Positions 1 to 51,925 of a stretch of DNA of 51,925 nt are shown in pieces. The position numbers and the translations under genes are program-made. Every line of letters begins with the position of its first letter. Within the stretch, counting starts at the first letter, position 1. The DNA comes from Bacteroidota bacterium (GTDB taxonomy: Bacteria; Bacteroidota; Bacteroidia; Chitinophagales; UBA8649). Location of the stretch: assembly GCA_036128775.1 (NCBI GenBank), contig JAYYPZ010000051.1, positions 1 to 51,925 of the forward strand, read 5' to 3'. The notes beneath the pieces are model-generated. The model did no database searches. It was not told the origin of the DNA and saw only the letters and a program-made list of their open reading frames with translations.

Positions 1-1764
1 GCGCACATTGATCACGGCAAGTCTACTCTTGCTGATCGACTTCTTGATGAGACGAAAGCCGTCAATGATCGAGAGAAACAAAGCCAAATCCTTGATGATA
101 TGGATTTGGAACGCGAACGAGGAATTACAATTAAAAGCCATGCCATTCGCATGGAATATGCCCATACCGACGGGAAAACCTACCGATTTAACCTTATTGA
201 CACACCGGGCCACGTGGACTTTTCTTACGAAGTTTCGCGGTCAATTGCTTCGTGTGAAGGAGCACTCCTTCTTGTGGATGCTACCCAAGGTATTCAAGCT
301 CAAACCATCTCTAACCTTTACTTGGCTCTGGAGAATGACTTGGAAATCATTCCGGTTATCAATAAGATTGATATGGATGGTGCCATGATTGAAGAAGTAT
401 CGGATCAAATCATTGACCTAATCGGCTGCGAAGCGGAAGACATAGTCCATGCTAGTGGAAAAACAGGCGTTGGCGTTCCAGACATTTTATCTGCCGTTGT
501 GGATCGAATTCCAGCACCAAAAGGCGACCCTAACGCCCCACTACAAGCGATGATTTTTGACTCCGTCTTTAACCCATTCCGTGGTGTCATTGCCTACTTC
601 CGGGTGTTAAATGGGACGATGAATAAGGGAGATAAAATTCAATTACTCTCTACAAAAGAAACGTATAATGCAGATGAGATTGGCATTTTGCGACTAAAGC
701 CTGAACCGTGCAATACCCTTTCTGCCGGAGATGTAGGCTACATCATCACAGGCATAAAGCAATCCAAGGAGATTAAAGTGGGAGATACAATCACCCTACA
801 AGAGAACCCCACTACGGAAATGGTCAAGGGTTTCGAAGATGTTAAACCAATGGTCTTCGCGGGGATTTATCCTATGGACTCCGATGATTATGAAGATTTG
901 CGGGATGCATTGGAAAAGCTTCAACTCAACGATGCTTCTTTGGTTTACGAACCGGAAACGTCGATTGCCTTAGGCTTTGGTTTTCGATGCGGTTTTCTGG
1001 GACTCCTTCATTTGGAAATCATCCAGGAACGACTGGAACGAGAGTTCGATCAAAGCGTTATCACTACTACACCTCAGGTCACCTATTTGGCCTACACTAA
1101 GGCAGGTGACGAGATCGTCATAAACAATCCTGCGGACTTACCCGATCCTTCATTTCTTGATCGTATCGAGGAACCCTATATACGCGCTCAAATCATTACA
1201 AAAGAAGAATATGTCGGATCGATGATGGGGCTTTGCATTGAAAACCGAGGCTTTCTCAAAAATCAAGTCTATCTCTCTATAGATCGTGTTGAATTGACTT
1301 TTGAAATGCCAATGTCCGAAATCGTTTTTGAATTTTATGACAAGCTAAAGTCCATTTCAAAAGGCTACGCCTCCTTTGACTATCATATCATAGGTTACCA
1401 ACCTGGCGATCTCGTTAAACTCGACATCAAACTTAATGGTGATAATGTAGATGCCTTTACTGCGATGATTCACCGCGACAAGGCTTACTATTTTGGAAGA
1501 AGGTTATGCGAGAAACTCAAAGAACTCATTCCAAGACAACAGTTTATGATTGCCATTCAAGCAGCAATCGGTCAAAAGGTTATTGCACGAGAAACGCTTT
1601 CTGCACTGCGAAAAGACGTTACCGCAAAATGCTACGGTGGTGATATTACCCGAAAGCGTAAGCTTCTTGAAAAACAGAAAAAGGGTAAGAAAAAAATGCG
1701 CCAATTTGGTAAAGTAGAGGTCCCACAGCAAGCCTTCCTTGCTGTACTTAAACTCAACAATTAA
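1..1764 (+). CDS. lepA: Translation elongation factor 4 (LepA), N-terminus cut by window edge
   Basis: Frame 1 is open from nt 1 ([16 protein letters not shown]1 region). DTPGHVDF (G3) and NKID (G4) are present, as is the LepA-type C-terminus [23 protein letters not shown]. Stop TAA at 1762-1764. Confidence 0.97.
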
Positions 1765-2534
1765 TGCCGGCTCTGCCGTTAAACTATAAAGTCTTAGGCT
1801 CCGGAGAACCCTTGATTATCTTGCACGGTCTCTTCGGTTCATTGGACAATTGGCAGACCTTAGGCAGAAAATGGAGTATTGATCGACAGGTAATTCTCGT
1901 TGACCAAAGAAATCATGGACGGTCTCCTCACGCTGAGGATTTTGGCTACGAAGAAATGGCCGAAGACGTGCTACAATTGATGGATGATTTGTCTTTTGAA
2001 ACTATAGATCTTATGGGGCATTCCATGGGTGGGAAAACAGCAATGCACCTAGCATTAACAAGGCCAGAACGAATTCGCAACTTAATCATTGCTGATGTAG
2101 CGCCTGTAACCTATGAAGGTGGACATGCTAAAATTTTTAATGCCCTTCAATCCATTGACTTCAGTTTGATCAATCGCCGCGAAGAAATCGATGAACAATT
2201 ATCTCACGCCATACCGGATACCTCAGTGCGACAATTTTTAATGAAAGGCGTCACGCGAGACGAAACCAAGGAATTGACCTGGAAGTTTAATGTCGATGCC
2301 TTGTGGGAACATTACAATAAAATTTTAACCTTTCCCGAAGCACTAAAGCCCTATAGACAAAGTGCCACCTTTATACGAGGAGGCAAGTCGAATTACATCA
2401 CAGAAGATCATTGGAAAAGCACTAAATTGATATTCCCAAAGGCCAAACTACGCACCATAGACTCGGCAGGTCACTGGCTACATGCTGAACAACCTAAAGA
2501 CTTTTTTGATATCGTGACTGCGGCCTTAGCCTAG
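1764..2534 (+). CDS. Alpha/beta-fold hydrolase (YbfF-type esterase-like)
   Basis: HGLFGS oxyanion region, GHSMGG nucleophile elbow, C-terminal DSAGHWLH catalytic His region. The ATG overlaps the lepA stop (TAATG). Confidence 0.8.
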   Translation: MPALPLNYKVLGSGEPLIILHGLFGSLDNWQTLGRKWSIDRQVILVDQRNHGRSPHAEDFGYEEMAEDVLQLMDDLSFETIDLMGHSMGGKTAMHLALTRPERIRNLIIADVAPVTYEGGHAKIFNALQSIDFSLINRREEIDEQLSHAIPDTSVRQFLMKGVTRDETKELTWKFNVDALWEHYNKILTFPEALKPYRQSATFIRGGKSNYITEDHWKSTKLIFPKAKLRTIDSAGHWLHAEQPKDFFDIVTAALA

Positions 2535-2559
2535 AAACTACAAGTCATCAGAAAACAAC

Positions 2560-2583
2560 GAGGCCTCCCCTAGGGGAGGCCTC
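2560..2583. terminator. Perfect palindrome (11-bp arms, 2-nt centre) between convergent genes; possible bidirectional terminator
   Basis: gaggcctcccc-ta-ggggaggcctc lies between the hydrolase stop (2534) and the minus-strand stop at 2613. The U-tract is poor on the + side; TTTT follows only on the minus side. Confidence 0.45.
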
Positions 2584-2612
2584 ATCAGAACTGCAAATCT
2601 TCGAGAATGACT

Positions 2613-5438
2613 CTATTGAATCTGAATTCTGCTATGCATGAGTTGACCTGATTCGAACCACTGAATCATATACATGCCCGGAGCAATGTGGGATAAATCA
2701 GTAGTGAAAGAATTCACCTCATTATTCATTGACCACACCCGACGACCAGACATATCGGTTAACACAAAATTGGATACGAGATTAGAAGATTCCACGTGAA
2801 TTAGTCCAGAAGTTGGATTCGGATAGATTACAAGATTGCTTACCAAACCGCTAACGGAAGTCACTTCATTTTTAATCAAGTTCTCCACCGTATTGGTCGT
2901 AATAGCTGGATTGAAATCAAAGAAGATATCCGCTGTATTGGAAATGATCGTATTCTCTGGCACATCATCAACTTGCGAAAGCGTAAAGGATACAAATCCT
3001 TGACTGAGCTCCTCACTAACTGACTGAGGCACAAGATTGATATTATCAAAAATAAAGGCCAACTCACCCGGTACTTCTTGGGAAATAACAAAGTCGTGAC
3101 TTGCCGATACATTGCGCAAGGTTTGAAGATCAAGATTCGCATCAATCACGTCTCTAATCACCACTCTGTAGGCGGGTCCATTCCCTTCGTTTTGGAATCG
3201 AATGGTGTAATGATGATCTTTTTCATCTGTTGACATCTGACCTGCAGGATAAACTGCCTTATCGTTAGGATCCCAAGAAGAAGTAATTGAATCGTTAAGC
3301 GATGCGATATTGTTACTTGGTGTAGCATCCCCTGCTACAGGAGTAATGTTAACATTCTGTACCACTGGCATACCTGGCATTAACCCCATGTTTATTGGCG
3401 TATTGAAGTCCACATAGATTGTACGACACTGATAGGGCGCCAGATTTACAAAATCCCAGGTCAACAATTGACTTGCAGTATTCGATGAAGTGGGCAATGG
3501 ATAGGTATTGAAAAAATATCCTGCCGCAGTGTTACCCGATGGAGCCCATTCCAATTGGCTATCATAGGTAAGTTCTACAGTACCTGACATGGGTAGTAAT
3601 CCGTCATTACAATATTGGATGTAATTGTAATAAGGGAAGCCCGGAGTCGCCGTTGAAAACGCCGTGATACTAACCGATAGATCTTGAACCGTAGAAGAAT
3701 CTATTTGATAGCCAAAGTCGAGCTGTGATGCACCGGAAACTGCAGATAATGAGATGTTGGATAAAAAGTAAGCACCACATGTTGGACTGTAGTAACTATT
3801 GTACTGCCAAGTCGATTCCACATCATAGTTATCCTCTGGTACTCGGATGCTGTACGAACCTGAAGCGTCGGTGTAGGCCCAATACGTGTTACCACTTGTT
3901 GTGGATGTGAGCAGAATCGGTATGTTGGCCAAACCTGCATCATTGCCATCTTGAAGACAATTGGCGTTATCATCAAGAAAGACCGATCCAAATAATTCTA
4001 CACAGTCGTTGGAATCAGGAACAATGGTAGAATAAGAAGCAGAACATCCAAGTGCATCAGTTACGGTAACCGATACCAATCCAGGCGTAGGACCCCATAC
4101 ATATGACGTCGTATCCCCTGTACTCCATTGATACGTGAAGGGCGGAATGCCTGAAGACTGCAAAAAGATTCCATTTAGTGAATCATTACCGCAGGCATCA
4201 AAATACTCTGAAGCATAAATGATTACTGAATCCGCTGCGGAAACCGTAAAGTCCACAATGACATTACATCCACTGGCATCCATCACCTCGGCGCTGTAGG
4301 TGCCTGCTGGCAGGCTATCAATCACAAAGTAACTACTGCTCACTCCCATCGCTGGGCCTCCATTGAGACTGTAACTATAAGGAGGCGTTCCGCCATAGAC
4401 ATTAATGCCTGCCCCTCCATCAGCCCCATTGCCGGCACATGACACATCGAACGTTGTTTCTAAGAAAGCGTATAAGAAAGTGCCTAAGGAGTCTAAAAGG
4501 AGCGTTTCATAAGCATATGATGAACATCCTGAAGGATCGGATACCTCATAATAGATGTACAACACATTTGCTGTATTCACTCCATTAACGTCATAGGTAA
4601 AGGATGTGTTTTCTGATAAGCTGTAATGCACAACATTCTGAAATCCATCATACACCGTCCAAGAGTATACGCTTCCACCATTGGAAGTATTGTTTAAATC
4701 GACAATAACGGAATCGCATCCTATGACATTGAAAGAGCTTGAAAAAGAAGCTTGAATAGCAGTTCCACTTGCAAGGCTTGAGTCAATGACAACTGTCAAG
4801 GAGGTTGAATCATTACACAAGCCATCATGAACAAAAAGTAAGACATCAACTATACCCATATCAGCTGGTACCGAAACCGTTGGATTAGGCATAGTAGCTG
4901 AACCCTGTATTACAGCGATGGTCCCATTCCAACCATAAACGTAATATTCATAACTATAGGACTGGGAGTTAATCGATGTGATATCAAAAGTCAACTCCAC
5001 ACTATCGCAAGAATTCGAAGCAGACTGACTTACCGAAAACTGTGGGTCAAGCGCTTGACCTTGAGAGACCACAGTATAGGCTTGACTCGAGCTATCAAGT
5101 AAGGCACCATTCGGTGTGTAGGTATACAACGTCACTTGAAAGACTCCACCAAAAGGAAAGGTATAAGACACTACAGGAGCAAACCCGTTAGATACAAAAC
5201 TTAGTGAATCCACAATCCAACTTCCGCCTGGGCTTCCGCTCATATCTTCAATTATATAGGTGCCGTTAATTCCAAATGTCTGAAAGGAATCAATGAGTGC
5301 AAATTCTACTGAGGCATTTCCACAACCACCCCCTGGATTTTGTAAGGGGAGAATGGTAAAGTCCGCCGTGCTCTGAGCGAAGGCAAGACTTGAGCTCGAC
5401 ATGAACCATAAAAAAATAAGTTTGCGTAAATAATTCAT
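2613..5438 (-). CDS. Large secreted cell-surface protein with SprB-type repeats and T9SS C-terminal sorting domain
   Basis: Best start is the ATG at 5438, giving signal peptide MNYLRKLIFLWFMSSSSLAFAQ; the ORF-track start at 5543 adds 35 implausible residues. Two SprB-like repeats (GGTPPYSYSLNGG...AGTYSAEVMDASGC; GIPPFTYQWSTGD...VTVTDALGC). Also a Cna-B/SdrD-like segment, a WDPNDK motif, and a C-terminal LVIYPNPTSGLIHVES...MYMIQWF...RIQIQ typical of T9SS CTDs. Confidence 0.85.
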   Translation of the reverse strand: MNYLRKLIFLWFMSSSSLAFAQSTADFTILPLQNPGGGCGNASVEFALIDSFQTFGINGTYIIEDMSGSPGGSWIVDSLSFVSNGFAPVVSYTFPFGGVFQVTLYTYTPNGALLDSSSQAYTVVSQGQALDPQFSVSQSASNSCDSVELTFDITSINSQSYSYEYYVYGWNGTIAVIQGSATMPNPTVSVPADMGIVDVLLFVHDGLCNDSTSLTVVIDSSLASGTAIQASFSSSFNVIGCDSVIVDLNNTSNGGSVYSWTVYDGFQNVVHYSLSENTSFTYDVNGVNTANVLYIYYEVSDPSGCSSYAYETLLLDSLGTFLYAFLETTFDVSCAGNGADGGAGINVYGGTPPYSYSLNGGPAMGVSSSYFVIDSLPAGTYSAEVMDASGCNVIVDFTVSAADSVIIYASEYFDACGNDSLNGIFLQSSGIPPFTYQWSTGDTTSYVWGPTPGLVSVTVTDALGCSASYSTIVPDSNDCVELFGSVFLDDNANCLQDGNDAGLANIPILLTSTTSGNTYWAYTDASGSYSIRVPEDNYDVESTWQYNSYYSPTCGAYFLSNISLSAVSGASQLDFGYQIDSSTVQDLSVSITAFSTATPGFPYYNYIQYCNDGLLPMSGTVELTYDSQLEWAPSGNTAAGYFFNTYPLPTSSNTASQLLTWDFVNLAPYQCRTIYVDFNTPINMGLMPGMPVVQNVNITPVAGDATPSNNIASLNDSITSSWDPNDKAVYPAGQMSTDEKDHHYTIRFQNEGNGPAYRVVIRDVIDANLDLQTLRNVSASHDFVISQEVPGELAFIFDNINLVPQSVSEELSQGFVSFTLSQVDDVPENTIISNTADIFFDFNPAITTNTVENLIKNEVTSVSGLVSNLVIYPNPTSGLIHVESSNLVSNFVLTDMSGRRVWSMNNEVNSFTTDLSHIAPGMYMIQWFESGQLMHSRIQIQ

Positions 5439-5485
5439 ATTGAAAATTATAGGGTTAAAAAATGGTTTTTTAGTGAATAAATGTT

Positions 5486-5830
5486 TTAGGTTAATAGGAT
5501 TCTCGTGAAAATTTGTTTTTGATCTGATAATCGATCTAAGCACTCAAGGCTCACGCGGTACCACCCCGACAAGGGTAATTGGTAGCTCATCGTTTTGCGC
5601 CTACCTGAGCTTACTTGAGCAATCTGCTCAAAGGAATTAGGATGCACGATACGTTCAATAATCCATGTCAGCTTCCCTTCGCCTGCATTAAAAGCAACAA
5701 AGTCAAAGGTCCTAAAACCAGCTTGCACATTGCCTGCTAGTGCCATAAAGCTAGGCCCCGCATTAAGAGTAAATGGTGCGTTCTGCCCTTGGTCTTTACC
5801 TGAATGATTATTTCGTTTTCGCATATCCAT
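5486..5830 (-). CDS. Hypothetical ORF, possibly a gene remnant
   Basis: Supported by the ORF only. Residues ~40-75 (FRTFDFVAFNAGEGKLTWIIERIVHPNSFEQIAQ) weakly resemble the C-terminal strands of NTF2/SnoaL-like proteins. No matching N-terminal half is present, and the last ~40 aa look non-protein-like. It overlaps the promoter region of the T9SS gene. Confidence 0.3.
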   Translation of the reverse strand: MDMRKRNNHSGKDQGQNAPFTLNAGPSFMALAGNVQAGFRTFDFVAFNAGEGKLTWIIERIVHPNSFEQIAQVSSGRRKTMSYQLPLSGWYRVSLECLDRLSDQKQIFTRILLT

Positions 5831-6042
5831 GGGTTTTAGTGATGTAATAAACTTATATCTCTTGTATAATTTCTTATAATACTATGTGGTCCATTTGTTA
5901 ATATTTTTTGTTGTTCAAATATGTATTATAAATTATTCTTAAATACTGATATTCATTGTTTTATAAACTATACTGTATATATTTTTTGTTAATCATTTCA
6001 AAATGTTTCCATCCCCAACCATAAGGATTACATGACTTTTGG

Positions 6043-6380
6043 TTAGAGGGAACAATCTCGCTTGTCCAAGTCGACCGGCAAAAGGAGGGCAGCGTTATAG
6101 GTCTAGCCTTGTGCGCAAAAATTATGCAAAAGCATAATGGACTTATCGCTGTAACCAGTGACGGCCACAGCGGCACATCCTTTAGATTGATCTTTTATTA
6201 GCTTACGCTAAATAAATTAAAAGCCAATTCAGGCTGATCAAAAACTTCAATTGTAGCTTTTGATGCTCTTACCTTATTCATTTCAACTGAAGGTTGGTCA
6301 AATGCCTCAATAGTAGTTTTACCACCTTTTAAAGCTTTTGACGCTTGGTCGTTTAACGGAATGAATGTGTTCTTTTTCAT
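6043..6380 (-). pseudogene. Decayed stand-alone CheY-like receiver (response regulator) gene: one frameshift plus one in-frame TAG
   Basis: My own translation of the minus strand 6207->6043, one frame off the 60-aa ORF, gives RKLIKDQSKGCAAVAVTGYSDKSIMLLHNFCAQG*TYNAALLLPVDLDKRDCSL*. Joined to the 60-aa ORF this gives ~114 aa with receiver-like order: FIPLNDQ (beta1 acidic pocket), ALKGGKTTIEAFDQPSVEMNKV (cf. CheY [23 protein letters not shown]), IEVFDQPELAFNLFSVKLIK (cf. ISDWNMPNMDGLELLKTIR), AVAVTGY (beta4 Thr), FCAQG..Y...LPVDLDK (cf. AGA..yl.KPid). The conserved Lys before Pro is replaced by Leu. The region is ~51% GC by hand count inside ~19% GC spacer DNA. Confidence 0.45.
6198..6380 (-). 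CDS. Intact 60-aa ORF: small hypothetical protein or N-terminal half of a decayed receiver-domain gene
   Basis: MKKNTFIPLNDQASKALKGGKTTIEAFDQPSVEMNKVRASKATIEVFDQPELAFNLFSVS. See the pseudogene call at 6043-6380. Confidence 0.4.
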   Translation of the reverse strand: MKKNTFIPLNDQASKALKGGKTTIEAFDQPSVEMNKVRASKATIEVFDQPELAFNLFSVS

Positions 6381-6669
6381 AATTTCTAGTTTTCAACGCC
6401 TTTACAACTGTGAACTTATCGGAAAATTGCAGGGATTTACACTACGTATGTAGGCTATTGTTAGGAGATATAACTTTGTGAGGCCCAAAAAAGGAATTTT
6501 TTTATCTCAAAAAACGATCTATATATCTGAATATCAGCATATTGATAACATTCTAATCAACTACAAAAAATTGAATTTGTTAATCAATTAAGTCATTTTT
6601 TTAATCTCCTGCAACTACAATTTTTTTGTTATTTAGCGCTTCTTAAAAAGAAAAGAAGAGATTTGCGAC

Positions 6670-7440
6670 GTGAATAATCTCATAGACACCCACTGCCACT
6701 TGTACGACAAAGCCTTTGATGAAGATCGCCTGCTTGCATCAAAAAGAGCTCAAGAAAAAGGTCTAGTCAATATCCTTATGCCTAATGTTGACCTTGCATC
6801 TTTACCAAGAATGCTCGAGCTGCACCAAAGCAATCCAACCTTCTTTAGACCAATGCTTGGCCTACACCCGTGCTCCGTAGCTGAAAATTATAAAGAGGAG
6901 TTGTCCTTCCTTAAGTCAAGTATTGACAAGGCAACATTTATTGCCATAGGAGAAATAGGTATTGATAAATATTGGTCACTTGACTTCATTTCCCAGCAAA
7001 TCGATGCCTTTGAGTATCAAATTGATTGGGCCATACAGCTCGACCTTCCCATTGCAATCCACTGCCGCGATGCTTACCCGGAAATTCTTGACATACTTGA
7101 GCAAAAGAAACATACACGACTTCGCGGAGTTCTTCATTGCTTTACAGGCAGCCAAGCAGATGCCGAAAGATTGATGGACATGGGTTTTTACTTAGGGCTG
7201 GGCGGCGTACTAACCTTTAAAAATGGAGGGCTAGCTGAATGGATACAATCCATCCCTCTAGACCGTATTCTTTTGGAAACCGATGCACCCTATCTCGCAC
7301 CTACTCCTTATCGAGGAAAACGAAACGAACCATCGTACATAGTCGAAGTTGCGCAAAAACTAGCTGATATTCATGAGTCTCCTCTGGAAGCAATAGCAGA
7401 GAAAACCACTGAAAACGCTGTAAAACTTTTTAACCTGTAA
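6670..7440 (+). CDS. TatD-family metal-dependent hydrolase
   Basis: GTG start. IDTHCHL metal-binding motif, GEIGIDKYW, IHCRDA, VLHCFTG, LLETDAPYL. Confidence 0.9.
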   Translation: MNNLIDTHCHLYDKAFDEDRLLASKRAQEKGLVNILMPNVDLASLPRMLELHQSNPTFFRPMLGLHPCSVAENYKEELSFLKSSIDKATFIAIGEIGIDKYWSLDFISQQIDAFEYQIDWAIQLDLPIAIHCRDAYPEILDILEQKKHTRLRGVLHCFTGSQADAERLMDMGFYLGLGGVLTFKNGGLAEWIQSIPLDRILLETDAPYLAPTPYRGKRNEPSYIVEVAQKLADIHESPLEAIAEKTTENAVKLFNL

Positions 7441-7502
7441 GGCCGTGTCGCCTTATCTTTCCATTTCAGTCTAGATTAAAAAATCAGACCGGATCGTAAA
7501 CC

Positions 7503-8219
7503 ATGGGAACGCGCATCAACAAATACCTCAGTGAAATAGGATACTGCTCTCGCAGGGCGGCCGACAAGCTCTTGGAGGAAGGCAGAATTACCATTAACGG
7601 AAAGAAAGCCCCGCTTGGCGAAAAAGTAGAGGAAGGTGATGTGGTAGCGGTCAATGGTCGGGTGGTAAGCCCAAGAAATGCTAAACATGTCTACATTGCC
7701 CTCAATAAACCAAGAGGAATCGTCTGCACAACCGACCGAAGGGTCGAAAAAGATAACATCATTGATTTTATAGGACACCCCCAGCGCATTTTCCCAATAG
7801 GGCGCTTGGATAAACCATCCGAAGGACTAATCCTTTTGACAAGCGATGGAGATATCGTCAATAAAATTCTAAGAGCTCGTAACAATCACGAAAAGGAATA
7901 CCTTGTCCAAGTCAACAAACCGATCACAAAAGATTTTCTTCGACACATGCGCAATGGACTTCCGATTCTTGGGACAGTGACCAGGAAATGTGTGGTAGAA
8001 CAAATAGGTCCGGATATGTTTAGAATTATCCTAACCCAAGGCTTAAATCGCCAGATTCGACGGATGTGCGAGTACCTAGACTATCGCGTCAAACGACTCA
8101 AAAGGATTCGTATCATGAATATCGAACTCGACTTACCCGTTGGCAAGTGGCGTGACTTGACCAAGCGAGAGCTTCAAGAACTCAACAGGCTTTGCGCAGG
8201 AAGCCAGAAGACAACATAA
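7503..8219 (+). CDS. rluF: 23S rRNA pseudouridine synthase RluF (RsuA/RluF family)
   Basis: N-terminal S4 domain ([31 protein letters not shown]) and catalytic [37 protein letters not shown] and [27 protein letters not shown] closely follow E. coli RluF as I remember it. Confidence 0.9.
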
Positions 8220-8284
8220 CTGTTATAAACTCTTTTGATTTTAACCCCCTATCCTCAGTTGGATGCGAGGCCCAATATGTTGGG

Positions 8285-8701
8285 CTAAACTTTGCAAATG
8301 AAATTTGTCAACGATCGGTATAGCCGCCATTCAACATGCTCCCCTGCCCTTACTTTAACTGCCGTGTAAATTAGAGCAATTACCTCTAGCACATTAAACA
8401 GAAATACTGAAGTCAGTGTGATGACAAACAAAGTAGAAAATGCTAAGTCACCTCTTACTACAGAAAACGTCCACCAAAAACAGTAAGAATTTAACGGCAT
8501 AATGATGACCTGTGAAAGAAGAGCTTGCATACAATGCCACCTTACGAAGTAGCTGGATTTTCTGTTGTTTTGCAAATACAAAGCACTTGCTAAGAAACCT
8601 AGCAGGGGAAAAACAACAATAAGTGCAATCAAGTAGCTATTGGATGCATCTTCTGCATCTTGTTCAATAGGTTTTTGAAACTGCATATCCCGTTCTATCA
8701 T
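8285..8701 (-). CDS. Small polytopic membrane protein (DUF4870-like)
   Basis: Three to four hydrophobic helices and a YFVRWHCMQALLSQV segment reminiscent of DUF4870. The start overlaps the upstream stop as ATGA (8698-8701). Confidence 0.5.
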   Translation of the reverse strand: MIERDMQFQKPIEQDAEDASNSYLIALIVVFPLLGFLASALYLQNNRKSSYFVRWHCMQALLSQVIIMPLNSYCFWWTFSVVRGDLAFSTLFVITLTSVFLFNVLEVIALIYTAVKVRAGEHVEWRLYRSLTNFICKV

Positions 8702-9111
8702 AAGCCTTTAGCTATATTCCAAATCCAGTTTGCTGCCACTAATAGTCCAAATCCAATTGCAATAGGCGGTTTTTTTAAAAAACGAATAGCCCATTTGTAA
8801 ACATTAACCAGTGTTTCTTTTCCCATGATTACATCGAAAAATATCCAACAAGGAATAAAGAACATGACCCATGCTGCCAGGAAACCTAAGGGGTTCAGCA
8901 TAAAAGCCTCTTTAGGACTCCCATTGAGCAGCATAATCAACGAACGTGTAGAGCCGCAAGAGGGACAAGGAGCACCTGTTACATTTTTTATAATACAAAC
9001 ACTAGCGGCTTCATTGTCTAGGTTGTCTGATTTCATGCTGTAAAAAACCCAACAATAGCTGACAAAACAAGCAAAAAGGAGGGCAAGGTATAACTTGCTT
9101 CTTGTTTGCAT
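8698..9111 (-). CDS. DUF2752-family membrane protein
   Basis: CPSCGSTRS (CxxCGxTR signature of DUF2752) followed by hydrophobic helices. There is a 3-nt gap to the upstream TM2 gene. Confidence 0.7.
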   Translation of the reverse strand: MQTRSKLYLALLFACFVSYCWVFYSMKSDNLDNEAASVCIIKNVTGAPCPSCGSTRSLIMLLNGSPKEAFMLNPLGFLAAWVMFFIPCWIFFDVIMGKETLVNVYKWAIRFLKKPPIAIGFGLLVAANWIWNIAKGL

Positions 9112-9114
9112 TGT

Positions 9115-9453
9115 CTAATATAAGAAGGGTTGAAGCTTTTCCAAATTCTTTTCTCGAGTAGCTTTCTGGATACTGAACCAGTCAACAATTGTCCAAATAC
9201 CCAAACCTCCGCAGGTTAGAAGTTTAGCAATTCCAAGACCGACGTCTCCAAGAAAGAACCTATCGATACCCAAACCTCCTGCTAAGAGTGATATGATTAG
9301 CGTTGTTGTTGGATCTTTGAGAGGTACTGATTGCACAACTGCCCATTTTGAGTCGTCTAACTGGATGAGCCTTTCTCTGATCATGTTTATTTGTACAGAT
9401 GGGAAATACTTCGCATTAGCCATAATATACATGTCGACTTTTGATGATTCCAT
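9115..9453 (-). CDS. TM2-domain membrane protein
   Basis: LLAGGLGIDRFFLGDVGLGIAKLLTCGGLGIWTIVDWF is a TM2 domain. The ATG at 9453 (MESSKVDMY...) is preferred over the 9486 start in the ORF track. Confidence 0.75.
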   Translation of the reverse strand: MESSKVDMYIMANAKYFPSVQINMIRERLIQLDDSKWAVVQSVPLKDPTTTLIISLLAGGLGIDRFFLGDVGLGIAKLLTCGGLGIWTIVDWFSIQKATREKNLEKLQPFLY

Positions 9454-9576
9454 TTTTTTGTGTTTTGGTTTACTGTAATAATACAAATTACCCTATGTCT
9501 TTTCGCACCGTTAATAATGATTTTAACAGGCAACGAATTTTCTGTCTATCTTCCGATTAAAACCAAAACAATTCAA

Positions 9577-10005
9577 ATGAAAAATTTTAAAACCCTATTG
9601 ATTGTGACATTGATTATCGATGTATTGCAATTCGCGCCCTTGATTCTATTTAAAGTGGGCGGTGAGATGAAAACCATGATGATCGAAGACATAGGAATCG
9701 ATGGACTGGCAGGTAATGCAGCGGCCATGAGTATAATGGATACCATGATGACAGTCTTCGGCTTTATCGGGCTAGGCGTGCTATGTTCAATTGTCTACAC
9801 CATGCGCTTAAAAAATGTCGAGTCGCTTAAAACGGCAACCTTTCTTCTTTTTATCACCCACCTTTTCTGGACATTACCCGATGTAGTTCACCTCGCTATG
9901 GGTAGCTCCTTACATCCGCCAATTCCCGTGATGGTTATATCCTTAATTGGAATTGGAATTTTGTTCTATGCATCTCAAAAAGGAGAAGTTGCCTCAGCCA
10001 AGTAA
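9577..10005 (+). CDS. Small 4-TM membrane protein, unknown function (tandem paralog 1)
   Basis: The ATG at 9577 (MKNFKTLLIVTL...) is preferred. Four hydrophobic segments. It shares the PPIPVMV/APIPVVV last-helix motif with the next gene. Confidence 0.55.
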   Translation: MKNFKTLLIVTLIIDVLQFAPLILFKVGGEMKTMMIEDIGIDGLAGNAAAMSIMDTMMTVFGFIGLGVLCSIVYTMRLKNVESLKTATFLLFITHLFWTLPDVVHLAMGSSLHPPIPVMVISLIGIGILFYASQKGEVASAK

Positions 10006-10015
10006 AATCAATACT

Positions 10016-10411
10016 ATGAAAACAAAAACTACCCTTACCATTCTAGGTTCCATCTTCTTAATTCAAGGACTTGGTTTCTTTATTGGAGCAGAATACATCA
10101 CTAAAGATGCCTTTAAAGGCTTTGGTGAGCTCTCAAGAACAGCCCTTGAAGTTGGCACTATTTTACACCAAGCCATGGCCAGCATAATTTTTGGCCTAGG
10201 TATTTTGACCATAGCATGCCGAACGATTTCAGGAAAGCATGCTGTGAATTTTTTACAGGGCATGATCGCCCTAAACACCACCGTTCTCGCTGTTGCACTC
10301 TATTCTTCAGCCACGACCAAGGCCCAAGCACCAATTCCCGTAGTTGTTTTGTTTGTGGTTTTCCTTATACTTCTTTTTCTTTCTATGCGAACAGAAAATG
10401 CTCAAGCATAA
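10016..10411 (+). CDS. Small 4-TM membrane protein, unknown function (tandem paralog 2)
   Basis: The ATG at 10016 (MKTKTTLTILGSIFL...) is preferred. It has the same length and topology as the preceding gene. Confidence 0.55.
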   Translation: MKTKTTLTILGSIFLIQGLGFFIGAEYITKDAFKGFGELSRTALEVGTILHQAMASIIFGLGILTIACRTISGKHAVNFLQGMIALNTTVLAVALYSSATTKAQAPIPVVVLFVVFLILLFLSMRTENAQA

Positions 10412-10434
10412 CTTTATTTAGTTTTTGAGAAAAA

Positions 10435-10463
10435 GGGGAGCCACCCAAGTGGCTCCCCTTTTT
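10435..10463 (+). terminator. Rho-independent terminator
   Basis: ggggagccac-ccaa-gtggctcccc hairpin (10-bp GC-rich stem) flanked by AAAA and TTTTT, 20 nt after the stop at 10411. Confidence 0.8.
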
Positions 10464-10492
10464 ACATTATGATGGGCGAAAGCCAAGTAAAT

Positions 10493-10650
10493 GCGGAGAG
10501 ACGGGGATTATTTACATGATCCCCTTAGCTTGATTATCGAAATAAAGCTATTCGCGGAGAGACGGGGATTATTCCATGATCCCCCTTAGCTGTATTGTCG
10601 CGACAGAGATATTCCATAAACACAGGGATCTTTGCGAATAAAGCTATTTG
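10493..10650 (-). repeat. Two degenerate direct copies of the tRNA-Ser 3' end plus its downstream flank (att-like scars)
   Basis: The 17-mer gcggagagacggggatt occurs at 10493, 10554 and 10650; the last copy is the real tRNA 3' end. The flank (c)gaa(a)taaagctatt precedes copies 2 and 3. In the two pseudo-copies the T-arm is replaced by ggggatta-ttyacatg/ccatg-atcccc hairpins. Confidence 0.7.
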
Positions 10651-10735
10651 CGGAGAGACGGGGATTCGAACCCCGGAGGGGTTGCCCCCAACACGCTTTC
10701 CAGGCGTGCGCCTTAAGCCGCTCGGCCACCTCTCC
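10651..10735 (-). tRNA. tRNA-Ser (anticodon GGA)
   Basis: 85-nt cloverleaf read by hand. Acceptor GGAGAGG/TCTCTCC with discriminator G; anticodon stem CACGC/GCGTG with loop CTGGAAA; long variable arm GGGG-GCAA-CCCC; T-arm CGGGG-TTCGAAT-CCCCG. Confidence 0.93.
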
Positions 10736-10886
10736 GATTGGAGGACAAATGTAGCAAGTTCCTTGAAATGATAAAGCAGGAAGATATTCTATGCTTTCCT
10801 ATAAGGAAGATATGTTAGTATAAGTGAAAAATATCCGATTAAAGTTTTAGTTTTGGAACGACGAAGCGATAATTAAGCATAAACTC

Positions 10887-11621
10887 ATGAAAAAACTACA
10901 CAGCATTTTAGTCGTACTTTTTGTATTTGCAAGCACTACCCTAACCTACGCTCAGGGAAGCGAAGCAGAATCTGGAAACTTTACTCACAACTTACTCAAT
11001 AAGTTCATCGATGGTGACCCAACCTTTATGGGTACTGTTCTTATCGCACTTATTCTTGGGTTAGCCTTTTCTATTGAACGCATTATCAGCCTTACCCTTG
11101 CTGGGGGAAATACAGATAAGCTCATGAATGACATCAATGGAAAGCTTAAAGGTGGAGACATTGACGGAGCAAAAGCTTTATGTATGAAAAGTTCAACACC
11201 TATGGCATCCATTGCGTTCCAAGGGTTAAATCGTTCGGGCGAAAGCGTTGACGTTATTGAAAAAACAGTTGTAGCCTATGGATCAGTGGAAATGGGAAAA
11301 CTAGAAAAAGGACTAAGCTGGATTGGATTGATGATTGCCCTAGCACCGATGCTTGGTTTCATGGGTACAGTTATCGGTATGATTCAAGCTTTTGAGGACA
11401 TTCAACGAATGGGAGACCTTAAGATTGATGTTGTTGCTGGGGGTATTAAAGTTGCTCTTTTGACCACGGTATTCGGGCTTATTGCTGCGATCATCCTTCA
11501 GATCTTTTACAACTACATTGTAGCGCGAATCGATAGTCTTGTAAACGATATGGAAGAGAAGTCCATCACATTAGTTGACATGATGCTTGAGCATAAGTTG
11601 ACTTCTGATTCTTCGAAGTAA
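10887..11621 (+). CDS. exbB: MotA/TolQ/ExbB-family proton channel
   Basis: Signal-like N-terminus, then the typical ExbB core (LAPMLGFMGTVIGMIQAF...ALLTTVFGLIAAI). Confidence 0.88.
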   Translation: MKKLHSILVVLFVFASTTLTYAQGSEAESGNFTHNLLNKFIDGDPTFMGTVLIALILGLAFSIERIISLTLAGGNTDKLMNDINGKLKGGDIDGAKALCMKSSTPMASIAFQGLNRSGESVDVIEKTVVAYGSVEMGKLEKGLSWIGLMIALAPMLGFMGTVIGMIQAFEDIQRMGDLKIDVVAGGIKVALLTTVFGLIAAIILQIFYNYIVARIDSLVNDMEEKSITLVDMMLEHKLTSDSSK

Positions 11622-11648
11622 TTCTTAGTTCACCGAAAAAAAGGATTT

Positions 11649-12422
11649 ATGATTTCTCCTAAACAATTAAAACTCGGTGCTTCGATTCTTATCGGTGCCA
11701 TTATGGCCTTTGCTGTGCTATCCTATCTCTACGTGTCTTCGCAATATGAGCAGGTATCGTTAAATGCTACTATAGAAGCAGGGCAAGAGGATACGGCAAC
11801 AGCGATCGATCCATGTGCGGAAGACGAGGCAGTCGTGCGCTATCAGTACGTAGGTAGTGACAGCGGTGTAAAAGAAAATGTATCGGGCCATAATACAGTT
11901 AGCTCAATGCTTTTCATTCAAGTTCGATTCGGCACATTACTTATGATTCTGGCAGTTCTTGGATTGCTAGTAGGTATTGTGCTCAGCATCATACACAATC
12001 GAAAAGCAGCTATAAGTTTAGCTATCGCACTAGGCGTCTTTGTAATAGTCTACTTCATTAGTGCAGCTTCTGTCAGTGGTTGGGATACTACTCCCTATGC
12101 TGTGTATGAGGCAAACCAAGAATTATTAATGGGAAGCAAGCCGTCTGTTGTTGCAGAAGAAGTCACTGTTTCTGAAGAAGAAGTAGCAGAGGAAGAGGAA
12201 GAAACTGCTGAGATAGATTCAACTTCAACGGAAGAAGCAGTACAGCCAAGTGTTGTAGTATGTGAAGAATCTGAAGAAGATGAAATGTACGGTGAAGGTG
12301 TCGTGAATCGAGCAGCTACGGGAGTAGTAGCGCTTATGGTATTCTTAGGCTTAGGACTGCTTGCGATTGTATTTGCCATTTTATACCCTATTGCATTAAC
12401 CATTTTACCAAGTAAAAAGTAA
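11649..12422 (+). CDS. Hypothetical 4-TM membrane protein with strongly acidic loop
   Basis: Four hydrophobic helices and an E/S/T-rich loop (EEVTVSEEEVAEEEEETAEIDSTSTEE...EESEEDE). It sits between exbB and the exbD-like genes with gaps of 27 nt and 1 nt. Confidence 0.6.
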   Translation: MISPKQLKLGASILIGAIMAFAVLSYLYVSSQYEQVSLNATIEAGQEDTATAIDPCAEDEAVVRYQYVGSDSGVKENVSGHNTVSSMLFIQVRFGTLLMILAVLGLLVGIVLSIIHNRKAAISLAIALGVFVIVYFISAASVSGWDTTPYAVYEANQELLMGSKPSVVAEEVTVSEEEVAEEEEETAEIDSTSTEEAVQPSVVVCEESEEDEMYGEGVVNRAATGVVALMVFLGLGLLAIVFAILYPIALTILPSKK

Positions 12423-12423
12423 G

Positions 12424-13170
12424 ATGCCTAGAAACAAACGAAGTCAACCGGAAATTGATGCAAGTTCGATGGCGGACATCGCCTTCCTCTTGCTTGTATT
12501 CTGGCTTTCTATTACGACTGTTCTTACGGTACAAGGTCTTCCTCAAAAACTTGAGAAAGAAAAAGTACAACAGGAGGTTATTGAAGAGCAAGAGCAGGAA
12601 ATCAATGCCCAGTACCTCTTAGTCATCCAACAAAAAGGAAGTGACATCTGTGACAAGAGTAACCTCAATATTCAAATTGAATATGCTTATGTCCACGATG
12701 GAGTTTCTGGAGGAGCACTTGACAAAGAACTTCGCGAAGGGGCCTCTATGGTTGATGAATACGGCAAAGACATCGTACCAAGAAATCAAGGGAGATCCAT
12801 TGGTAAAAAGATTGTTTGGGAAAACGTCTACACGGAATTAGAAGCAGCCCAGCTTACCCAAATTAAAGATGCGATTGCCAACCACATTCGCAAACAAGAA
12901 GAAGAGCACATCATCCAGTTCAAATACAAAAGTGACGTCTGTTATCAGGCCTACATGACGATGTTCCAAACCATAGAAGCAGCCTATGAAGAGGTGCGCA
13001 ACGAAAAGGCCATGGAAATGTTTGGATTGGAATGGTCTTACATCAAGGCAAAAGCTAAACGAGAGGAAAAAACAAAAGAAGGTAATAAGCCAGGAGGATT
13101 CCGTGAGATGGAATCCACCATCTATAAGCTTGTTTCTACCTCAAAACTGTCTAAGCAGACCATAGATTAA
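12424..13170 (+). CDS. ExbD/TolR-like protein with long C-terminal extension
   Basis: The N-terminus PEIDASSMADIAFLLLVFWL matches the ExbD TM signature (inltPliDvvFLLLiFF). At 248 aa it is much longer than canonical ExbD. Confidence 0.6.
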   Translation: MPRNKRSQPEIDASSMADIAFLLLVFWLSITTVLTVQGLPQKLEKEKVQQEVIEEQEQEINAQYLLVIQQKGSDICDKSNLNIQIEYAYVHDGVSGGALDKELREGASMVDEYGKDIVPRNQGRSIGKKIVWENVYTELEAAQLTQIKDAIANHIRKQEEEHIIQFKYKSDVCYQAYMTMFQTIEAAYEEVRNEKAMEMFGLEWSYIKAKAKREEKTKEGNKPGGFREMESTIYKLVSTSKLSKQTID

Positions 13171-13184
13171 CACCCGAGCGAACT

Positions 13185-13730
13185 ATGTCAAGATTCAAGA
13201 AAAATAAGACACGTGAAGTACCGGCTATATCTACCGCGTCATTGCCAGATATTGTCTTTATTCTTCTTTTCTTTTTCATGATTGTGACTGAGCCACCAGA
13301 AAAGCAAACACAGCTTGAGGTAGAAGAACCGGATTTCGAATTCAAAATTGATATGGATAAAACCGATCGGCAAAATGCCTATCGAGTCTATATCGGCTAT
13401 AAAGAAGGAAGTCAAACGGTCTACTCTGAATTTCCTGCCGCTAAAAAATCAAGTGGTAATGACGATTGGCGCTTTGTTGACGTGGATGCTGTAATGACGG
13501 AACGAAAAGCAGGAAAAAGCGGAGCGAATGATGCATTAAACGTCGCCATTAAAAAATTCGGAGATAACATTATTGCCGAACGTGGAGCCGGCAGTGAATT
13601 AGCTGACTACGATATTATCCTAACTGTGGCTGGAACAGTCAAGTGGGAAGTTGTAGAAGAGATTCAACGGGATCTTTCCAAGCAGGGCTTCCGAAACGTA
13701 TTCCACCGAGACAAAGAAGACGAAAAGTAG
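13185..13730 (+). CDS. exbD: ExbD/TolR-family biopolymer transport protein
   Basis: EVPAISTASLPDIVFILLFFFMIV signature helix, 181 aa. Confidence 0.75.
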   Translation: MSRFKKNKTREVPAISTASLPDIVFILLFFFMIVTEPPEKQTQLEVEEPDFEFKIDMDKTDRQNAYRVYIGYKEGSQTVYSEFPAAKKSSGNDDWRFVDVDAVMTERKAGKSGANDALNVAIKKFGDNIIAERGAGSELADYDIILTVAGTVKWEVVEEIQRDLSKQGFRNVFHRDKEDEK

Positions 13731-13742
13731 TACTTGCTTCGT

Positions 13743-14855
13743 CTATTCGTTAATTTTTCCTATTAACACCTCCCAAAGCTCACAGGCAACTTCATCCCAA
13801 GTTCGATTCCTTTCTAAGGAAGGACCCTTCTGAATGCGCTCGACTTCAGTCAGTCCCTGTCCAATACTTTCAGACGAGTAAGGGTCAATGTAAATCACTC
13901 CCTCCTGATTGGTATAGCCCGCTAACACCTCTTGACATACACTTGACTCAGAAGTCAGCACAGGGCAGTTAAATTGAGCGGCTTCGAGTAAAACCAAGCC
14001 AAAGCCTTCTAAAAGGGACGGATAAACTAATGCGTTGGCATTAAACAACAAGGCATCTTTTTCACTTTCTGAAACCCTTCCTAAATAATGTACGTCCGAT
14101 CGTCGAAAACATGCTGAAATAAAGGATCGCTCCTTTCTGGACCAGCCTTTTCCCAACACTCCAGCAAACACTAAATCAGATGTAATCTTGCCCTCATCCT
14201 TATAGTCGATAAACGCCTTGAGAAGGTTATAACTATTCTTACGAGGGTTGATTGAGCCCAAGGCTAAAAAATAGGGATCAAACAAAGGAATCCTTTGCCA
14301 TTCCACAAGCTTGTCGATGGATTTTTTTTCATCGCAGCCATGCATAATCGTAGTGATTTTGTTGGATGGAAGGCCATACCTACTCACCAAATCATGACGC
14401 GTGAAATCAGATATACTGATGATATGATCGGCTCTCTGACAGTACGTAGGCACCCACTTAGAATAAAACCTTGATACCCTAGGAGCATTCCACTCCGGAC
14501 GGTGTTCCCAAGCCAAATCATGAATGGTAACCACACTTTTTGTTTTCGAAGGACTCTCAGCTAAGAAAGCATCTGGTCCCCAATAGAGATCCACTTGATG
14601 TTGTTGCAACCACCGGTTAACGCGCACTTCGTAATGATAGTACCACAACCACGGGTGGCGAGCACCAGGCCCCAAGGAGTGACCCATCATATTGGGCGCC
14701 ATAAGAAACTCATTAGAGAACGAACGGTCGAACAAGAGATGAAAGGTTACTTCGGGATGGTTCAGTGCCATTCTTTGGACGATTTCATACGTATACCTTC
14801 CTATGCCTTCAAGGCGATTAGGAAGTAGAAAACGTGCATTTATAGCGACTTGCAT
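13743..14855 (-). CDS. Glycosyltransferase, GT4 (GT-B) family
   Basis: C-terminal EGFGLVLLEAAQFNCPVLTS (E-x7-E region) with a typical GT4 layout. Confidence 0.85.
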   Translation of the reverse strand: MQVAINARFLLPNRLEGIGRYTYEIVQRMALNHPEVTFHLLFDRSFSNEFLMAPNMMGHSLGPGARHPWLWYYHYEVRVNRWLQQHQVDLYWGPDAFLAESPSKTKSVVTIHDLAWEHRPEWNAPRVSRFYSKWVPTYCQRADHIISISDFTRHDLVSRYGLPSNKITTIMHGCDEKKSIDKLVEWQRIPLFDPYFLALGSINPRKNSYNLLKAFIDYKDEGKITSDLVFAGVLGKGWSRKERSFISACFRRSDVHYLGRVSESEKDALLFNANALVYPSLLEGFGLVLLEAAQFNCPVLTSESSVCQEVLAGYTNQEGVIYIDPYSSESIGQGLTEVERIQKGPSLERNRTWDEVACELWEVLIGKINE

Positions 14856-14899
14856 CTTAAAGTATCAATGAAATGGTAAAATACATATAGTTTCACAAG

Positions 14900-16333
14900 A
14901 TGAAAACCGCCTTACTTCGTCCGGTTCTTCTTCTCATAGGGCTCAATGTTATCATAAAGCCTCTTTGGATTGTAGGAATAGATCGCCAAGTCCAACTCTT
15001 GGAAGGACCCGAAGTCTATGGTCGATTTTTTGCGCTCTTTCAACTGAGCTTGATGTTTCACGTCATTCTCGATGCGGGAATTCAAACCTTTCTCAGTCAG
15101 CAGAAAGGGAAAAATACGGCCCTGAGTTCCGATTTTATCTATCGGCTTGGTGTAACTAAAATCATTCTTTCTTTCATATACTTTGGTTTATCTATGGCCC
15201 TAGCGTTTGTTCTTGGCCTATTGTATAAACCGGACTGGATGACTAAACTGCTGGTTATTCAAATTCTCCATAGTGCCATCTTATTTTGCAGGACCTATTT
15301 TGCCGCAGAACTTCGCTATAGCCTCGATCGATTATTTTCCATTTTGGATAAAGCATTAAGCCTAGGAATCATGGGAGTGGCACTCCTTGTCATTCGAGAT
15401 ATAAACGCTATTGATACTATGCTTAACGCCCAATTAATAGGCCTTGGGATTAGTGTAATGCTCGCGCTATCCTTTTTGTATACTCGTCAACGACAGCTCG
15501 ACAAAACCAGGCCGAGCACGCCCATTACATACTATTCGCTCTTTCAGCATGCCTTACCCTTTACGTTAATGGTTTTATTTATGACCCTTTACCAACGCGC
15601 AGATGGGGTGATGATTGCTATGCTTCATAAAGAAGCCTCGCTTCAAAATGGTCTGTATGCCATGAGCTTTAGGCTTTATGATGCATTAAATGTTGTACCA
15701 TTTTTAGCCACTTCACTTTTACTTCCAACGCTTGCCAAACGAGGAGTCAAAAGTATTGAAGGGCTTTCGATTAGTCGCGAGATTCTCCGCTTTGCTACAA
15801 CCTTATCCGCTGTAACCTTCCCATTGATTTTCTGGGCACACGGTGATTTGTTTTCGTTGTTCTATGGAGATCAAGTTGATGTTGCAAAGGAAGTTTTTCA
15901 GGTAATGATGATTTGCTTTATGGTCGGAGCACCTATGGCCGTCTTAGGGACAATCCTTACCGCAGCAGACAAAGTTTGGACGGTTAGCTTAGTGGCGCTT
16001 TCAGGCTGCATTCTCAATATCGTATGCAATGCTTTGTTTATCCCTTCCTATGGAGCACTTGGCGCTTCCTGGACGACATTAGCTACTGCACTGTTTATTA
16101 CCCTATTGTATCTCTGGCACCTTAGAACTATGATTGGCCAGCTCCTCTCTTGGAAGATTTCCATACAATATATTGCCCTGGGTACTATGTGTTGGGCAAG
16201 CTTTGCACTCATCAATCAATTTTTACCTGTAGAATTTTTATTCAAAGTGATTCTATATCTAATCATTACTTCTGCTATTATAGCCTCGACAAAGTGGCTT
16301 CAAATCAGTATTTTACCAACTTCAAGGAATTAA
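14900..16333 (+). CDS. Polysaccharide/O-antigen flippase (Wzx/MOP superfamily)
   Basis: 477 aa with about 12-14 predicted TM helices and a MOP-flippase-like layout, in a polysaccharide gene context. Confidence 0.8.
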   Translation: MKTALLRPVLLLIGLNVIIKPLWIVGIDRQVQLLEGPEVYGRFFALFQLSLMFHVILDAGIQTFLSQQKGKNTALSSDFIYRLGVTKIILSFIYFGLSMALAFVLGLLYKPDWMTKLLVIQILHSAILFCRTYFAAELRYSLDRLFSILDKALSLGIMGVALLVIRDINAIDTMLNAQLIGLGISVMLALSFLYTRQRQLDKTRPSTPITYYSLFQHALPFTLMVLFMTLYQRADGVMIAMLHKEASLQNGLYAMSFRLYDALNVVPFLATSLLLPTLAKRGVKSIEGLSISREILRFATTLSAVTFPLIFWAHGDLFSLFYGDQVDVAKEVFQVMMICFMVGAPMAVLGTILTAADKVWTVSLVALSGCILNIVCNALFIPSYGALGASWTTLATALFITLLYLWHLRTMIGQLLSWKISIQYIALGTMCWASFALINQFLPVEFLFKVILYLIITSAIIASTKWLQISILPTSRN

Positions 16334-16335
16334 CC

Positions 16336-17250
16336 ATGTCGCAAGAAGATTCAAACAAAGCCATCGTACATTTTTTAGCCCGCCTTCTCCAATATAAAGG
16401 CTGGATTATTGGCGCAACGCTCATATCTGGCATCGCAGCAGTAGTCATTAGCCTCTATGTACTTAAGCCCTATTATCAAAGCTTTGCCTTGGTCTACCCT
16501 ACCAATCTTACGATGCATGAGCGTGCATCGATGTTTAGCAATACTTCGTCCTCCGGAGAAGAAGGCGGATACTATGGTACAAAACATGATGCTAATCGCA
16601 TTTTGACCGTAGCTAATTCACAGTGGCTCATACAACGTATGATTGCGGAATTCAACCTCTCAGAGCACTATGGTTTTGACAAGAACACGGAGTATTTATC
16701 CTCAAAGACGACCGAGCAATTCATGGATCAATATCAAGTGTACAAAACCGAAGAAGATGCCATCCGGATCAACTACATCGACACCGATCCTAAACTTGCC
16801 GCTAACTTGGTCAATGAAATGGTTAAGATTATTGATTCTACGATTACAGCTCCTATTCAACGGAATAAGGAGTCGATGTATGTAGAGATGAAAAAACAGT
16901 TAGACTCAAGTGAAGTCGCACTAAATGACTTGGCCACTCAAATTGAGCTATACCGAGATTCTGCTCAGAACCAACTTCTCACTCGCCAATATGAACAGCA
17001 ACTTCTTCGAGTTAAAGAAATACAACAATTAGTCGACCAACACGCGGTAGCCTCTTCCACGTCAACCCCTGGTTTAGAAATTATTGAAAACGCCTATCCT
17101 GCAGAGCGAAAGCTAAAACCTGTGCGATGGATGATCTGTGCCATCACGGTTATTGTCACCTTCATTCTGTCTTGTTTGATTGTCCTATTGTTTGATGCCG
17201 TTGGTCAATTGAGCAACGCCATAGGAAAGTATGAAAGGTCTAAATCCTAA
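16336..17250 (+). CDS. Chain-length-determinant (Wzz)-like protein
   Basis: The ATG at 16336 lies right after the flippase stop. One N-terminal and one C-terminal TM helix flank a coiled-coil-rich periplasmic part; PAERKLKP precedes the last helix, as in Wzz proteins. Confidence 0.6.
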   Translation: MSQEDSNKAIVHFLARLLQYKGWIIGATLISGIAAVVISLYVLKPYYQSFALVYPTNLTMHERASMFSNTSSSGEEGGYYGTKHDANRILTVANSQWLIQRMIAEFNLSEHYGFDKNTEYLSSKTTEQFMDQYQVYKTEEDAIRINYIDTDPKLAANLVNEMVKIIDSTITAPIQRNKESMYVEMKKQLDSSEVALNDLATQIELYRDSAQNQLLTRQYEQQLLRVKEIQQLVDQHAVASSTSTPGLEIIENAYPAERKLKPVRWMICAITVIVTFILSCLIVLLFDAVGQLSNAIGKYERSKS

Positions 17251-17269
17251 TCCTTCCGCTTAACCTACT

Positions 17270-18715
17270 GTGGCATTAGTACGTTATAATCGGTCATCTA
17301 TCTACCTCGCGGCTTCGCTGGGCTTAAGCATTATGCTTACCCTATTGGCTTGGATTTTTGATATAGCCTTATTACCCGTATTGGCTATCCTTCCTTTTGT
17401 TCTAGCGGCTTCGCTTCTTTATCCTAAATACCTTTTCTTTTTAGCAGTAAGCTTTTTACCCATATCAAGAACAGTTGAGTTTGGATCAGGGCTATCCCTA
17501 AGCTTTCCCACAGAACCTTTGTTAATCTTTCTAAGCCTAGTTGTGCCAATAGAGTTTGTCTACGGCAAAAAAATCCGTAGCGACCTTCTCGCAAAACCCA
17601 TCGTCTTAACCTTGATCCTCTATCTAGTCTGGATAGGAATAACGACATTAACTAGTCAAACTCCCTTACTATCTGTAAAATATCTCTTGGCAAAGTCTTG
17701 GTTTGTCGTCCCTGCCATCTTAGGTAGTGTAGTCTATATCCAATCATGGAAAGATGTTAAGCGAATCCTCTGGGTATTTCACGGGGTGTTGTCCTTCACC
17801 ATTCTTTGGACGTTGATGCGTCATAGTGTAAGTGGCTTTGCATTCGATCAAGTGAACTTTACCATGACACCGTTTTACCCCAACCACGTGGACTACGCGG
17901 TGGTGATTACCATGTTTTTACCCTTTAATCTTTGGTTGTATTCTGAGGCTACTACACGCAGGACAAAGCGCTATCTCCTTTTGAGTACTGTGGTCTTTTT
18001 ACTCGCGATTTATCTCTCCTACACGAGAGCATGTTATGTTGCCGTATGCTTTGAGGTTGTCGTGTATTTCTGCCTAAAAATGCGTGGGATGAAACTGGCC
18101 ATTCCCATTGCCTTTGCCTTGGCTATTGGCTTAGTTGGATTTTTACTTCATGAAAATCAATATCTCCAATACACCCCCTCAACAAGCACTGTCATGCACG
18201 ATGAGTTTAGTGATCATGTTTCCTCAACCTTTGAAGGAAAGGACGTTTCTAGTATGGAGCGAATATATCGTTGGGTAGCAGGCGGGCATATGATAGCAGA
18301 TAAACCATGGTTGGGCTTTGGGCCAAATGGATTTGTACCGAATTACAGAGAGTATACTGTGTTTATCTTTGAAACCTGGGTGTCTGATAACCCTGAACAA
18401 TCTACCGTGCACAATTATTATATACTGCAAGCCATAGAACTTGGAATTCCTGGGTTATTGCTTTTTCTGACAATAATCATTCTATTCTTTCTTAGAATTG
18501 AGCGTTATTACGCAAAAGAAAAAAACAATTTGAAAGGAAAATTCAGTTTAGCATTAGGTGTTTCAATGAGCAGTATCGTAATCAATAACATATTTGGAGA
18601 CTTGATTGAAACCGATAAAATTGGCTTCTTCTTTTTTATCCTGATTGGTCTTTTAATCATCCTTCCAAAACTCGCTCAAGAATTTTCTACGCACAGGGAA
18701 ACTAGGTATGAATAA
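17270..18715 (+). CDS. O-antigen ligase/polymerase-like (Wzy_C domain) membrane protein
   Basis: GTG start. Multi-TM protein with a large loop containing SYTRACYV...H...ERIYRW..G, followed by STVHNYYILQAIELGIPG, typical of O-antigen ligase-like proteins. Confidence 0.75.
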   Translation: MALVRYNRSSIYLAASLGLSIMLTLLAWIFDIALLPVLAILPFVLAASLLYPKYLFFLAVSFLPISRTVEFGSGLSLSFPTEPLLIFLSLVVPIEFVYGKKIRSDLLAKPIVLTLILYLVWIGITTLTSQTPLLSVKYLLAKSWFVVPAILGSVVYIQSWKDVKRILWVFHGVLSFTILWTLMRHSVSGFAFDQVNFTMTPFYPNHVDYAVVITMFLPFNLWLYSEATTRRTKRYLLLSTVVFLLAIYLSYTRACYVAVCFEVVVYFCLKMRGMKLAIPIAFALAIGLVGFLLHENQYLQYTPSTSTVMHDEFSDHVSSTFEGKDVSSMERIYRWVAGGHMIADKPWLGFGPNGFVPNYREYTVFIFETWVSDNPEQSTVHNYYILQAIELGIPGLLLFLTIIILFFLRIERYYAKEKNNLKGKFSLALGVSMSSIVINNIFGDLIETDKIGFFFFILIGLLIILPKLAQEFSTHRETRYE

Positions 18716-19895
18716 CTCCTCGCAGCAACATTTTGATTTGCAAAACACGCAACGGGCCTTTGCTTACCTTTCTGATAAGCAACTTCGCCGCATGTCAAGA
18801 TTGTTTAAGCTAATGGGTTCGAAGGCATTGACATTGATTGGGGGAAAGCTTGCAAAGTTTTCTCTTCGAATCGGACTTCCCATTCCCTATTACTTCAAAA
18901 ACCTATTATACCGTCAATTCTGTGGAGGAGAAAACCTTGAGGAATGTTCGAATGTCGCACAAGAATGTGCCCAACGTAATATATTGATCAATTTACATTA
19001 CGGCATTGAAGCAACAGATAGCCAAGAATCCTGGGACCACTCATTTAATGAAAACATGAAGGCTATTGCATGGTGTGCTAAGACCAAAAATGCCATAAGC
19101 TTGAGTGTTAAAATGACTGCGCTGATTTCCCTTGAAATCTTACAGAAGAAACAAGACAATCAAGCATTAACCAACGCAGAGGAAGGCGCTTACGACACCT
19201 TCAAACACCGGATTGATCAGTTATCTGTTGAAGCCAAAAAAGCAGGGATAGCGCTGTACTATGACGCCGAGGAGTCTTGGATACAAGAAGAAATAGACCA
19301 CTTGGTCAATGACTTGATGAAGCTTCACAACAGAGAATCAGCCACAGTCTATAATACCTATCAGATTTATCGTAGGGATAAACTCCAAGAGTTTAAGGAC
19401 ACCGTCAATAAGGCCGCGGTTGAAGGGTATATAGTGGGAGCCAAGCTAGTCCGCGGCGCCTATGTTGTCAAAGAAGCTCGCTATGCAGAAAAGCATCAGA
19501 CTCCCAATCCATTGCATGACAATAAAGAGTCAGTCGATCAAGATTTCAATGAGGCCGTCCATTTTGGAATTGAAAACATTGATCAGGTAGCAATGTGTAT
19601 AGGAAGCCATAACATAAAAAGTTGTGAGCGAGCACTCGCCAAGGCAAAAGATGATGCTATTGAATTAAGTCATCCCCACATTGTTTTCTCCCAGCTCTAT
19701 GGCATGAGTGATCCCTTGTCTAACAATCTAGCGCATTATGGTGCGAATGTTTCGAAATACATGCCTTATGGGCGAGCAAAATACCTCCTACCCTATCTGA
19801 TACGTAGAGCAGAGGAAAACCAATCAGTACAGGGGCAAATGTCTCGTGAACACCAACAGATCCACGAAGAAATCCTTAGACGGAGAACAGGTTAA
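18708..19895 (+). CDS. Monofunctional proline dehydrogenase
   Basis: KLVRGAYVVKEARYA, CIGSHN, FSQLYGMSDPLSNNLA..GANVSKYMPYG, YLIRRAEENQSVQGQ are all PRODH hallmarks. The start overlaps the preceding stop by 8 nt. Confidence 0.85.
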   Translation: MNNSSQQHFDLQNTQRAFAYLSDKQLRRMSRLFKLMGSKALTLIGGKLAKFSLRIGLPIPYYFKNLLYRQFCGGENLEECSNVAQECAQRNILINLHYGIEATDSQESWDHSFNENMKAIAWCAKTKNAISLSVKMTALISLEILQKKQDNQALTNAEEGAYDTFKHRIDQLSVEAKKAGIALYYDAEESWIQEEIDHLVNDLMKLHNRESATVYNTYQIYRRDKLQEFKDTVNKAAVEGYIVGAKLVRGAYVVKEARYAEKHQTPNPLHDNKESVDQDFNEAVHFGIENIDQVAMCIGSHNIKSCERALAKAKDDAIELSHPHIVFSQLYGMSDPLSNNLAHYGANVSKYMPYGRAKYLLPYLIRRAEENQSVQGQMSREHQQIHEEILRRRTG

Positions 19896-19945
19896 TTTTT
19901 TTATAATTCTAGATGGATTTTTTATTTTTCGAGTAAAGAACCATT

Positions 19946-20659
19946 ATGAAACATATAGTATTAGGACTGTTCACCTCCGTTATCGTCCTATCCTGCTCTA
20001 AGAGTATTGAAGCACCAAGTGCTATTGTAGAGGCAGATGAGAAGACCTGTGCGTGTTTTGAGTCAACGGCTTCATCATTTAAAGAGATAAGAGATTTCTA
20101 CATTGATAATTATAACTCTTGGGATGACAAGAAAATCAAGAAAGAATTTGCTGAGCGCCTATACAAAGCCATGAAAGAAGAACAAACGTCCAAAGATTGT
20201 ATCAAAGATTGGGCTAGCAGTAAAGAATCTCTTTGGTACGACTATCGATGCGTATTGACCGAAGAGGAGTATTCGACGGAAGAAGAATATGATTACGCCA
20301 GTGAAGAAGCTGCCGCAGAAGTAGCAGGGGAATATGACTACTATGACGAGTACGAAGAGGATTACGATGATTATGACGACTACGAGGAGGCAGAACCTAT
20401 TGTACGATCTGAGGGCCGTTTTTTACTTAGTGATGTAGAGGCGTGTTATGAAGTACATCACCTTATGTCCAACAATCTTGTTGACAATTCAGACCATCGT
20501 CAAGATCTTGAAGATTACATTCTCGAAGAACTTGCTTATGATGAAAATTTTATGCGCTTTCTAGGAAACCATGTTGGTATTTACCTGAGCGAATATGACT
20601 ACGAGCGTTACGAGCGAGAACAAAATCGCAATCGTGATCGAGCGTATGATGAGGAATAA
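19946..20659 (+). CDS. Lipoprotein with extremely acidic Tyr-rich region (paralog A)
   Basis: Lipobox VLSC. The N-domain is shared with the next gene (C.C...K.C I+.WA...ES.WY+). The central region reads EEEYDYASEE...EYDYYDEYEEDYDDYDDYEEAE. Confidence 0.6.
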   Translation: MKHIVLGLFTSVIVLSCSKSIEAPSAIVEADEKTCACFESTASSFKEIRDFYIDNYNSWDDKKIKKEFAERLYKAMKEEQTSKDCIKDWASSKESLWYDYRCVLTEEEYSTEEEYDYASEEAAAEVAGEYDYYDEYEEDYDDYDDYEEAEPIVRSEGRFLLSDVEACYEVHHLMSNNLVDNSDHRQDLEDYILEELAYDENFMRFLGNHVGIYLSEYDYERYEREQNRNRDRAYDEE

Positions 20660-20668
20660 GAGTAAAAT

Positions 20669-21100
20669 ATGATTGCTATGAAAAATCTATATCAGATAAA
20701 AGCTTATTCCCTAATTCTAACCGTTGTCGGACTATTTCTTCTACCATCGTGCACTAAGGATTCAAGTGGAATTGCAGAAGGTGAAAAAAAGGCGGATGAT
20801 GTTGTTTGCTCTTGCGCGGCGGGCTATGCCAAGGCAAAAAGCAAGGCCTATACCTATGCTGTAAACAATATTGAACATCTGCATAAAGACCTAGTTAAGT
20901 CTGAATACGAACGTTTGAAAGTCAAGATTCAAAAGGAGAAAATCGAGGCTAGTCGCTGCATTAGAAATTGGGCCCTTGATCAGGAATCGTATTGGTATGA
21001 AGACCAACTCGTTGGTCCCGATTTTCAGGGAAAGATTAAGCTCGCCAATCCTAAAAGTTGCAAGGAACTTGTCCTTATCGAGAGTTTGGAGCTTCTGTGA
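20669..21100 (+). CDS. Lipoprotein (paralog B of preceding gene)
   Basis: Lipobox LLPSC. CSCAAGY...ASRCIRNWALDQESYWYED aligns with CACFEST...SKDCIKDWASSKESLWYDY of the preceding gene. Confidence 0.6.
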   Translation: MIAMKNLYQIKAYSLILTVVGLFLLPSCTKDSSGIAEGEKKADDVVCSCAAGYAKAKSKAYTYAVNNIEHLHKDLVKSEYERLKVKIQKEKIEASRCIRNWALDQESYWYEDQLVGPDFQGKIKLANPKSCKELVLIESLELL

Positions 21101-21113
21101 CGGTCTTAGAATC

Positions 21114-21938
21114 CTAACCGAGGCTCACATCAAGCGCCATCATCACAATAAAGCCTCCTATGAATCCTAATGTGGCTAAGTCGGCATAACGATCTTGCTG
21201 AGTTTCGGGGACAACTTCTTCGATGACCACATAAATCATGGCTCCTGCCGCAAAAGCTAAGGCAAAGGGTAATATTGGAGTAAAAAAGATAACGGCTAGG
21301 GCTCCAATAACGGCGGCTACAGGTTCTACTACGGCGCTTAATTGACCATAGTAAAAGCTCTTCCACCGACTTGCACCAGCGCGACGCAAAGGGAAGGATA
21401 CGGCGATTCCCTCGGGAAAATTTTGAATACCAATTCCAATAGCTAGGGTTACAGCCCCCCCTATAGTTGCTTCTGGTAAGCCAGCCGCCACTCCACCAAA
21501 GAGTACACCTACCGCAAGTCCCTCCGGTATATTATGCAGCGTTATAGCTAGTATGAGAAGCGTTGTTTTATGAAGTTTTGTCTTTACGCCTTCACTGTGT
21601 TCGATATCAAAATTGAGATGAAGGTGTGGCATAAACTTGTCCAAGGCAAACAAAAAGAGAGCACCTAATCCAAAACCAATTGCAGCGGGAACAAAAGCTA
21701 AACTCCCCCAAGAGACTTCCGCCATTTCAATGGCCGGCGACAAAAGGGACCAAAAACTTGCCGCAACCATAACTCCTCCTGTAAACCCAAGCATGGTATC
21801 TAAATACTTTCTTGGCATAGATTTAAACGGGAAGACTAAACTTGCTCCCAAGGCTGTTAGCAACCAAGTGAACACCGTAGCTAAAAATGCAGCAAGCACA
21901 GGGTTTAGGGACTCAAAATAGCTTATAATGGTTTGCAT
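21114..21938 (-). CDS. ZIP-family divalent metal transporter (ZupT/GufA-like)
   Basis: LHNIPEGLAVG and IQNFPEGIAVS metal-binding helices, and GAMIYVVIEEVVPE. Confidence 0.9.
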   Translation of the reverse strand: MQTIISYFESLNPVLAAFLATVFTWLLTALGASLVFPFKSMPRKYLDTMLGFTGGVMVAASFWSLLSPAIEMAEVSWGSLAFVPAAIGFGLGALFLFALDKFMPHLHLNFDIEHSEGVKTKLHKTTLLILAITLHNIPEGLAVGVLFGGVAAGLPEATIGGAVTLAIGIGIQNFPEGIAVSFPLRRAGASRWKSFYYGQLSAVVEPVAAVIGALAVIFFTPILPFALAFAAGAMIYVVIEEVVPETQQDRYADLATLGFIGGFIVMMALDVSLG

Positions 21939-21940
21939 GT

Positions 21941-22609
21941 CTATATATTTTCTTGGATTAAGATGAGTTCACAAGCCTTGTAAGAAAGCTCTACAGATTG
22001 ATTCCCATTGAGTGTTAGCACCCTGCTATCGTCAAAGGGTAAAACCGATTGAATACATAATGATGTACCCAAGGCTATCCCTTTTTGGGATAGTAAACTC
22101 AAAAGTTTTGAATTGGAATCCAATACCCCTACAACCTTTGCACCCACGCCAATAGATAATTCAGTGAGTGGCTTTGCGCGTTGCTTTGGGATATTGCCAT
22201 CAGCATCGGGAATATAGTCCCCATGAGGATCAATTGACGGATGATCTAGAAAGGCATCTAACCTTTTGGTCAATTCCTGAGAGTGAACATGCTCTAATTG
22301 TTCTGCAATGTCATGAACTTCCTCCCAGCCAAATCCTAACTTCTCATGAAGAAACACTTCCCACAACCTGTGCTTTCGAATCAGACTTACAGCTAGCTGG
22401 CGCCCTTTAGGACTTAATGATCCACCTCGATAGGGAACATAGTCTATAAATTCTTTCTCCGCTAATCGCTTATACATTTCTGATACCGATGCTTGCGATG
22501 TCACAAGATGCGATGCCAAGGCGTTGGTAGACACAGCATATCTATCCTCTTTTCCCTCTGAAAGCGTCCAAATGGCTTTAATATAGTCTTCAATGGATTG
22601 AGACGGCAT
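21941..22609 (-). CDS. DtxR/MntR-family metal-dependent transcriptional regulator with C-terminal FeoA/SH3-like domain
   Basis: N-terminal wHTH (EDYIKAIW...VSTNALASHLVTSQASVSEMYKRL), a dimerisation/metal-site region (RKHRLWEVFL...EEVHDIAEQLEHV) and a C-terminal FeoA-like domain. The stop is 2 nt upstream of the ZIP gene. Confidence 0.9.
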   Translation of the reverse strand: MPSQSIEDYIKAIWTLSEGKEDRYAVSTNALASHLVTSQASVSEMYKRLAEKEFIDYVPYRGGSLSPKGRQLAVSLIRKHRLWEVFLHEKLGFGWEEVHDIAEQLEHVHSQELTKRLDAFLDHPSIDPHGDYIPDADGNIPKQRAKPLTELSIGVGAKVVGVLDSNSKLLSLLSQKGIALGTSLCIQSVLPFDDSRVLTLNGNQSVELSYKACELILIQENI

Positions 22610-22635
22610 GGCACAAAATTAATATATACTTAATT

Positions 22636-22659
22636 AATATTTAGGCTACCCTAAATATT
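22636..22659. promoter_or_regulatory. Candidate DtxR-family operator: perfect 10-bp inverted repeat
   Basis: aatatttagg-ctac-cctaaatatt lies 27 nt upstream of the regulator ATG and 33 nt upstream of smpB. The TTAGG...CCTAA half-sites resemble the DtxR/IdeR box TTAGGTTAGCCTAACCTAA. Confidence 0.55.
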
Positions 22660-22691
22660 TGCTTTTGTACCTTGTGGACGTGAAGAAGCTC

Positions 22692-23147
22692 ATGCAGATA
22701 GAAAATCGCAAAGCACGCTTTGACTATCATATTCGAGATCGATACGTGGCGGGGGTGCAACTAAGAGGAAGTGAAGTGAAATCTATACGTGATGGACAGG
22801 CGTCCATTCAGGAGGGATTCTGTCGCTTTCGAGGGGAAGAATTGTATCTCTATGGTATGCATGTATCAGAATATTTTCAAGCTAGTCACAACAACCATAT
22901 TCCTGGAAGAGAAAGAAAACTTCTTTTACATCGAAAAGAACTCAAACAATTGCAACGCAAAGTCAAGGAACGAGGATATACCATTGTTCCACTTAAACTT
23001 TTTGCAACAGAGCGGAATCTAATCAAGGCTGAAATTGCCCTTGTTCAAGGGAAAAAACAGTTTGACAAACGCCAGACTATCCAACAAAAAGATGCTAAAA
23101 GGGAAAAGGATCGAGCCAAAAAAGAATCGAATAACTATCGCAACTAG
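22692..23147 (+). CDS. smpB: SsrA-binding protein SmpB
   Basis: ATG at 22692. NRKARFDYHI, AGVQLRGSEVKS, LLLHRKEL and a basic C-terminal tail. Confidence 0.95.
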   Translation: MQIENRKARFDYHIRDRYVAGVQLRGSEVKSIRDGQASIQEGFCRFRGEELYLYGMHVSEYFQASHNNHIPGRERKLLLHRKELKQLQRKVKERGYTIVPLKLFATERNLIKAEIALVQGKKQFDKRQTIQQKDAKREKDRAKKESNNYRN

Positions 23148-23785
23148 GTACGCCCCTTTAACATCGGAACGAAAGAAAAGGTATCAAAAACTTCTTCCTT
23201 TACCCCGTCTTCAAGTTTTGTTATTCTGAGCATATCCTGGCTACCTTGGCCATTGTCTACGGGAATAATAAGCATTCCACCAATACGAAGTTGATCAATC
23301 AAGGTCTTTGGAACGTGGGGAGCAGCAGCAGTTACAATGCATTTATCAAACGGAGCATAAATCGGCTTTCCCAAAAATCCATCACCATAATATGTGCGAA
23401 TCGTTGTATACTTCATCGATTGGAGCAAATGACTCGTTTTGTCATACAGCGTACGAAAACGTTCTATGGTATAGACTCGCGCACCGAGTTCAGCCAATAC
23501 CGCTGCCTGATACCCCGAACCTGTCCCAATCTCTAAAACCTTTTCATTAGCTTTTATCTCCAATTTTTCCGTTTGAAAAGCAACTGTATAGGGCTGACTA
23601 ATCGTCTGCCCATCACCAATTGGAAATGCTTTATCCTCGTAAGCATGGTTGTGTAATGCAGAGTCAGGGATAAAGCGATGACGCTCAATTCGACCCATAG
23701 CCTCTAGTACCCTATTGTCCTGAATACCCTTTTCACGGAGTAAGAGAATAAGATCCTTTCTTGGTCGAGCGTAGCGTAAATCCAT
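23144..23785 (-). CDS. pcm: Protein-L-isoaspartate O-methyltransferase
   Basis: The ATG at 23785 is preferred over the TTG at 23815. QTISQPYTVA, VLEIGTGSGYQAAVLAEL (SAM motif I), DKCIVTAAAP. Its stop shares the CTAG at 23144-23147 with the smpB stop. Confidence 0.92.
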   Translation of the reverse strand: MDLRYARPRKDLILLLREKGIQDNRVLEAMGRIERHRFIPDSALHNHAYEDKAFPIGDGQTISQPYTVAFQTEKLEIKANEKVLEIGTGSGYQAAVLAELGARVYTIERFRTLYDKTSHLLQSMKYTTIRTYYGDGFLGKPIYAPFDKCIVTAAAPHVPKTLIDQLRIGGMLIIPVDNGQGSQDMLRITKLEDGVKEEVFDTFSFVPMLKGRT

Positions 23786-23879
23786 TGGGCAATTAATCCG
23801 AAGGTAAGCCTTCAAAAAAATCTATTTCACTTATGTATTACACATAAGAACTGAATTGTGTTTAACTTGTTATTCAGTT

Positions 23880-24341
23880 ATGAACGGATGGATGCTTTTT
23901 TGGGGAATTGTTACCCTTTATATTTCCATGGAGGGAGTGGCATGGCTATCCCATCGCTACTTAATGCACGGGCTACTATGGGTATGGCACAAAGATCATC
24001 ATCAAAAGGACCCCACTTCATTTTTTGAGCTCAACGACTTATTTTTTATTGTCTATGCCGTACCGAGCGCCACATTGATTATCACCGGTCTCTCGTACAA
24101 TTTAGCCTTTGGTCTCGGAGCAGGCTTTGGAATAGCACTTTATGGAATCACCTATTTTCTAGTTCATGACGTCTTCATCCATAAACGCATACGCATTAAA
24201 CTCCCCTTTATGGGATGGTATTTCAAAGCCGTTTACAGGGCCCATCTAGCACACCACGGTACGCTAACTAAAGAGGGTGCAGAATATTTTGGACTTCTGT
24301 ACATTCCGCGGAAGTTCTTTAGACTCAACCAGCATGGATAG
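23880..24341 (+). CDS. crtZ: Beta-carotene 3-hydroxylase CrtZ
   Basis: His boxes HRYLMH, HKDHH, HDVFIHKR, HLAHH. The ATG at 23880 is preferred over the TTG at 23856. Confidence 0.92.
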   Translation: MNGWMLFWGIVTLYISMEGVAWLSHRYLMHGLLWVWHKDHHQKDPTSFFELNDLFFIVYAVPSATLIITGLSYNLAFGLGAGFGIALYGITYFLVHDVFIHKRIRIKLPFMGWYFKAVYRAHLAHHGTLTKEGAEYFGLLYIPRKFFRLNQHG

Positions 24342-25068
24342 CCACTATACTTATGCAGCGATTCTAGCAGGTAGTTTAAGTATTCCATTGATTGCTAGCT
24401 TTTTAAAACCTCTGGTTTTTTCAAAAAACTGGAGGGCATTCGGAGCATCAACCTTACTTGTAGGTGCCTTGTTTATCGCATGGGACATATTGTTTACCCA
24501 ATGGGGTGTATGGGGATTTAACGAAGCAAAGCACTTCAGCGTTAAACTAATGGGCTTACCCTTAGAGGAAATCTTGTTCTTCTTTGTAGTCCCCTTTTGT
24601 TGCCTGTTCATCTACGAAAATGTATATGTCTACATTGTAAAATCAAGAGAGAGGATTTCAACGAGTACCATGTGGTCACTCATCAGTATAGGAGTGGGTT
24701 TGTTTTTAATTGGAATAGCTCATTGGGGCAGACTGTATACCGCCTCTACCTTTCTCCTTGGCGGGGGAACACTAATTGGCATCAGTGCCACAAGGGCCCA
24801 CTGGTTACCAGCCTATATGACTGCCTATCTTTTTAGCAACATCCCATTTATTTTAGTTAATGGTATTCTGACCGGTTCCTTCGGACTCGAAGAGGTTGTA
24901 TGGTATAACGATGCAGAAAATTTAGGAAGTCGTCTTCAAGAAGTTGCAGGCCTATCCTGGACGCAAATAAATATTCCCCTTGACGACTTCGTCTATTCTT
25001 TTACCTTACTCCTGCTAAACACAGCCATCTATATGTACGTCAAGCATCGTCCTTCAAGCGCAGCTTAA
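24334..25068 (+). CDS. crtY: Fused lycopene-cyclase-domain protein (CrtYc/Yd type lycopene beta-cyclase)
   Basis: The ATG at 24334 overlaps the crtZ stop. Two copies of the lycopene cyclase domain carry the PLEE motif (GLPLEEILFFFVVPF and NIPLDDFVYSFTLLL). About 7 TM helices and no FAD-binding motif. Confidence 0.8.
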   Translation: MDSHYTYAAILAGSLSIPLIASFLKPLVFSKNWRAFGASTLLVGALFIAWDILFTQWGVWGFNEAKHFSVKLMGLPLEEILFFFVVPFCCLFIYENVYVYIVKSRERISTSTMWSLISIGVGLFLIGIAHWGRLYTASTFLLGGGTLIGISATRAHWLPAYMTAYLFSNIPFILVNGILTGSFGLEEVVWYNDAENLGSRLQEVAGLSWTQINIPLDDFVYSFTLLLLNTAIYMYVKHRPSSAA

Positions 25069-25963
25069 CATAAAGAAAGTGCATCAACACACTATGCGGA
25101 AAGGCCAATATGGAAATGGCAATTAGGGCATAGAAATACGAATGACTTTGTGCATAGAGAACAATGACCACTAGTCCTATATATGCCACAAGCGTGAAAG
25201 GAGCCAACATCCTAACAAAATGCTTTGTAGACTCCACGCGCTCATTGGACTGCAGAGCCTTGTATTCATTAATTAATGAGGGTAATGCATGAAAAATACT
25301 AAAGTATAATCCGAAACCGACCCACATGGGTAACACAACAAGGGCATAAAGAGATACAAGGCTAGTCATCGCAAAATCTAACACAAGTCTGATCTGCAGG
25401 CCATAGAACGCCAAGGCGCTCAAAATACAGGTAACAAGAAACCCTAAGGATAGTATAAAGATTCGGTGTGCTATCGATACAATGGTTGAAGAAGGAAGTT
25501 CTGTAACAAACCATGAGGGTAAGACTTCTGCAAGTTCTGTGCTGTGAAACATCGGGATGGAAGATATCACCATAAGCCCCCATGACATCGCAATGGATGT
25601 GCCTAAGGCCTTGGGTAAAACATTCCATATCAACAACGCATCGCTTTGACCAAAATGCCAAGCGCTATAGAGTAAAAACAGCCAAAACCCCACAATAGGA
25701 GCAAAGATCCATAGAAGGCCGTACACTAGCATAACAGCAAGATATTGCCCCATAAAGCGCAATTGCTGTGCCGGCTTAATCCAACCAAGTACATCACTTG
25801 CCAATATATGATCTATAGCCCCATGGGATATGCCAAACAGCCCTACCAAAACAGCCAACACTATAACAGTAAACCAAACAGGATAGGACCATCCAATAAT
25901 CAACGGCAACAGAAAACATCCTGTAATACCAAACTGAACCGTACGAAGAGTTAAGAAATTCAT
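25040..25963 (-). CDS. blh: Brp/Blh-family beta-carotene 15,15'-dioxygenase (retinal synthesis)
   Basis: Polytopic protein with spaced conserved His (GISHGAIDH, WHFGQSD, FHALPS, FPHSVLMH), directly downstream of the rhodopsin gene. Confidence 0.85.
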   Translation of the reverse strand: MNFLTLRTVQFGITGCFLLPLIIGWSYPVWFTVIVLAVLVGLFGISHGAIDHILASDVLGWIKPAQQLRFMGQYLAVMLVYGLLWIFAPIVGFWLFLLYSAWHFGQSDALLIWNVLPKALGTSIAMSWGLMVISSIPMFHSTELAEVLPSWFVTELPSSTIVSIAHRIFILSLGFLVTCILSALAFYGLQIRLVLDFAMTSLVSLYALVVLPMWVGFGLYFSIFHALPSLINEYKALQSNERVESTKHFVRMLAPFTLVAYIGLVVIVLYAQSHSYFYALIAISILAFPHSVLMHFLYVKLRLKDDA

Positions 25964-25968
25964 GGCAT

Positions 25969-25996
25969 AAAAAAAGGGTGGTCATTGTGACCACCC
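25969..25996 (-). terminator. Strong rho-independent terminator between rhodopsin and blh
   Basis: On the minus strand: GGGTGGTCA-caa-TGACCACCC (9-bp perfect stem) followed by TTTTTTT. The stem starts 28 nt after the rhodopsin stop, and the T-run ends 5 nt before the blh ATG. Confidence 0.8.
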
Positions 25997-26023
25997 TTAA
26001 GATATTAATAAGTGCGTTACTAA

Positions 26024-26782
26024 TTATGCACCTTTTCCATCTTCAACAGCTAGAGCATAGATAACAAGACCGAAACCGATTTTGTTAATTGCATCTGCGA
26101 TGTTGTATGCAACGTCCATATCAAGACCACCGAAGATACCTTCGTACCATCCTGGTGTTCCTGCCATGTAACCGATTGGGTAAATAGCCCATCCAACAAG
26201 TACAAACCATCCTAAGACTTTGTTTGCTTTTTGAACGGCACCTCCAGCATTACCTGCAAGTTCAGCAACTTCACCGAACCATACTAGGTAAACGATGTAG
26301 AAGTATGCGATACCTGAGATAAGACCCCATAACCAAGCGTCCTCACGGAAGATACCTTCCCCGATGTACCCTGTTACAAGCATTACTACAGAAGCAAAGA
26401 TGAGTTTCCACATCGTGCTGATTTGTCCACCAGCTTTCTTTGTGATCAAGTAAAACTCAACACACATTAATGGAACAGTAAGAATCCAGTCAACATAACG
26501 TAGGAACGTTGGCGAAGGATTTTCTGCACCAGCGGCAGATGCCATGATATAATAATCACGCATGTAATAATAGTGTACCGCGGCAATGAATGTAATCAAA
26601 CCCGATACAAGTAGTGAAGTACGCCACTTGGCGTCAATGTTACGCATCTCCAACCAGAAGAATGCAGTCGAGGCCATCATGGCCATAGAGCCTATAAAAA
26701 ACGTAAAAGCAATAAGTTGTTCTCCGGAGAACTCACCACCGAACGCTTGAATAGCCTCATGTGAAATAGCTAAAATGTTCAT
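26024..26782 (-). CDS. Proteorhodopsin, DTE-motif outward proton pump, Met at spectral tuning position (green-type)
   Basis: RYVDWILTVPLMCVEF gives D/T/E at the PR 97/101/108 equivalents and M at the 105 equivalent. AAVHYYYMR carries the His75 equivalent. YNIADAINKIGFG carries the Schiff-base Lys. Seven hydrophobic helices. Confidence 0.95.
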   Translation of the reverse strand: MNILAISHEAIQAFGGEFSGEQLIAFTFFIGSMAMMASTAFFWLEMRNIDAKWRTSLLVSGLITFIAAVHYYYMRDYYIMASAAGAENPSPTFLRYVDWILTVPLMCVEFYLITKKAGGQISTMWKLIFASVVMLVTGYIGEGIFREDAWLWGLISGIAYFYIVYLVWFGEVAELAGNAGGAVQKANKVLGWFVLVGWAIYPIGYMAGTPGWYEGIFGGLDMDVAYNIADAINKIGFGLVIYALAVEDGKGA

Positions 26783-27038
26783 ATAAATAATTATTTGTTT
26801 CGCCTTTAAAACACACTTGTTTAACTTTTGTTCTCACTTTTGTCAAAAAATTTTAACAAAACGCACATTTTTTTGACTTACTACGCAAAACAATGTTGAT
26901 TTCACCTAGATCAAAAGAGGCTGTTTATGAGTTTTACCGCTTGGAATACTAATCAACTTTACCAGTCTACACAGCATTTTTATGGAATAGCAGCATTAAA
27001 TGTAGCTGAACTAGTAGCTTTAGTCTTGAAGAAGTTTT

Positions 27039-28040
27039 ATGCGCACAGCAGAACCTAAAAATCAGCATGTTTTCTTTGCCTGGACTAAAATCTCTAGACG
27101 CTCTGAAGAATTAGCCCAGCGCTTTAACGCAGAATATAAGCGCTATGATCGCAAGGATAACTCAAAAGCAACCTTAGCCTTCTCCTTGTTAACCAATGCC
27201 ATAAAGACCTTCTGTTGGATTGTGGTTAATCGGCCCAAGGTAATCTTTACGTTTAATGCACATCCCTACATTACCTTGATTGCGAAAATTGCAACTTGGG
27301 TAACATGTAAAGGAACCGTAATCCCAGATTTACATACAGCAGCCTACACAGACCACTTCTATGGTATAAAAAAAATCATTGCGCAGTGGATTTGGAAAAA
27401 GTGTCCAATTGTTATCATTCATAATCAAGAATCCAAAGAATTCCTTGCAAAGAAGCAGCCTAACCTAGCCGAGAAACTATTTGTTCTTGAAGATGCTATA
27501 CCAGATTTCACAGAATATCCCAAGCAACAGTCTGGGTCCTCTCCTGTAGGCGTGTTGGTCTCCATGTTTGCAAATGACGAACCCATTGAAGCGTTCTTAC
27601 AAGCTGCTTCTCGCATTAAGGAATGTACTTTTTATGTTACGGGAAATTTTAAGAAAGCCAAATTCGACCTAACCCCATATATGGTAGAACATATAAAGTT
27701 TCCTGGCTTTGTATCGGATAATGACTACCAACGTATGCTAGGAAATGCCGATTTCATAGCGGTACTTACAACGCGCGAAATGACCCTTTTATCTGGAGGT
27801 TATGAAGCCCTTGCCCTCGAGAAACCGTTAATCCTCTCAAAAACAAAAACACTAATGGATTATTACGGCGATTCAGCACTCTATGCAGAAAACAAGGCAG
27901 AGAGTATTGAATCTTCAATTCGACGGATTCTTGAGAATCTTGCCTTGTATCAAGAAAAGGTTGATGTCCATAAAAAGATCAAAGTCAAAGATTTCAATAC
28001 CAAGGCATCAACACTCCTCGACATCCTAAAGACCTTGTAG
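27039..28040 (+). CDS. Putative glycosyltransferase (GT-B/GT4-like)
   Basis: The C-terminal half has a GT-B-like pattern (FPGFVSDNDYQRML..ADFIAVL...LLSGGYEALALEKPLILS). No closer assignment is possible. Confidence 0.6.
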   Translation: MRTAEPKNQHVFFAWTKISRRSEELAQRFNAEYKRYDRKDNSKATLAFSLLTNAIKTFCWIVVNRPKVIFTFNAHPYITLIAKIATWVTCKGTVIPDLHTAAYTDHFYGIKKIIAQWIWKKCPIVIIHNQESKEFLAKKQPNLAEKLFVLEDAIPDFTEYPKQQSGSSPVGVLVSMFANDEPIEAFLQAASRIKECTFYVTGNFKKAKFDLTPYMVEHIKFPGFVSDNDYQRMLGNADFIAVLTTREMTLLSGGYEALALEKPLILSKTKTLMDYYGDSALYAENKAESIESSIRRILENLALYQEKVDVHKKIKVKDFNTKASTLLDILKTL

Positions 28041-28056
28041 CGACCTTATTATTGCC

Positions 28057-28899
28057 CTATAAAGAAGAGGTAAAATCATCTAATGTTACGGATGATAGCT
28101 CAGTGAGAATGTATTCTTTTTGCTCCGCTGAAAAAATGGTATCAAACTTATTCGTTGCCTTTATCTCATCACTGCTATCAGGTTTCCACTGCTCCTCTTC
28201 AAACTTTAACGCTTTAGTCTTTTTCGAAAAAGACAGCATATCCTCTGAAAACCTTACATCGATAAAATTGCATAATCCAGAGATCGCATGGCTTGCGTTA
28301 TTCAGAAGGTCATTGTAGGTGATATAAAAATGATTGGGTTGTTTTATGTATTGCTTATGGATTTTGATATCTCGTTTCCAGCGTTTGATACAATCCTGTA
28401 CACTCTGCTTTCCTCCAAAGGAATCGGGATATTGCTGACTTGCTTCATATAAAGACGCTACAACATCCTTTCCTTCCCTAACGACATGGATAAACTTGGT
28501 ATTCGGATCCGCATGTTGAATCAAGGGAATAAAATAAAGGTGCATGGGAGTCTTTTCAATCCAAGCTGTTGTCTGGTTGTCTTCAGGGATACGATCGATA
28601 AGGTCAAGCATTTCAGCTACCCAGCGCGTTGTGTTTGCCGTTTGCCTAGGAATTGCTTCATACAATTCCTCTCGTTGAATTTTTTTCAAAAAGTGCCTAA
28701 TAAACTCTTGATCTTTTTTGCCGTAAAATTTAAACCACTGTAATACCCTGTACTTAGGAATCGTACCACGAAAAAAATGCGTTTCCGGAAACGAGGCAAT
28801 CGCCTTGTTTGAGGCCAAGATAGATTGCAACAGCGTTGTACCCGAGCGTGCGCACCCCACGATAAAAATTCTATGTCGATCAGATGGCAAAGTCTTCAT
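28057..28899 (-). CDS. Sulfotransferase-family protein (PAPS-dependent)
   Basis: 5'-PSB loop IFIVGCARSGTTLL and 3'-PB-like VVREGKDVVASL. Confidence 0.8.
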   Translation of the reverse strand: MKTLPSDRHRIFIVGCARSGTTLLQSILASNKAIASFPETHFFRGTIPKYRVLQWFKFYGKKDQEFIRHFLKKIQREELYEAIPRQTANTTRWVAEMLDLIDRIPEDNQTTAWIEKTPMHLYFIPLIQHADPNTKFIHVVREGKDVVASLYEASQQYPDSFGGKQSVQDCIKRWKRDIKIHKQYIKQPNHFYITYNDLLNNASHAISGLCNFIDVRFSEDMLSFSKKTKALKFEEEQWKPDSSDEIKATNKFDTIFSAEQKEYILTELSSVTLDDFTSSL

Positions 28900-29866
28900 A
28901 ATGTTTTACTGGTAGAATGGAGTATCCCTGTTGAATCTTACGAATCTGCTCATTATTGAGCACCCTCTTCCATTTATTGTTAAGGTCCTCGAGTACTCGA
29001 AACGTCTTTAGGCCTTTACCCGGCTTATTCATCGTTTGAATAGTATTAGCTATCGTTTTATTCCAAGGAAGGTCTAATGCATTAAAAAGATTTTCAAAAC
29101 GTGCGACAGGGTCGACACATAGATCTTCATGTGTCCTTATTATACAAGAAGGGCGCTTGACAATTTCTTGTTCCCACAGATAATAGAATAATCCAATTTG
29201 AAAGCCCATTTTAGATAGCGGGTCCTCTAAACGTTGAATATCATCCGAGTAGTCTTCCAATACCGACTGTAGCTCTAATCTATTGATCAAACCACGATCA
29301 GCATCTTTTATATCCAGTTCTAAAGAGCTAGCGATAATATTAGCAGGATGGCGAAAAAGAAGGACAATCCAAGGGTCAAAATGATCTGCAATTAGCGAGA
29401 GGCATAATCCAGCGTGCACGGATTTAACAACTTGCCGCGAATAAGAAGCCCAGTTATCAGATGTGAGTCTAAACAGGAAGCTTGTCAAATTCTTCTTTGA
29501 GGAAAATCGGCCTTGTTCTTGCGCTAAACTAAGCTCTTTACGAAGTATATGTCCTTCATTATTACTCGCCGTATGACGGAAAAATCGATTGAGCGCATGA
29601 TTAACCACAGACTGATTAGCCGGGTACTTTCCATTAAATATGGATTGGTAGAATTCTATTACCTGACGATTTTGCTCTTGACTGGATGAAGCATACGGAA
29701 ATCGATGAAGAGACTGCTTCCATTGGCGACCGATAAAGCTATATTTTTCGTTATCTGGCTCCTTAAGCAGTCTTACACCATGTGCTGATCCAAGGATATT
29801 AGCAACCCAAGTCGTTCCGCTTCTTGAAAGCCCAGCTATAAAAATATTCTTGTTGCTAGTCGTCAT
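28880..29866 (-). CDS. Sulfotransferase-family protein (PAPS-dependent)
   Basis: 5'-PSB loop IFIAGLSRSGTTWV and LLFRHPANIIASS. It overlaps the downstream sulfotransferase gene by 20 nt. Confidence 0.75.
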   Translation of the reverse strand: MTTSNKNIFIAGLSRSGTTWVANILGSAHGVRLLKEPDNEKYSFIGRQWKQSLHRFPYASSSQEQNRQVIEFYQSIFNGKYPANQSVVNHALNRFFRHTASNNEGHILRKELSLAQEQGRFSSKKNLTSFLFRLTSDNWASYSRQVVKSVHAGLCLSLIADHFDPWIVLLFRHPANIIASSLELDIKDADRGLINRLELQSVLEDYSDDIQRLEDPLSKMGFQIGLFYYLWEQEIVKRPSCIIRTHEDLCVDPVARFENLFNALDLPWNKTIANTIQTMNKPGKGLKTFRVLEDLNNKWKRVLNNEQIRKIQQGYSILPVKHYEDFAI

Positions 29867-29962
29867 GGTTGGTTATCAATCGAACTCCTTCGATAGTTCT
29901 AAGGTAAGGCATTGATGCAACACGCATTTATCTCTTCAAGTACTTTTTGCAAACGTTGCGAT

Positions 29963-31417
29963 CTACAAGCTATCGATAGCAATCTTGGCCGACAACAAAC
30001 ATAGAGGCACTCCACCCCCTGGATGTCCACCCCCTCCTACAAAGCGAAGATTTTTTATTAATGGATTTCGTTCGCTGTGTCGAAAAAACGCACTAAATGG
30101 GGAATTTGAGGCATTGCCATACAGGGCCCCAGCATACGACGAAGTATCCCGCTCAATGCCTTTTGGCGTCCAAACCTGCTCAAACTGAATTGCCTTAGCC
30201 AACGAAATACCGAGCACAGAATCAATCTTGGCTAAAATGTTATCCTTAGCTCGTGCTGCCATTTCATCCCAATCCTGCCCGGAGTCATGCGGAACATTGA
30301 TCATAACAAACCAATTTTCAGCTTGACTCGGCGCATCACCTGCAATGTGCTTTTTACTTATATAGATGTAGACCGTAGGATCATCACTCACATTACCCAA
30401 TTGTATGGCCTGGAATTCTTCCTTATAGTTTGCGCTAAACAAGATGTTATGTACATCAAGGTTGGCGTGTTCCCCCTGAACACCCCAATAAAATATTAAG
30501 GCAGAGGTTGACTTCTCTTGGTTAATCACTTTTTTTGGAGACTTTAGCGAAGGAAGGAGCTTATTATAGGTAGGTTGTACATCCATATTCGTGATCACTC
30601 GATCAAACGAATGATGATGTTCTCCTGACCGAATACCGACGGCTCGCCTTCCCTCGAGCAAAATTTCATCAATTGGACTGTTTATATGAAATATCACGCC
30701 TAATTCCTTACCCAACTGAATTAGCGATTGAACCACATGGTGCATTCCTTTGTCCATAATAAAGGCCCCATGATTATGCTCAAGATGACTTATTACTGCC
30801 ATGGTTCCTGGCGCACGATATGGGTCAGAGCCATTGTAGGTAGCATATCGGTTAAACAACTGAATCGCCTCAGGAGTAGTAAAAAACTTTTTATGCAGAG
30901 CATTAAATGTTGTGAATGCCTTTAAGCGTCTTAGAGAAGCCGCTCTAGGAAAAACGTGCTTTGGTATGTAGCGCCAAGCCTTTCGCAGTGGATGACGAAG
31001 AAAAACCTCTTCGGTCAGTTCAAAAACTTTCTGAGCATGATGCAAATACTCTAATACATGATCGCTTCGTTCTCCGAAGACCCGTTCAAACTCTTGGGCA
31101 AAATCTTCGGCATTCGCATACGCATGAAACACTTTGCCATCAGGATAAAAATATTTTGTAATAACAGGCAGTCTTGAGTAGCTGTAATAATCTGAGGGAT
31201 TCTTACCACATGTTGTGAATAGCTCATCGAGCACTTCGGGCATCGTAAACAGCGAAGGACCTCTGTCAAATCGAAAACCAGCCTCACGAATTTCACCTGC
31301 CTTTCCCCCCAACATGGAATTTGCCTCAAACACGGAGACATTATATCCCTTATTGGCAGCTAGTGCGGCAGAAGCTAGTCCAGCCACCCCAGAACCAATG
31401 ACAGCAATTGAACTCAT
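29963..31417 (-). CDS. crtD: Phytoene-desaturase-family FAD oxidoreductase, CrtD-like (carotenoid 3,4-desaturase)
   Basis: N-terminal dinucleotide fold IAVIGSGVAGLASAALAANKGYNVSVFEAN..LGGK. FNRYATYNGSDPYRAPGTMAVISHLE resembles flavobacterial CrtD rather than CrtI, as far as I recall. C-terminal GGGGHPGGGVP. The subfamily call is less certain than the family call. Confidence 0.75.
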   Translation of the reverse strand: MSSIAVIGSGVAGLASAALAANKGYNVSVFEANSMLGGKAGEIREAGFRFDRGPSLFTMPEVLDELFTTCGKNPSDYYSYSRLPVITKYFYPDGKVFHAYANAEDFAQEFERVFGERSDHVLEYLHHAQKVFELTEEVFLRHPLRKAWRYIPKHVFPRAASLRRLKAFTTFNALHKKFFTTPEAIQLFNRYATYNGSDPYRAPGTMAVISHLEHNHGAFIMDKGMHHVVQSLIQLGKELGVIFHINSPIDEILLEGRRAVGIRSGEHHHSFDRVITNMDVQPTYNKLLPSLKSPKKVINQEKSTSALIFYWGVQGEHANLDVHNILFSANYKEEFQAIQLGNVSDDPTVYIYISKKHIAGDAPSQAENWFVMINVPHDSGQDWDEMAARAKDNILAKIDSVLGISLAKAIQFEQVWTPKGIERDTSSYAGALYGNASNSPFSAFFRHSERNPLIKNLRFVGGGGHPGGGVPLCLLSAKIAIDSL

Positions 31418-31427
31418 AAAAGAGGGA

Positions 31428-32648
31428 TTAGCTTAGTTTATGGCCTCCTAAATCACGCTTAGCTTGCAAGTACTTCTCATTATGCGGATTTGGAGCAATC
31501 TCAATAGGAACAGCCTCAACGACTTCTAACCCATAACCTATCAGACCAACCCGTTTAGTAGGATTGTTCGACATCAGACGCATTTTTCGAATGCCGAGCT
31601 CTCTTAGAATTTGCGCTCCCACTCCATAATCGCGCTGATCCATATCAAAGCCCAAGGCCTGATTGGCTTCATAGGTATTCATACCTTCCTCTTGCAGCGC
31701 ATAGGCTTGAAGTTTACTTCGAAGCCCAATACCCCTTCCCTCTTGTTGCATATATAAGAGAACGCCTTGTCCTTCATGTTGAATATGTTGGAGGGCCGAA
31801 CTCAACTGATCACCACAGTCACAGCGCAGGGATTGAAGAAGGTCACCTGTTAAACAAGAGGAGTGAACTCGAGTAAGCACGGCATCTTCCTCACTCCATT
31901 CGCCCATGGTCAACGCAAAATGAAATTCTCCAGTATTCTCTTGAGTAAAGCCATGCAATTGGAAATCTCCATACTTTGTTGGAAGCTTAACTTGAAGGTC
32001 TTTAGATACCAACGACTCGTGCCTCAATCGATACTTAATGAGGTCTTCAATGGAGATAATCCGCAAGTCAAACTTTTCTGCAACCTTCCAGAGGTCTGGC
32101 ATTCGTGCCATCGAGCCATCATCATTGAGTATTTCTACAAGGACGCCCGCAGGCTCAAAACCTGATAATCGAGCTAAATCCACCGCTGCTTCTGTGTGAC
32201 CCGCTCTGCGAAGCACCCCACCATTTTTTGCCTTGAGCGGAAAAATGTGTCCAGGCTTACCTAAATCCTCTGGGCGCGTTGCAGGGTCAATAAGCGCTTG
32301 AATTGTCTTTGCACGATCTTGCGCACTGATTCCTGTCGTCACACCATCTTTTAAGAGGTCAACGGAAACGGTAAACTGGGTTTCATGGAGCACCGTGTTT
32401 TTGCCGACCATTAAGTCAAGTTGTAACGCCTCTGCACGGGCTTCAGTGATCGGAGCGCAAATCAGTCCTCTTCCTTCCTTAGCCATAAAGTTTACCACCT
32501 CAGGATTGGCATTGGCAGCAGCTGTAATGAAATCCCCTTCATTTTCCCGATCCTCATCATCAACAACGATGACTAGTTTGCCTGCCTTAATCGCCTCGAT
32601 GGCGGACTCCACCGTGTCCAACTTTCTTTCTTCAATAGCTTTACTCAT
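31428..32648 (-). CDS. ribBA: Bifunctional 3,4-dihydroxy-2-butanone-4-phosphate synthase / GTP cyclohydrolase II
   Basis: DDEDRENEGDF and GHTEAAVDLA (RibB half); VHSSCLTGD..SLRCDCG and EGRGIGL (RibA half). The ATG at 32648 is preferred, and it overlaps the upstream GT2 stop. Confidence 0.95.
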   Translation of the reverse strand: MSKAIEERKLDTVESAIEAIKAGKLVIVVDDEDRENEGDFITAAANANPEVVNFMAKEGRGLICAPITEARAEALQLDLMVGKNTVLHETQFTVSVDLLKDGVTTGISAQDRAKTIQALIDPATRPEDLGKPGHIFPLKAKNGGVLRRAGHTEAAVDLARLSGFEPAGVLVEILNDDGSMARMPDLWKVAEKFDLRIISIEDLIKYRLRHESLVSKDLQVKLPTKYGDFQLHGFTQENTGEFHFALTMGEWSEEDAVLTRVHSSCLTGDLLQSLRCDCGDQLSSALQHIQHEGQGVLLYMQQEGRGIGLRSKLQAYALQEEGMNTYEANQALGFDMDQRDYGVGAQILRELGIRKMRLMSNNPTKRVGLIGYGLEVVEAVPIEIAPNPHNEKYLQAKRDLGGHKLS

Positions 32649-33822
32649 TGCGCATTCTTTCTGTTGGCTTCCATATTCCATGGCGCCGGCCCAATACAAA
32701 ATCAAACGTTCCACAAAGTACGGCCATATTCATAATTATGAAGTAGCTAAATCCCTGAAGAAGTTTAGGACTTCGATGAAACAATCTTTCTCCTAAATTA
32801 TGAGCCACCATACAAAGGGCGATTAACCCAATACACGTTAAACTCCAAAAATATCCATAGGGTTGTAAAAAAGTGTCAAGAAAACAACCCGAGACAATAA
32901 GCGCTATTCCCAAGATGGGTGTTAACCACCTCAGAATCTTATGCGACCACAATAACCATAGTGTTTGAAAAGATGCTCGACCAGGCAACTTGGGCAATTT
33001 CAAAAGATTTTGCCAATTCCCGCAAGTTATTCTTCGCTTTCTTCGAAACTCAACGGCTAACTTCCCTGATACAGATTCGTGGGCTACAATTTCATGACTG
33101 ACTATGGATGGTTTTCCCGTCTTTAACTGAGCGTAGGCGATAAAAAAGTCATCTACCGTCAATTTTGGAGGGATCACAGGAAGGTTCTTGCAAGGCAAGA
33201 TGTAACATGCACCAAAAACACCCATTGCGCGATGAAATACATCTCCTTCCGCAAGCTTTAATCGGGTCTCCAAAGAGAGATACATCGACTCGCTATCAAA
33301 ATAAATCTCTTTTGAATTTGACTGGCTTCGACTTCGTCCTGCGATGATAGCCTCAGGATTTTGTTGTACAAGTCGATGCAGTACGGCCCATCCTTCGGAT
33401 TGTATAACAACATCAGCATCCAAACACAGCAGATACCCCTTACGAGCTCTCAACATGTCCTGATACTTATGCCATTGCCCGGGTTTGCCGAGTCGTTCGT
33501 CACTTTGAATAAGCGTAAATCGTTTGTCAAGGGTCTGAAAGCGTTCAATAACAGCATGACTTCCATCTGTTGAGGCATCTGAGATAATGATAAACTCAGC
33601 ATTCCACATATCTCCAGGACAGGTGATTAACGCACTAAGACTATTTTCTAAAACACCTTCTTCGTTATGTATGAACATTACAATCGTCAATGGCAAGGTG
33701 CCTTCGTTATGAGGAAGAGCTGCTCGATTGTGAGGAACCCTGCGAAAAGCAAAAAGCATAACGCCTGGAAATATAATCCACGTATAGACCAAAAGAAAAA
33801 GTAAGACACCTGCTATAATCAT
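32641..33822 (-). CDS. Membrane-embedded family-2 glycosyltransferase
   Basis: N-terminal TM helix and a GT-A core (IVMFIHNEE, IIISDASTDGS, LCLDADVV). An RRKRRITCGNWQ region is followed by about four C-terminal TM helices. Size and topology are comparable to carotenoid GT2s (CrtQ/CruC type) but also to many other lipid- or polymer-acting GT2s. Confidence 0.8.
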   Translation of the reverse strand: MIIAGVLLFLLVYTWIIFPGVMLFAFRRVPHNRAALPHNEGTLPLTIVMFIHNEEGVLENSLSALITCPGDMWNAEFIIISDASTDGSHAVIERFQTLDKRFTLIQSDERLGKPGQWHKYQDMLRARKGYLLCLDADVVIQSEGWAVLHRLVQQNPEAIIAGRSRSQSNSKEIYFDSESMYLSLETRLKLAEGDVFHRAMGVFGACYILPCKNLPVIPPKLTVDDFFIAYAQLKTGKPSIVSHEIVAHESVSGKLAVEFRRKRRITCGNWQNLLKLPKLPGRASFQTLWLLWSHKILRWLTPILGIALIVSGCFLDTFLQPYGYFWSLTCIGLIALCMVAHNLGERLFHRSPKLLQGFSYFIIMNMAVLCGTFDFVLGRRHGIWKPTERMRNE

Positions 33823-35012
33823 TAATACTTCTTGTCTATGCCGATTGAATACTTATCATAAAGCGCCTTGCCTATACTCGATGGGTTATGATGCTGATCA
33901 ACATAATGCATGCCACGCTGCCTCAAGCCATCCCACAAACCCTCTTCACTTGAAATCTTGCAAATCGACTCAACAAATTGTTCAACGTCTTCTGCAATGA
34001 GCACCTCTTGGTTGTCGGCGACGGCAAGACCTTGAAATGCCTTTGAAGTGCCAATACAGGGAATACCTGCGGCGAGTGCCTCTAACACCTTGACGCGAAC
34101 TCCTCCTCCTGATTTAAAGGGCATAATCATGACATCCATGGACCGCACAAAGTGCAAGGCCGATTTGACCTCGCCAAGTATATGGATTTGATTTGATCGC
34201 CTCTTGACTAGCCAACTCGGCATATTGCGGCCTGCAAGATGTAAGGTCCAGTTATCCAATATATTTAGCCGCGGTACTATTTCATCTAAGAGCCATTCAG
34301 CCGCCTCGGCGTTAGGTGACCAATCCCAGGAAGCAATCAATCCAAGACGGAGGCCTCCACCCGTTATTCGGTTAGGCTGAGCAATATGATCTGCTACCAT
34401 TCCTATAGGTATAACCTCTGTTCTCACCTCAGGGCAGTTCATCCGAACCAATTCGTTGTCTTCATGAGATATAGGTAAAACAAGATCTGCGCTAGACCAC
34501 GCCAAGCGTTCAAATCGCCTGATATCATTCGCCATTTTCTGATATAATGCATAATGCAGTCCTCGAACACCGGCGAGGCGATTTTGCCAAATCTCTTCCT
34601 CGATATTATGAAGACGTAGAATGATTGGAGCATGGCTAATTTTTCTTAGGCCTTCTATATAGGTAGCAAGAAAAACGCTTTCAATTTGGATAATATCAGG
34701 TTCGTAATGGCTTACCACCTCATGTAAACTCGATGCAGCATCTGCATTATAAAAACGTCTTACCTGCAAGGGATACTTTCTCTGATAGGAAAAAAAATGG
34801 GAAGCGACTGCCGTATTGATTGTCATTGTGTAGGCCTGATTTTCCTCATCATAGCGAAGCCCCTTCAAGGATTTGCCTGAGGAATCCAATGAAAACCAAA
34901 CCACATCTGCCCCGGCACGTTTCAAGCTTTTACCCAGTGTGTAAACAGCCATTGACTCTCCGTCCATAGGCGGATGAACTTGTTTCTTTGAGAGGATTAA
35001 AACTTTCATCAA
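33822..35012 (-). CDS. Glycosyltransferase, GT4 (GT-B) family
   Basis: GGGVRVKVLEALAAGIPCIGTS E-x7-E region. The stop overlaps the GT2 start (TAATG). Confidence 0.85.
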   Translation of the reverse strand: MMKVLILSKKQVHPPMDGESMAVYTLGKSLKRAGADVVWFSLDSSGKSLKGLRYDEENQAYTMTINTAVASHFFSYQRKYPLQVRRFYNADAASSLHEVVSHYEPDIIQIESVFLATYIEGLRKISHAPIILRLHNIEEEIWQNRLAGVRGLHYALYQKMANDIRRFERLAWSSADLVLPISHEDNELVRMNCPEVRTEVIPIGMVADHIAQPNRITGGGLRLGLIASWDWSPNAEAAEWLLDEIVPRLNILDNWTLHLAGRNMPSWLVKRRSNQIHILGEVKSALHFVRSMDVMIMPFKSGGGVRVKVLEALAAGIPCIGTSKAFQGLAVADNQEVLIAEDVEQFVESICKISSEEGLWDGLRQRGMHYVDQHHNPSSIGKALYDKYSIGIDKKY

Positions 35013-35077
35013 CGTCTGCTAAGATATTGAGTTCTTTAGCACTAACGATTACTTAGAATCCTTGGTATCTTTGGTTT

Positions 35078-35827
35078 ATGTCATCGTCTCCTAAAACAGT
35101 GCCTCAAATCACCATTATCATGCCTGCCTATAATGCAGAAGAGACCCTGGCAAAAACTTTATCCGAAATTCCTTCAGGTATAGCCCAGCATGTCATTCTT
35201 ACAGATGACGCTAGTACTGACAATACAGTACGTGCAGCAGAAGAATTGAATATTGACATCATCATTCAACACGAATTCAATAAGGGATATGGTGCGAACC
35301 AAAAATCTTGTTATCGAAAGGCACTTGATATAGGGTCTGACATCATCATTATGTTACATCCAGACTATCAGTACTCTCCTAAACTAATCCCTGCCATGGT
35401 TGCGATGATTACCTCCGGGCACTATGACGTGATCTTGGCTTCTAGAATTCTCAGTGGCGGTGCACTAAAAGGGGGCATGCCTCTTTATAAGTATGTGGCT
35501 AATCGCTTACTTACGTTTACACAAAACATATTTATGGGCTTAAAACTTTCGGAATATCACACAGGCTATCGTGCATTTCGATCAGATGTTCTCCAATCCA
35601 TTGATTTCGAATCCAATTCAGATGATTTCATATTCGACAATCAACTTCTTGCTCAAATTGCCTCCAAGAAGTTTGCTATCGGAGAAGTAACCTGCCCCAC
35701 AAAATATTTCAAGGAAGCCTCTTCGATAAACCTCAGACGAAGTGTGATATACGGCCTAGGGTGTTTACGGATTACTTGGCTCTATTTTCTATGGAGGATA
35801 AGGTGGCACAAAACGCTAAAAGTTTAG
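35078..35827 (+). CDS. Family-2 glycosyltransferase (dolichyl/polyprenyl-phosphate sugar synthase-like)
   Basis: ITIIMPAYNAEETL, LTDDASTDNT, NKGYGANQK, HPDYQY, YHTGYRAF. It is soluble, with a GT-A fold. Confidence 0.85.
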   Translation: MSSSPKTVPQITIIMPAYNAEETLAKTLSEIPSGIAQHVILTDDASTDNTVRAAEELNIDIIIQHEFNKGYGANQKSCYRKALDIGSDIIIMLHPDYQYSPKLIPAMVAMITSGHYDVILASRILSGGALKGGMPLYKYVANRLLTFTQNIFMGLKLSEYHTGYRAFRSDVLQSIDFESNSDDFIFDNQLLAQIASKKFAIGEVTCPTKYFKEASSINLRRSVIYGLGCLRITWLYFLWRIRWHKTLKV

Positions 35828-35918
35828 CCGCATTGCTTTTAACGTTTTTTTATATGCCTCGTATGTGTTCTTTAGCAAATCTGCGTTAGAAGTACATGAT
35901 TCGCCTTATTTTTGAATT

Positions 35919-36350
35919 ATGGTCTTTCTGAGAACCTTACTTATCTTTTTGGCAGTAAGTATTGCTACTTTGCTCCATGCACAGGTGGATAATAAAGAGA
36001 TTAAATCCTGCCTGGTTCTCAGTTTTAATGAAATCTCCCTAGTCGGAAGCGATCAAGAAGCGGTCTATCAAGACATAGCGTCCCTATGCGAAACCGGCGA
36101 GTGTAGCATAGAAGAAATAGCAAGTTTTCTCCCTAATCTTCCAAGCTCTAACCGGAATTTATCGACCTTTCTCAAAAGAAAGAATTATTCTTTCGAGACC
36201 GATTTACCCACCGATTCTCTTGCTACCTTAGTCCTCTTATCCATTGAAGACAATCTTCTGGTAAAAAGCTTTATGGAACGTTCAGAGGACCGGCCAACTC
36301 GACTTCATACGGCCTTAGTTAAGTGGCTCAACCTATTTAAAGAATCATAA
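35919..36350 (+). CDS. Secreted hypothetical protein (paralog of N-domain of next gene)
   Basis: Signal peptide ending LLHAQ. It shares a C-x(n)-C-x4-C pattern and the (V/G)(K/L)(S/K)F(M/L)(E/D)R...(V/Q)(K/G)WL(N/E)(L/I)F end motif with 36361-37770. Confidence 0.55.
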   Translation: MVFLRTLLIFLAVSIATLLHAQVDNKEIKSCLVLSFNEISLVGSDQEAVYQDIASLCETGECSIEEIASFLPNLPSSNRNLSTFLKRKNYSFETDLPTDSLATLVLLSIEDNLLVKSFMERSEDRPTRLHTALVKWLNLFKES

Positions 36351-36360
36351 AATTCGTTTA

Positions 36361-37770
36361 ATGAAAATCAGAAAATATATCCTGTGGACTATACTAACTA
36401 GTCTAATACTCTCTGCAGCGCCCACCGCCACGCTGTACAGCCAAATTACAAGGGATGATGTGACTACTTGCATTATGTTAAGTTGCAACCAGGTATCCCT
36501 AAGACAGGCACAACGAGATGCTGTCTTCAACTCGTTTAGTGAACCTTGTCTAATGGGGGATTGCAAACAGGATGATTTAATGGCCAATATCAATGGTCTT
36601 CCTCCGCTTAATCAATCACTTACTTTACAAATCATTGATTTGACCACTGAGGCAAATCTTGATTTAGATGCTCAGCAACTCGCCGAAGCCTTAATTACGG
36701 AATTATACGTTGAAGGGAAGCTCAAGGGATTTCTTGATCGAAATCCTAATCGCAAAGAAATGGTTGCCGCAGAACTCCAAGGATGGCTGGAAATTTTTAT
36801 TAATGCGAGAAAAACAGAAGCAACTGACCCTGACGAAAATTATGACTTTCCTGATCAAACACAAGAAAATCAATCCTCTGACGAGATTCCTGCCAATACA
36901 CAAAACAATCAAGATAATCAGAGCAGCCAGAATGACAACGAGGATGTTCGAGGAGAGGATGATGGAGATGTAGTAGAGGAAGAAAAAAGCGGTAGTAATC
37001 TCGTTTTCATTATCATCATTCTCCTTTTACTAGGTGTGATTGGTCTGCTTGCCTTTTTGTATTACAAGCTGAATCTCGAAAAAGAGGATCTCGAACAGTC
37101 GACCAAACGCCTCCGGGACGAAAGCGCGCAGTTTAATGCAGAGCAATATAAACTCAAACGTTTACTAAGCGAAAGAGAACGAGAGCTTAGATCCCTTATG
37201 GAGAGCCAACAAAGAACTCAAATTCCAAAAGCTGTAAATGAGGAAGTAGTGGAAAAGAAAAATCCAGATCAAAGCAACGATATCCCCGCTCAAGAGGTCA
37301 CTGGCGAGATTCCTTTTAATCAAGTAGAGGATACCCAGGTGTTTAATGAAGAAGAAAATCAAGAAACCAAAATTGAAGAGGCAGCTAAGCGCCCTGAAGA
37401 TGATAATCCAGGGCACGTGAGCTATCCACCGAATATAGAGGGACAGCGTTCCGTTGTATTCTTCAGTGCACCTAATGCCCAAGGTGAGTTCCCCTCCTCA
37501 GCCATGATGAGAGATTACAGCCCTGAGGCAGTAATCAGAGTGTTCCTGCGCGATGAAGAAGCGGATTACGGTGAATTCCAAATTGTCACTAATCCTACAT
37601 CCCAGCGTAATTTATTGGCGAATTGGGAGCATACGCTTGCCCATTTTGCCGTTCCTGTAAATCCTGAACATCCCGAACCAAGAAGTATAGAACTTGAGCG
37701 TGCTGGAGGAATTCGGGAAAGCCAAGGAGTTTGGAAAGTTGTACGAAAAGCGAAAGTGCGCTTTATGTAA
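36361..37770 (+). CDS. Hypothetical single-pass membrane protein: secreted N-domain, acidic linker, TM helix, coiled coil, C-terminal globular domain
   Basis: Signal peptide and a paralogous N-domain. Then a DNQ/E-rich linker, TM helix LVFIIIILLLLGVIGLLAFLYY, a coiled coil (LEKEDLEQSTKRLRDESAQFNAEQYKLKRLLSERERELRSL) and a ~110-aa C-terminal domain. Confidence 0.6.
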   Translation: MKIRKYILWTILTSLILSAAPTATLYSQITRDDVTTCIMLSCNQVSLRQAQRDAVFNSFSEPCLMGDCKQDDLMANINGLPPLNQSLTLQIIDLTTEANLDLDAQQLAEALITELYVEGKLKGFLDRNPNRKEMVAAELQGWLEIFINARKTEATDPDENYDFPDQTQENQSSDEIPANTQNNQDNQSSQNDNEDVRGEDDGDVVEEEKSGSNLVFIIIILLLLGVIGLLAFLYYKLNLEKEDLEQSTKRLRDESAQFNAEQYKLKRLLSERERELRSLMESQQRTQIPKAVNEEVVEKKNPDQSNDIPAQEVTGEIPFNQVEDTQVFNEEENQETKIEEAAKRPEDDNPGHVSYPPNIEGQRSVVFFSAPNAQGEFPSSAMMRDYSPEAVIRVFLRDEEADYGEFQIVTNPTSQRNLLANWEHTLAHFAVPVNPEHPEPRSIELERAGGIRESQGVWKVVRKAKVRFM

Positions 37771-37846
37771 GGCAATATACTTTGCGAAGATTACCATACT
37801 TTTGACCTGCTCAACGTAGGAGGTTGAGGTAGACTAAATAAAAGAC

Positions 37847-39178
37847 ATGTTTAATACGCTTCAGGATCGCCTGGATAAGGCCTTTAGTATTTTAAAAGGC
37901 CAACACAAGATCACCGAAATAAATATCGCCAAAACGACAAAGGAGATTCGCAGAGCCTTAGTCGAAGCAGATGTTAACTACAAAATCGCCAAAACCTTCA
38001 CCGATAGCGTAAAAGAAAAAGCCCTTGGTCAAGGTGTACTCAAGTCTGTACAGCCTGGGCAGATGCTCGTTAAAATCGTAGAAGATGAACTGCGAGATCT
38101 TATGGGTGGAGAGGTTGCGAGCTTTCAGATTACAGGAAATCCCGCAGTCATCCTGATCGCCGGATTACAAGGTTCAGGTAAAACGACCTTTACACACAAG
38201 CTTGCACACTGGGCAAAATCCAAGAAAGGTAAATCTCCGTTAATGGTCGCAGGTGACGTGTATCGACCAGCAGCCATCGATCAGCTCGCCAGCTTAGGGG
38301 AAAAAATCGATATCCCGGTCTTCTATGATAAAGAGGATAAATCGCCTGTATCTATCGCAAAGGCGGGAATTGACTTCGCCAAGAAAAATGGCCATGATGT
38401 TGTCATCATCGATACAGCGGGACGCCTTGCCGTAGATGAGGTGATGATGACAGAAATCCAAGAAGTCAAACGAGCCATTCAACCTCAAGAAACACTCTTC
38501 GTAGTGGATTCGATGACAGGACAAGATGCCGTCAATACGGCAGAGGCCTTTAATCAAACCATTGACTTTGACGGAGTAGTTCTAACTAAACTTGATGGGG
38601 ATACAAGAGGGGGAGCAGCACTGTCCATACAATATACCGTGGGTAAGCCTATCAAATTTGCCTCATCTGGAGAGAAAGTTGATTCCATTGATCTTTTCCA
38701 CCCAGACCGTATGGCACGACGTATTCTGGGAATGGGAGACATCGTAACCCTTGTAGAGCGAGCTCAGCAGGACTTCGATGAAGAGGAAGCAAGAAAGGTT
38801 TCGAAAAAAATTGCAAAAAACAAATTTGACTTCGATGACTTTATGGGTCAATTACAGCAGATCAAAAAAATGGGCAACATGAAAGACTTACTTTCTATGA
38901 TGCCTGGGATGGGTAAAGCGCTTCGTGATGTCGAAATCAGTGATGATGCCTTCAAAAAAGTGGAAGCGATTATGCAATCTATGACACCTTATGAGCGCGC
39001 AAATCCCGATTCCCTTGATGGATCACGAAGAAAAAGACTTGCGGCGGGCAGTGGTAATTCAATCCAAGAAGTAAACCGATTTATCAAGCAATTCGAGGAC
39101 ATGAAGAAGATGATGCGCAAGATGCAAGGAGGCGGAAGTGCCAAAATGATGCGCTCTATGATGAAATCTCGTCGATAA
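37847..39178 (+). CDS. ffh: Signal recognition particle protein Ffh
   Basis: GLQGSGKTT, DTAGR, TKLDGDTRGGAA and a Met-rich M domain (MGNMKDLLSMMPGMG). Confidence 0.97.
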   Translation: MFNTLQDRLDKAFSILKGQHKITEINIAKTTKEIRRALVEADVNYKIAKTFTDSVKEKALGQGVLKSVQPGQMLVKIVEDELRDLMGGEVASFQITGNPAVILIAGLQGSGKTTFTHKLAHWAKSKKGKSPLMVAGDVYRPAAIDQLASLGEKIDIPVFYDKEDKSPVSIAKAGIDFAKKNGHDVVIIDTAGRLAVDEVMMTEIQEVKRAIQPQETLFVVDSMTGQDAVNTAEAFNQTIDFDGVVLTKLDGDTRGGAALSIQYTVGKPIKFASSGEKVDSIDLFHPDRMARRILGMGDIVTLVERAQQDFDEEEARKVSKKIAKNKFDFDDFMGQLQQIKKMGNMKDLLSMMPGMGKALRDVEISDDAFKKVEAIMQSMTPYERANPDSLDGSRRKRLAAGSGNSIQEVNRFIKQFEDMKKMMRKMQGGGSAKMMRSMMKSRR

Positions 39179-39239
39179 AGCCTATATTCGCAATCCATTT
39201 AGAAAAACAATTCATTAATTACAAGCATAATTTAGACTT

Positions 39240-40013
39240 ATGGCAGTAAAACTAAGACTTCAGAGACACGGGCGTAAAGGACGTCCTTACTATTATATCG
39301 TAGCCGCTAACGCATCGTCAAAAAGAGACGGACGCTATATCGAGCGTGTAGGAAGCTACAATCCAGTAAACAGTCCAGCAACTATCGATTTAGATGTAGA
39401 TGCTTCGCTAAAGTGGCTTGAGAATGGAGCAGAACCAACGCCAACGGTGCGCAGAATTCTATCCTACAAAGGTGTCCTCTACAAAAAGCATCTCATGCGT
39501 GGAGTACGGAAAGGCGCTTTAACGCTAGAAGAAGCTGAAGCAAAATTTGCAGAATGGACAGCGAACAAAGAAGCTGAGATTCAAAAGGCAATCGAAGTGA
39601 ATGCTCAAAAAATTCAAGAAAGCAAGAAAGCTAAGGCGAAAAAAGAACTTGAAAAGAGCGCTTCAATTTTGGCAGCAAGAAGAGCTAAACTAGAAGAGGC
39701 AGCCGCTCCTGCAGAGGAGGAAGTAACTGCTGACGACGAAGGCGCTCCTTCAGAGGAAGCAGCTGTTGTCGAAGCTCCCGCTGAAGAGGCTCCTGCTGAA
39801 GAAGCAGCCGCTGAGGAAGCTCCTGCCGAAGAAGCAGCCGCTGAAGAAGCTCCTGCTGAAGAAGCAGCCGCTGAAGAAGCTCCTGCTGAAGAGGCTCCCG
39901 CTGAAGAAGCTCCCGCTGAAGAAGCTCCTGCTGAAGAAGCTCCCGCTGAAGAAGCAGCCGCTGAAGAAGCTCCTGCTGAAGAAGACAACAAAGAAGACGA
40001 AGCTGCAGAATAA
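39240..40013 (+). CDS. rpsP: 30S ribosomal protein S16 with long acidic repeat-containing C-terminal extension
   Basis: MAVKLRLQRHGRKGRPYYYIVAANASSKRDGRYIERVGSYNP is the S16 core (~85 aa). It is followed by a K/A/E-rich tail and 14 units of AEEA(P/A). Confidence 0.93.
   Translation: MAVKLRLQRHGRKGRPYYYIVAANASSKRDGRYIERVGSYNPVNSPATIDLDVDASLKWLENGAEPTPTVRRILSYKGVLYKKHLMRGVRKGALTLEEAEAKFAEWTANKEAEIQKAIEVNAQKIQESKKAKAKKELEKSASILAARRAKLEEAAAPAEEEVTADDEGAPSEEAAVVEAPAEEAPAEEAAAEEAPAEEAAAEEAPAEEAAAEEAPAEEAPAEEAPAEEAPAEEAPAEEAAAEEAPAEEDNKEDEAAE
39771..39984 (+). repeat. 15-nt tandem repeat (about 14 units) inside rpsP encoding AEEAP/AEEAA
   Basis: gctgaagaagctcc(t/c) and gctgaagaagcagcc units read directly, nearly identical at the DNA level. 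Confidence 0.9.
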
Positions 40014-40046
40014 TAAGCAGACCTTCGTTCAACTTTTGATCAATAG

Positions 40047-40080
40047 AAAAAGGCCTGGTTTCCCAGGCCTTTTTCTTTTT
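40047..40080. terminator. Bidirectional rho-independent terminator
   Basis: aaaaa-GGCCTGG-tttc-CCAGGCC-tttttcttttt lies between convergent rpsP (stop 40013) and hppD (stop 40096). Confidence 0.85.
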
Positions 40081-40095
40081 TATATATCAGTGGTT

Positions 40096-41229
40096 TTAGA
40101 GGTTTCCTCGTAAACCCTGCTCACGCTCAATAGCTTCAAACAATGCTTTAAAGTTTCCCTTGCCAAAAGATCGCGCCCCTTCTCGCTGAATGATTTCAAA
40201 GAATAGGGTTGGTCTATCTTCCAAGGGTTTAGTGAAAATTTGAAGAAGATATCCCTCATCATCTCGGTCTACCAGAATATTAAGTGAACGCAAAGCATTT
40301 ATATCTTCATTAATCTCTCCAACTCTTTCGAGCAAATCGTCATAGTATGTATCAGGTACATGTAAAAACTCTACTCCTCGATCCCTTAAGGCTTGTACGG
40401 TAGTCAGGATATCTTTTGTAGCAATAGCAATATGTTGTACACCTGCTCCTTGATAGAACTCCAGGTATTCGTCGATTTGTGATTTGCGTAATCCTTCAGC
40501 GGGTTCATTGATTGGAAATTTAACATAACCATTTCCGTTTGATACCACTTTGGACATCAAGGCAGAGTACTCCGTTGAAATGTCTTTATCGTCAAAGGTG
40601 AGGAGTAAAGAAAAGCCCATAACCTTTTCGTAGAAGGCAACCCATTCATCCATTTTACCCAATTCCACATTACCGACACAGTGATCGACATATTCTAAAC
40701 CAACAGGGCTCACCGGTGCCGTAGAATTTCGTGGCTGATAGCCTGGCATAAAAATCCCGTTATACGCTCTTCGTTCAACAAACTTATGAATGGTCTCACC
40801 ATAGGTTTTGATTGCAGAGACCACCACAGAACCATGTTCATCACTGAATTCTTTTGCTTCCATTACTACCTCTCCTCCTCGTGCTCGAGTTTCCTCTAAA
40901 GCTTTACGAGCGTCCTCTACTTGGAGCGCAAGCACTTTAACACCGTCACCATGAGTGCGCACATGATCACTTATCTCGTGATCAGGACGTAATGCGGTAG
41001 AAAGGACAAAGCGCAACTTATTCTGCTGAAGAACATAAGAAGCTTTATCTCTAACTCCTGTCTCAGGACCAGCATAAGCTACTAATTCAAAGCCAAAAAG
41101 GTATTGATAATAAAATGCTGACTGCTTTGCATTACCGCAGTAAAATTCAATATGATCGGTACCAAGGAGCGGTAAAAAATCTTCTGCCTCTACTAATCGA
41201 TCTTTACTACTTGATCTAAAACTTTCCAT
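40096..41229 (-). CDS. hppD: 4-hydroxyphenylpyruvate dioxygenase
   Basis: GTDHIEFY, GVQHIAIAT, FFEIIQREGARSFGKGNFKALFEAIE. The ATG at 41229 is preferred over the TTG at 41274. Confidence 0.93.
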   Translation of the reverse strand: MESFRSSSKDRLVEAEDFLPLLGTDHIEFYCGNAKQSAFYYQYLFGFELVAYAGPETGVRDKASYVLQQNKLRFVLSTALRPDHEISDHVRTHGDGVKVLALQVEDARKALEETRARGGEVVMEAKEFSDEHGSVVVSAIKTYGETIHKFVERRAYNGIFMPGYQPRNSTAPVSPVGLEYVDHCVGNVELGKMDEWVAFYEKVMGFSLLLTFDDKDISTEYSALMSKVVSNGNGYVKFPINEPAEGLRKSQIDEYLEFYQGAGVQHIAIATKDILTTVQALRDRGVEFLHVPDTYYDDLLERVGEINEDINALRSLNILVDRDDEGYLLQIFTKPLEDRPTLFFEIIQREGARSFGKGNFKALFEAIEREQGLRGNL

Positions 41230-41291
41230 AATTTTTGTTCTTTTCCCTTGCTCTAAAGATAGGGCACTATTCAATTCTATAGACCTTGCAT

Positions 41292-41903
41292 TTAGTGCCG
41301 GATTAATGGCACGATACGCTCTGGTTTAAACGACACCCCTTGCAGATATACCCCACCTGCATTTTCAGCTAGTGTTTTTAATTGGTTTACATATTTATCC
41401 TCAGCAAATGTTGTTTGAACCACATGCAAAATACAGTTCAGCGAATCGATTTCAGAAGCAATCGCATCCAATCGATCGTCATTGGGAGCAAGTCCATCAC
41501 TTAAGAGCACGATGACACTTTCGCGAAGTTGATCAGGATTTCTCCAATTGTGTGCCTCGAGCGCCAGGGATAGTCCATCATAAACATAGGTCGCCAAGGT
41601 GGGAGTTATATCTTCAACAACGTTGAGCATAAACTGTCTGTGATGGACAGGTAAAAACGGAACACTAACCTTTGCATAGTTTGAAAAGGTGATGATGCAT
41701 AGGGAATCGCCATCATTAAAGTAGTCAATCGCCGTATTAGCCCAAGACTTCATAATGTCTAGCGAATTGTTTCCACTCATGGTGTAGGTTCCATCTAATA
41801 CAAGGATGACACGCTTAGAATCAGCATGCTGAGAGAATGCTACGTCCTTTGAGAAAAAGAAAACGAGGAAGGTTAGAATGAGGGATCTAGTGATTTGCTT
41901 CAC
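41292..41903 (-). CDS. Secreted von Willebrand factor A (VWA)-like domain protein
   Basis: A GTG start at 41903 gives MKQITRSLILTFLVFFFS..AFSQ as signal peptide and overlaps the hmgA stop as GTGA. VILVLDGTYTMSG is a degenerate MIDAS (DxTxT); VIVLLSDGLAPND is a VWA beta4 motif. Confidence 0.65.
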   Translation of the reverse strand: MKQITRSLILTFLVFFFSKDVAFSQHADSKRVILVLDGTYTMSGNNSLDIMKSWANTAIDYFNDGDSLCIITFSNYAKVSVPFLPVHHRQFMLNVVEDITPTLATYVYDGLSLALEAHNWRNPDQLRESVIVLLSDGLAPNDDRLDAIASEIDSLNCILHVVQTTFAEDKYVNQLKTLAENAGGVYLQGVSFKPERIVPLIRH

Positions 41904-43054
41904 ACCCAACTTTTGTGGTATCCCTCATCTTCTATGGATAAGGCTTGTTTTGTAAGCTTTAAGGGATGAAAGGTGTCGACCATTACGGCCAGTTCCTCTG
42001 TTCCTTTTTTACCAATACTGTTTTCAACCGCCCCGTGATGAGGACCATGAGGAATTCCTAATGGATGTAAGGTTAACATACCCTCTACAACGTCATTTCG
42101 GCTCATAAATTTTGGCTCTACATAATAAAGTACTTCATCAGAATCTACATTGCTATGATTGTATGGCGCTGGAATACCCTCTGGATGATAATCATACAGC
42201 CTTGGCACAAAGGAACAAATCACAAAATTGCGACCGCTAAATGTCTGATGAACCGGAGGGGGTTGGTGAACACGGCCTGTTATAGGTTCAAAATCATGAA
42301 TGCTAAACGCATAGGGATAGAGGTAACCATCCCAACCAATAGCATCAAAAGGATGGGATGCATAGACCACATCATAAATAAATCCATTTTTCTTGATGGA
42401 AATCACAAATTCCCCTTTTTTGTCATGGGTGACTAGGCGTTCAGGTTTTCGAAAGTCGCGTTCACAAAACGGAGAATGCTCAAGATGCTGACCAAATTGA
42501 TTTCTATAACGCTTTGGGGTTACAACAGGTCCCGAAGATTCAATAATTAAGCATTTGTTTTCTTCTGTTGTCCATCGCATTTGATAAATCGTGCCTCGCG
42601 GAATAACCACATAATCTCCGGGCTTAAAGGGAAGTTCGCCATAAATCGAGTGCATGACTCCTTCGCCATGATGGATGAAAATTACTTCATCTGCTGTAGC
42701 ATTTTTAAAGTATTGATCAACCATAGATTCCGTGGGAGCTGCCATGCTAAGTTGAACATCATTATTGACCATTAAGGGAATTCGATCTGCAATATAATTC
42801 GGACCAAATGCCAGGTTAAAGCCAAAGAATTTTCGATGTGCAATATGTTCATCGACTGCAATTTCAGGACGCACATCCCGTCTTAGTCCAATTTCCTTGA
42901 TCAGAGTGGGTGGATGGCAGTGATAGACCAAGGAATAGATATTATCAAATCCTTCGGTAGAAACTAGTTCTTCGGAATACAACACACCCTCCTTGTTTCT
43001 AAACTGAGTATGGCGTTTTGATGGAATGTCCCCGAGTCGATAATAATGTGGCAT
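41900..43054 (-). CDS. hmgA: Homogentisate 1,2-dioxygenase
   Basis: Cupin-type HGD. YYRLGDIPSKRHTQF, NHSNVDSDEVLYY, LTLHPLGIPHGPHHG. Confidence 0.95.
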   Translation of the reverse strand: MPHYYRLGDIPSKRHTQFRNKEGVLYSEELVSTEGFDNIYSLVYHCHPPTLIKEIGLRRDVRPEIAVDEHIAHRKFFGFNLAFGPNYIADRIPLMVNNDVQLSMAAPTESMVDQYFKNATADEVIFIHHGEGVMHSIYGELPFKPGDYVVIPRGTIYQMRWTTEENKCLIIESSGPVVTPKRYRNQFGQHLEHSPFCERDFRKPERLVTHDKKGEFVISIKKNGFIYDVVYASHPFDAIGWDGYLYPYAFSIHDFEPITGRVHQPPPVHQTFSGRNFVICSFVPRLYDYHPEGIPAPYNHSNVDSDEVLYYVEPKFMSRNDVVEGMLTLHPLGIPHGPHHGAVENSIGKKGTEELAVMVDTFHPLKLTKQALSIEDEGYHKSWV

Positions 43055-43137
43055 ACAATGGCTTTATATAAATTTAAGAAAATGAATAGGCTCAGGAGAT
43101 TACAGAAGGTGTAGTTTTGTGGACAATTACAAACGCC

Positions 43138-43719
43138 ATGGACATCAATGCACTCCTGACTGCAAGTCTCACCTTATTTGCCGTAATTGATATTGTAGGC
43201 TCAATTCCTCTGTTAATCGATATCAAAAAAACGCAGGGACATATACATTCTATGCAAGTAACCCTGTATTCAGGCCTTTTGATGTATCTCTTTCTTTTTA
43301 CGGGAGATAAACTGCTTACACTACTAGGAATTGATATTCCCTCCTTTGCCATTGCAGGATCCATTGTGATTTTTATTATTGGGCTTGAAATGATTCTTGG
43401 ACATCGCCTGTTTAAAGAAGAAAAACACATTATGTCGTCAGCGATTGTACCCATAGCTTTTCCTCTTATCGCCGGTGCGGGAACTATCACAGCGATTCTT
43501 TCATTGAAAGCAGAGTTTTCTAATCAGGTATTATCCTTAGCCATTGGACTTAACTTATTGATTGTTTTTCTTGTCCTAAAAATGATTCCTTTTATTGAAG
43601 GAAAAATTAAAGAAGCTGGACTATCTGTTTTACGGCGAATCTTTGGCGTTATTCTATTAGCTATCTCCGTAAAGATCTTTACAACAAACCTCGGTAACCT
43701 CATTATGTTATGGCAATAG
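43138..43719 (+). CDS. MarC-family (UPF0056) integral membrane protein
   Basis: LFAVIDIVGSIPLLI, IAGSIVIFIIGLEMILG, PIAFPLIAGAGTIT. The ATG at 43138 is preferred over the TTG at 43117. Confidence 0.85.
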   Translation: MDINALLTASLTLFAVIDIVGSIPLLIDIKKTQGHIHSMQVTLYSGLLMYLFLFTGDKLLTLLGIDIPSFAIAGSIVIFIIGLEMILGHRLFKEEKHIMSSAIVPIAFPLIAGAGTITAILSLKAEFSNQVLSLAIGLNLLIVFLVLKMIPFIEGKIKEAGLSVLRRIFGVILLAISVKIFTTNLGNLIMLWQ

Positions 43720-44027
43720 GTTTTCCCGCAAAGTTTAGCGCTCGTTGTACCCATAGTTTCACAGCATATGAAGCCTTTTCTGAGATGATGAAAAAAGCGC
43801 TCGCCACGAAGGGATGGAAACTATTAAAGGAGGACCAAGAGCGTCAACAAATCATCGCACAAATACCTGCTAGTGGTAGCATGACATTGGGTGAGCTATG
43901 TAAGATTCAATTCGATACGACGCAGTATGTTATTGAAAGCCGATGCATCCTTTTCACTCAATTTCTCGACTTCGGCAAGAACAAAAAGAATGTAAAAAGC
44001 TTTTTATCTACAGTTAACTCTCTTTAG
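43710..44027 (+). CDS. Hypothetical 105-aa protein
   Basis: Supported by the ORF only. It overlaps the MarC stop by 10 nt, and its stop abuts the next ATG (TAGATG), so it is tightly embedded in an operon-like string. Confidence 0.45.
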   Translation: MAIGFPAKFSARCTHSFTAYEAFSEMMKKALATKGWKLLKEDQERQQIIAQIPASGSMTLGELCKIQFDTTQYVIESRCILFTQFLDFGKNKKNVKSFLSTVNSL

Positions 44028-44690
44028 ATGTCGAAAATTTGGCCTTGGCAAAAACCTGTAGAACCCACTCCTGAATTTATTGAATCAGAACCTGCCAATG
44101 CCTGGTCGCATGGGTTAGCCTTTCTCGCCGTATTGATTAGCCTGCCCTTTTTCTTTTCTGCAGTTCAATGGGAAAGCTTCAACCGATCAGTAGTCATAGG
44201 TGTCTACGTAGCTTGCCTTTTGCTTATGCTTTTATCCTCGACGCTCTTTCATGGATTTAAGTTTACAATACATGGGAAGAAACTCATGATTCTAGATCAT
44301 ATCGCCATCTACGCAATGATAGCAGGCACCTATACAGCACTACTCTATCGCTACATCAATACGGATTCCGGGCAAATCCTCATGATTATTCTATGGGTGA
44401 TTACTGCCGTGGGCTCCGTATTTAAGATTTTTTTTGCTGGGAAGTGGGATACACTGAGTGGCTTGTTTTATCTCTTTATGGCAAGCCTAATCTTCTTTAT
44501 TTTTCCTGAGTTTCTATCATCAGTTCCTATTGACATTCAGCATTGGATTTACATAGGAGGAGGGGCGTATGTAGTCGGTTTACTCGTATACTTTCTAAAC
44601 CATATTCCCTACAATCATTTAGCGTGGCATTTTTTTGTAATTGGCGGAGCCTTTAGCCATTACTACGCTATCTACAAAGCCTATGCGTAA
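44028..44690 (+). CDS. Hemolysin III / PAQR-family membrane protein
   Basis: EPANAWSHGLAF, SSTLFHG, LDHIAIYAMIAGTYT, AWHFFVIGGAFSHY. Seven TM helices. Confidence 0.88.
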   Translation: MSKIWPWQKPVEPTPEFIESEPANAWSHGLAFLAVLISLPFFFSAVQWESFNRSVVIGVYVACLLLMLLSSTLFHGFKFTIHGKKLMILDHIAIYAMIAGTYTALLYRYINTDSGQILMIILWVITAVGSVFKIFFAGKWDTLSGLFYLFMASLIFFIFPEFLSSVPIDIQHWIYIGGGAYVVGLLVYFLNHIPYNHLAWHFFVIGGAFSHYYAIYKAYA

Positions 44691-44709
44691 TCAATAGTCT
44701 TTTTAGGCT

Positions 44710-46764
44710 CTAAAAAGAGCCCGCATATTTTCGCAGAACCCACTCAGCGCCAAAAAACAACAAGGCAAGGCACAACCAAAGTATTTCATTGACCCTGGGT
44801 TTTACAGAACGAATCACTTGATTTTTCTTCAACCCACTAATCCAATTCATGACCTCAGACACAAGGTTGTCGATCTCCTCCTTACTATGATAAGCCCCTT
44901 GATTAGCCTGTGCAATATGTTGAAGGAGTGCAGTATCTCTTCTTGTTACATGGTATTCGCGCAAATCCTCTTCGACAACAATTCCAGCTTTTGTTGTAAG
45001 CTTTTTGTTATCAACCAGTGCACTTGCTTGCACAAGATACATTCCCGGACGAAGAGCTATAGGATCGGAACTTACGACTCCTTCATTATTGCTTTTAGCC
45101 ATAAAGGTTGTATCCCAATCACTCTTACTATCGGTTAAATTTATTTCTATGTTTTGAGGAATAACCCTTGTGTAGTTCTCTCCTAAGGCATCAAGCGAAA
45201 AGGTAACCTCTTCCCTTCCCTTGGGACGACTAGGTGTCCACGAAAGCATGAGACGTTCCTGTGAAAAGTCCTGAATCAACTCATTGGTTAGCTGCTGAAA
45301 AAAGGTATTAAAGGCATCCGCATTGCCATATGCTTGGCGTTCTGCCATTTGCCATTTCCACCACCCCTCGCCAATCAGCGTAAAGATTTTTTTTCCTCCC
45401 CTAGAGAGGTTGGACAACACAGGCTCTTGAAGTCCCTCGGTAAGCATAGTTTGGGCCGACATATTAAGGTCATGAACAACACCACTAGGATATCGAATGG
45501 ATGGCATCTCCGCGAGACGCTGAAAAATTTCACTTGTAAAAATCAAGGGTATCGATGATGGTTGAAAAAACGCTTTTCGATTAGCTGCCCAAGCACTTCC
45601 CGTGGGAAGTACAATGCCGTCAACCAACGCATTATACTGCTCTGCTGAAGTCGCTGCCCCAACGATAAACAACTGTGGAATTCTGCTATCTCGACTAATG
45701 GCTAATTCTCCATAACGCCCATCAGGTACATTATGCCATATTATGCCATCTAGGCCATTCAATGTAGGTGGGCCATCTTTCATAAAATGCAGCGACACAT
45801 TCATTGTCTGATACTCAGATAATGCCTTGTGTATGGCACGAATATCAGGATGAGGGCCTGCTGCACAAAGCAATACATTTTGTCTACCATCTTTTACCTC
45901 CATGAAAAAGGAAGCAGTATTGTTGGCTTGTGTCAATTCATCCATTGTACAATTTGCCTCAACTGTGAAGGCCTGTACTCCCTTTTCTTGAGGGCGAATG
46001 GTTAACGTTATGGAGGTATCAACAACATCCTGTGAGAGCGTGAAATCAACCGAAGCTAAAGGGAGACCGCCTTCATTATGCGATATTTCAATGCCTACCT
46101 CTGCGCCATTGAGCAAATTGGCTTGGCAATCGACTTGCACCTCCACTTCATCGCCAGCATTTACCACTCTAGGATGACGCACATCAACAATTTTAAAATC
46201 TTCTACTCCGCGTGTGTCGCCTAAACCCAGTGTATAGATTGGCTTTTTACTTAGAAGTGAATAGGGATTTACCGCTGCATTATGTATCCCATCACTTGCT
46301 AAAATGATCGCATCGGAAGAAGAAAAAGTTCTTTCGGCATCTTCTAGGCTTTGAACAATGTTTGTTTCATAGGGATTCAGTAAACTCCCTCTTTCTTTGC
46401 CAACCTCATTGGAAAAATAGCTTATCTCAAGCATTACTGAATCTGCAAATTCTTCTTTGAGGCGATTAATCAGATAACTGGTTGTGGAAGAGTCATCCAC
46501 AAAATCAACGGACGCTGAGGCATCAATTATCAGTTGCACGGCAACCTGGCTCTCTTGAATCTCTTCTTCTTCCAACCATGGACTTAGCAACAGAAAGACT
46601 ATGATTCCTGTCGACGACGCTCGAAGAAAAGCGCTTGCCAGGCGAACGCGCCGAGCTAAAGTATCCTCACCATCAAAGGTATACTCCCTCCAATAGAGAG
46701 CTAAGGCAAAGCCAACTCCCGCAAGAATTGAAAAAAAGATAGCTGGACCAAGCGCTAATGACAT
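44710..46764 (-). CDS. Large hypothetical protein anchored by N- and C-terminal TM segments, with VWA-like N-terminal region
   Basis: N-terminal double hydrophobic segment, then LIIDASASVDF...AIILASDGIHN (VWA-like beta1/beta4 pattern). A long beta-rich middle is followed by a C-terminal TM helix (ILWLCLALLFFGAEWVL). Confidence 0.5.
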   Translation of the reverse strand: MSLALGPAIFFSILAGVGFALALYWREYTFDGEDTLARRVRLASAFLRASSTGIIVFLLLSPWLEEEEIQESQVAVQLIIDASASVDFVDDSSTTSYLINRLKEEFADSVMLEISYFSNEVGKERGSLLNPYETNIVQSLEDAERTFSSSDAIILASDGIHNAAVNPYSLLSKKPIYTLGLGDTRGVEDFKIVDVRHPRVVNAGDEVEVQVDCQANLLNGAEVGIEISHNEGGLPLASVDFTLSQDVVDTSITLTIRPQEKGVQAFTVEANCTMDELTQANNTASFFMEVKDGRQNVLLCAAGPHPDIRAIHKALSEYQTMNVSLHFMKDGPPTLNGLDGIIWHNVPDGRYGELAISRDSRIPQLFIVGAATSAEQYNALVDGIVLPTGSAWAANRKAFFQPSSIPLIFTSEIFQRLAEMPSIRYPSGVVHDLNMSAQTMLTEGLQEPVLSNLSRGGKKIFTLIGEGWWKWQMAERQAYGNADAFNTFFQQLTNELIQDFSQERLMLSWTPSRPKGREEVTFSLDALGENYTRVIPQNIEINLTDSKSDWDTTFMAKSNNEGVVSSDPIALRPGMYLVQASALVDNKKLTTKAGIVVEEDLREYHVTRRDTALLQHIAQANQGAYHSKEEIDNLVSEVMNWISGLKKNQVIRSVKPRVNEILWLCLALLFFGAEWVLRKYAGSF

Positions 46765-46771
46765 CGATCAC

Positions 46772-47491
46772 TTAACGGTGAAGCCCTCCGCAAACATTAA
46801 TTACCTGCCCATTGATATATCCCGCACTGTCAGATGCTAGAAAACTAATCAACGAAGCAACTTCTTCGGGCTGTCCTAAGCGACGAGCAGGGATGGCATC
46901 CAAATATTTTTGGCGTACATCTTCTGGAAGCACTTCGGTCATCTTCGTCTCAATAAAACCAGGAGCTACAGCATTCACCGTAACATTTCGAGCAGCAAAC
47001 TCAGCAGCCAATGATTTTGTCAACCCAATCATACCTGCCTTAGAGGCTGCGTAGTTGGCTTGGCCGGCCTGCCCCATTCTACCTACAATAGAAGAGATAT
47101 TAATGATACGACCAGACTTTTGACGCACCATTTGGTATCCCGCATGCTTGCAAAGATTATAGGCAGACTTTAGATTAATATTAATCACTGCATCCCAATC
47201 CTCCTCTTTCATGCGCATAATTAAATTATCACGCGTTATTCCCGCATTGTTCACAAGCACATCCAATCGACCTTCTTCTGCCACAATGTGTTTGACCGTT
47301 TCTTCGCATGATACATAGTCAGAGGCGTCTGAGGCAATACGCTTTATCGCGGGATTAACGTCTTGGAAATCTTCAATACTTCTTGAGGTGGCATAGACGG
47401 TATGACCTTGATTGAGAAAGAATTCTGCAATCGCTAAGCCGATTCCACGGCTACCACCTGTAATTAAAATAATCTTAGTTGGGTTGTTCAT
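46772..47491 (-). CDS. fabG: 3-oxoacyl-[ACP] reductase (SDR)
   Basis: ITGGSRGIGLAIA, NNAGITRD, SSIVGRMGQAGQANYAASKAG, PGFIETKMT. Confidence 0.85.
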   Translation of the reverse strand: MNNPTKIILITGGSRGIGLAIAEFFLNQGHTVYATSRSIEDFQDVNPAIKRIASDASDYVSCEETVKHIVAEEGRLDVLVNNAGITRDNLIMRMKEEDWDAVININLKSAYNLCKHAGYQMVRQKSGRIINISSIVGRMGQAGQANYAASKAGMIGLTKSLAAEFAARNVTVNAVAPGFIETKMTEVLPEDVRQKYLDAIPARRLGQPEEVASLISFLASDSAGYINGQVINVCGGLHR

Positions 47492-47575
47492 TCCCTAAAG
47501 GTAATAAATGGTAAGGTGGAGTCCGATTATTAAGCGTGTAATTCCTTATTTTGTTAACAATTACTTAACATAAAT

Positions 47576-48808
47576 ATGAATCGCTACATTTCTCTTTTAT
47601 TGTTTGGAATTCTTCCATGCTTACTTCAAGCACAATCATTCAATTGCGACGATGACCAATACCTCCTGCCAGAGTTTACCGTAGATGAAACACCAGGTAT
47701 TCTCTTTGGCAATAATACAGGGGTTAATGGACAAAGTGAAGACTTGCTCTTAGACATCTATGAACCTAGCGGGGATACTTCGGCTGTTCGCCCAGTTATT
47801 TTGTGGGGTTTTGGTGGAAGTTTTGTTGGCGGTAGCAGAGGCCAAGTAGACTTTCTCTGTGAAGACTATGCTGCATTAGGCTATGTTGCTGTAGCTTACG
47901 ATTATCGCATTGGTTTTTTTATTCCCTCTTCCATATCGACAGCTTTAGCAGTACTTCGCGGAGCTCACGACACAAGAGCCGCGGTACGTTGGCTCTATAA
48001 ATCAGCCCAAGAGGGAAATCCATATCGTATTGACACCAATCGAATTTTTGTCGCGGGTGTTTCAGCTGGAGCCGTTTCGGCCATTCATGCAGCTTACCTC
48101 TTTGAAGGAGATAGCGTGTTTGATTACTTCAATCCTCAAACATGGAATAATCTTGGAGGCTTTTCAGGACTGAGTGGGAATGATGGATACTCAGAAAAAG
48201 TTCATGGCGTTGTGAACTATAGCGGTGCTGTTGGTTTAAACGAATGGATTGATGGGAATGAAGTCCCTATGATTTCCTTTCATGATGTGGGGGATAATAT
48301 TGTACCCTATGACCGCCGTGAAGTCAATGTGTTTGGGATACCCACTGGGCTCATTGCAAGTGGAAGTGAAGTCATGGCCCGAAGATTAGACACTTTAGGT
48401 CTTACAAACTGCCTTCAAAGTTATAACTCTAATTCACACGTATCCTATCTGTATGACAGCGAACCTATTGAGCGTTCAGCAAGATTTTTAAAAGCCGTTA
48501 TGTGTAATAGATATTATGACTGCGAGGCGGACAGTATTGGTGGGGAACTTCCTCCCCCGGTGTCGATTGATATCCCTTCCGAAGACAACAATCTTTTGAT
48601 TGACATCCGTGATGGTGTGTTATTCATCGATAATGAATCTGTTCAACAGATTGAAATCTATGACTTGCTTGGACAGCGCCTTGCCTCATGCCAAGGAAAT
48701 AGCCTTTTACTACCCTCCTATAACGGAGTTATGTATGTTAGAATATTTAACGGAGTAAAGTGGGAGAGCTTTGGACTTAACGCTCGAAATCAATCTCGAA
48801 ATCGATAA
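47576..48808 (+). CDS. Secreted alpha/beta-hydrolase (esterase/lipase-like) with probable T9SS C-terminal domain
   Basis: Signal peptide ending LLQAQ. GFGGSFVGG oxyanion-like region, GVSAGA nucleophile elbow, FHDVGDNIVP. The C-terminal ~80 aa (IEIYDLLGQRL...MYVRIFNG) is T9SS-CTD-like. Confidence 0.65.
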   Translation: MNRYISLLLFGILPCLLQAQSFNCDDDQYLLPEFTVDETPGILFGNNTGVNGQSEDLLLDIYEPSGDTSAVRPVILWGFGGSFVGGSRGQVDFLCEDYAALGYVAVAYDYRIGFFIPSSISTALAVLRGAHDTRAAVRWLYKSAQEGNPYRIDTNRIFVAGVSAGAVSAIHAAYLFEGDSVFDYFNPQTWNNLGGFSGLSGNDGYSEKVHGVVNYSGAVGLNEWIDGNEVPMISFHDVGDNIVPYDRREVNVFGIPTGLIASGSEVMARRLDTLGLTNCLQSYNSNSHVSYLYDSEPIERSARFLKAVMCNRYYDCEADSIGGELPPPVSIDIPSEDNNLLIDIRDGVLFIDNESVQQIEIYDLLGQRLASCQGNSLLLPSYNGVMYVRIFNGVKWESFGLNARNQSRNR

Positions 48809-48819
48809 AGCAACGGGAA

Positions 48820-49689
48820 CTACGCCAATGCTTTATGCATAGTTTCTCCAATATCTGCAGGAGATTCTACTACGTGAATACCACATTCAGCCATGACCTT
48901 CATCTTGGCTTGAGCTGTATCATCCTTACCGCCGATGATTGCTCCAGCATGGCCCATTTGACGACCTTCAGGAGCAGTTTGCCCTGCGATAAATCCAACA
49001 ACGGGCTTTGTCGCATTTTCTTTAACCCAACGAGCGGCTTCGATTTCTAAGGTTCCTCCAATCTCCCCAATCATAACTATGCCATCGGTGTCACTGTCCT
49101 TCATAAGAAGTTCTACCGCATCCTTTGTCGTTGTTCCGATAATGGGATCCCCACCAATACCAATTGCTGTAGAAATACCTAGACCGGCTTTTACTACTTG
49201 ATCTGCAGCCTCATAAGTAAGCGTTCCTGATTTAGAAACTATTCCTATTCTGCCCGCTTTAAAAACAAATCCTGGCATAATACCCACTTTGGCTTCATCT
49301 GCCGTGATCACTCCTGGGCAATTAGGTCCAACTAAACGGCAATCATAGTCTTGAATAAAACGCTTAGCCTTAGCCATATCTAAGACAGGAATTCCTTCCG
49401 TAATTGCGATAATTACCTTGATGCCTGCTGCTGCCGCCTCCATAATAGCATCTGCTGCAAAAGCAGGAGGGACAAAAATGATACTCACGTCAGCCCCTGT
49501 ATTGCGAACAGCCTCATCAACCGAGTTAAACACCGGTCGATCTAAATGCACCTGTCCTCCTTTGCCTGGAGTAACGCCCCCAACCACAGGACTGCCATAA
49601 GCAATCATTTGAGAGGCATGAAAACTTCCTTCTTTACCTGTGAAGCCTTGAACGATGATTTTTGAGTCTTTGTTTACCAGTACTGACAT
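48820..49689 (-). CDS. sucD: Succinate--CoA ligase [ADP-forming] subunit alpha
   Basis: [31 protein letters not shown] (catalytic His loop). Confidence 0.96.
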
Positions 49690-49759
49690 GGATTATTGTT
49701 TTGCATAGTGAAGGTATTAAACCTTGTAAATCCCGCGACCATCAACCGTAAAAATTTAT

Positions 49760-50518
49760 CTACAAGTTGGCCTTATTTCTCAACTGTTTTAAAAAGTCCG
49801 ATGCGAAGATGAAATCAGTAAGCTCTTTGTTGTCTGAACTGAGAATATCGTCCTTACTCCCTTCCCAATGTTTAAGCCCCTGGTGCAGAAACGTGACTTT
49901 ATCTCCAATACCCATCACAGAGTTCATATCATGCGTGTTAATCACCGTAGTTATATTGTTTTCAATAGTCAATTCTCGAATTAACTCATCAATAACCAAG
50001 GCTGTTTTAGGATCAAGTCCGGAGTTGGGTTCATCACAGAAGAGGTACTTGGGCTCCATAACAATGGCACGTGCAATACCTACTCGTTTCATCATACCTC
50101 CCGAAATTTCTCCAGGATATTTTTTGCCCGCACCTTTTAAGTTTACTTTTTGCAAACACTCTTCAACTCGAGAACGCTTTTCATCGTCTGATTTTGAAGT
50201 GAACATATCTAAAGGAAAACGAATGTTTTCTTCAACAGTCATTGAATCAAACAGGGCATTTCCCTGAAAGAGCATGCCCATTTCTTGACGTAACTTTTTT
50301 TGTTCTTTTGCTTTTAAGGCATTAAACTTTCTGTCTGAATACAAAATATTCCCACTATCGGGTTTATGCAGACCGACCAAACATTTTAAGAAGACCGTTT
50401 TTCCCGCGCCACTCGTTCCAATTACGAGATTGCATTGCCCTGGGTAAAATTCCACAGAAATACCTTTTAGCACTGATTGCTCAGCAAAGGATTTTTTTAT
50501 GTTTTCTACAACAATCAT
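49760..50518 (-). CDS. ABC transporter ATP-binding protein (MlaF-like)
   Basis: Walker A GTSGAGKT, signature ISGGMMKRV, Walker B LFCDEPNSGLD. It overlaps the upstream permease gene by 4 nt. Confidence 0.85.
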   Translation of the reverse strand: MIVVENIKKSFAEQSVLKGISVEFYPGQCNLVIGTSGAGKTVFLKCLVGLHKPDSGNILYSDRKFNALKAKEQKKLRQEMGMLFQGNALFDSMTVEENIRFPLDMFTSKSDDEKRSRVEECLQKVNLKGAGKKYPGEISGGMMKRVGIARAIVMEPKYLFCDEPNSGLDPKTALVIDELIRELTIENNITTVINTHDMNSVMGIGDKVTFLHQGLKHWEGSKDDILSSDNKELTDFIFASDFLKQLRNKANL

Positions 50519-51258
50519 AGGAAGAGAAAAGCAATTAGGAAATTCGTAACAATAATCATAATGGAGCTATTGACCACAGCCCTTGTGCTCGCCGCTCCAA
50601 TTTCCAAAGCTCCTCCTTTCACATAGTATCCTTGATAGCAACTTACACTAGTAACAATAAAGGAAAAAACATAACACTTAAGCAAAAAGATTACTGTGTA
50701 GTATGAGGTAAATGTATCTTGAAGCCCTGTTTTATATTCCTCCCAGGAAAAAAAATCCCCAAAATATCCCGCTAAATATCCACCTACCATACCTAATATC
50801 ACCGCGGAAGCAAAAAGCAACGGTACAATAAGCAAAGCACCCAATATTTTCGGCATAATCAGATAAGCCTTGGTGTTTACACCCATAATTTCAAGGGCAT
50901 CAATTTGCTCAGTTACCCTCATAGAACCAAGCTCTGAAGAAATATTAGACCCAACCTTTCCAGCAAGCATCAGTGATCCAATGGTTGGGACAAGTTCTAA
51001 GATTAGGGAATCTCGCACAATATATCCTATAAGGGACATCGGCAACGGCAAGGTCATATCAAGGAACTGTTTAGCAAATTGCACAGCCGTTACAGCCCCA
51101 ATAAAAGTGGATATAATGGCAATAATAGGTAACGAACCGATTCCAATATCATGGGTTTGACGAAAAGTTTCTTTGGCATACATAGAGAATTTCTCCGGGC
51201 GAGTTAATCCTTGCCCTAACATCATTAAATACCGCCCTAAACTCCGAATGATTTTCAA
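50515..51258 (-). CDS. MlaE-family ABC transporter permease
   Basis: 247-aa polytopic protein. RVTEQIDALEIMGVN is the conserved MlaE/Ttg2B loop. Confidence 0.8.
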   Translation of the reverse strand: MKIIRSLGRYLMMLGQGLTRPEKFSMYAKETFRQTHDIGIGSLPIIAIISTFIGAVTAVQFAKQFLDMTLPLPMSLIGYIVRDSLILELVPTIGSLMLAGKVGSNISSELGSMRVTEQIDALEIMGVNTKAYLIMPKILGALLIVPLLFASAVILGMVGGYLAGYFGDFFSWEEYKTGLQDTFTSYYTVIFLLKCYVFSFIVTSVSCYQGYYVKGGALEIGAASTRAVVNSSIMIIVTNFLIAFLFL

Positions 51259-51302
51259 TTCGTCTTATTTTAATGAAAAATACATCAAATACTACCACAT
51301 TT

Positions 51303-51925
51303 ATGTCGAAGCGAGCAATAATCACAGGAGGAAGTGCAGGTATTGGACTAGAAACCGCCAAAAAATTCTATATCAATGGCTTTGATGTCATGCTATGCGC
51401 CCGGAACCAGGAAAATCTTGATCGCGCAAAACACGATATTGAGCAGTTATCTCCTAAAGGTCAGAATCCTCGAAAGGTTCAAACCATCCAAGCCGATTTC
51501 TTGAAAGTAAGTGATGTCGCTCGCTTTGCTTCAGAAGTACTTGCCTCAAGTGGGACGATTGATGTGCTCGTTCACAATGCAGGTATTTTTCTTCCTGGAG
51601 ACCTTGTAGGCGAAAAAAATCTTCAAGCCATGCGCGATATGATGGAAGTTAACTTTTTTTCTGCCTACCACCTCAATCAGCTCCTGCTTCCCAAAATGAT
51701 AGAACAAGGACATGGTCACATTATTCTTATGAGTTCCATTGCAGGTCTAGCGGCCTATCCTGCAGGTTCAATGTATACTATATCAAAGTTTGCCTTGACA
51801 GGCTTTGCCAAGGCGCTGCGGCTTGAAACCCAAGATAAAAATATACGAGTCAGTGCCATTTACCCCGGGGCAACTTGGACTCGCTCATGGTCAGAAAGCG
51901 GACTTGATGAAGACCGATTAATGCC
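51303..51925 (+). CDS. Short-chain dehydrogenase/reductase, 3' end beyond window
   Basis: Not in the ORF track because no stop lies inside the window. My translation from the ATG at 51303 gives MSKRAIITGGSAGIGLE... with HNAG, MSSIAG and YTISK (Ser-Tyr-Lys triad), open to the window end. Confidence 0.85.
   Translation, partial: MSKRAIITGGSAGIGLETAKKFYINGFDVMLCARNQENLDRAKHDIEQLSPKGQNPRKVQTIQADFLKVSDVARFASEVLASSGTIDVLVHNAGIFLPGDLVGEKNLQAMRDMMEVNFFSAYHLNQLLLPKMIEQGHGHIILMSSIAGLAAYPAGSMYTISKFALTGFAKALRLETQDKNIRVSAIYPGATWTRSWSESGLDEDRLM

Follow-up and report, generated by a model that had tools for sequence, protein, structure and literature searches.

The window, that is, the whole stretch of 51,925 nucleotides analysed here, contains a string of six minus-strand genes in the vicinity of a proteorhodopsin (PR) gene (Table 1). 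The open reading frames and their translations lie where the earlier note had placed them, and its junctions and domain assignments were likewise borne out by ORF coordinates, junction reads and profile matches. Read directly, GT4 and GT2 overlap by 1 nt in TAATG (33826–33822), GT2 and RibBA overlap by 8 nt in ATGAGTAA (32648–32641), and RibBA and CrtD are separated by 10 nt (TAA-tccctctttt-ATG, gap at 31418–31427). A gap of 96 nt lies between CrtD and ST2, and the ORF coordinates give a 20-nt overlap of ST2 and ST1 (28880–28899). The RibBA start is ambiguous: the longest ORF begins at GTG 32714, and ATG 32648 gives MSKAIEE.... The string had been described as lying about 1.3 kb from the rhodopsin gene; this distance holds, PR starting 1275 nt away, but the plus-strand gene that fills it, GT1x, had been omitted.

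Table 1. Coordinates of the string, the cassette and neighbouring features in the window
Feature	Position	Strand	Remarks
GT2b	35078–35827		among the GTs nearest the cassette
GT4-family (GT-B) glycosyltransferase	33822–35012	-	TTG start; PF13692/PF13439; first gene of GT4–GT2–RibBA block
Membrane GT2 (GT-A domain)	32641–33822	-	PF00535
RibBA, bifunctional DHBP synthase / GTP cyclohydrolase II	31428–32648 (ATG) or –32714 (GTG)	-	NF006803
CrtD, assigned as 1-hydroxycarotenoid 3,4-desaturase	29963–31417	-	NF042421 equivalog
96-nt leader upstream of ST2	29867–29962	-	inside cassette
ST2, PAPS-type sulfotransferase, 328 aa, cytoplasmic	28880–29866	-	PF13469
ST1, PAPS-type sulfotransferase, 280 aa, cytoplasmic	28057–28899	-	PF13469, PF00685
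GT1x, GT-B glycosyltransferase	27039–28040	+	PF00534; convergent with ST1
Accessory cassette, 3.06 kb (ST2, ST1, convergent GT, own flanks)	26902–29962	.	blastn boundaries
Proteorhodopsin (PR), predicted green-tuned, proton-pumping	26024–26782	-	PF01036; NM-R1 homology
Terminator-like hairpin	25974–25998	-	11-bp stem, T-run
Blh, beta-carotene 15,15'-dioxygenase	25040–25963	-	PF15461
Lycopene cyclase, fused two-domain CrtYcd type	24277–25068	+	PF18916, TIGR03462
CrtZ-like beta-carotene 3-hydroxylase, 153 aa	23880–24341	+	tblastn, four His boxes

Because the junctions are very short and no convincing terminator was found between the six genes, read-through co-transcription may occur. Dense packing on one strand is commonplace in bacterial genomes and is no proof of a common pathway. 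Moreover, the two halves of the region have different nearest relatives. From hyp143 to GT2, the window matches L006/L007 at 89–99%; from CrtD to PR it matches L010 at 93–98%, and the other half of L010 is only 68–78% identical. We therefore conclude that the halves of the string recombine independently.

The first three genes, GT4–GT2–RibBA, are, judging from their neighbourhoods, an ancient syntenic block of Bacteroidota. GT2 homologues of 74–92% identity are confined to one marine clade and all others reach at most 34%, yet the distant homologues have the same neighbours as the window GT2. The comparison covered 75 species genomes from beyond the window's clade. The gene immediately before the GT2 homologue is a GT4 homologue in 31 of the 64 genomes that could be evaluated, the gene immediately after it is RibBA in 31 of 70, and LptF/G is no more than 1.8 kb upstream in 18 of 64; CrtD, ST and PR were each found near the block in none of the 75. 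The block is seen again in Rikenellaceae, Bacteroidales, Cytophagales, Chitinophagaceae and Saprospiraceae, frequently with LptF/G shortly upstream, as in the order LptFG–GT4–GT2–RibBA–Fmt of Rikenella microfusus. The GT2/RibBA overlap also recurs, in L004 (GT2 34% identical) and L005 (29%). GT2 homologues are present in Akkermansia as well, and neither Rikenellaceae nor Akkermansia is known to make carotenoids.

RibBA (NF006803, 589.3 bits; cutoff 569) is a housekeeping riboflavin gene; it would make riboflavin precursors, probably from the same transcript as GT4–GT2. GT4 weakly matches TIGR03087 stp1 (89.6 bits versus a cutoff of 316). GT2 is a membrane-embedded GT-A enzyme of minimal cellulose-synthase-like architecture; in its translation, one hydrophobic helix can be read at the N-terminus and about three at the C-terminus. 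A GT2 profile (24 homologues) best matches 6YV7 (E = 3.6e-37), a Pyrobaculum membrane mannosyltransferase (PMC10569066) and the best solved relative of GT2, and matches ceramide glucosyltransferase at 3e-7. GT2 and the cytoplasmic GT-B enzyme GT4 probably act in the assembly or elongation of a lipid-linked glycoconjugate of the envelope, for example LPS, LOS or a glycolipid.

Comparison of GT2 with carotenoid glycosyltransferases, as proposed in the earlier note, revealed no specific similarity. The score against the CruG model is 20 bits (cutoff 600), BLASTP with Thermus CruC gives E = 1.6, and a profile comparison with CruC aligns 109 columns, generic GT-A only. Comparisons with CrtX showed no similarity (E = 1.4–1.6; GT4 versus Pantoea CrtX, E = 1.4). 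GT2 thus has nothing but the generic fold in common with CruC, CruG and CrtX, and is classed, by its sequence relationships, as an envelope-type enzyme rather than a carotenoid glycosyltransferase.

The next gene belongs to an island comprising CrtZ-like, lycopene cyclase, Blh, PR and CrtD genes. The desaturase beside the rhodopsin module, previously described as CrtD-like, is a genuine 1-hydroxycarotenoid 3,4-desaturase: its score of 527.9 bits passes the NF042421 equivalog cutoff of 500, and every invariant column of alignment A3 is conserved in it. It is divergent, sharing no more than 49% identity with CrtDs from outside the clade. The PR gene is about 130 nt away from it in cassette-free relatives and directly follows it in L001, L003, L007, L008 and L009; only within the marine Saprospirales/Chitinophagales clade to which the window belongs does it adjoin RibBA. 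Among 80 outgroup CrtD loci (41–49% identity), the neighbours include a CruF-like gene in 54, a CrtZ-like homologue (41–48% identical to that of the window) adjoining CrtD in 21 and a cyclase in 13; PR, Blh, RibBA, GT2, GT4 and ST are nearby in none. In the window, the retinal-synthesis gene Blh matches PF15461 at 132.5 bits, and the cyclase matches PF18916 in two stretches as well as TIGR03462. The CrtZ-like gene has no Pfam or NCBIfam match. By tblastn, however, it is 41% identical over 92–93% of its length (E ~1e-17) to the gene that occupies the crtZ position on Pantoea plasmids carrying crtE-idi-crtX-crtY-crtI-crtB; four His boxes can be read in the protein, which is 90–96% conserved within the clade. 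The products of the island would be retinal and a 3-hydroxy, 3',4'-didehydro monocyclic xanthophyll of the saproxanthin/myxol type.

PR is 70% identical to NM-R1, structures of which contain myxol (PDB 9JOV) or zeaxanthin (9JOU). Relative to NM-R1, it keeps D98/T102/E109 (DTE), M106, W150, G153, L154, Y205, M206, W212 and Y213, the NM-R1 carotenoid-contact residues being those of bioRxiv 10.1101/2024.11.08.622755. PR is accordingly predicted to be a green-tuned proton pump with an intact carotenoid-binding site. The adjacency of CrtD and PR is the more interesting lead at this locus, because every residue contacting the carotenoid ring in the myxol-bound NM-R1 structure is also present in the window PR. 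Downstream of the PR stop codon is a strong terminator-like hairpin with 6 GC pairs in its stem.

ST2, ST1 and GT1x are of a different distribution. In blastn alignments with cassette-free relatives, homology ends at 29963–29970 and restarts at 26901, which sets the indel boundaries at 26901/26902 and 29962/29963; only about 18 nt lie between the flanking points in L001. The segment is present in L010 and L088–90 and absent from L001, L003, L007, L008 and L009, and of the four related species genomes that could be evaluated, three lack it but have GT4–GT2–RibBA–CrtD–PR. Its GC content is 0.399, that of CrtD 0.439 and that of RibBA 0.466. No repeats were found flanking it. The site is bordered by crtD on one side and by the PR promoter region on the other, and it adjoins an intergenic stretch (26783–26901) with a GC content of 0.25. 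These alignments identify ST2–ST1–GT as an accessory cassette inserted in some strains. The 96-nt leader averages 87% identity across the window, L010, L089 and L090, and it holds an invariant block, CCTTACCTTAGAACTATCGAAGGA, and, as read from the sequence, only a partial match to the Bacteroidetes-type TTTG-N19-TAAATGCG; no terminator-like site was found in it. It is a possible site of a promoter of the cassette's own. The suspicion voiced in the earlier note that this gap uncouples the sulfotransferases fits, because the gap belongs to the inserted cassette.

ST1 and ST2 match PF13469 at 98.3 and 44.8 bits, respectively (cutoff 27), and ST1 also matches PF00685 (53.7 bits). The motifs are SRSGTT (5'-PSB) and RHPANIIAS (3'-PB) in ST2, and ARSGTT and REGKDVVAS in ST1. 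A Foldseek search with the predicted model of ST2 (AlphaFold pLDDT 91.2) returned TPST, Stf9, Stf1 and the CurM sulfotransferase (prob 1.00, TM about 0.45–0.5), and ST1 has weak PDB matches to the CurM sulfotransferase (6.7e-8) and TPST; such matches do not tell acceptor substrates apart. The two sulfotransferases are paired across phyla. GT1x (PF00534, 28.4 bits) has counterparts of 41–43% identity in Marinimicrobia loci L086/87 and L091–93, where the GT likewise converges on an ST pair. In Marinimicrobia the three genes have the order and orientation of the window, all three proteins are 35–48% identical to those of the window, and the genes around them are Polysacc_synt (Wzx), YfhO, two GT2 genes, ATP sulfurylase and APS kinase. 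The closest outside relative of the trio, L094 (61% and 58% identity), has the order ST2–ST1–GT–GT2–GT2. No crt gene lies within 10 kb of the trio in these polysaccharide loci, and an ST1 homologue in Balneolaceae adjoins Wzi. The window itself has Wzz-like, Wzy_C and GT4 genes at 13.7–18.7 kb, and contains no Wzx flippase or PAPS-synthesis gene that would complete a sulfated-glycan pathway. By analogy with the homologous loci, the cassette most likely sulfates a surface sugar polymer. GT1x would add a sugar to a glycan intermediate, which the cytoplasmic, PAPS-dependent ST1 and ST2 would sulfate, yielding a strain-variable sulfated surface polysaccharide or glycolipid.

Overall, we consider it highly probable that the string consists of three modules that have come to lie side by side, each with its own evolutionary history and, most likely, its own function. 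Apart from the possible read-through and the lack of Wzx and PAPS-synthesis genes in the window, what speaks against this reading is that the cassette separates a carotenoid gene from a carotenoid-binding rhodopsin on two PR-allele backgrounds, which may not be coincidence. Synteny, presence and absence, indel boundaries, family memberships and dissimilarity to known carotenoid glycosyltransferases are observed; the acceptor substrates of GT4, GT2, GT1x, ST1 and ST2 and the transcript structure are what we infer. The earlier proposal of a string that converts a carotenoid to a glycoside or sulfate ester is not supported, because the string splits into modules that are inherited separately. Two findings that the proposal itself had named as adverse were both made: GT4–GT2(–RibBA) is arranged in the same way in R. 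microfusus and other Bacteroidales, relatives not known for carotenoids, and the most closely related informative enzymes act on glycans, 6YV7 for GT2 and those of the Wzx/PAPS loci for the trio. The evidence favours the alternative also entertained there, an unrelated sulfated glycolipid or polysaccharide pathway.

It is unlikely that the cassette and GT4–GT2 cooperate in the synthesis of one sulfated glycolipid or oligosaccharide, a reading in which a single long operon would carry RibBA and CrtD as passengers. The common strand, short gaps and lack of a clear terminator are consistent with such an arrangement, and a glycan scaffold would be needed, for which GT4, GT2 and GT2b are the nearest glycosyltransferases. 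GT4–GT2 is nevertheless unchanged in cassette-free relatives and in orders that never have the cassette, and the cassette-side and GT-side halves differ in their nearest relatives. Moreover, the Marinimicrobia and L094 trios are accompanied by different, soluble GT2 enzymes, the window GT2 finding no tblastn match in those loci.

We think it quite improbable that the cassette alone is carotenoid-related, GT1x glycosylating the CrtZ/CrtD hydroxy-carotenoid and ST1/ST2 sulfating the carotenoid or its sugar, with a strain-specific, amphiphilic pigment as the result and possible consequences for antenna binding to PR. The insertion falls exactly between crtD and PR, on two PR-allele backgrounds (window and L010 versus L088–90), but the permissive AT-rich intergenic site explains this position equally well. 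The cassette brings its own GT, although GT1x shows no similarity to CrtX (E = 0.14). By predicted fold, the STs resemble cytoplasmic small-molecule enzymes (TPST, CurM sulfotransferase, SULTs), and marine bacteria contain carotenoid sulfates, with sulfotransferase activity in cell extracts (PMC6627997); against this stand the plain polysaccharide loci of the homologous trio, free of nearby crt genes, and the ST1 homologue beside Wzi.

A single pathway, with glycosylation by GT4/GT2 and sulfation by ST1/ST2 of a CrtD-derived monocyclic carotenoid that is possibly a rhodopsin antenna, is scarcely credible: the tight co-directional junctions, the genuine CrtD, the predicted carotenoid site of PR and a niche left open because the literature searched contained no gene for a carotenoid sulfotransferase are outweighed by GT4–GT2–RibBA without a crt gene in all 75 outgroup genomes, gut anaerobes included, by the 80 outgroup CrtD loci without a GT2, GT4 or ST neighbour, by the merely generic fold common to GT2 and CruC, CruG and CrtX, by related genomes that lack the STs and by the different recombination histories of the halves.

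Re-reading of the minus strand between 28057 and 35012 located six open reading frames exactly where the earlier note had placed them, and the junctions are as described there. GT4 and GT2 meet in a TAATG at 33826-33822 and GT2 and RibBA in ATGAGTAA at 32648-32641; 10 nt lie between the stop of RibBA and the start of CrtD, there is a gap of 96 nt ahead of ST2, and the ST2 and ST1 genes share 20 nt. The domain calls hold as well: two PF13469 sulfotransferases (ST1 and ST2), CrtD, RibBA, a GT2 glycosyltransferase with terminal hydrophobic helices, and a GT4 glycosyltransferase. Both domains of RibBA are present (PF00926 and PF00925), and the protein scores 589.3 bits on NCBIfam NF006803 (cutoff 569); the NCBIfam scan returned no equivalog for GT4, GT2, ST1, ST2 or GT1x. 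The last of these, a plus-strand gene of GT-B type missing from the earlier gene list, fills the stretch from the string to the rhodopsin gene. Uncultured marine MAGs labelled Saprospirales, Chitinophagales or Bacteroidetes are the nearest genomes. The string abutting the proteorhodopsin (PR) module is real in its genes, its junctions and its CrtD; it is most likely not a single pathway, and synteny divides it among three modules of known kinds, namely an envelope-glycosyltransferase block that is conserved and uncharacterised, a glycan-modification cassette in a flexible island, and an island of PR, retinal and carotenoid genes.

Features of the window discussed in the text
Feature	Position	Strand	Description
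GT4 gene, distal	13743-14855	-	first member of a glycan-related group, 13743-18715
CrtZ-like ORF	23880-24341	+	153 aa; His boxes HRYLMH, HKDHH, HDVFIH, HLAHH; overlaps start of lycopene cyclase
Lycopene cyclase	24277-25068	+	
Blh	25040-25963	-	
PR	26024-26782	-	proteorhodopsin
Cassette	26902-29962		3.06 kb; ST2, ST1, convergent GT1x, 96-nt leader
GT1x	27039-28040	+	glycosyltransferase, GT-B
ST1	28057-28899	-	sulfotransferase
ST2	28880-29866	-	sulfotransferase
Leader	29867-29962		96-nt gap between CrtD and ST2
Leader block	29885-29908	-	24 nt
CrtD	29963-31417	-	carotenoid desaturase
RibBA	31428-32648	-	riboflavin gene
GT2	32641-33822	-	membrane glycosyltransferase
GT4	33822-35012	-	glycosyltransferase
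GT2b	35078-35827		glycosyltransferase
hyp143	35919-36350	+	143-aa secreted protein, paralogous to N-terminal domain of hyp469
hyp469	36361-37770	+	N-terminal domain, acidic low-complexity linker, one TM helix, coiled coil, C-terminal domain
Ribosomal protein S16	39240-40013	+	257 aa

Contigs with GT2 homologues were looked up, one genome per species was scanned with the GT2-family alignment, and all window proteins were placed by tblastn on the 80 loci returned. The counts refer to 75 genomes outside the window's clade (the outgroup), of which 64 were evaluable for GT4 and LptF/G and 70 for RibBA. GT2 identity is 27-34% outside the clade; the neighbouring genes are nonetheless kept. GT4 lies directly upstream of the GT2 homologue in 31 of 64 genomes and RibBA directly downstream in 31 of 70, the GT2/RibBA overlap seen in the window is frequent elsewhere too (comparison loci L004 and L005), and LptF/G stands just upstream of the block in 18 of 64. 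The carriers comprise Saprospiraceae/Lewinella, Chitinophagaceae, Cytophagaceae, Schleiferiaceae, one 'Chlorobiota' MAG, Bacteroidales and Rikenellaceae, with the order LptFG-GT4-GT2-RibBA-Fmt in Rikenella microfusus; GT2 is found without its partners in Verrucomicrobiales, Akkermansia MAGs included. No CrtD, sulfotransferase or rhodopsin gene lies within 10 kb of the GT2 homologue in any of the 75 outgroup genomes, so that GT2 has no recurrent association with this carotenoid gene. No carotenoid production is known from gut Bacteroidales or Akkermansia. The arrangement is thus kept, free of CrtD, sulfotransferase and rhodopsin genes, in presumably carotenoid-free relatives, an outcome that the earlier note had set against its own proposal.

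Among solved structures the best match of the GT2-family profile is the membrane mannosyltransferase 6YV7 (E=3.6e-37, residues 12-262), and ceramide glucosyltransferase is matched weakly. 6YV7 is PcManGT, a membrane GT2 mannosyltransferase of Pyrobaculum calidifontis (PMC10569066). It resembles the GT2 family in pairing a GT-A domain with a small bundle of transmembrane helices (PMC10569066), but it is archaeal, and the bacterial proteins have one more helix at the N-terminus and share a SHKILRW / EFRRKRRI region that is conserved. From the association with LptF/G and the membrane-glycosyltransferase architecture, we consider the chances evenly balanced that GT4 and GT2 make an envelope glycoconjugate. 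The two genes, often with LptF/G and RibBA, constitute a widely conserved, uncharacterised Bacteroidota pair that merits functional assignment. An Rfam scan of the window gave one tRNA only, with no FMN riboswitch ahead of ribBA.

GT2 had been likened to the carotenoid glycosyltransferases CrtQ and CruC; comparison with CruC by profile and BLASTP found generic fold similarity only. TT_P0062 on plasmid pTT27 of Thermus thermophilus is assigned as CruC in a carotenoid cluster (PMC4021367), and the pTT27 sequence (L096:11496-12518) served as the CruC reference. Full-length similarity to it is absent: BLASTP with the window GT2 gave E=1.6, tblastn with GT2 against all plasmids gave no Thermus match, and hhalign of the GT2-family profile with CruC aligned only 109 columns of the N-terminal, nucleotide-binding GT-A domain, a generic region, at 20% identity. 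On the CruG model (NF045692, cutoff 600 bits) GT2 scores 20 bits, over its N-terminal 148 residues only. With Pantoea agglomerans CrtX from a crt plasmid (L177:12014-13303) as reference, sequence comparison found no similarity to GT4 (E=1.4), GT1x (E=0.14) or GT2 (E=1.6), and a permissive NCBIfam scan had no CrtQ-named model among its matches. GT2 does share the GT-A fold of the GT2 superfamily and a comparable size with CruC and CruG, and the GT-B fold is common to GT4, GT1x and CrtX, but none of the three has specific similarity to CruC, CruG or CrtX. Judged by these comparisons, none of the three appears to belong to the carotenoid families tested, which were CruC, CruG and CrtX.

The sulfotransferases belong to a different unit. 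In blastn comparisons with cassette-free relatives, homology breaks off at the CrtD stop (29963-29970) and is picked up again at 26901, two points that are about 18 nt apart in L001. The intervening cassette is carried by the window, L010 and L088-90, and is lacking in L001, L003, L007, L008 and L009. Its GC content is 0.399, against 0.44-0.47 for CrtD and RibBA and 0.42 for the window; the difference from the window is modest, and no strong compositional sign of foreign origin was found. Repeat search and alignment at the cassette boundaries revealed no target-site duplication and no terminal or flanking repeats. In one cassette-bearing TARA contig, L088, ST2 is called with 227 aa (9015-9788) and the tblastn match breaks off, which may mean that the gene is frameshifted or a pseudogene, or that the assembly is wrong there.

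Homologues of ST1 and ST2 co-occur on the same foreign contigs. The whole set of two sulfotransferases and a glycosyltransferase is found in Marinimicrobia (L086, L087, L091-93) in the order and orientation of the window, at 35-48% identity for each protein, flanked on one side by Polysacc_synt (Wzx), YfhO, ATP sulfurylase and APS kinase and on the other by two GT2 genes. The closest relative outside the clade, metagenome contig L094 (61% and 58% identity), reads ST2-ST1-GT-GT2-GT2, and in Balneolaceae an ST1 homologue adjoins the gene for the capsule protein Wzi. These predicted Wzx-type polysaccharide loci resemble the window in carrying the three genes in its order and orientation at 35-61% identity. 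They differ from it in adding the Wzx flippase, YfhO, two soluble GT2 enzymes, ATP sulfurylase and APS kinase, whereas the window has the three genes only. Flippase, polymerase, glycosyltransferase and PAPS-supply genes, as expected of a Wzx/Wzy locus, accompany the homologous set in those loci. The 52-kb window contains no Wzx or PAPS-synthesis gene, only Wzz-like, Wzy_C and GT4 genes at least 10 kb off. The latter form a glycan-related group at 13743-18715 that comprises, besides the distal GT4, a 477-aa ORF without assignment, a Wzz/GNVR-like gene and a Wzy_C/O-antigen-ligase-like gene; this group, some 10 kb from the cassette, could supply a scaffold for the cassette to modify.

Overall, the proposed pathway of carotenoid glycosylation and sulfation is unsupported, since the GT4-GT2-RibBA block lives without CrtD and the sulfotransferase-glycosyltransferase set occurs in predicted polysaccharide loci. 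The alternative offered in the same note, an unrelated sulfated-glycan pathway, is favoured because the homologues of the cassette point to glycans. In the most economical mechanism, which we regard as probable, a lipid-linked glycan intermediate would receive a sugar from GT1x in the cytoplasm and be sulfated by ST2 and ST1 to yield a strain-variable sulfated surface polymer. The set of three genes is a portable module, probably for a 'sulfated sugar', common to Marinimicrobia and Saprospirales-like bacteria. The evidence points to ordinary biology, a housekeeping envelope-glycosyltransferase/riboflavin block and, beside it, a surface-glycan sulfation cassette of the flexible genome, such as differs among strains of marine bacteria.

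ST1 and ST2 score 98.3 and 44.8 bits, respectively, on PF13469 (cutoff 27), and both have intact PAPS-binding motifs, (A/S)RSGTT (5'-PSB) and R-x(6)-S (3'-PB), and no signal peptide. An AlphaFold model of ST2 (pLDDT 91.2) matched TPST, the mycobacterial Stf9 and Stf1 and the CurM sulfotransferase in Foldseek, with probability 1.00. By family score and motifs, and by fold as modelled for ST2, the two are predicted PAPS-dependent sulfotransferases. A sequence search of the PDB matched ST1 to the CurM sulfotransferase and TPST; the same search with ST2 and GT1x gave no matches. The ST1 matches and the ST2 model agree on the fold, and they do not indicate the acceptor.

A carotenoid acceptor has a precedent in Erythrobacter, in which caloxanthin, nostoxanthin and zeaxanthin sulfates occur and sulfotransferase activity was inferred in extracts (PMC6627997). 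The two cases are alike in concerning marine bacteria, hydroxy-carotenoid acceptors and sulfotransferase activity; they differ in that no gene was identified in Erythrobacter, while ST1 and ST2 are tied to carotenoids by position alone. The earlier statement that no dedicated carotenoid sulfotransferase is established stands: the literature searched contained no such gene, and sulfation was known there only as the Erythrobacter extract activity (PMC6627997). That the cassette enzymes act on a hydroxy-carotenoid from the CrtZ, CrtD and cyclase genes around them, giving a sulfated carotenoid or sulfated carotenoid glycoside, is very improbable; if it were so, this product would modulate the antenna of the adjacent PR, and the cassette would hold the first identified carotenoid sulfotransferases. 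Glycosylated carotenoids can act as rhodopsin antennae, and for this reason, together with the lack of a known carotenoid sulfotransferase gene, a carotenoid-tailoring pathway would have mattered.

CrtD itself scores 527.9 bits on the NCBIfam equivalog NF042421 (cutoff 500), and an alignment that includes it has 47 invariant columns, among them GxGxxG and HPGGG. By sequence it is a genuine, though divergent, member of the 1-hydroxycarotenoid 3,4-desaturase family. The best representative in a library-wide search is 46% identical, and outgroup relatives of the clade's CrtD lie at 41-49% identity, none above 49%. The order RibBA-CrtD is confined to the window's clade (L001-L010, L088-90), and in clade members that lack the cassette the PR gene lies about 130 nt after CrtD. 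Library representatives of CrtD used as query yielded 80 outgroup CrtD loci from metagenomes. None of them has a PR, Blh, RibBA, GT2, GT4 or sulfotransferase gene within 8 kb; the neighbours are a CruF-like PF04240 gene (54/80), a CrtZ-like gene (21/80) and lycopene cyclase (13/80), and these loci represent the ordinary crtD-cruF-crtZ-cyclase cluster. A search for a CruF-like hydratase (PF04240) that covered the window and, in the clade loci, a range of 10 kb found none.

Upstream of the lycopene cyclase gene is a small ORF with four His boxes that matches no Pfam or NCBIfam model but is 41% identical (E ~1e-17) to the gene in the crtZ position of Pantoea crt plasmids. On the strength of this identity we take it to be a CrtZ-like beta-carotene 3-hydroxylase missed by the profile libraries, and the local island therefore reads CrtZ-like, lycopene cyclase, Blh, PR, cassette, CrtD. 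The combination of blh and a PR that has an intact carotenoid site with neighbouring crtD and crtZ-like genes occurs in the window's clade and in 0/80 of the outgroup CrtD loci.

The window PR is 70% identical to NM-R1 of Nonlabens marinus, with the DTE motif and the Met tuning residue conserved. Cryo-EM structures of NM-R1 contain myxol (9JOV) and zeaxanthin (9JOU), and the carotenoid ring is contacted by W139, L143, Y194, M195, W201 and Y202 (bioRxiv 10.1101/2024.11.08.622755). Residues W150, G153, L154, Y205, M206, W212 and Y213 of the window PR correspond to W139, G142, L143, Y194, M195, W201 and Y202 of NM-R1, so that every reported ring contact is kept together with the Gly of the WLWGL motif; we infer that G142 is the equivalent of Gly-156 in xanthorhodopsin (XR). 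By alignment, PR would thus possess the fenestration Gly and the TM5/TM6 ring contacts of an NM-R1-type carotenoid site, and because all contacts to myxol and zeaxanthin and the WLWGL Gly are conserved it is a putative 3-hydroxy-carotenoid binder. The window differs from the NM-R1 case in that crtD and a crtZ-like gene adjoin PR and blh, which is not described in the NM-R1 paper, in that its carotenoid binding is predicted, and in that a CruF hydratase was not found within reach.

Myxol and saproxanthin synthesis needs CrtD-type 3',4'-desaturation and CrtZ-type 3-hydroxylation. For this reason, and because the carotenoid site of PR is intact, CrtD goes naturally with the rhodopsin island rather than with the glycosyltransferases. 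Whether the CrtZ-like protein, cyclase, Blh, PR and CrtD constitute a self-contained 'opsin + retinal + antenna-carotenoid' island, supplying an antenna to PR and with the sulfotransferases irrelevant to it, is a more doubtful matter, and we put this forward as a tentative suggestion that is rather unlikely to be right, though more probable than action of the cassette on a carotenoid. The known parallel is Salinibacter ruber XR, whose antenna carotenoid salinixanthin needs crtO (PMC3587595). The likeness lies in a rhodopsin with an antenna carotenoid that needs a dedicated tailoring enzyme. In Salinibacter, crtO and blh adjoin the XR gene, and CrtD, CrtZ and Blh beside PR would be the analogous arrangement. 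Synthesis of salinixanthin, a 4-keto acyl-glycoside, uses CruC and CruD; the window lacks homologues of crtO, cruC and cruD, and its glycosyltransferases are unrelated to CruC. If true, the island would be a Bacteroidota counterpart of the XR/crtO arrangement. This compact island gives a genomic handle on the antenna carotenoid of uncultured marine Bacteroidota.

The two halves of the region (26000-37800) differ in ancestry. Gene by gene, the half with hyp143, GT2b, GT4 and GT2 is 89-99% identical to L006/L007, and the half with CrtD, ST2, ST1, GT1x and PR is 93-98% identical to L010. In its other half L010 reaches only 68-78% identity to the window and lacks GT2b. Since the halves match different relatives, a recombination breakpoint is placed around RibBA/CrtD, inside the proposed 'operon', which argues against a co-adapted six-gene unit. 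Two PR alleles (~98% and ~74% identity) are not congruent with the presence of the cassette and segregate independently.

Transcription was judged from consensus scans only. There are no terminator-like sites in the gaps between the six string genes, and a strong hairpin directly follows PR; read-through from crtD into the sulfotransferase genes is possible. The 96-nt leader moves with the cassette and is conserved among carriers; it has a partial match to a Bacteroidetes-type promoter and no exact -7 box (TAnnTTTG). A 24-nt block within it, CCTTACCTTAGAACTATCGAAGGA, is invariant in carriers whose sulfotransferase proteins are ~85% identical, and may serve regulation or the initiation of translation. 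Exact matches to TAnnTTTG occur within GT2 at 32846-32853, 130-200 nt upstream of ribBA, and within the 3' end of crtD (29996-30003). Across the window the box is depleted (20 matches, 49 expected); it occurs just upstream of the starts of GT2b (35066), hyp143 (35907), ffh (37797), a DtxR-like gene (22614) and exbB (10848). A sigma-70 promoter scan was uninformative (15 sites, 21 expected), this promoter type being wrong for Bacteroidota.

Beyond the string, a GtrB/GtrA/GtrC-like system composed of GT2b, hyp143 and hyp469 (35078-37770) was rejected, as hyp143 and hyp469 are secreted or single-pass proteins and not a polytopic flippase or a GT-C enzyme. Neither matches a known family, and both are kept in the clade and evolve fast (68-99% identity). 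A T9SS sorting tail and an SprB repeat in a neighbouring ORF mark the source as a Bacteroidota. The product of the gene for ribosomal protein S16 has a long C-terminal extension with a weak extensin-like repeat match, and is 192 aa as called in related contigs.
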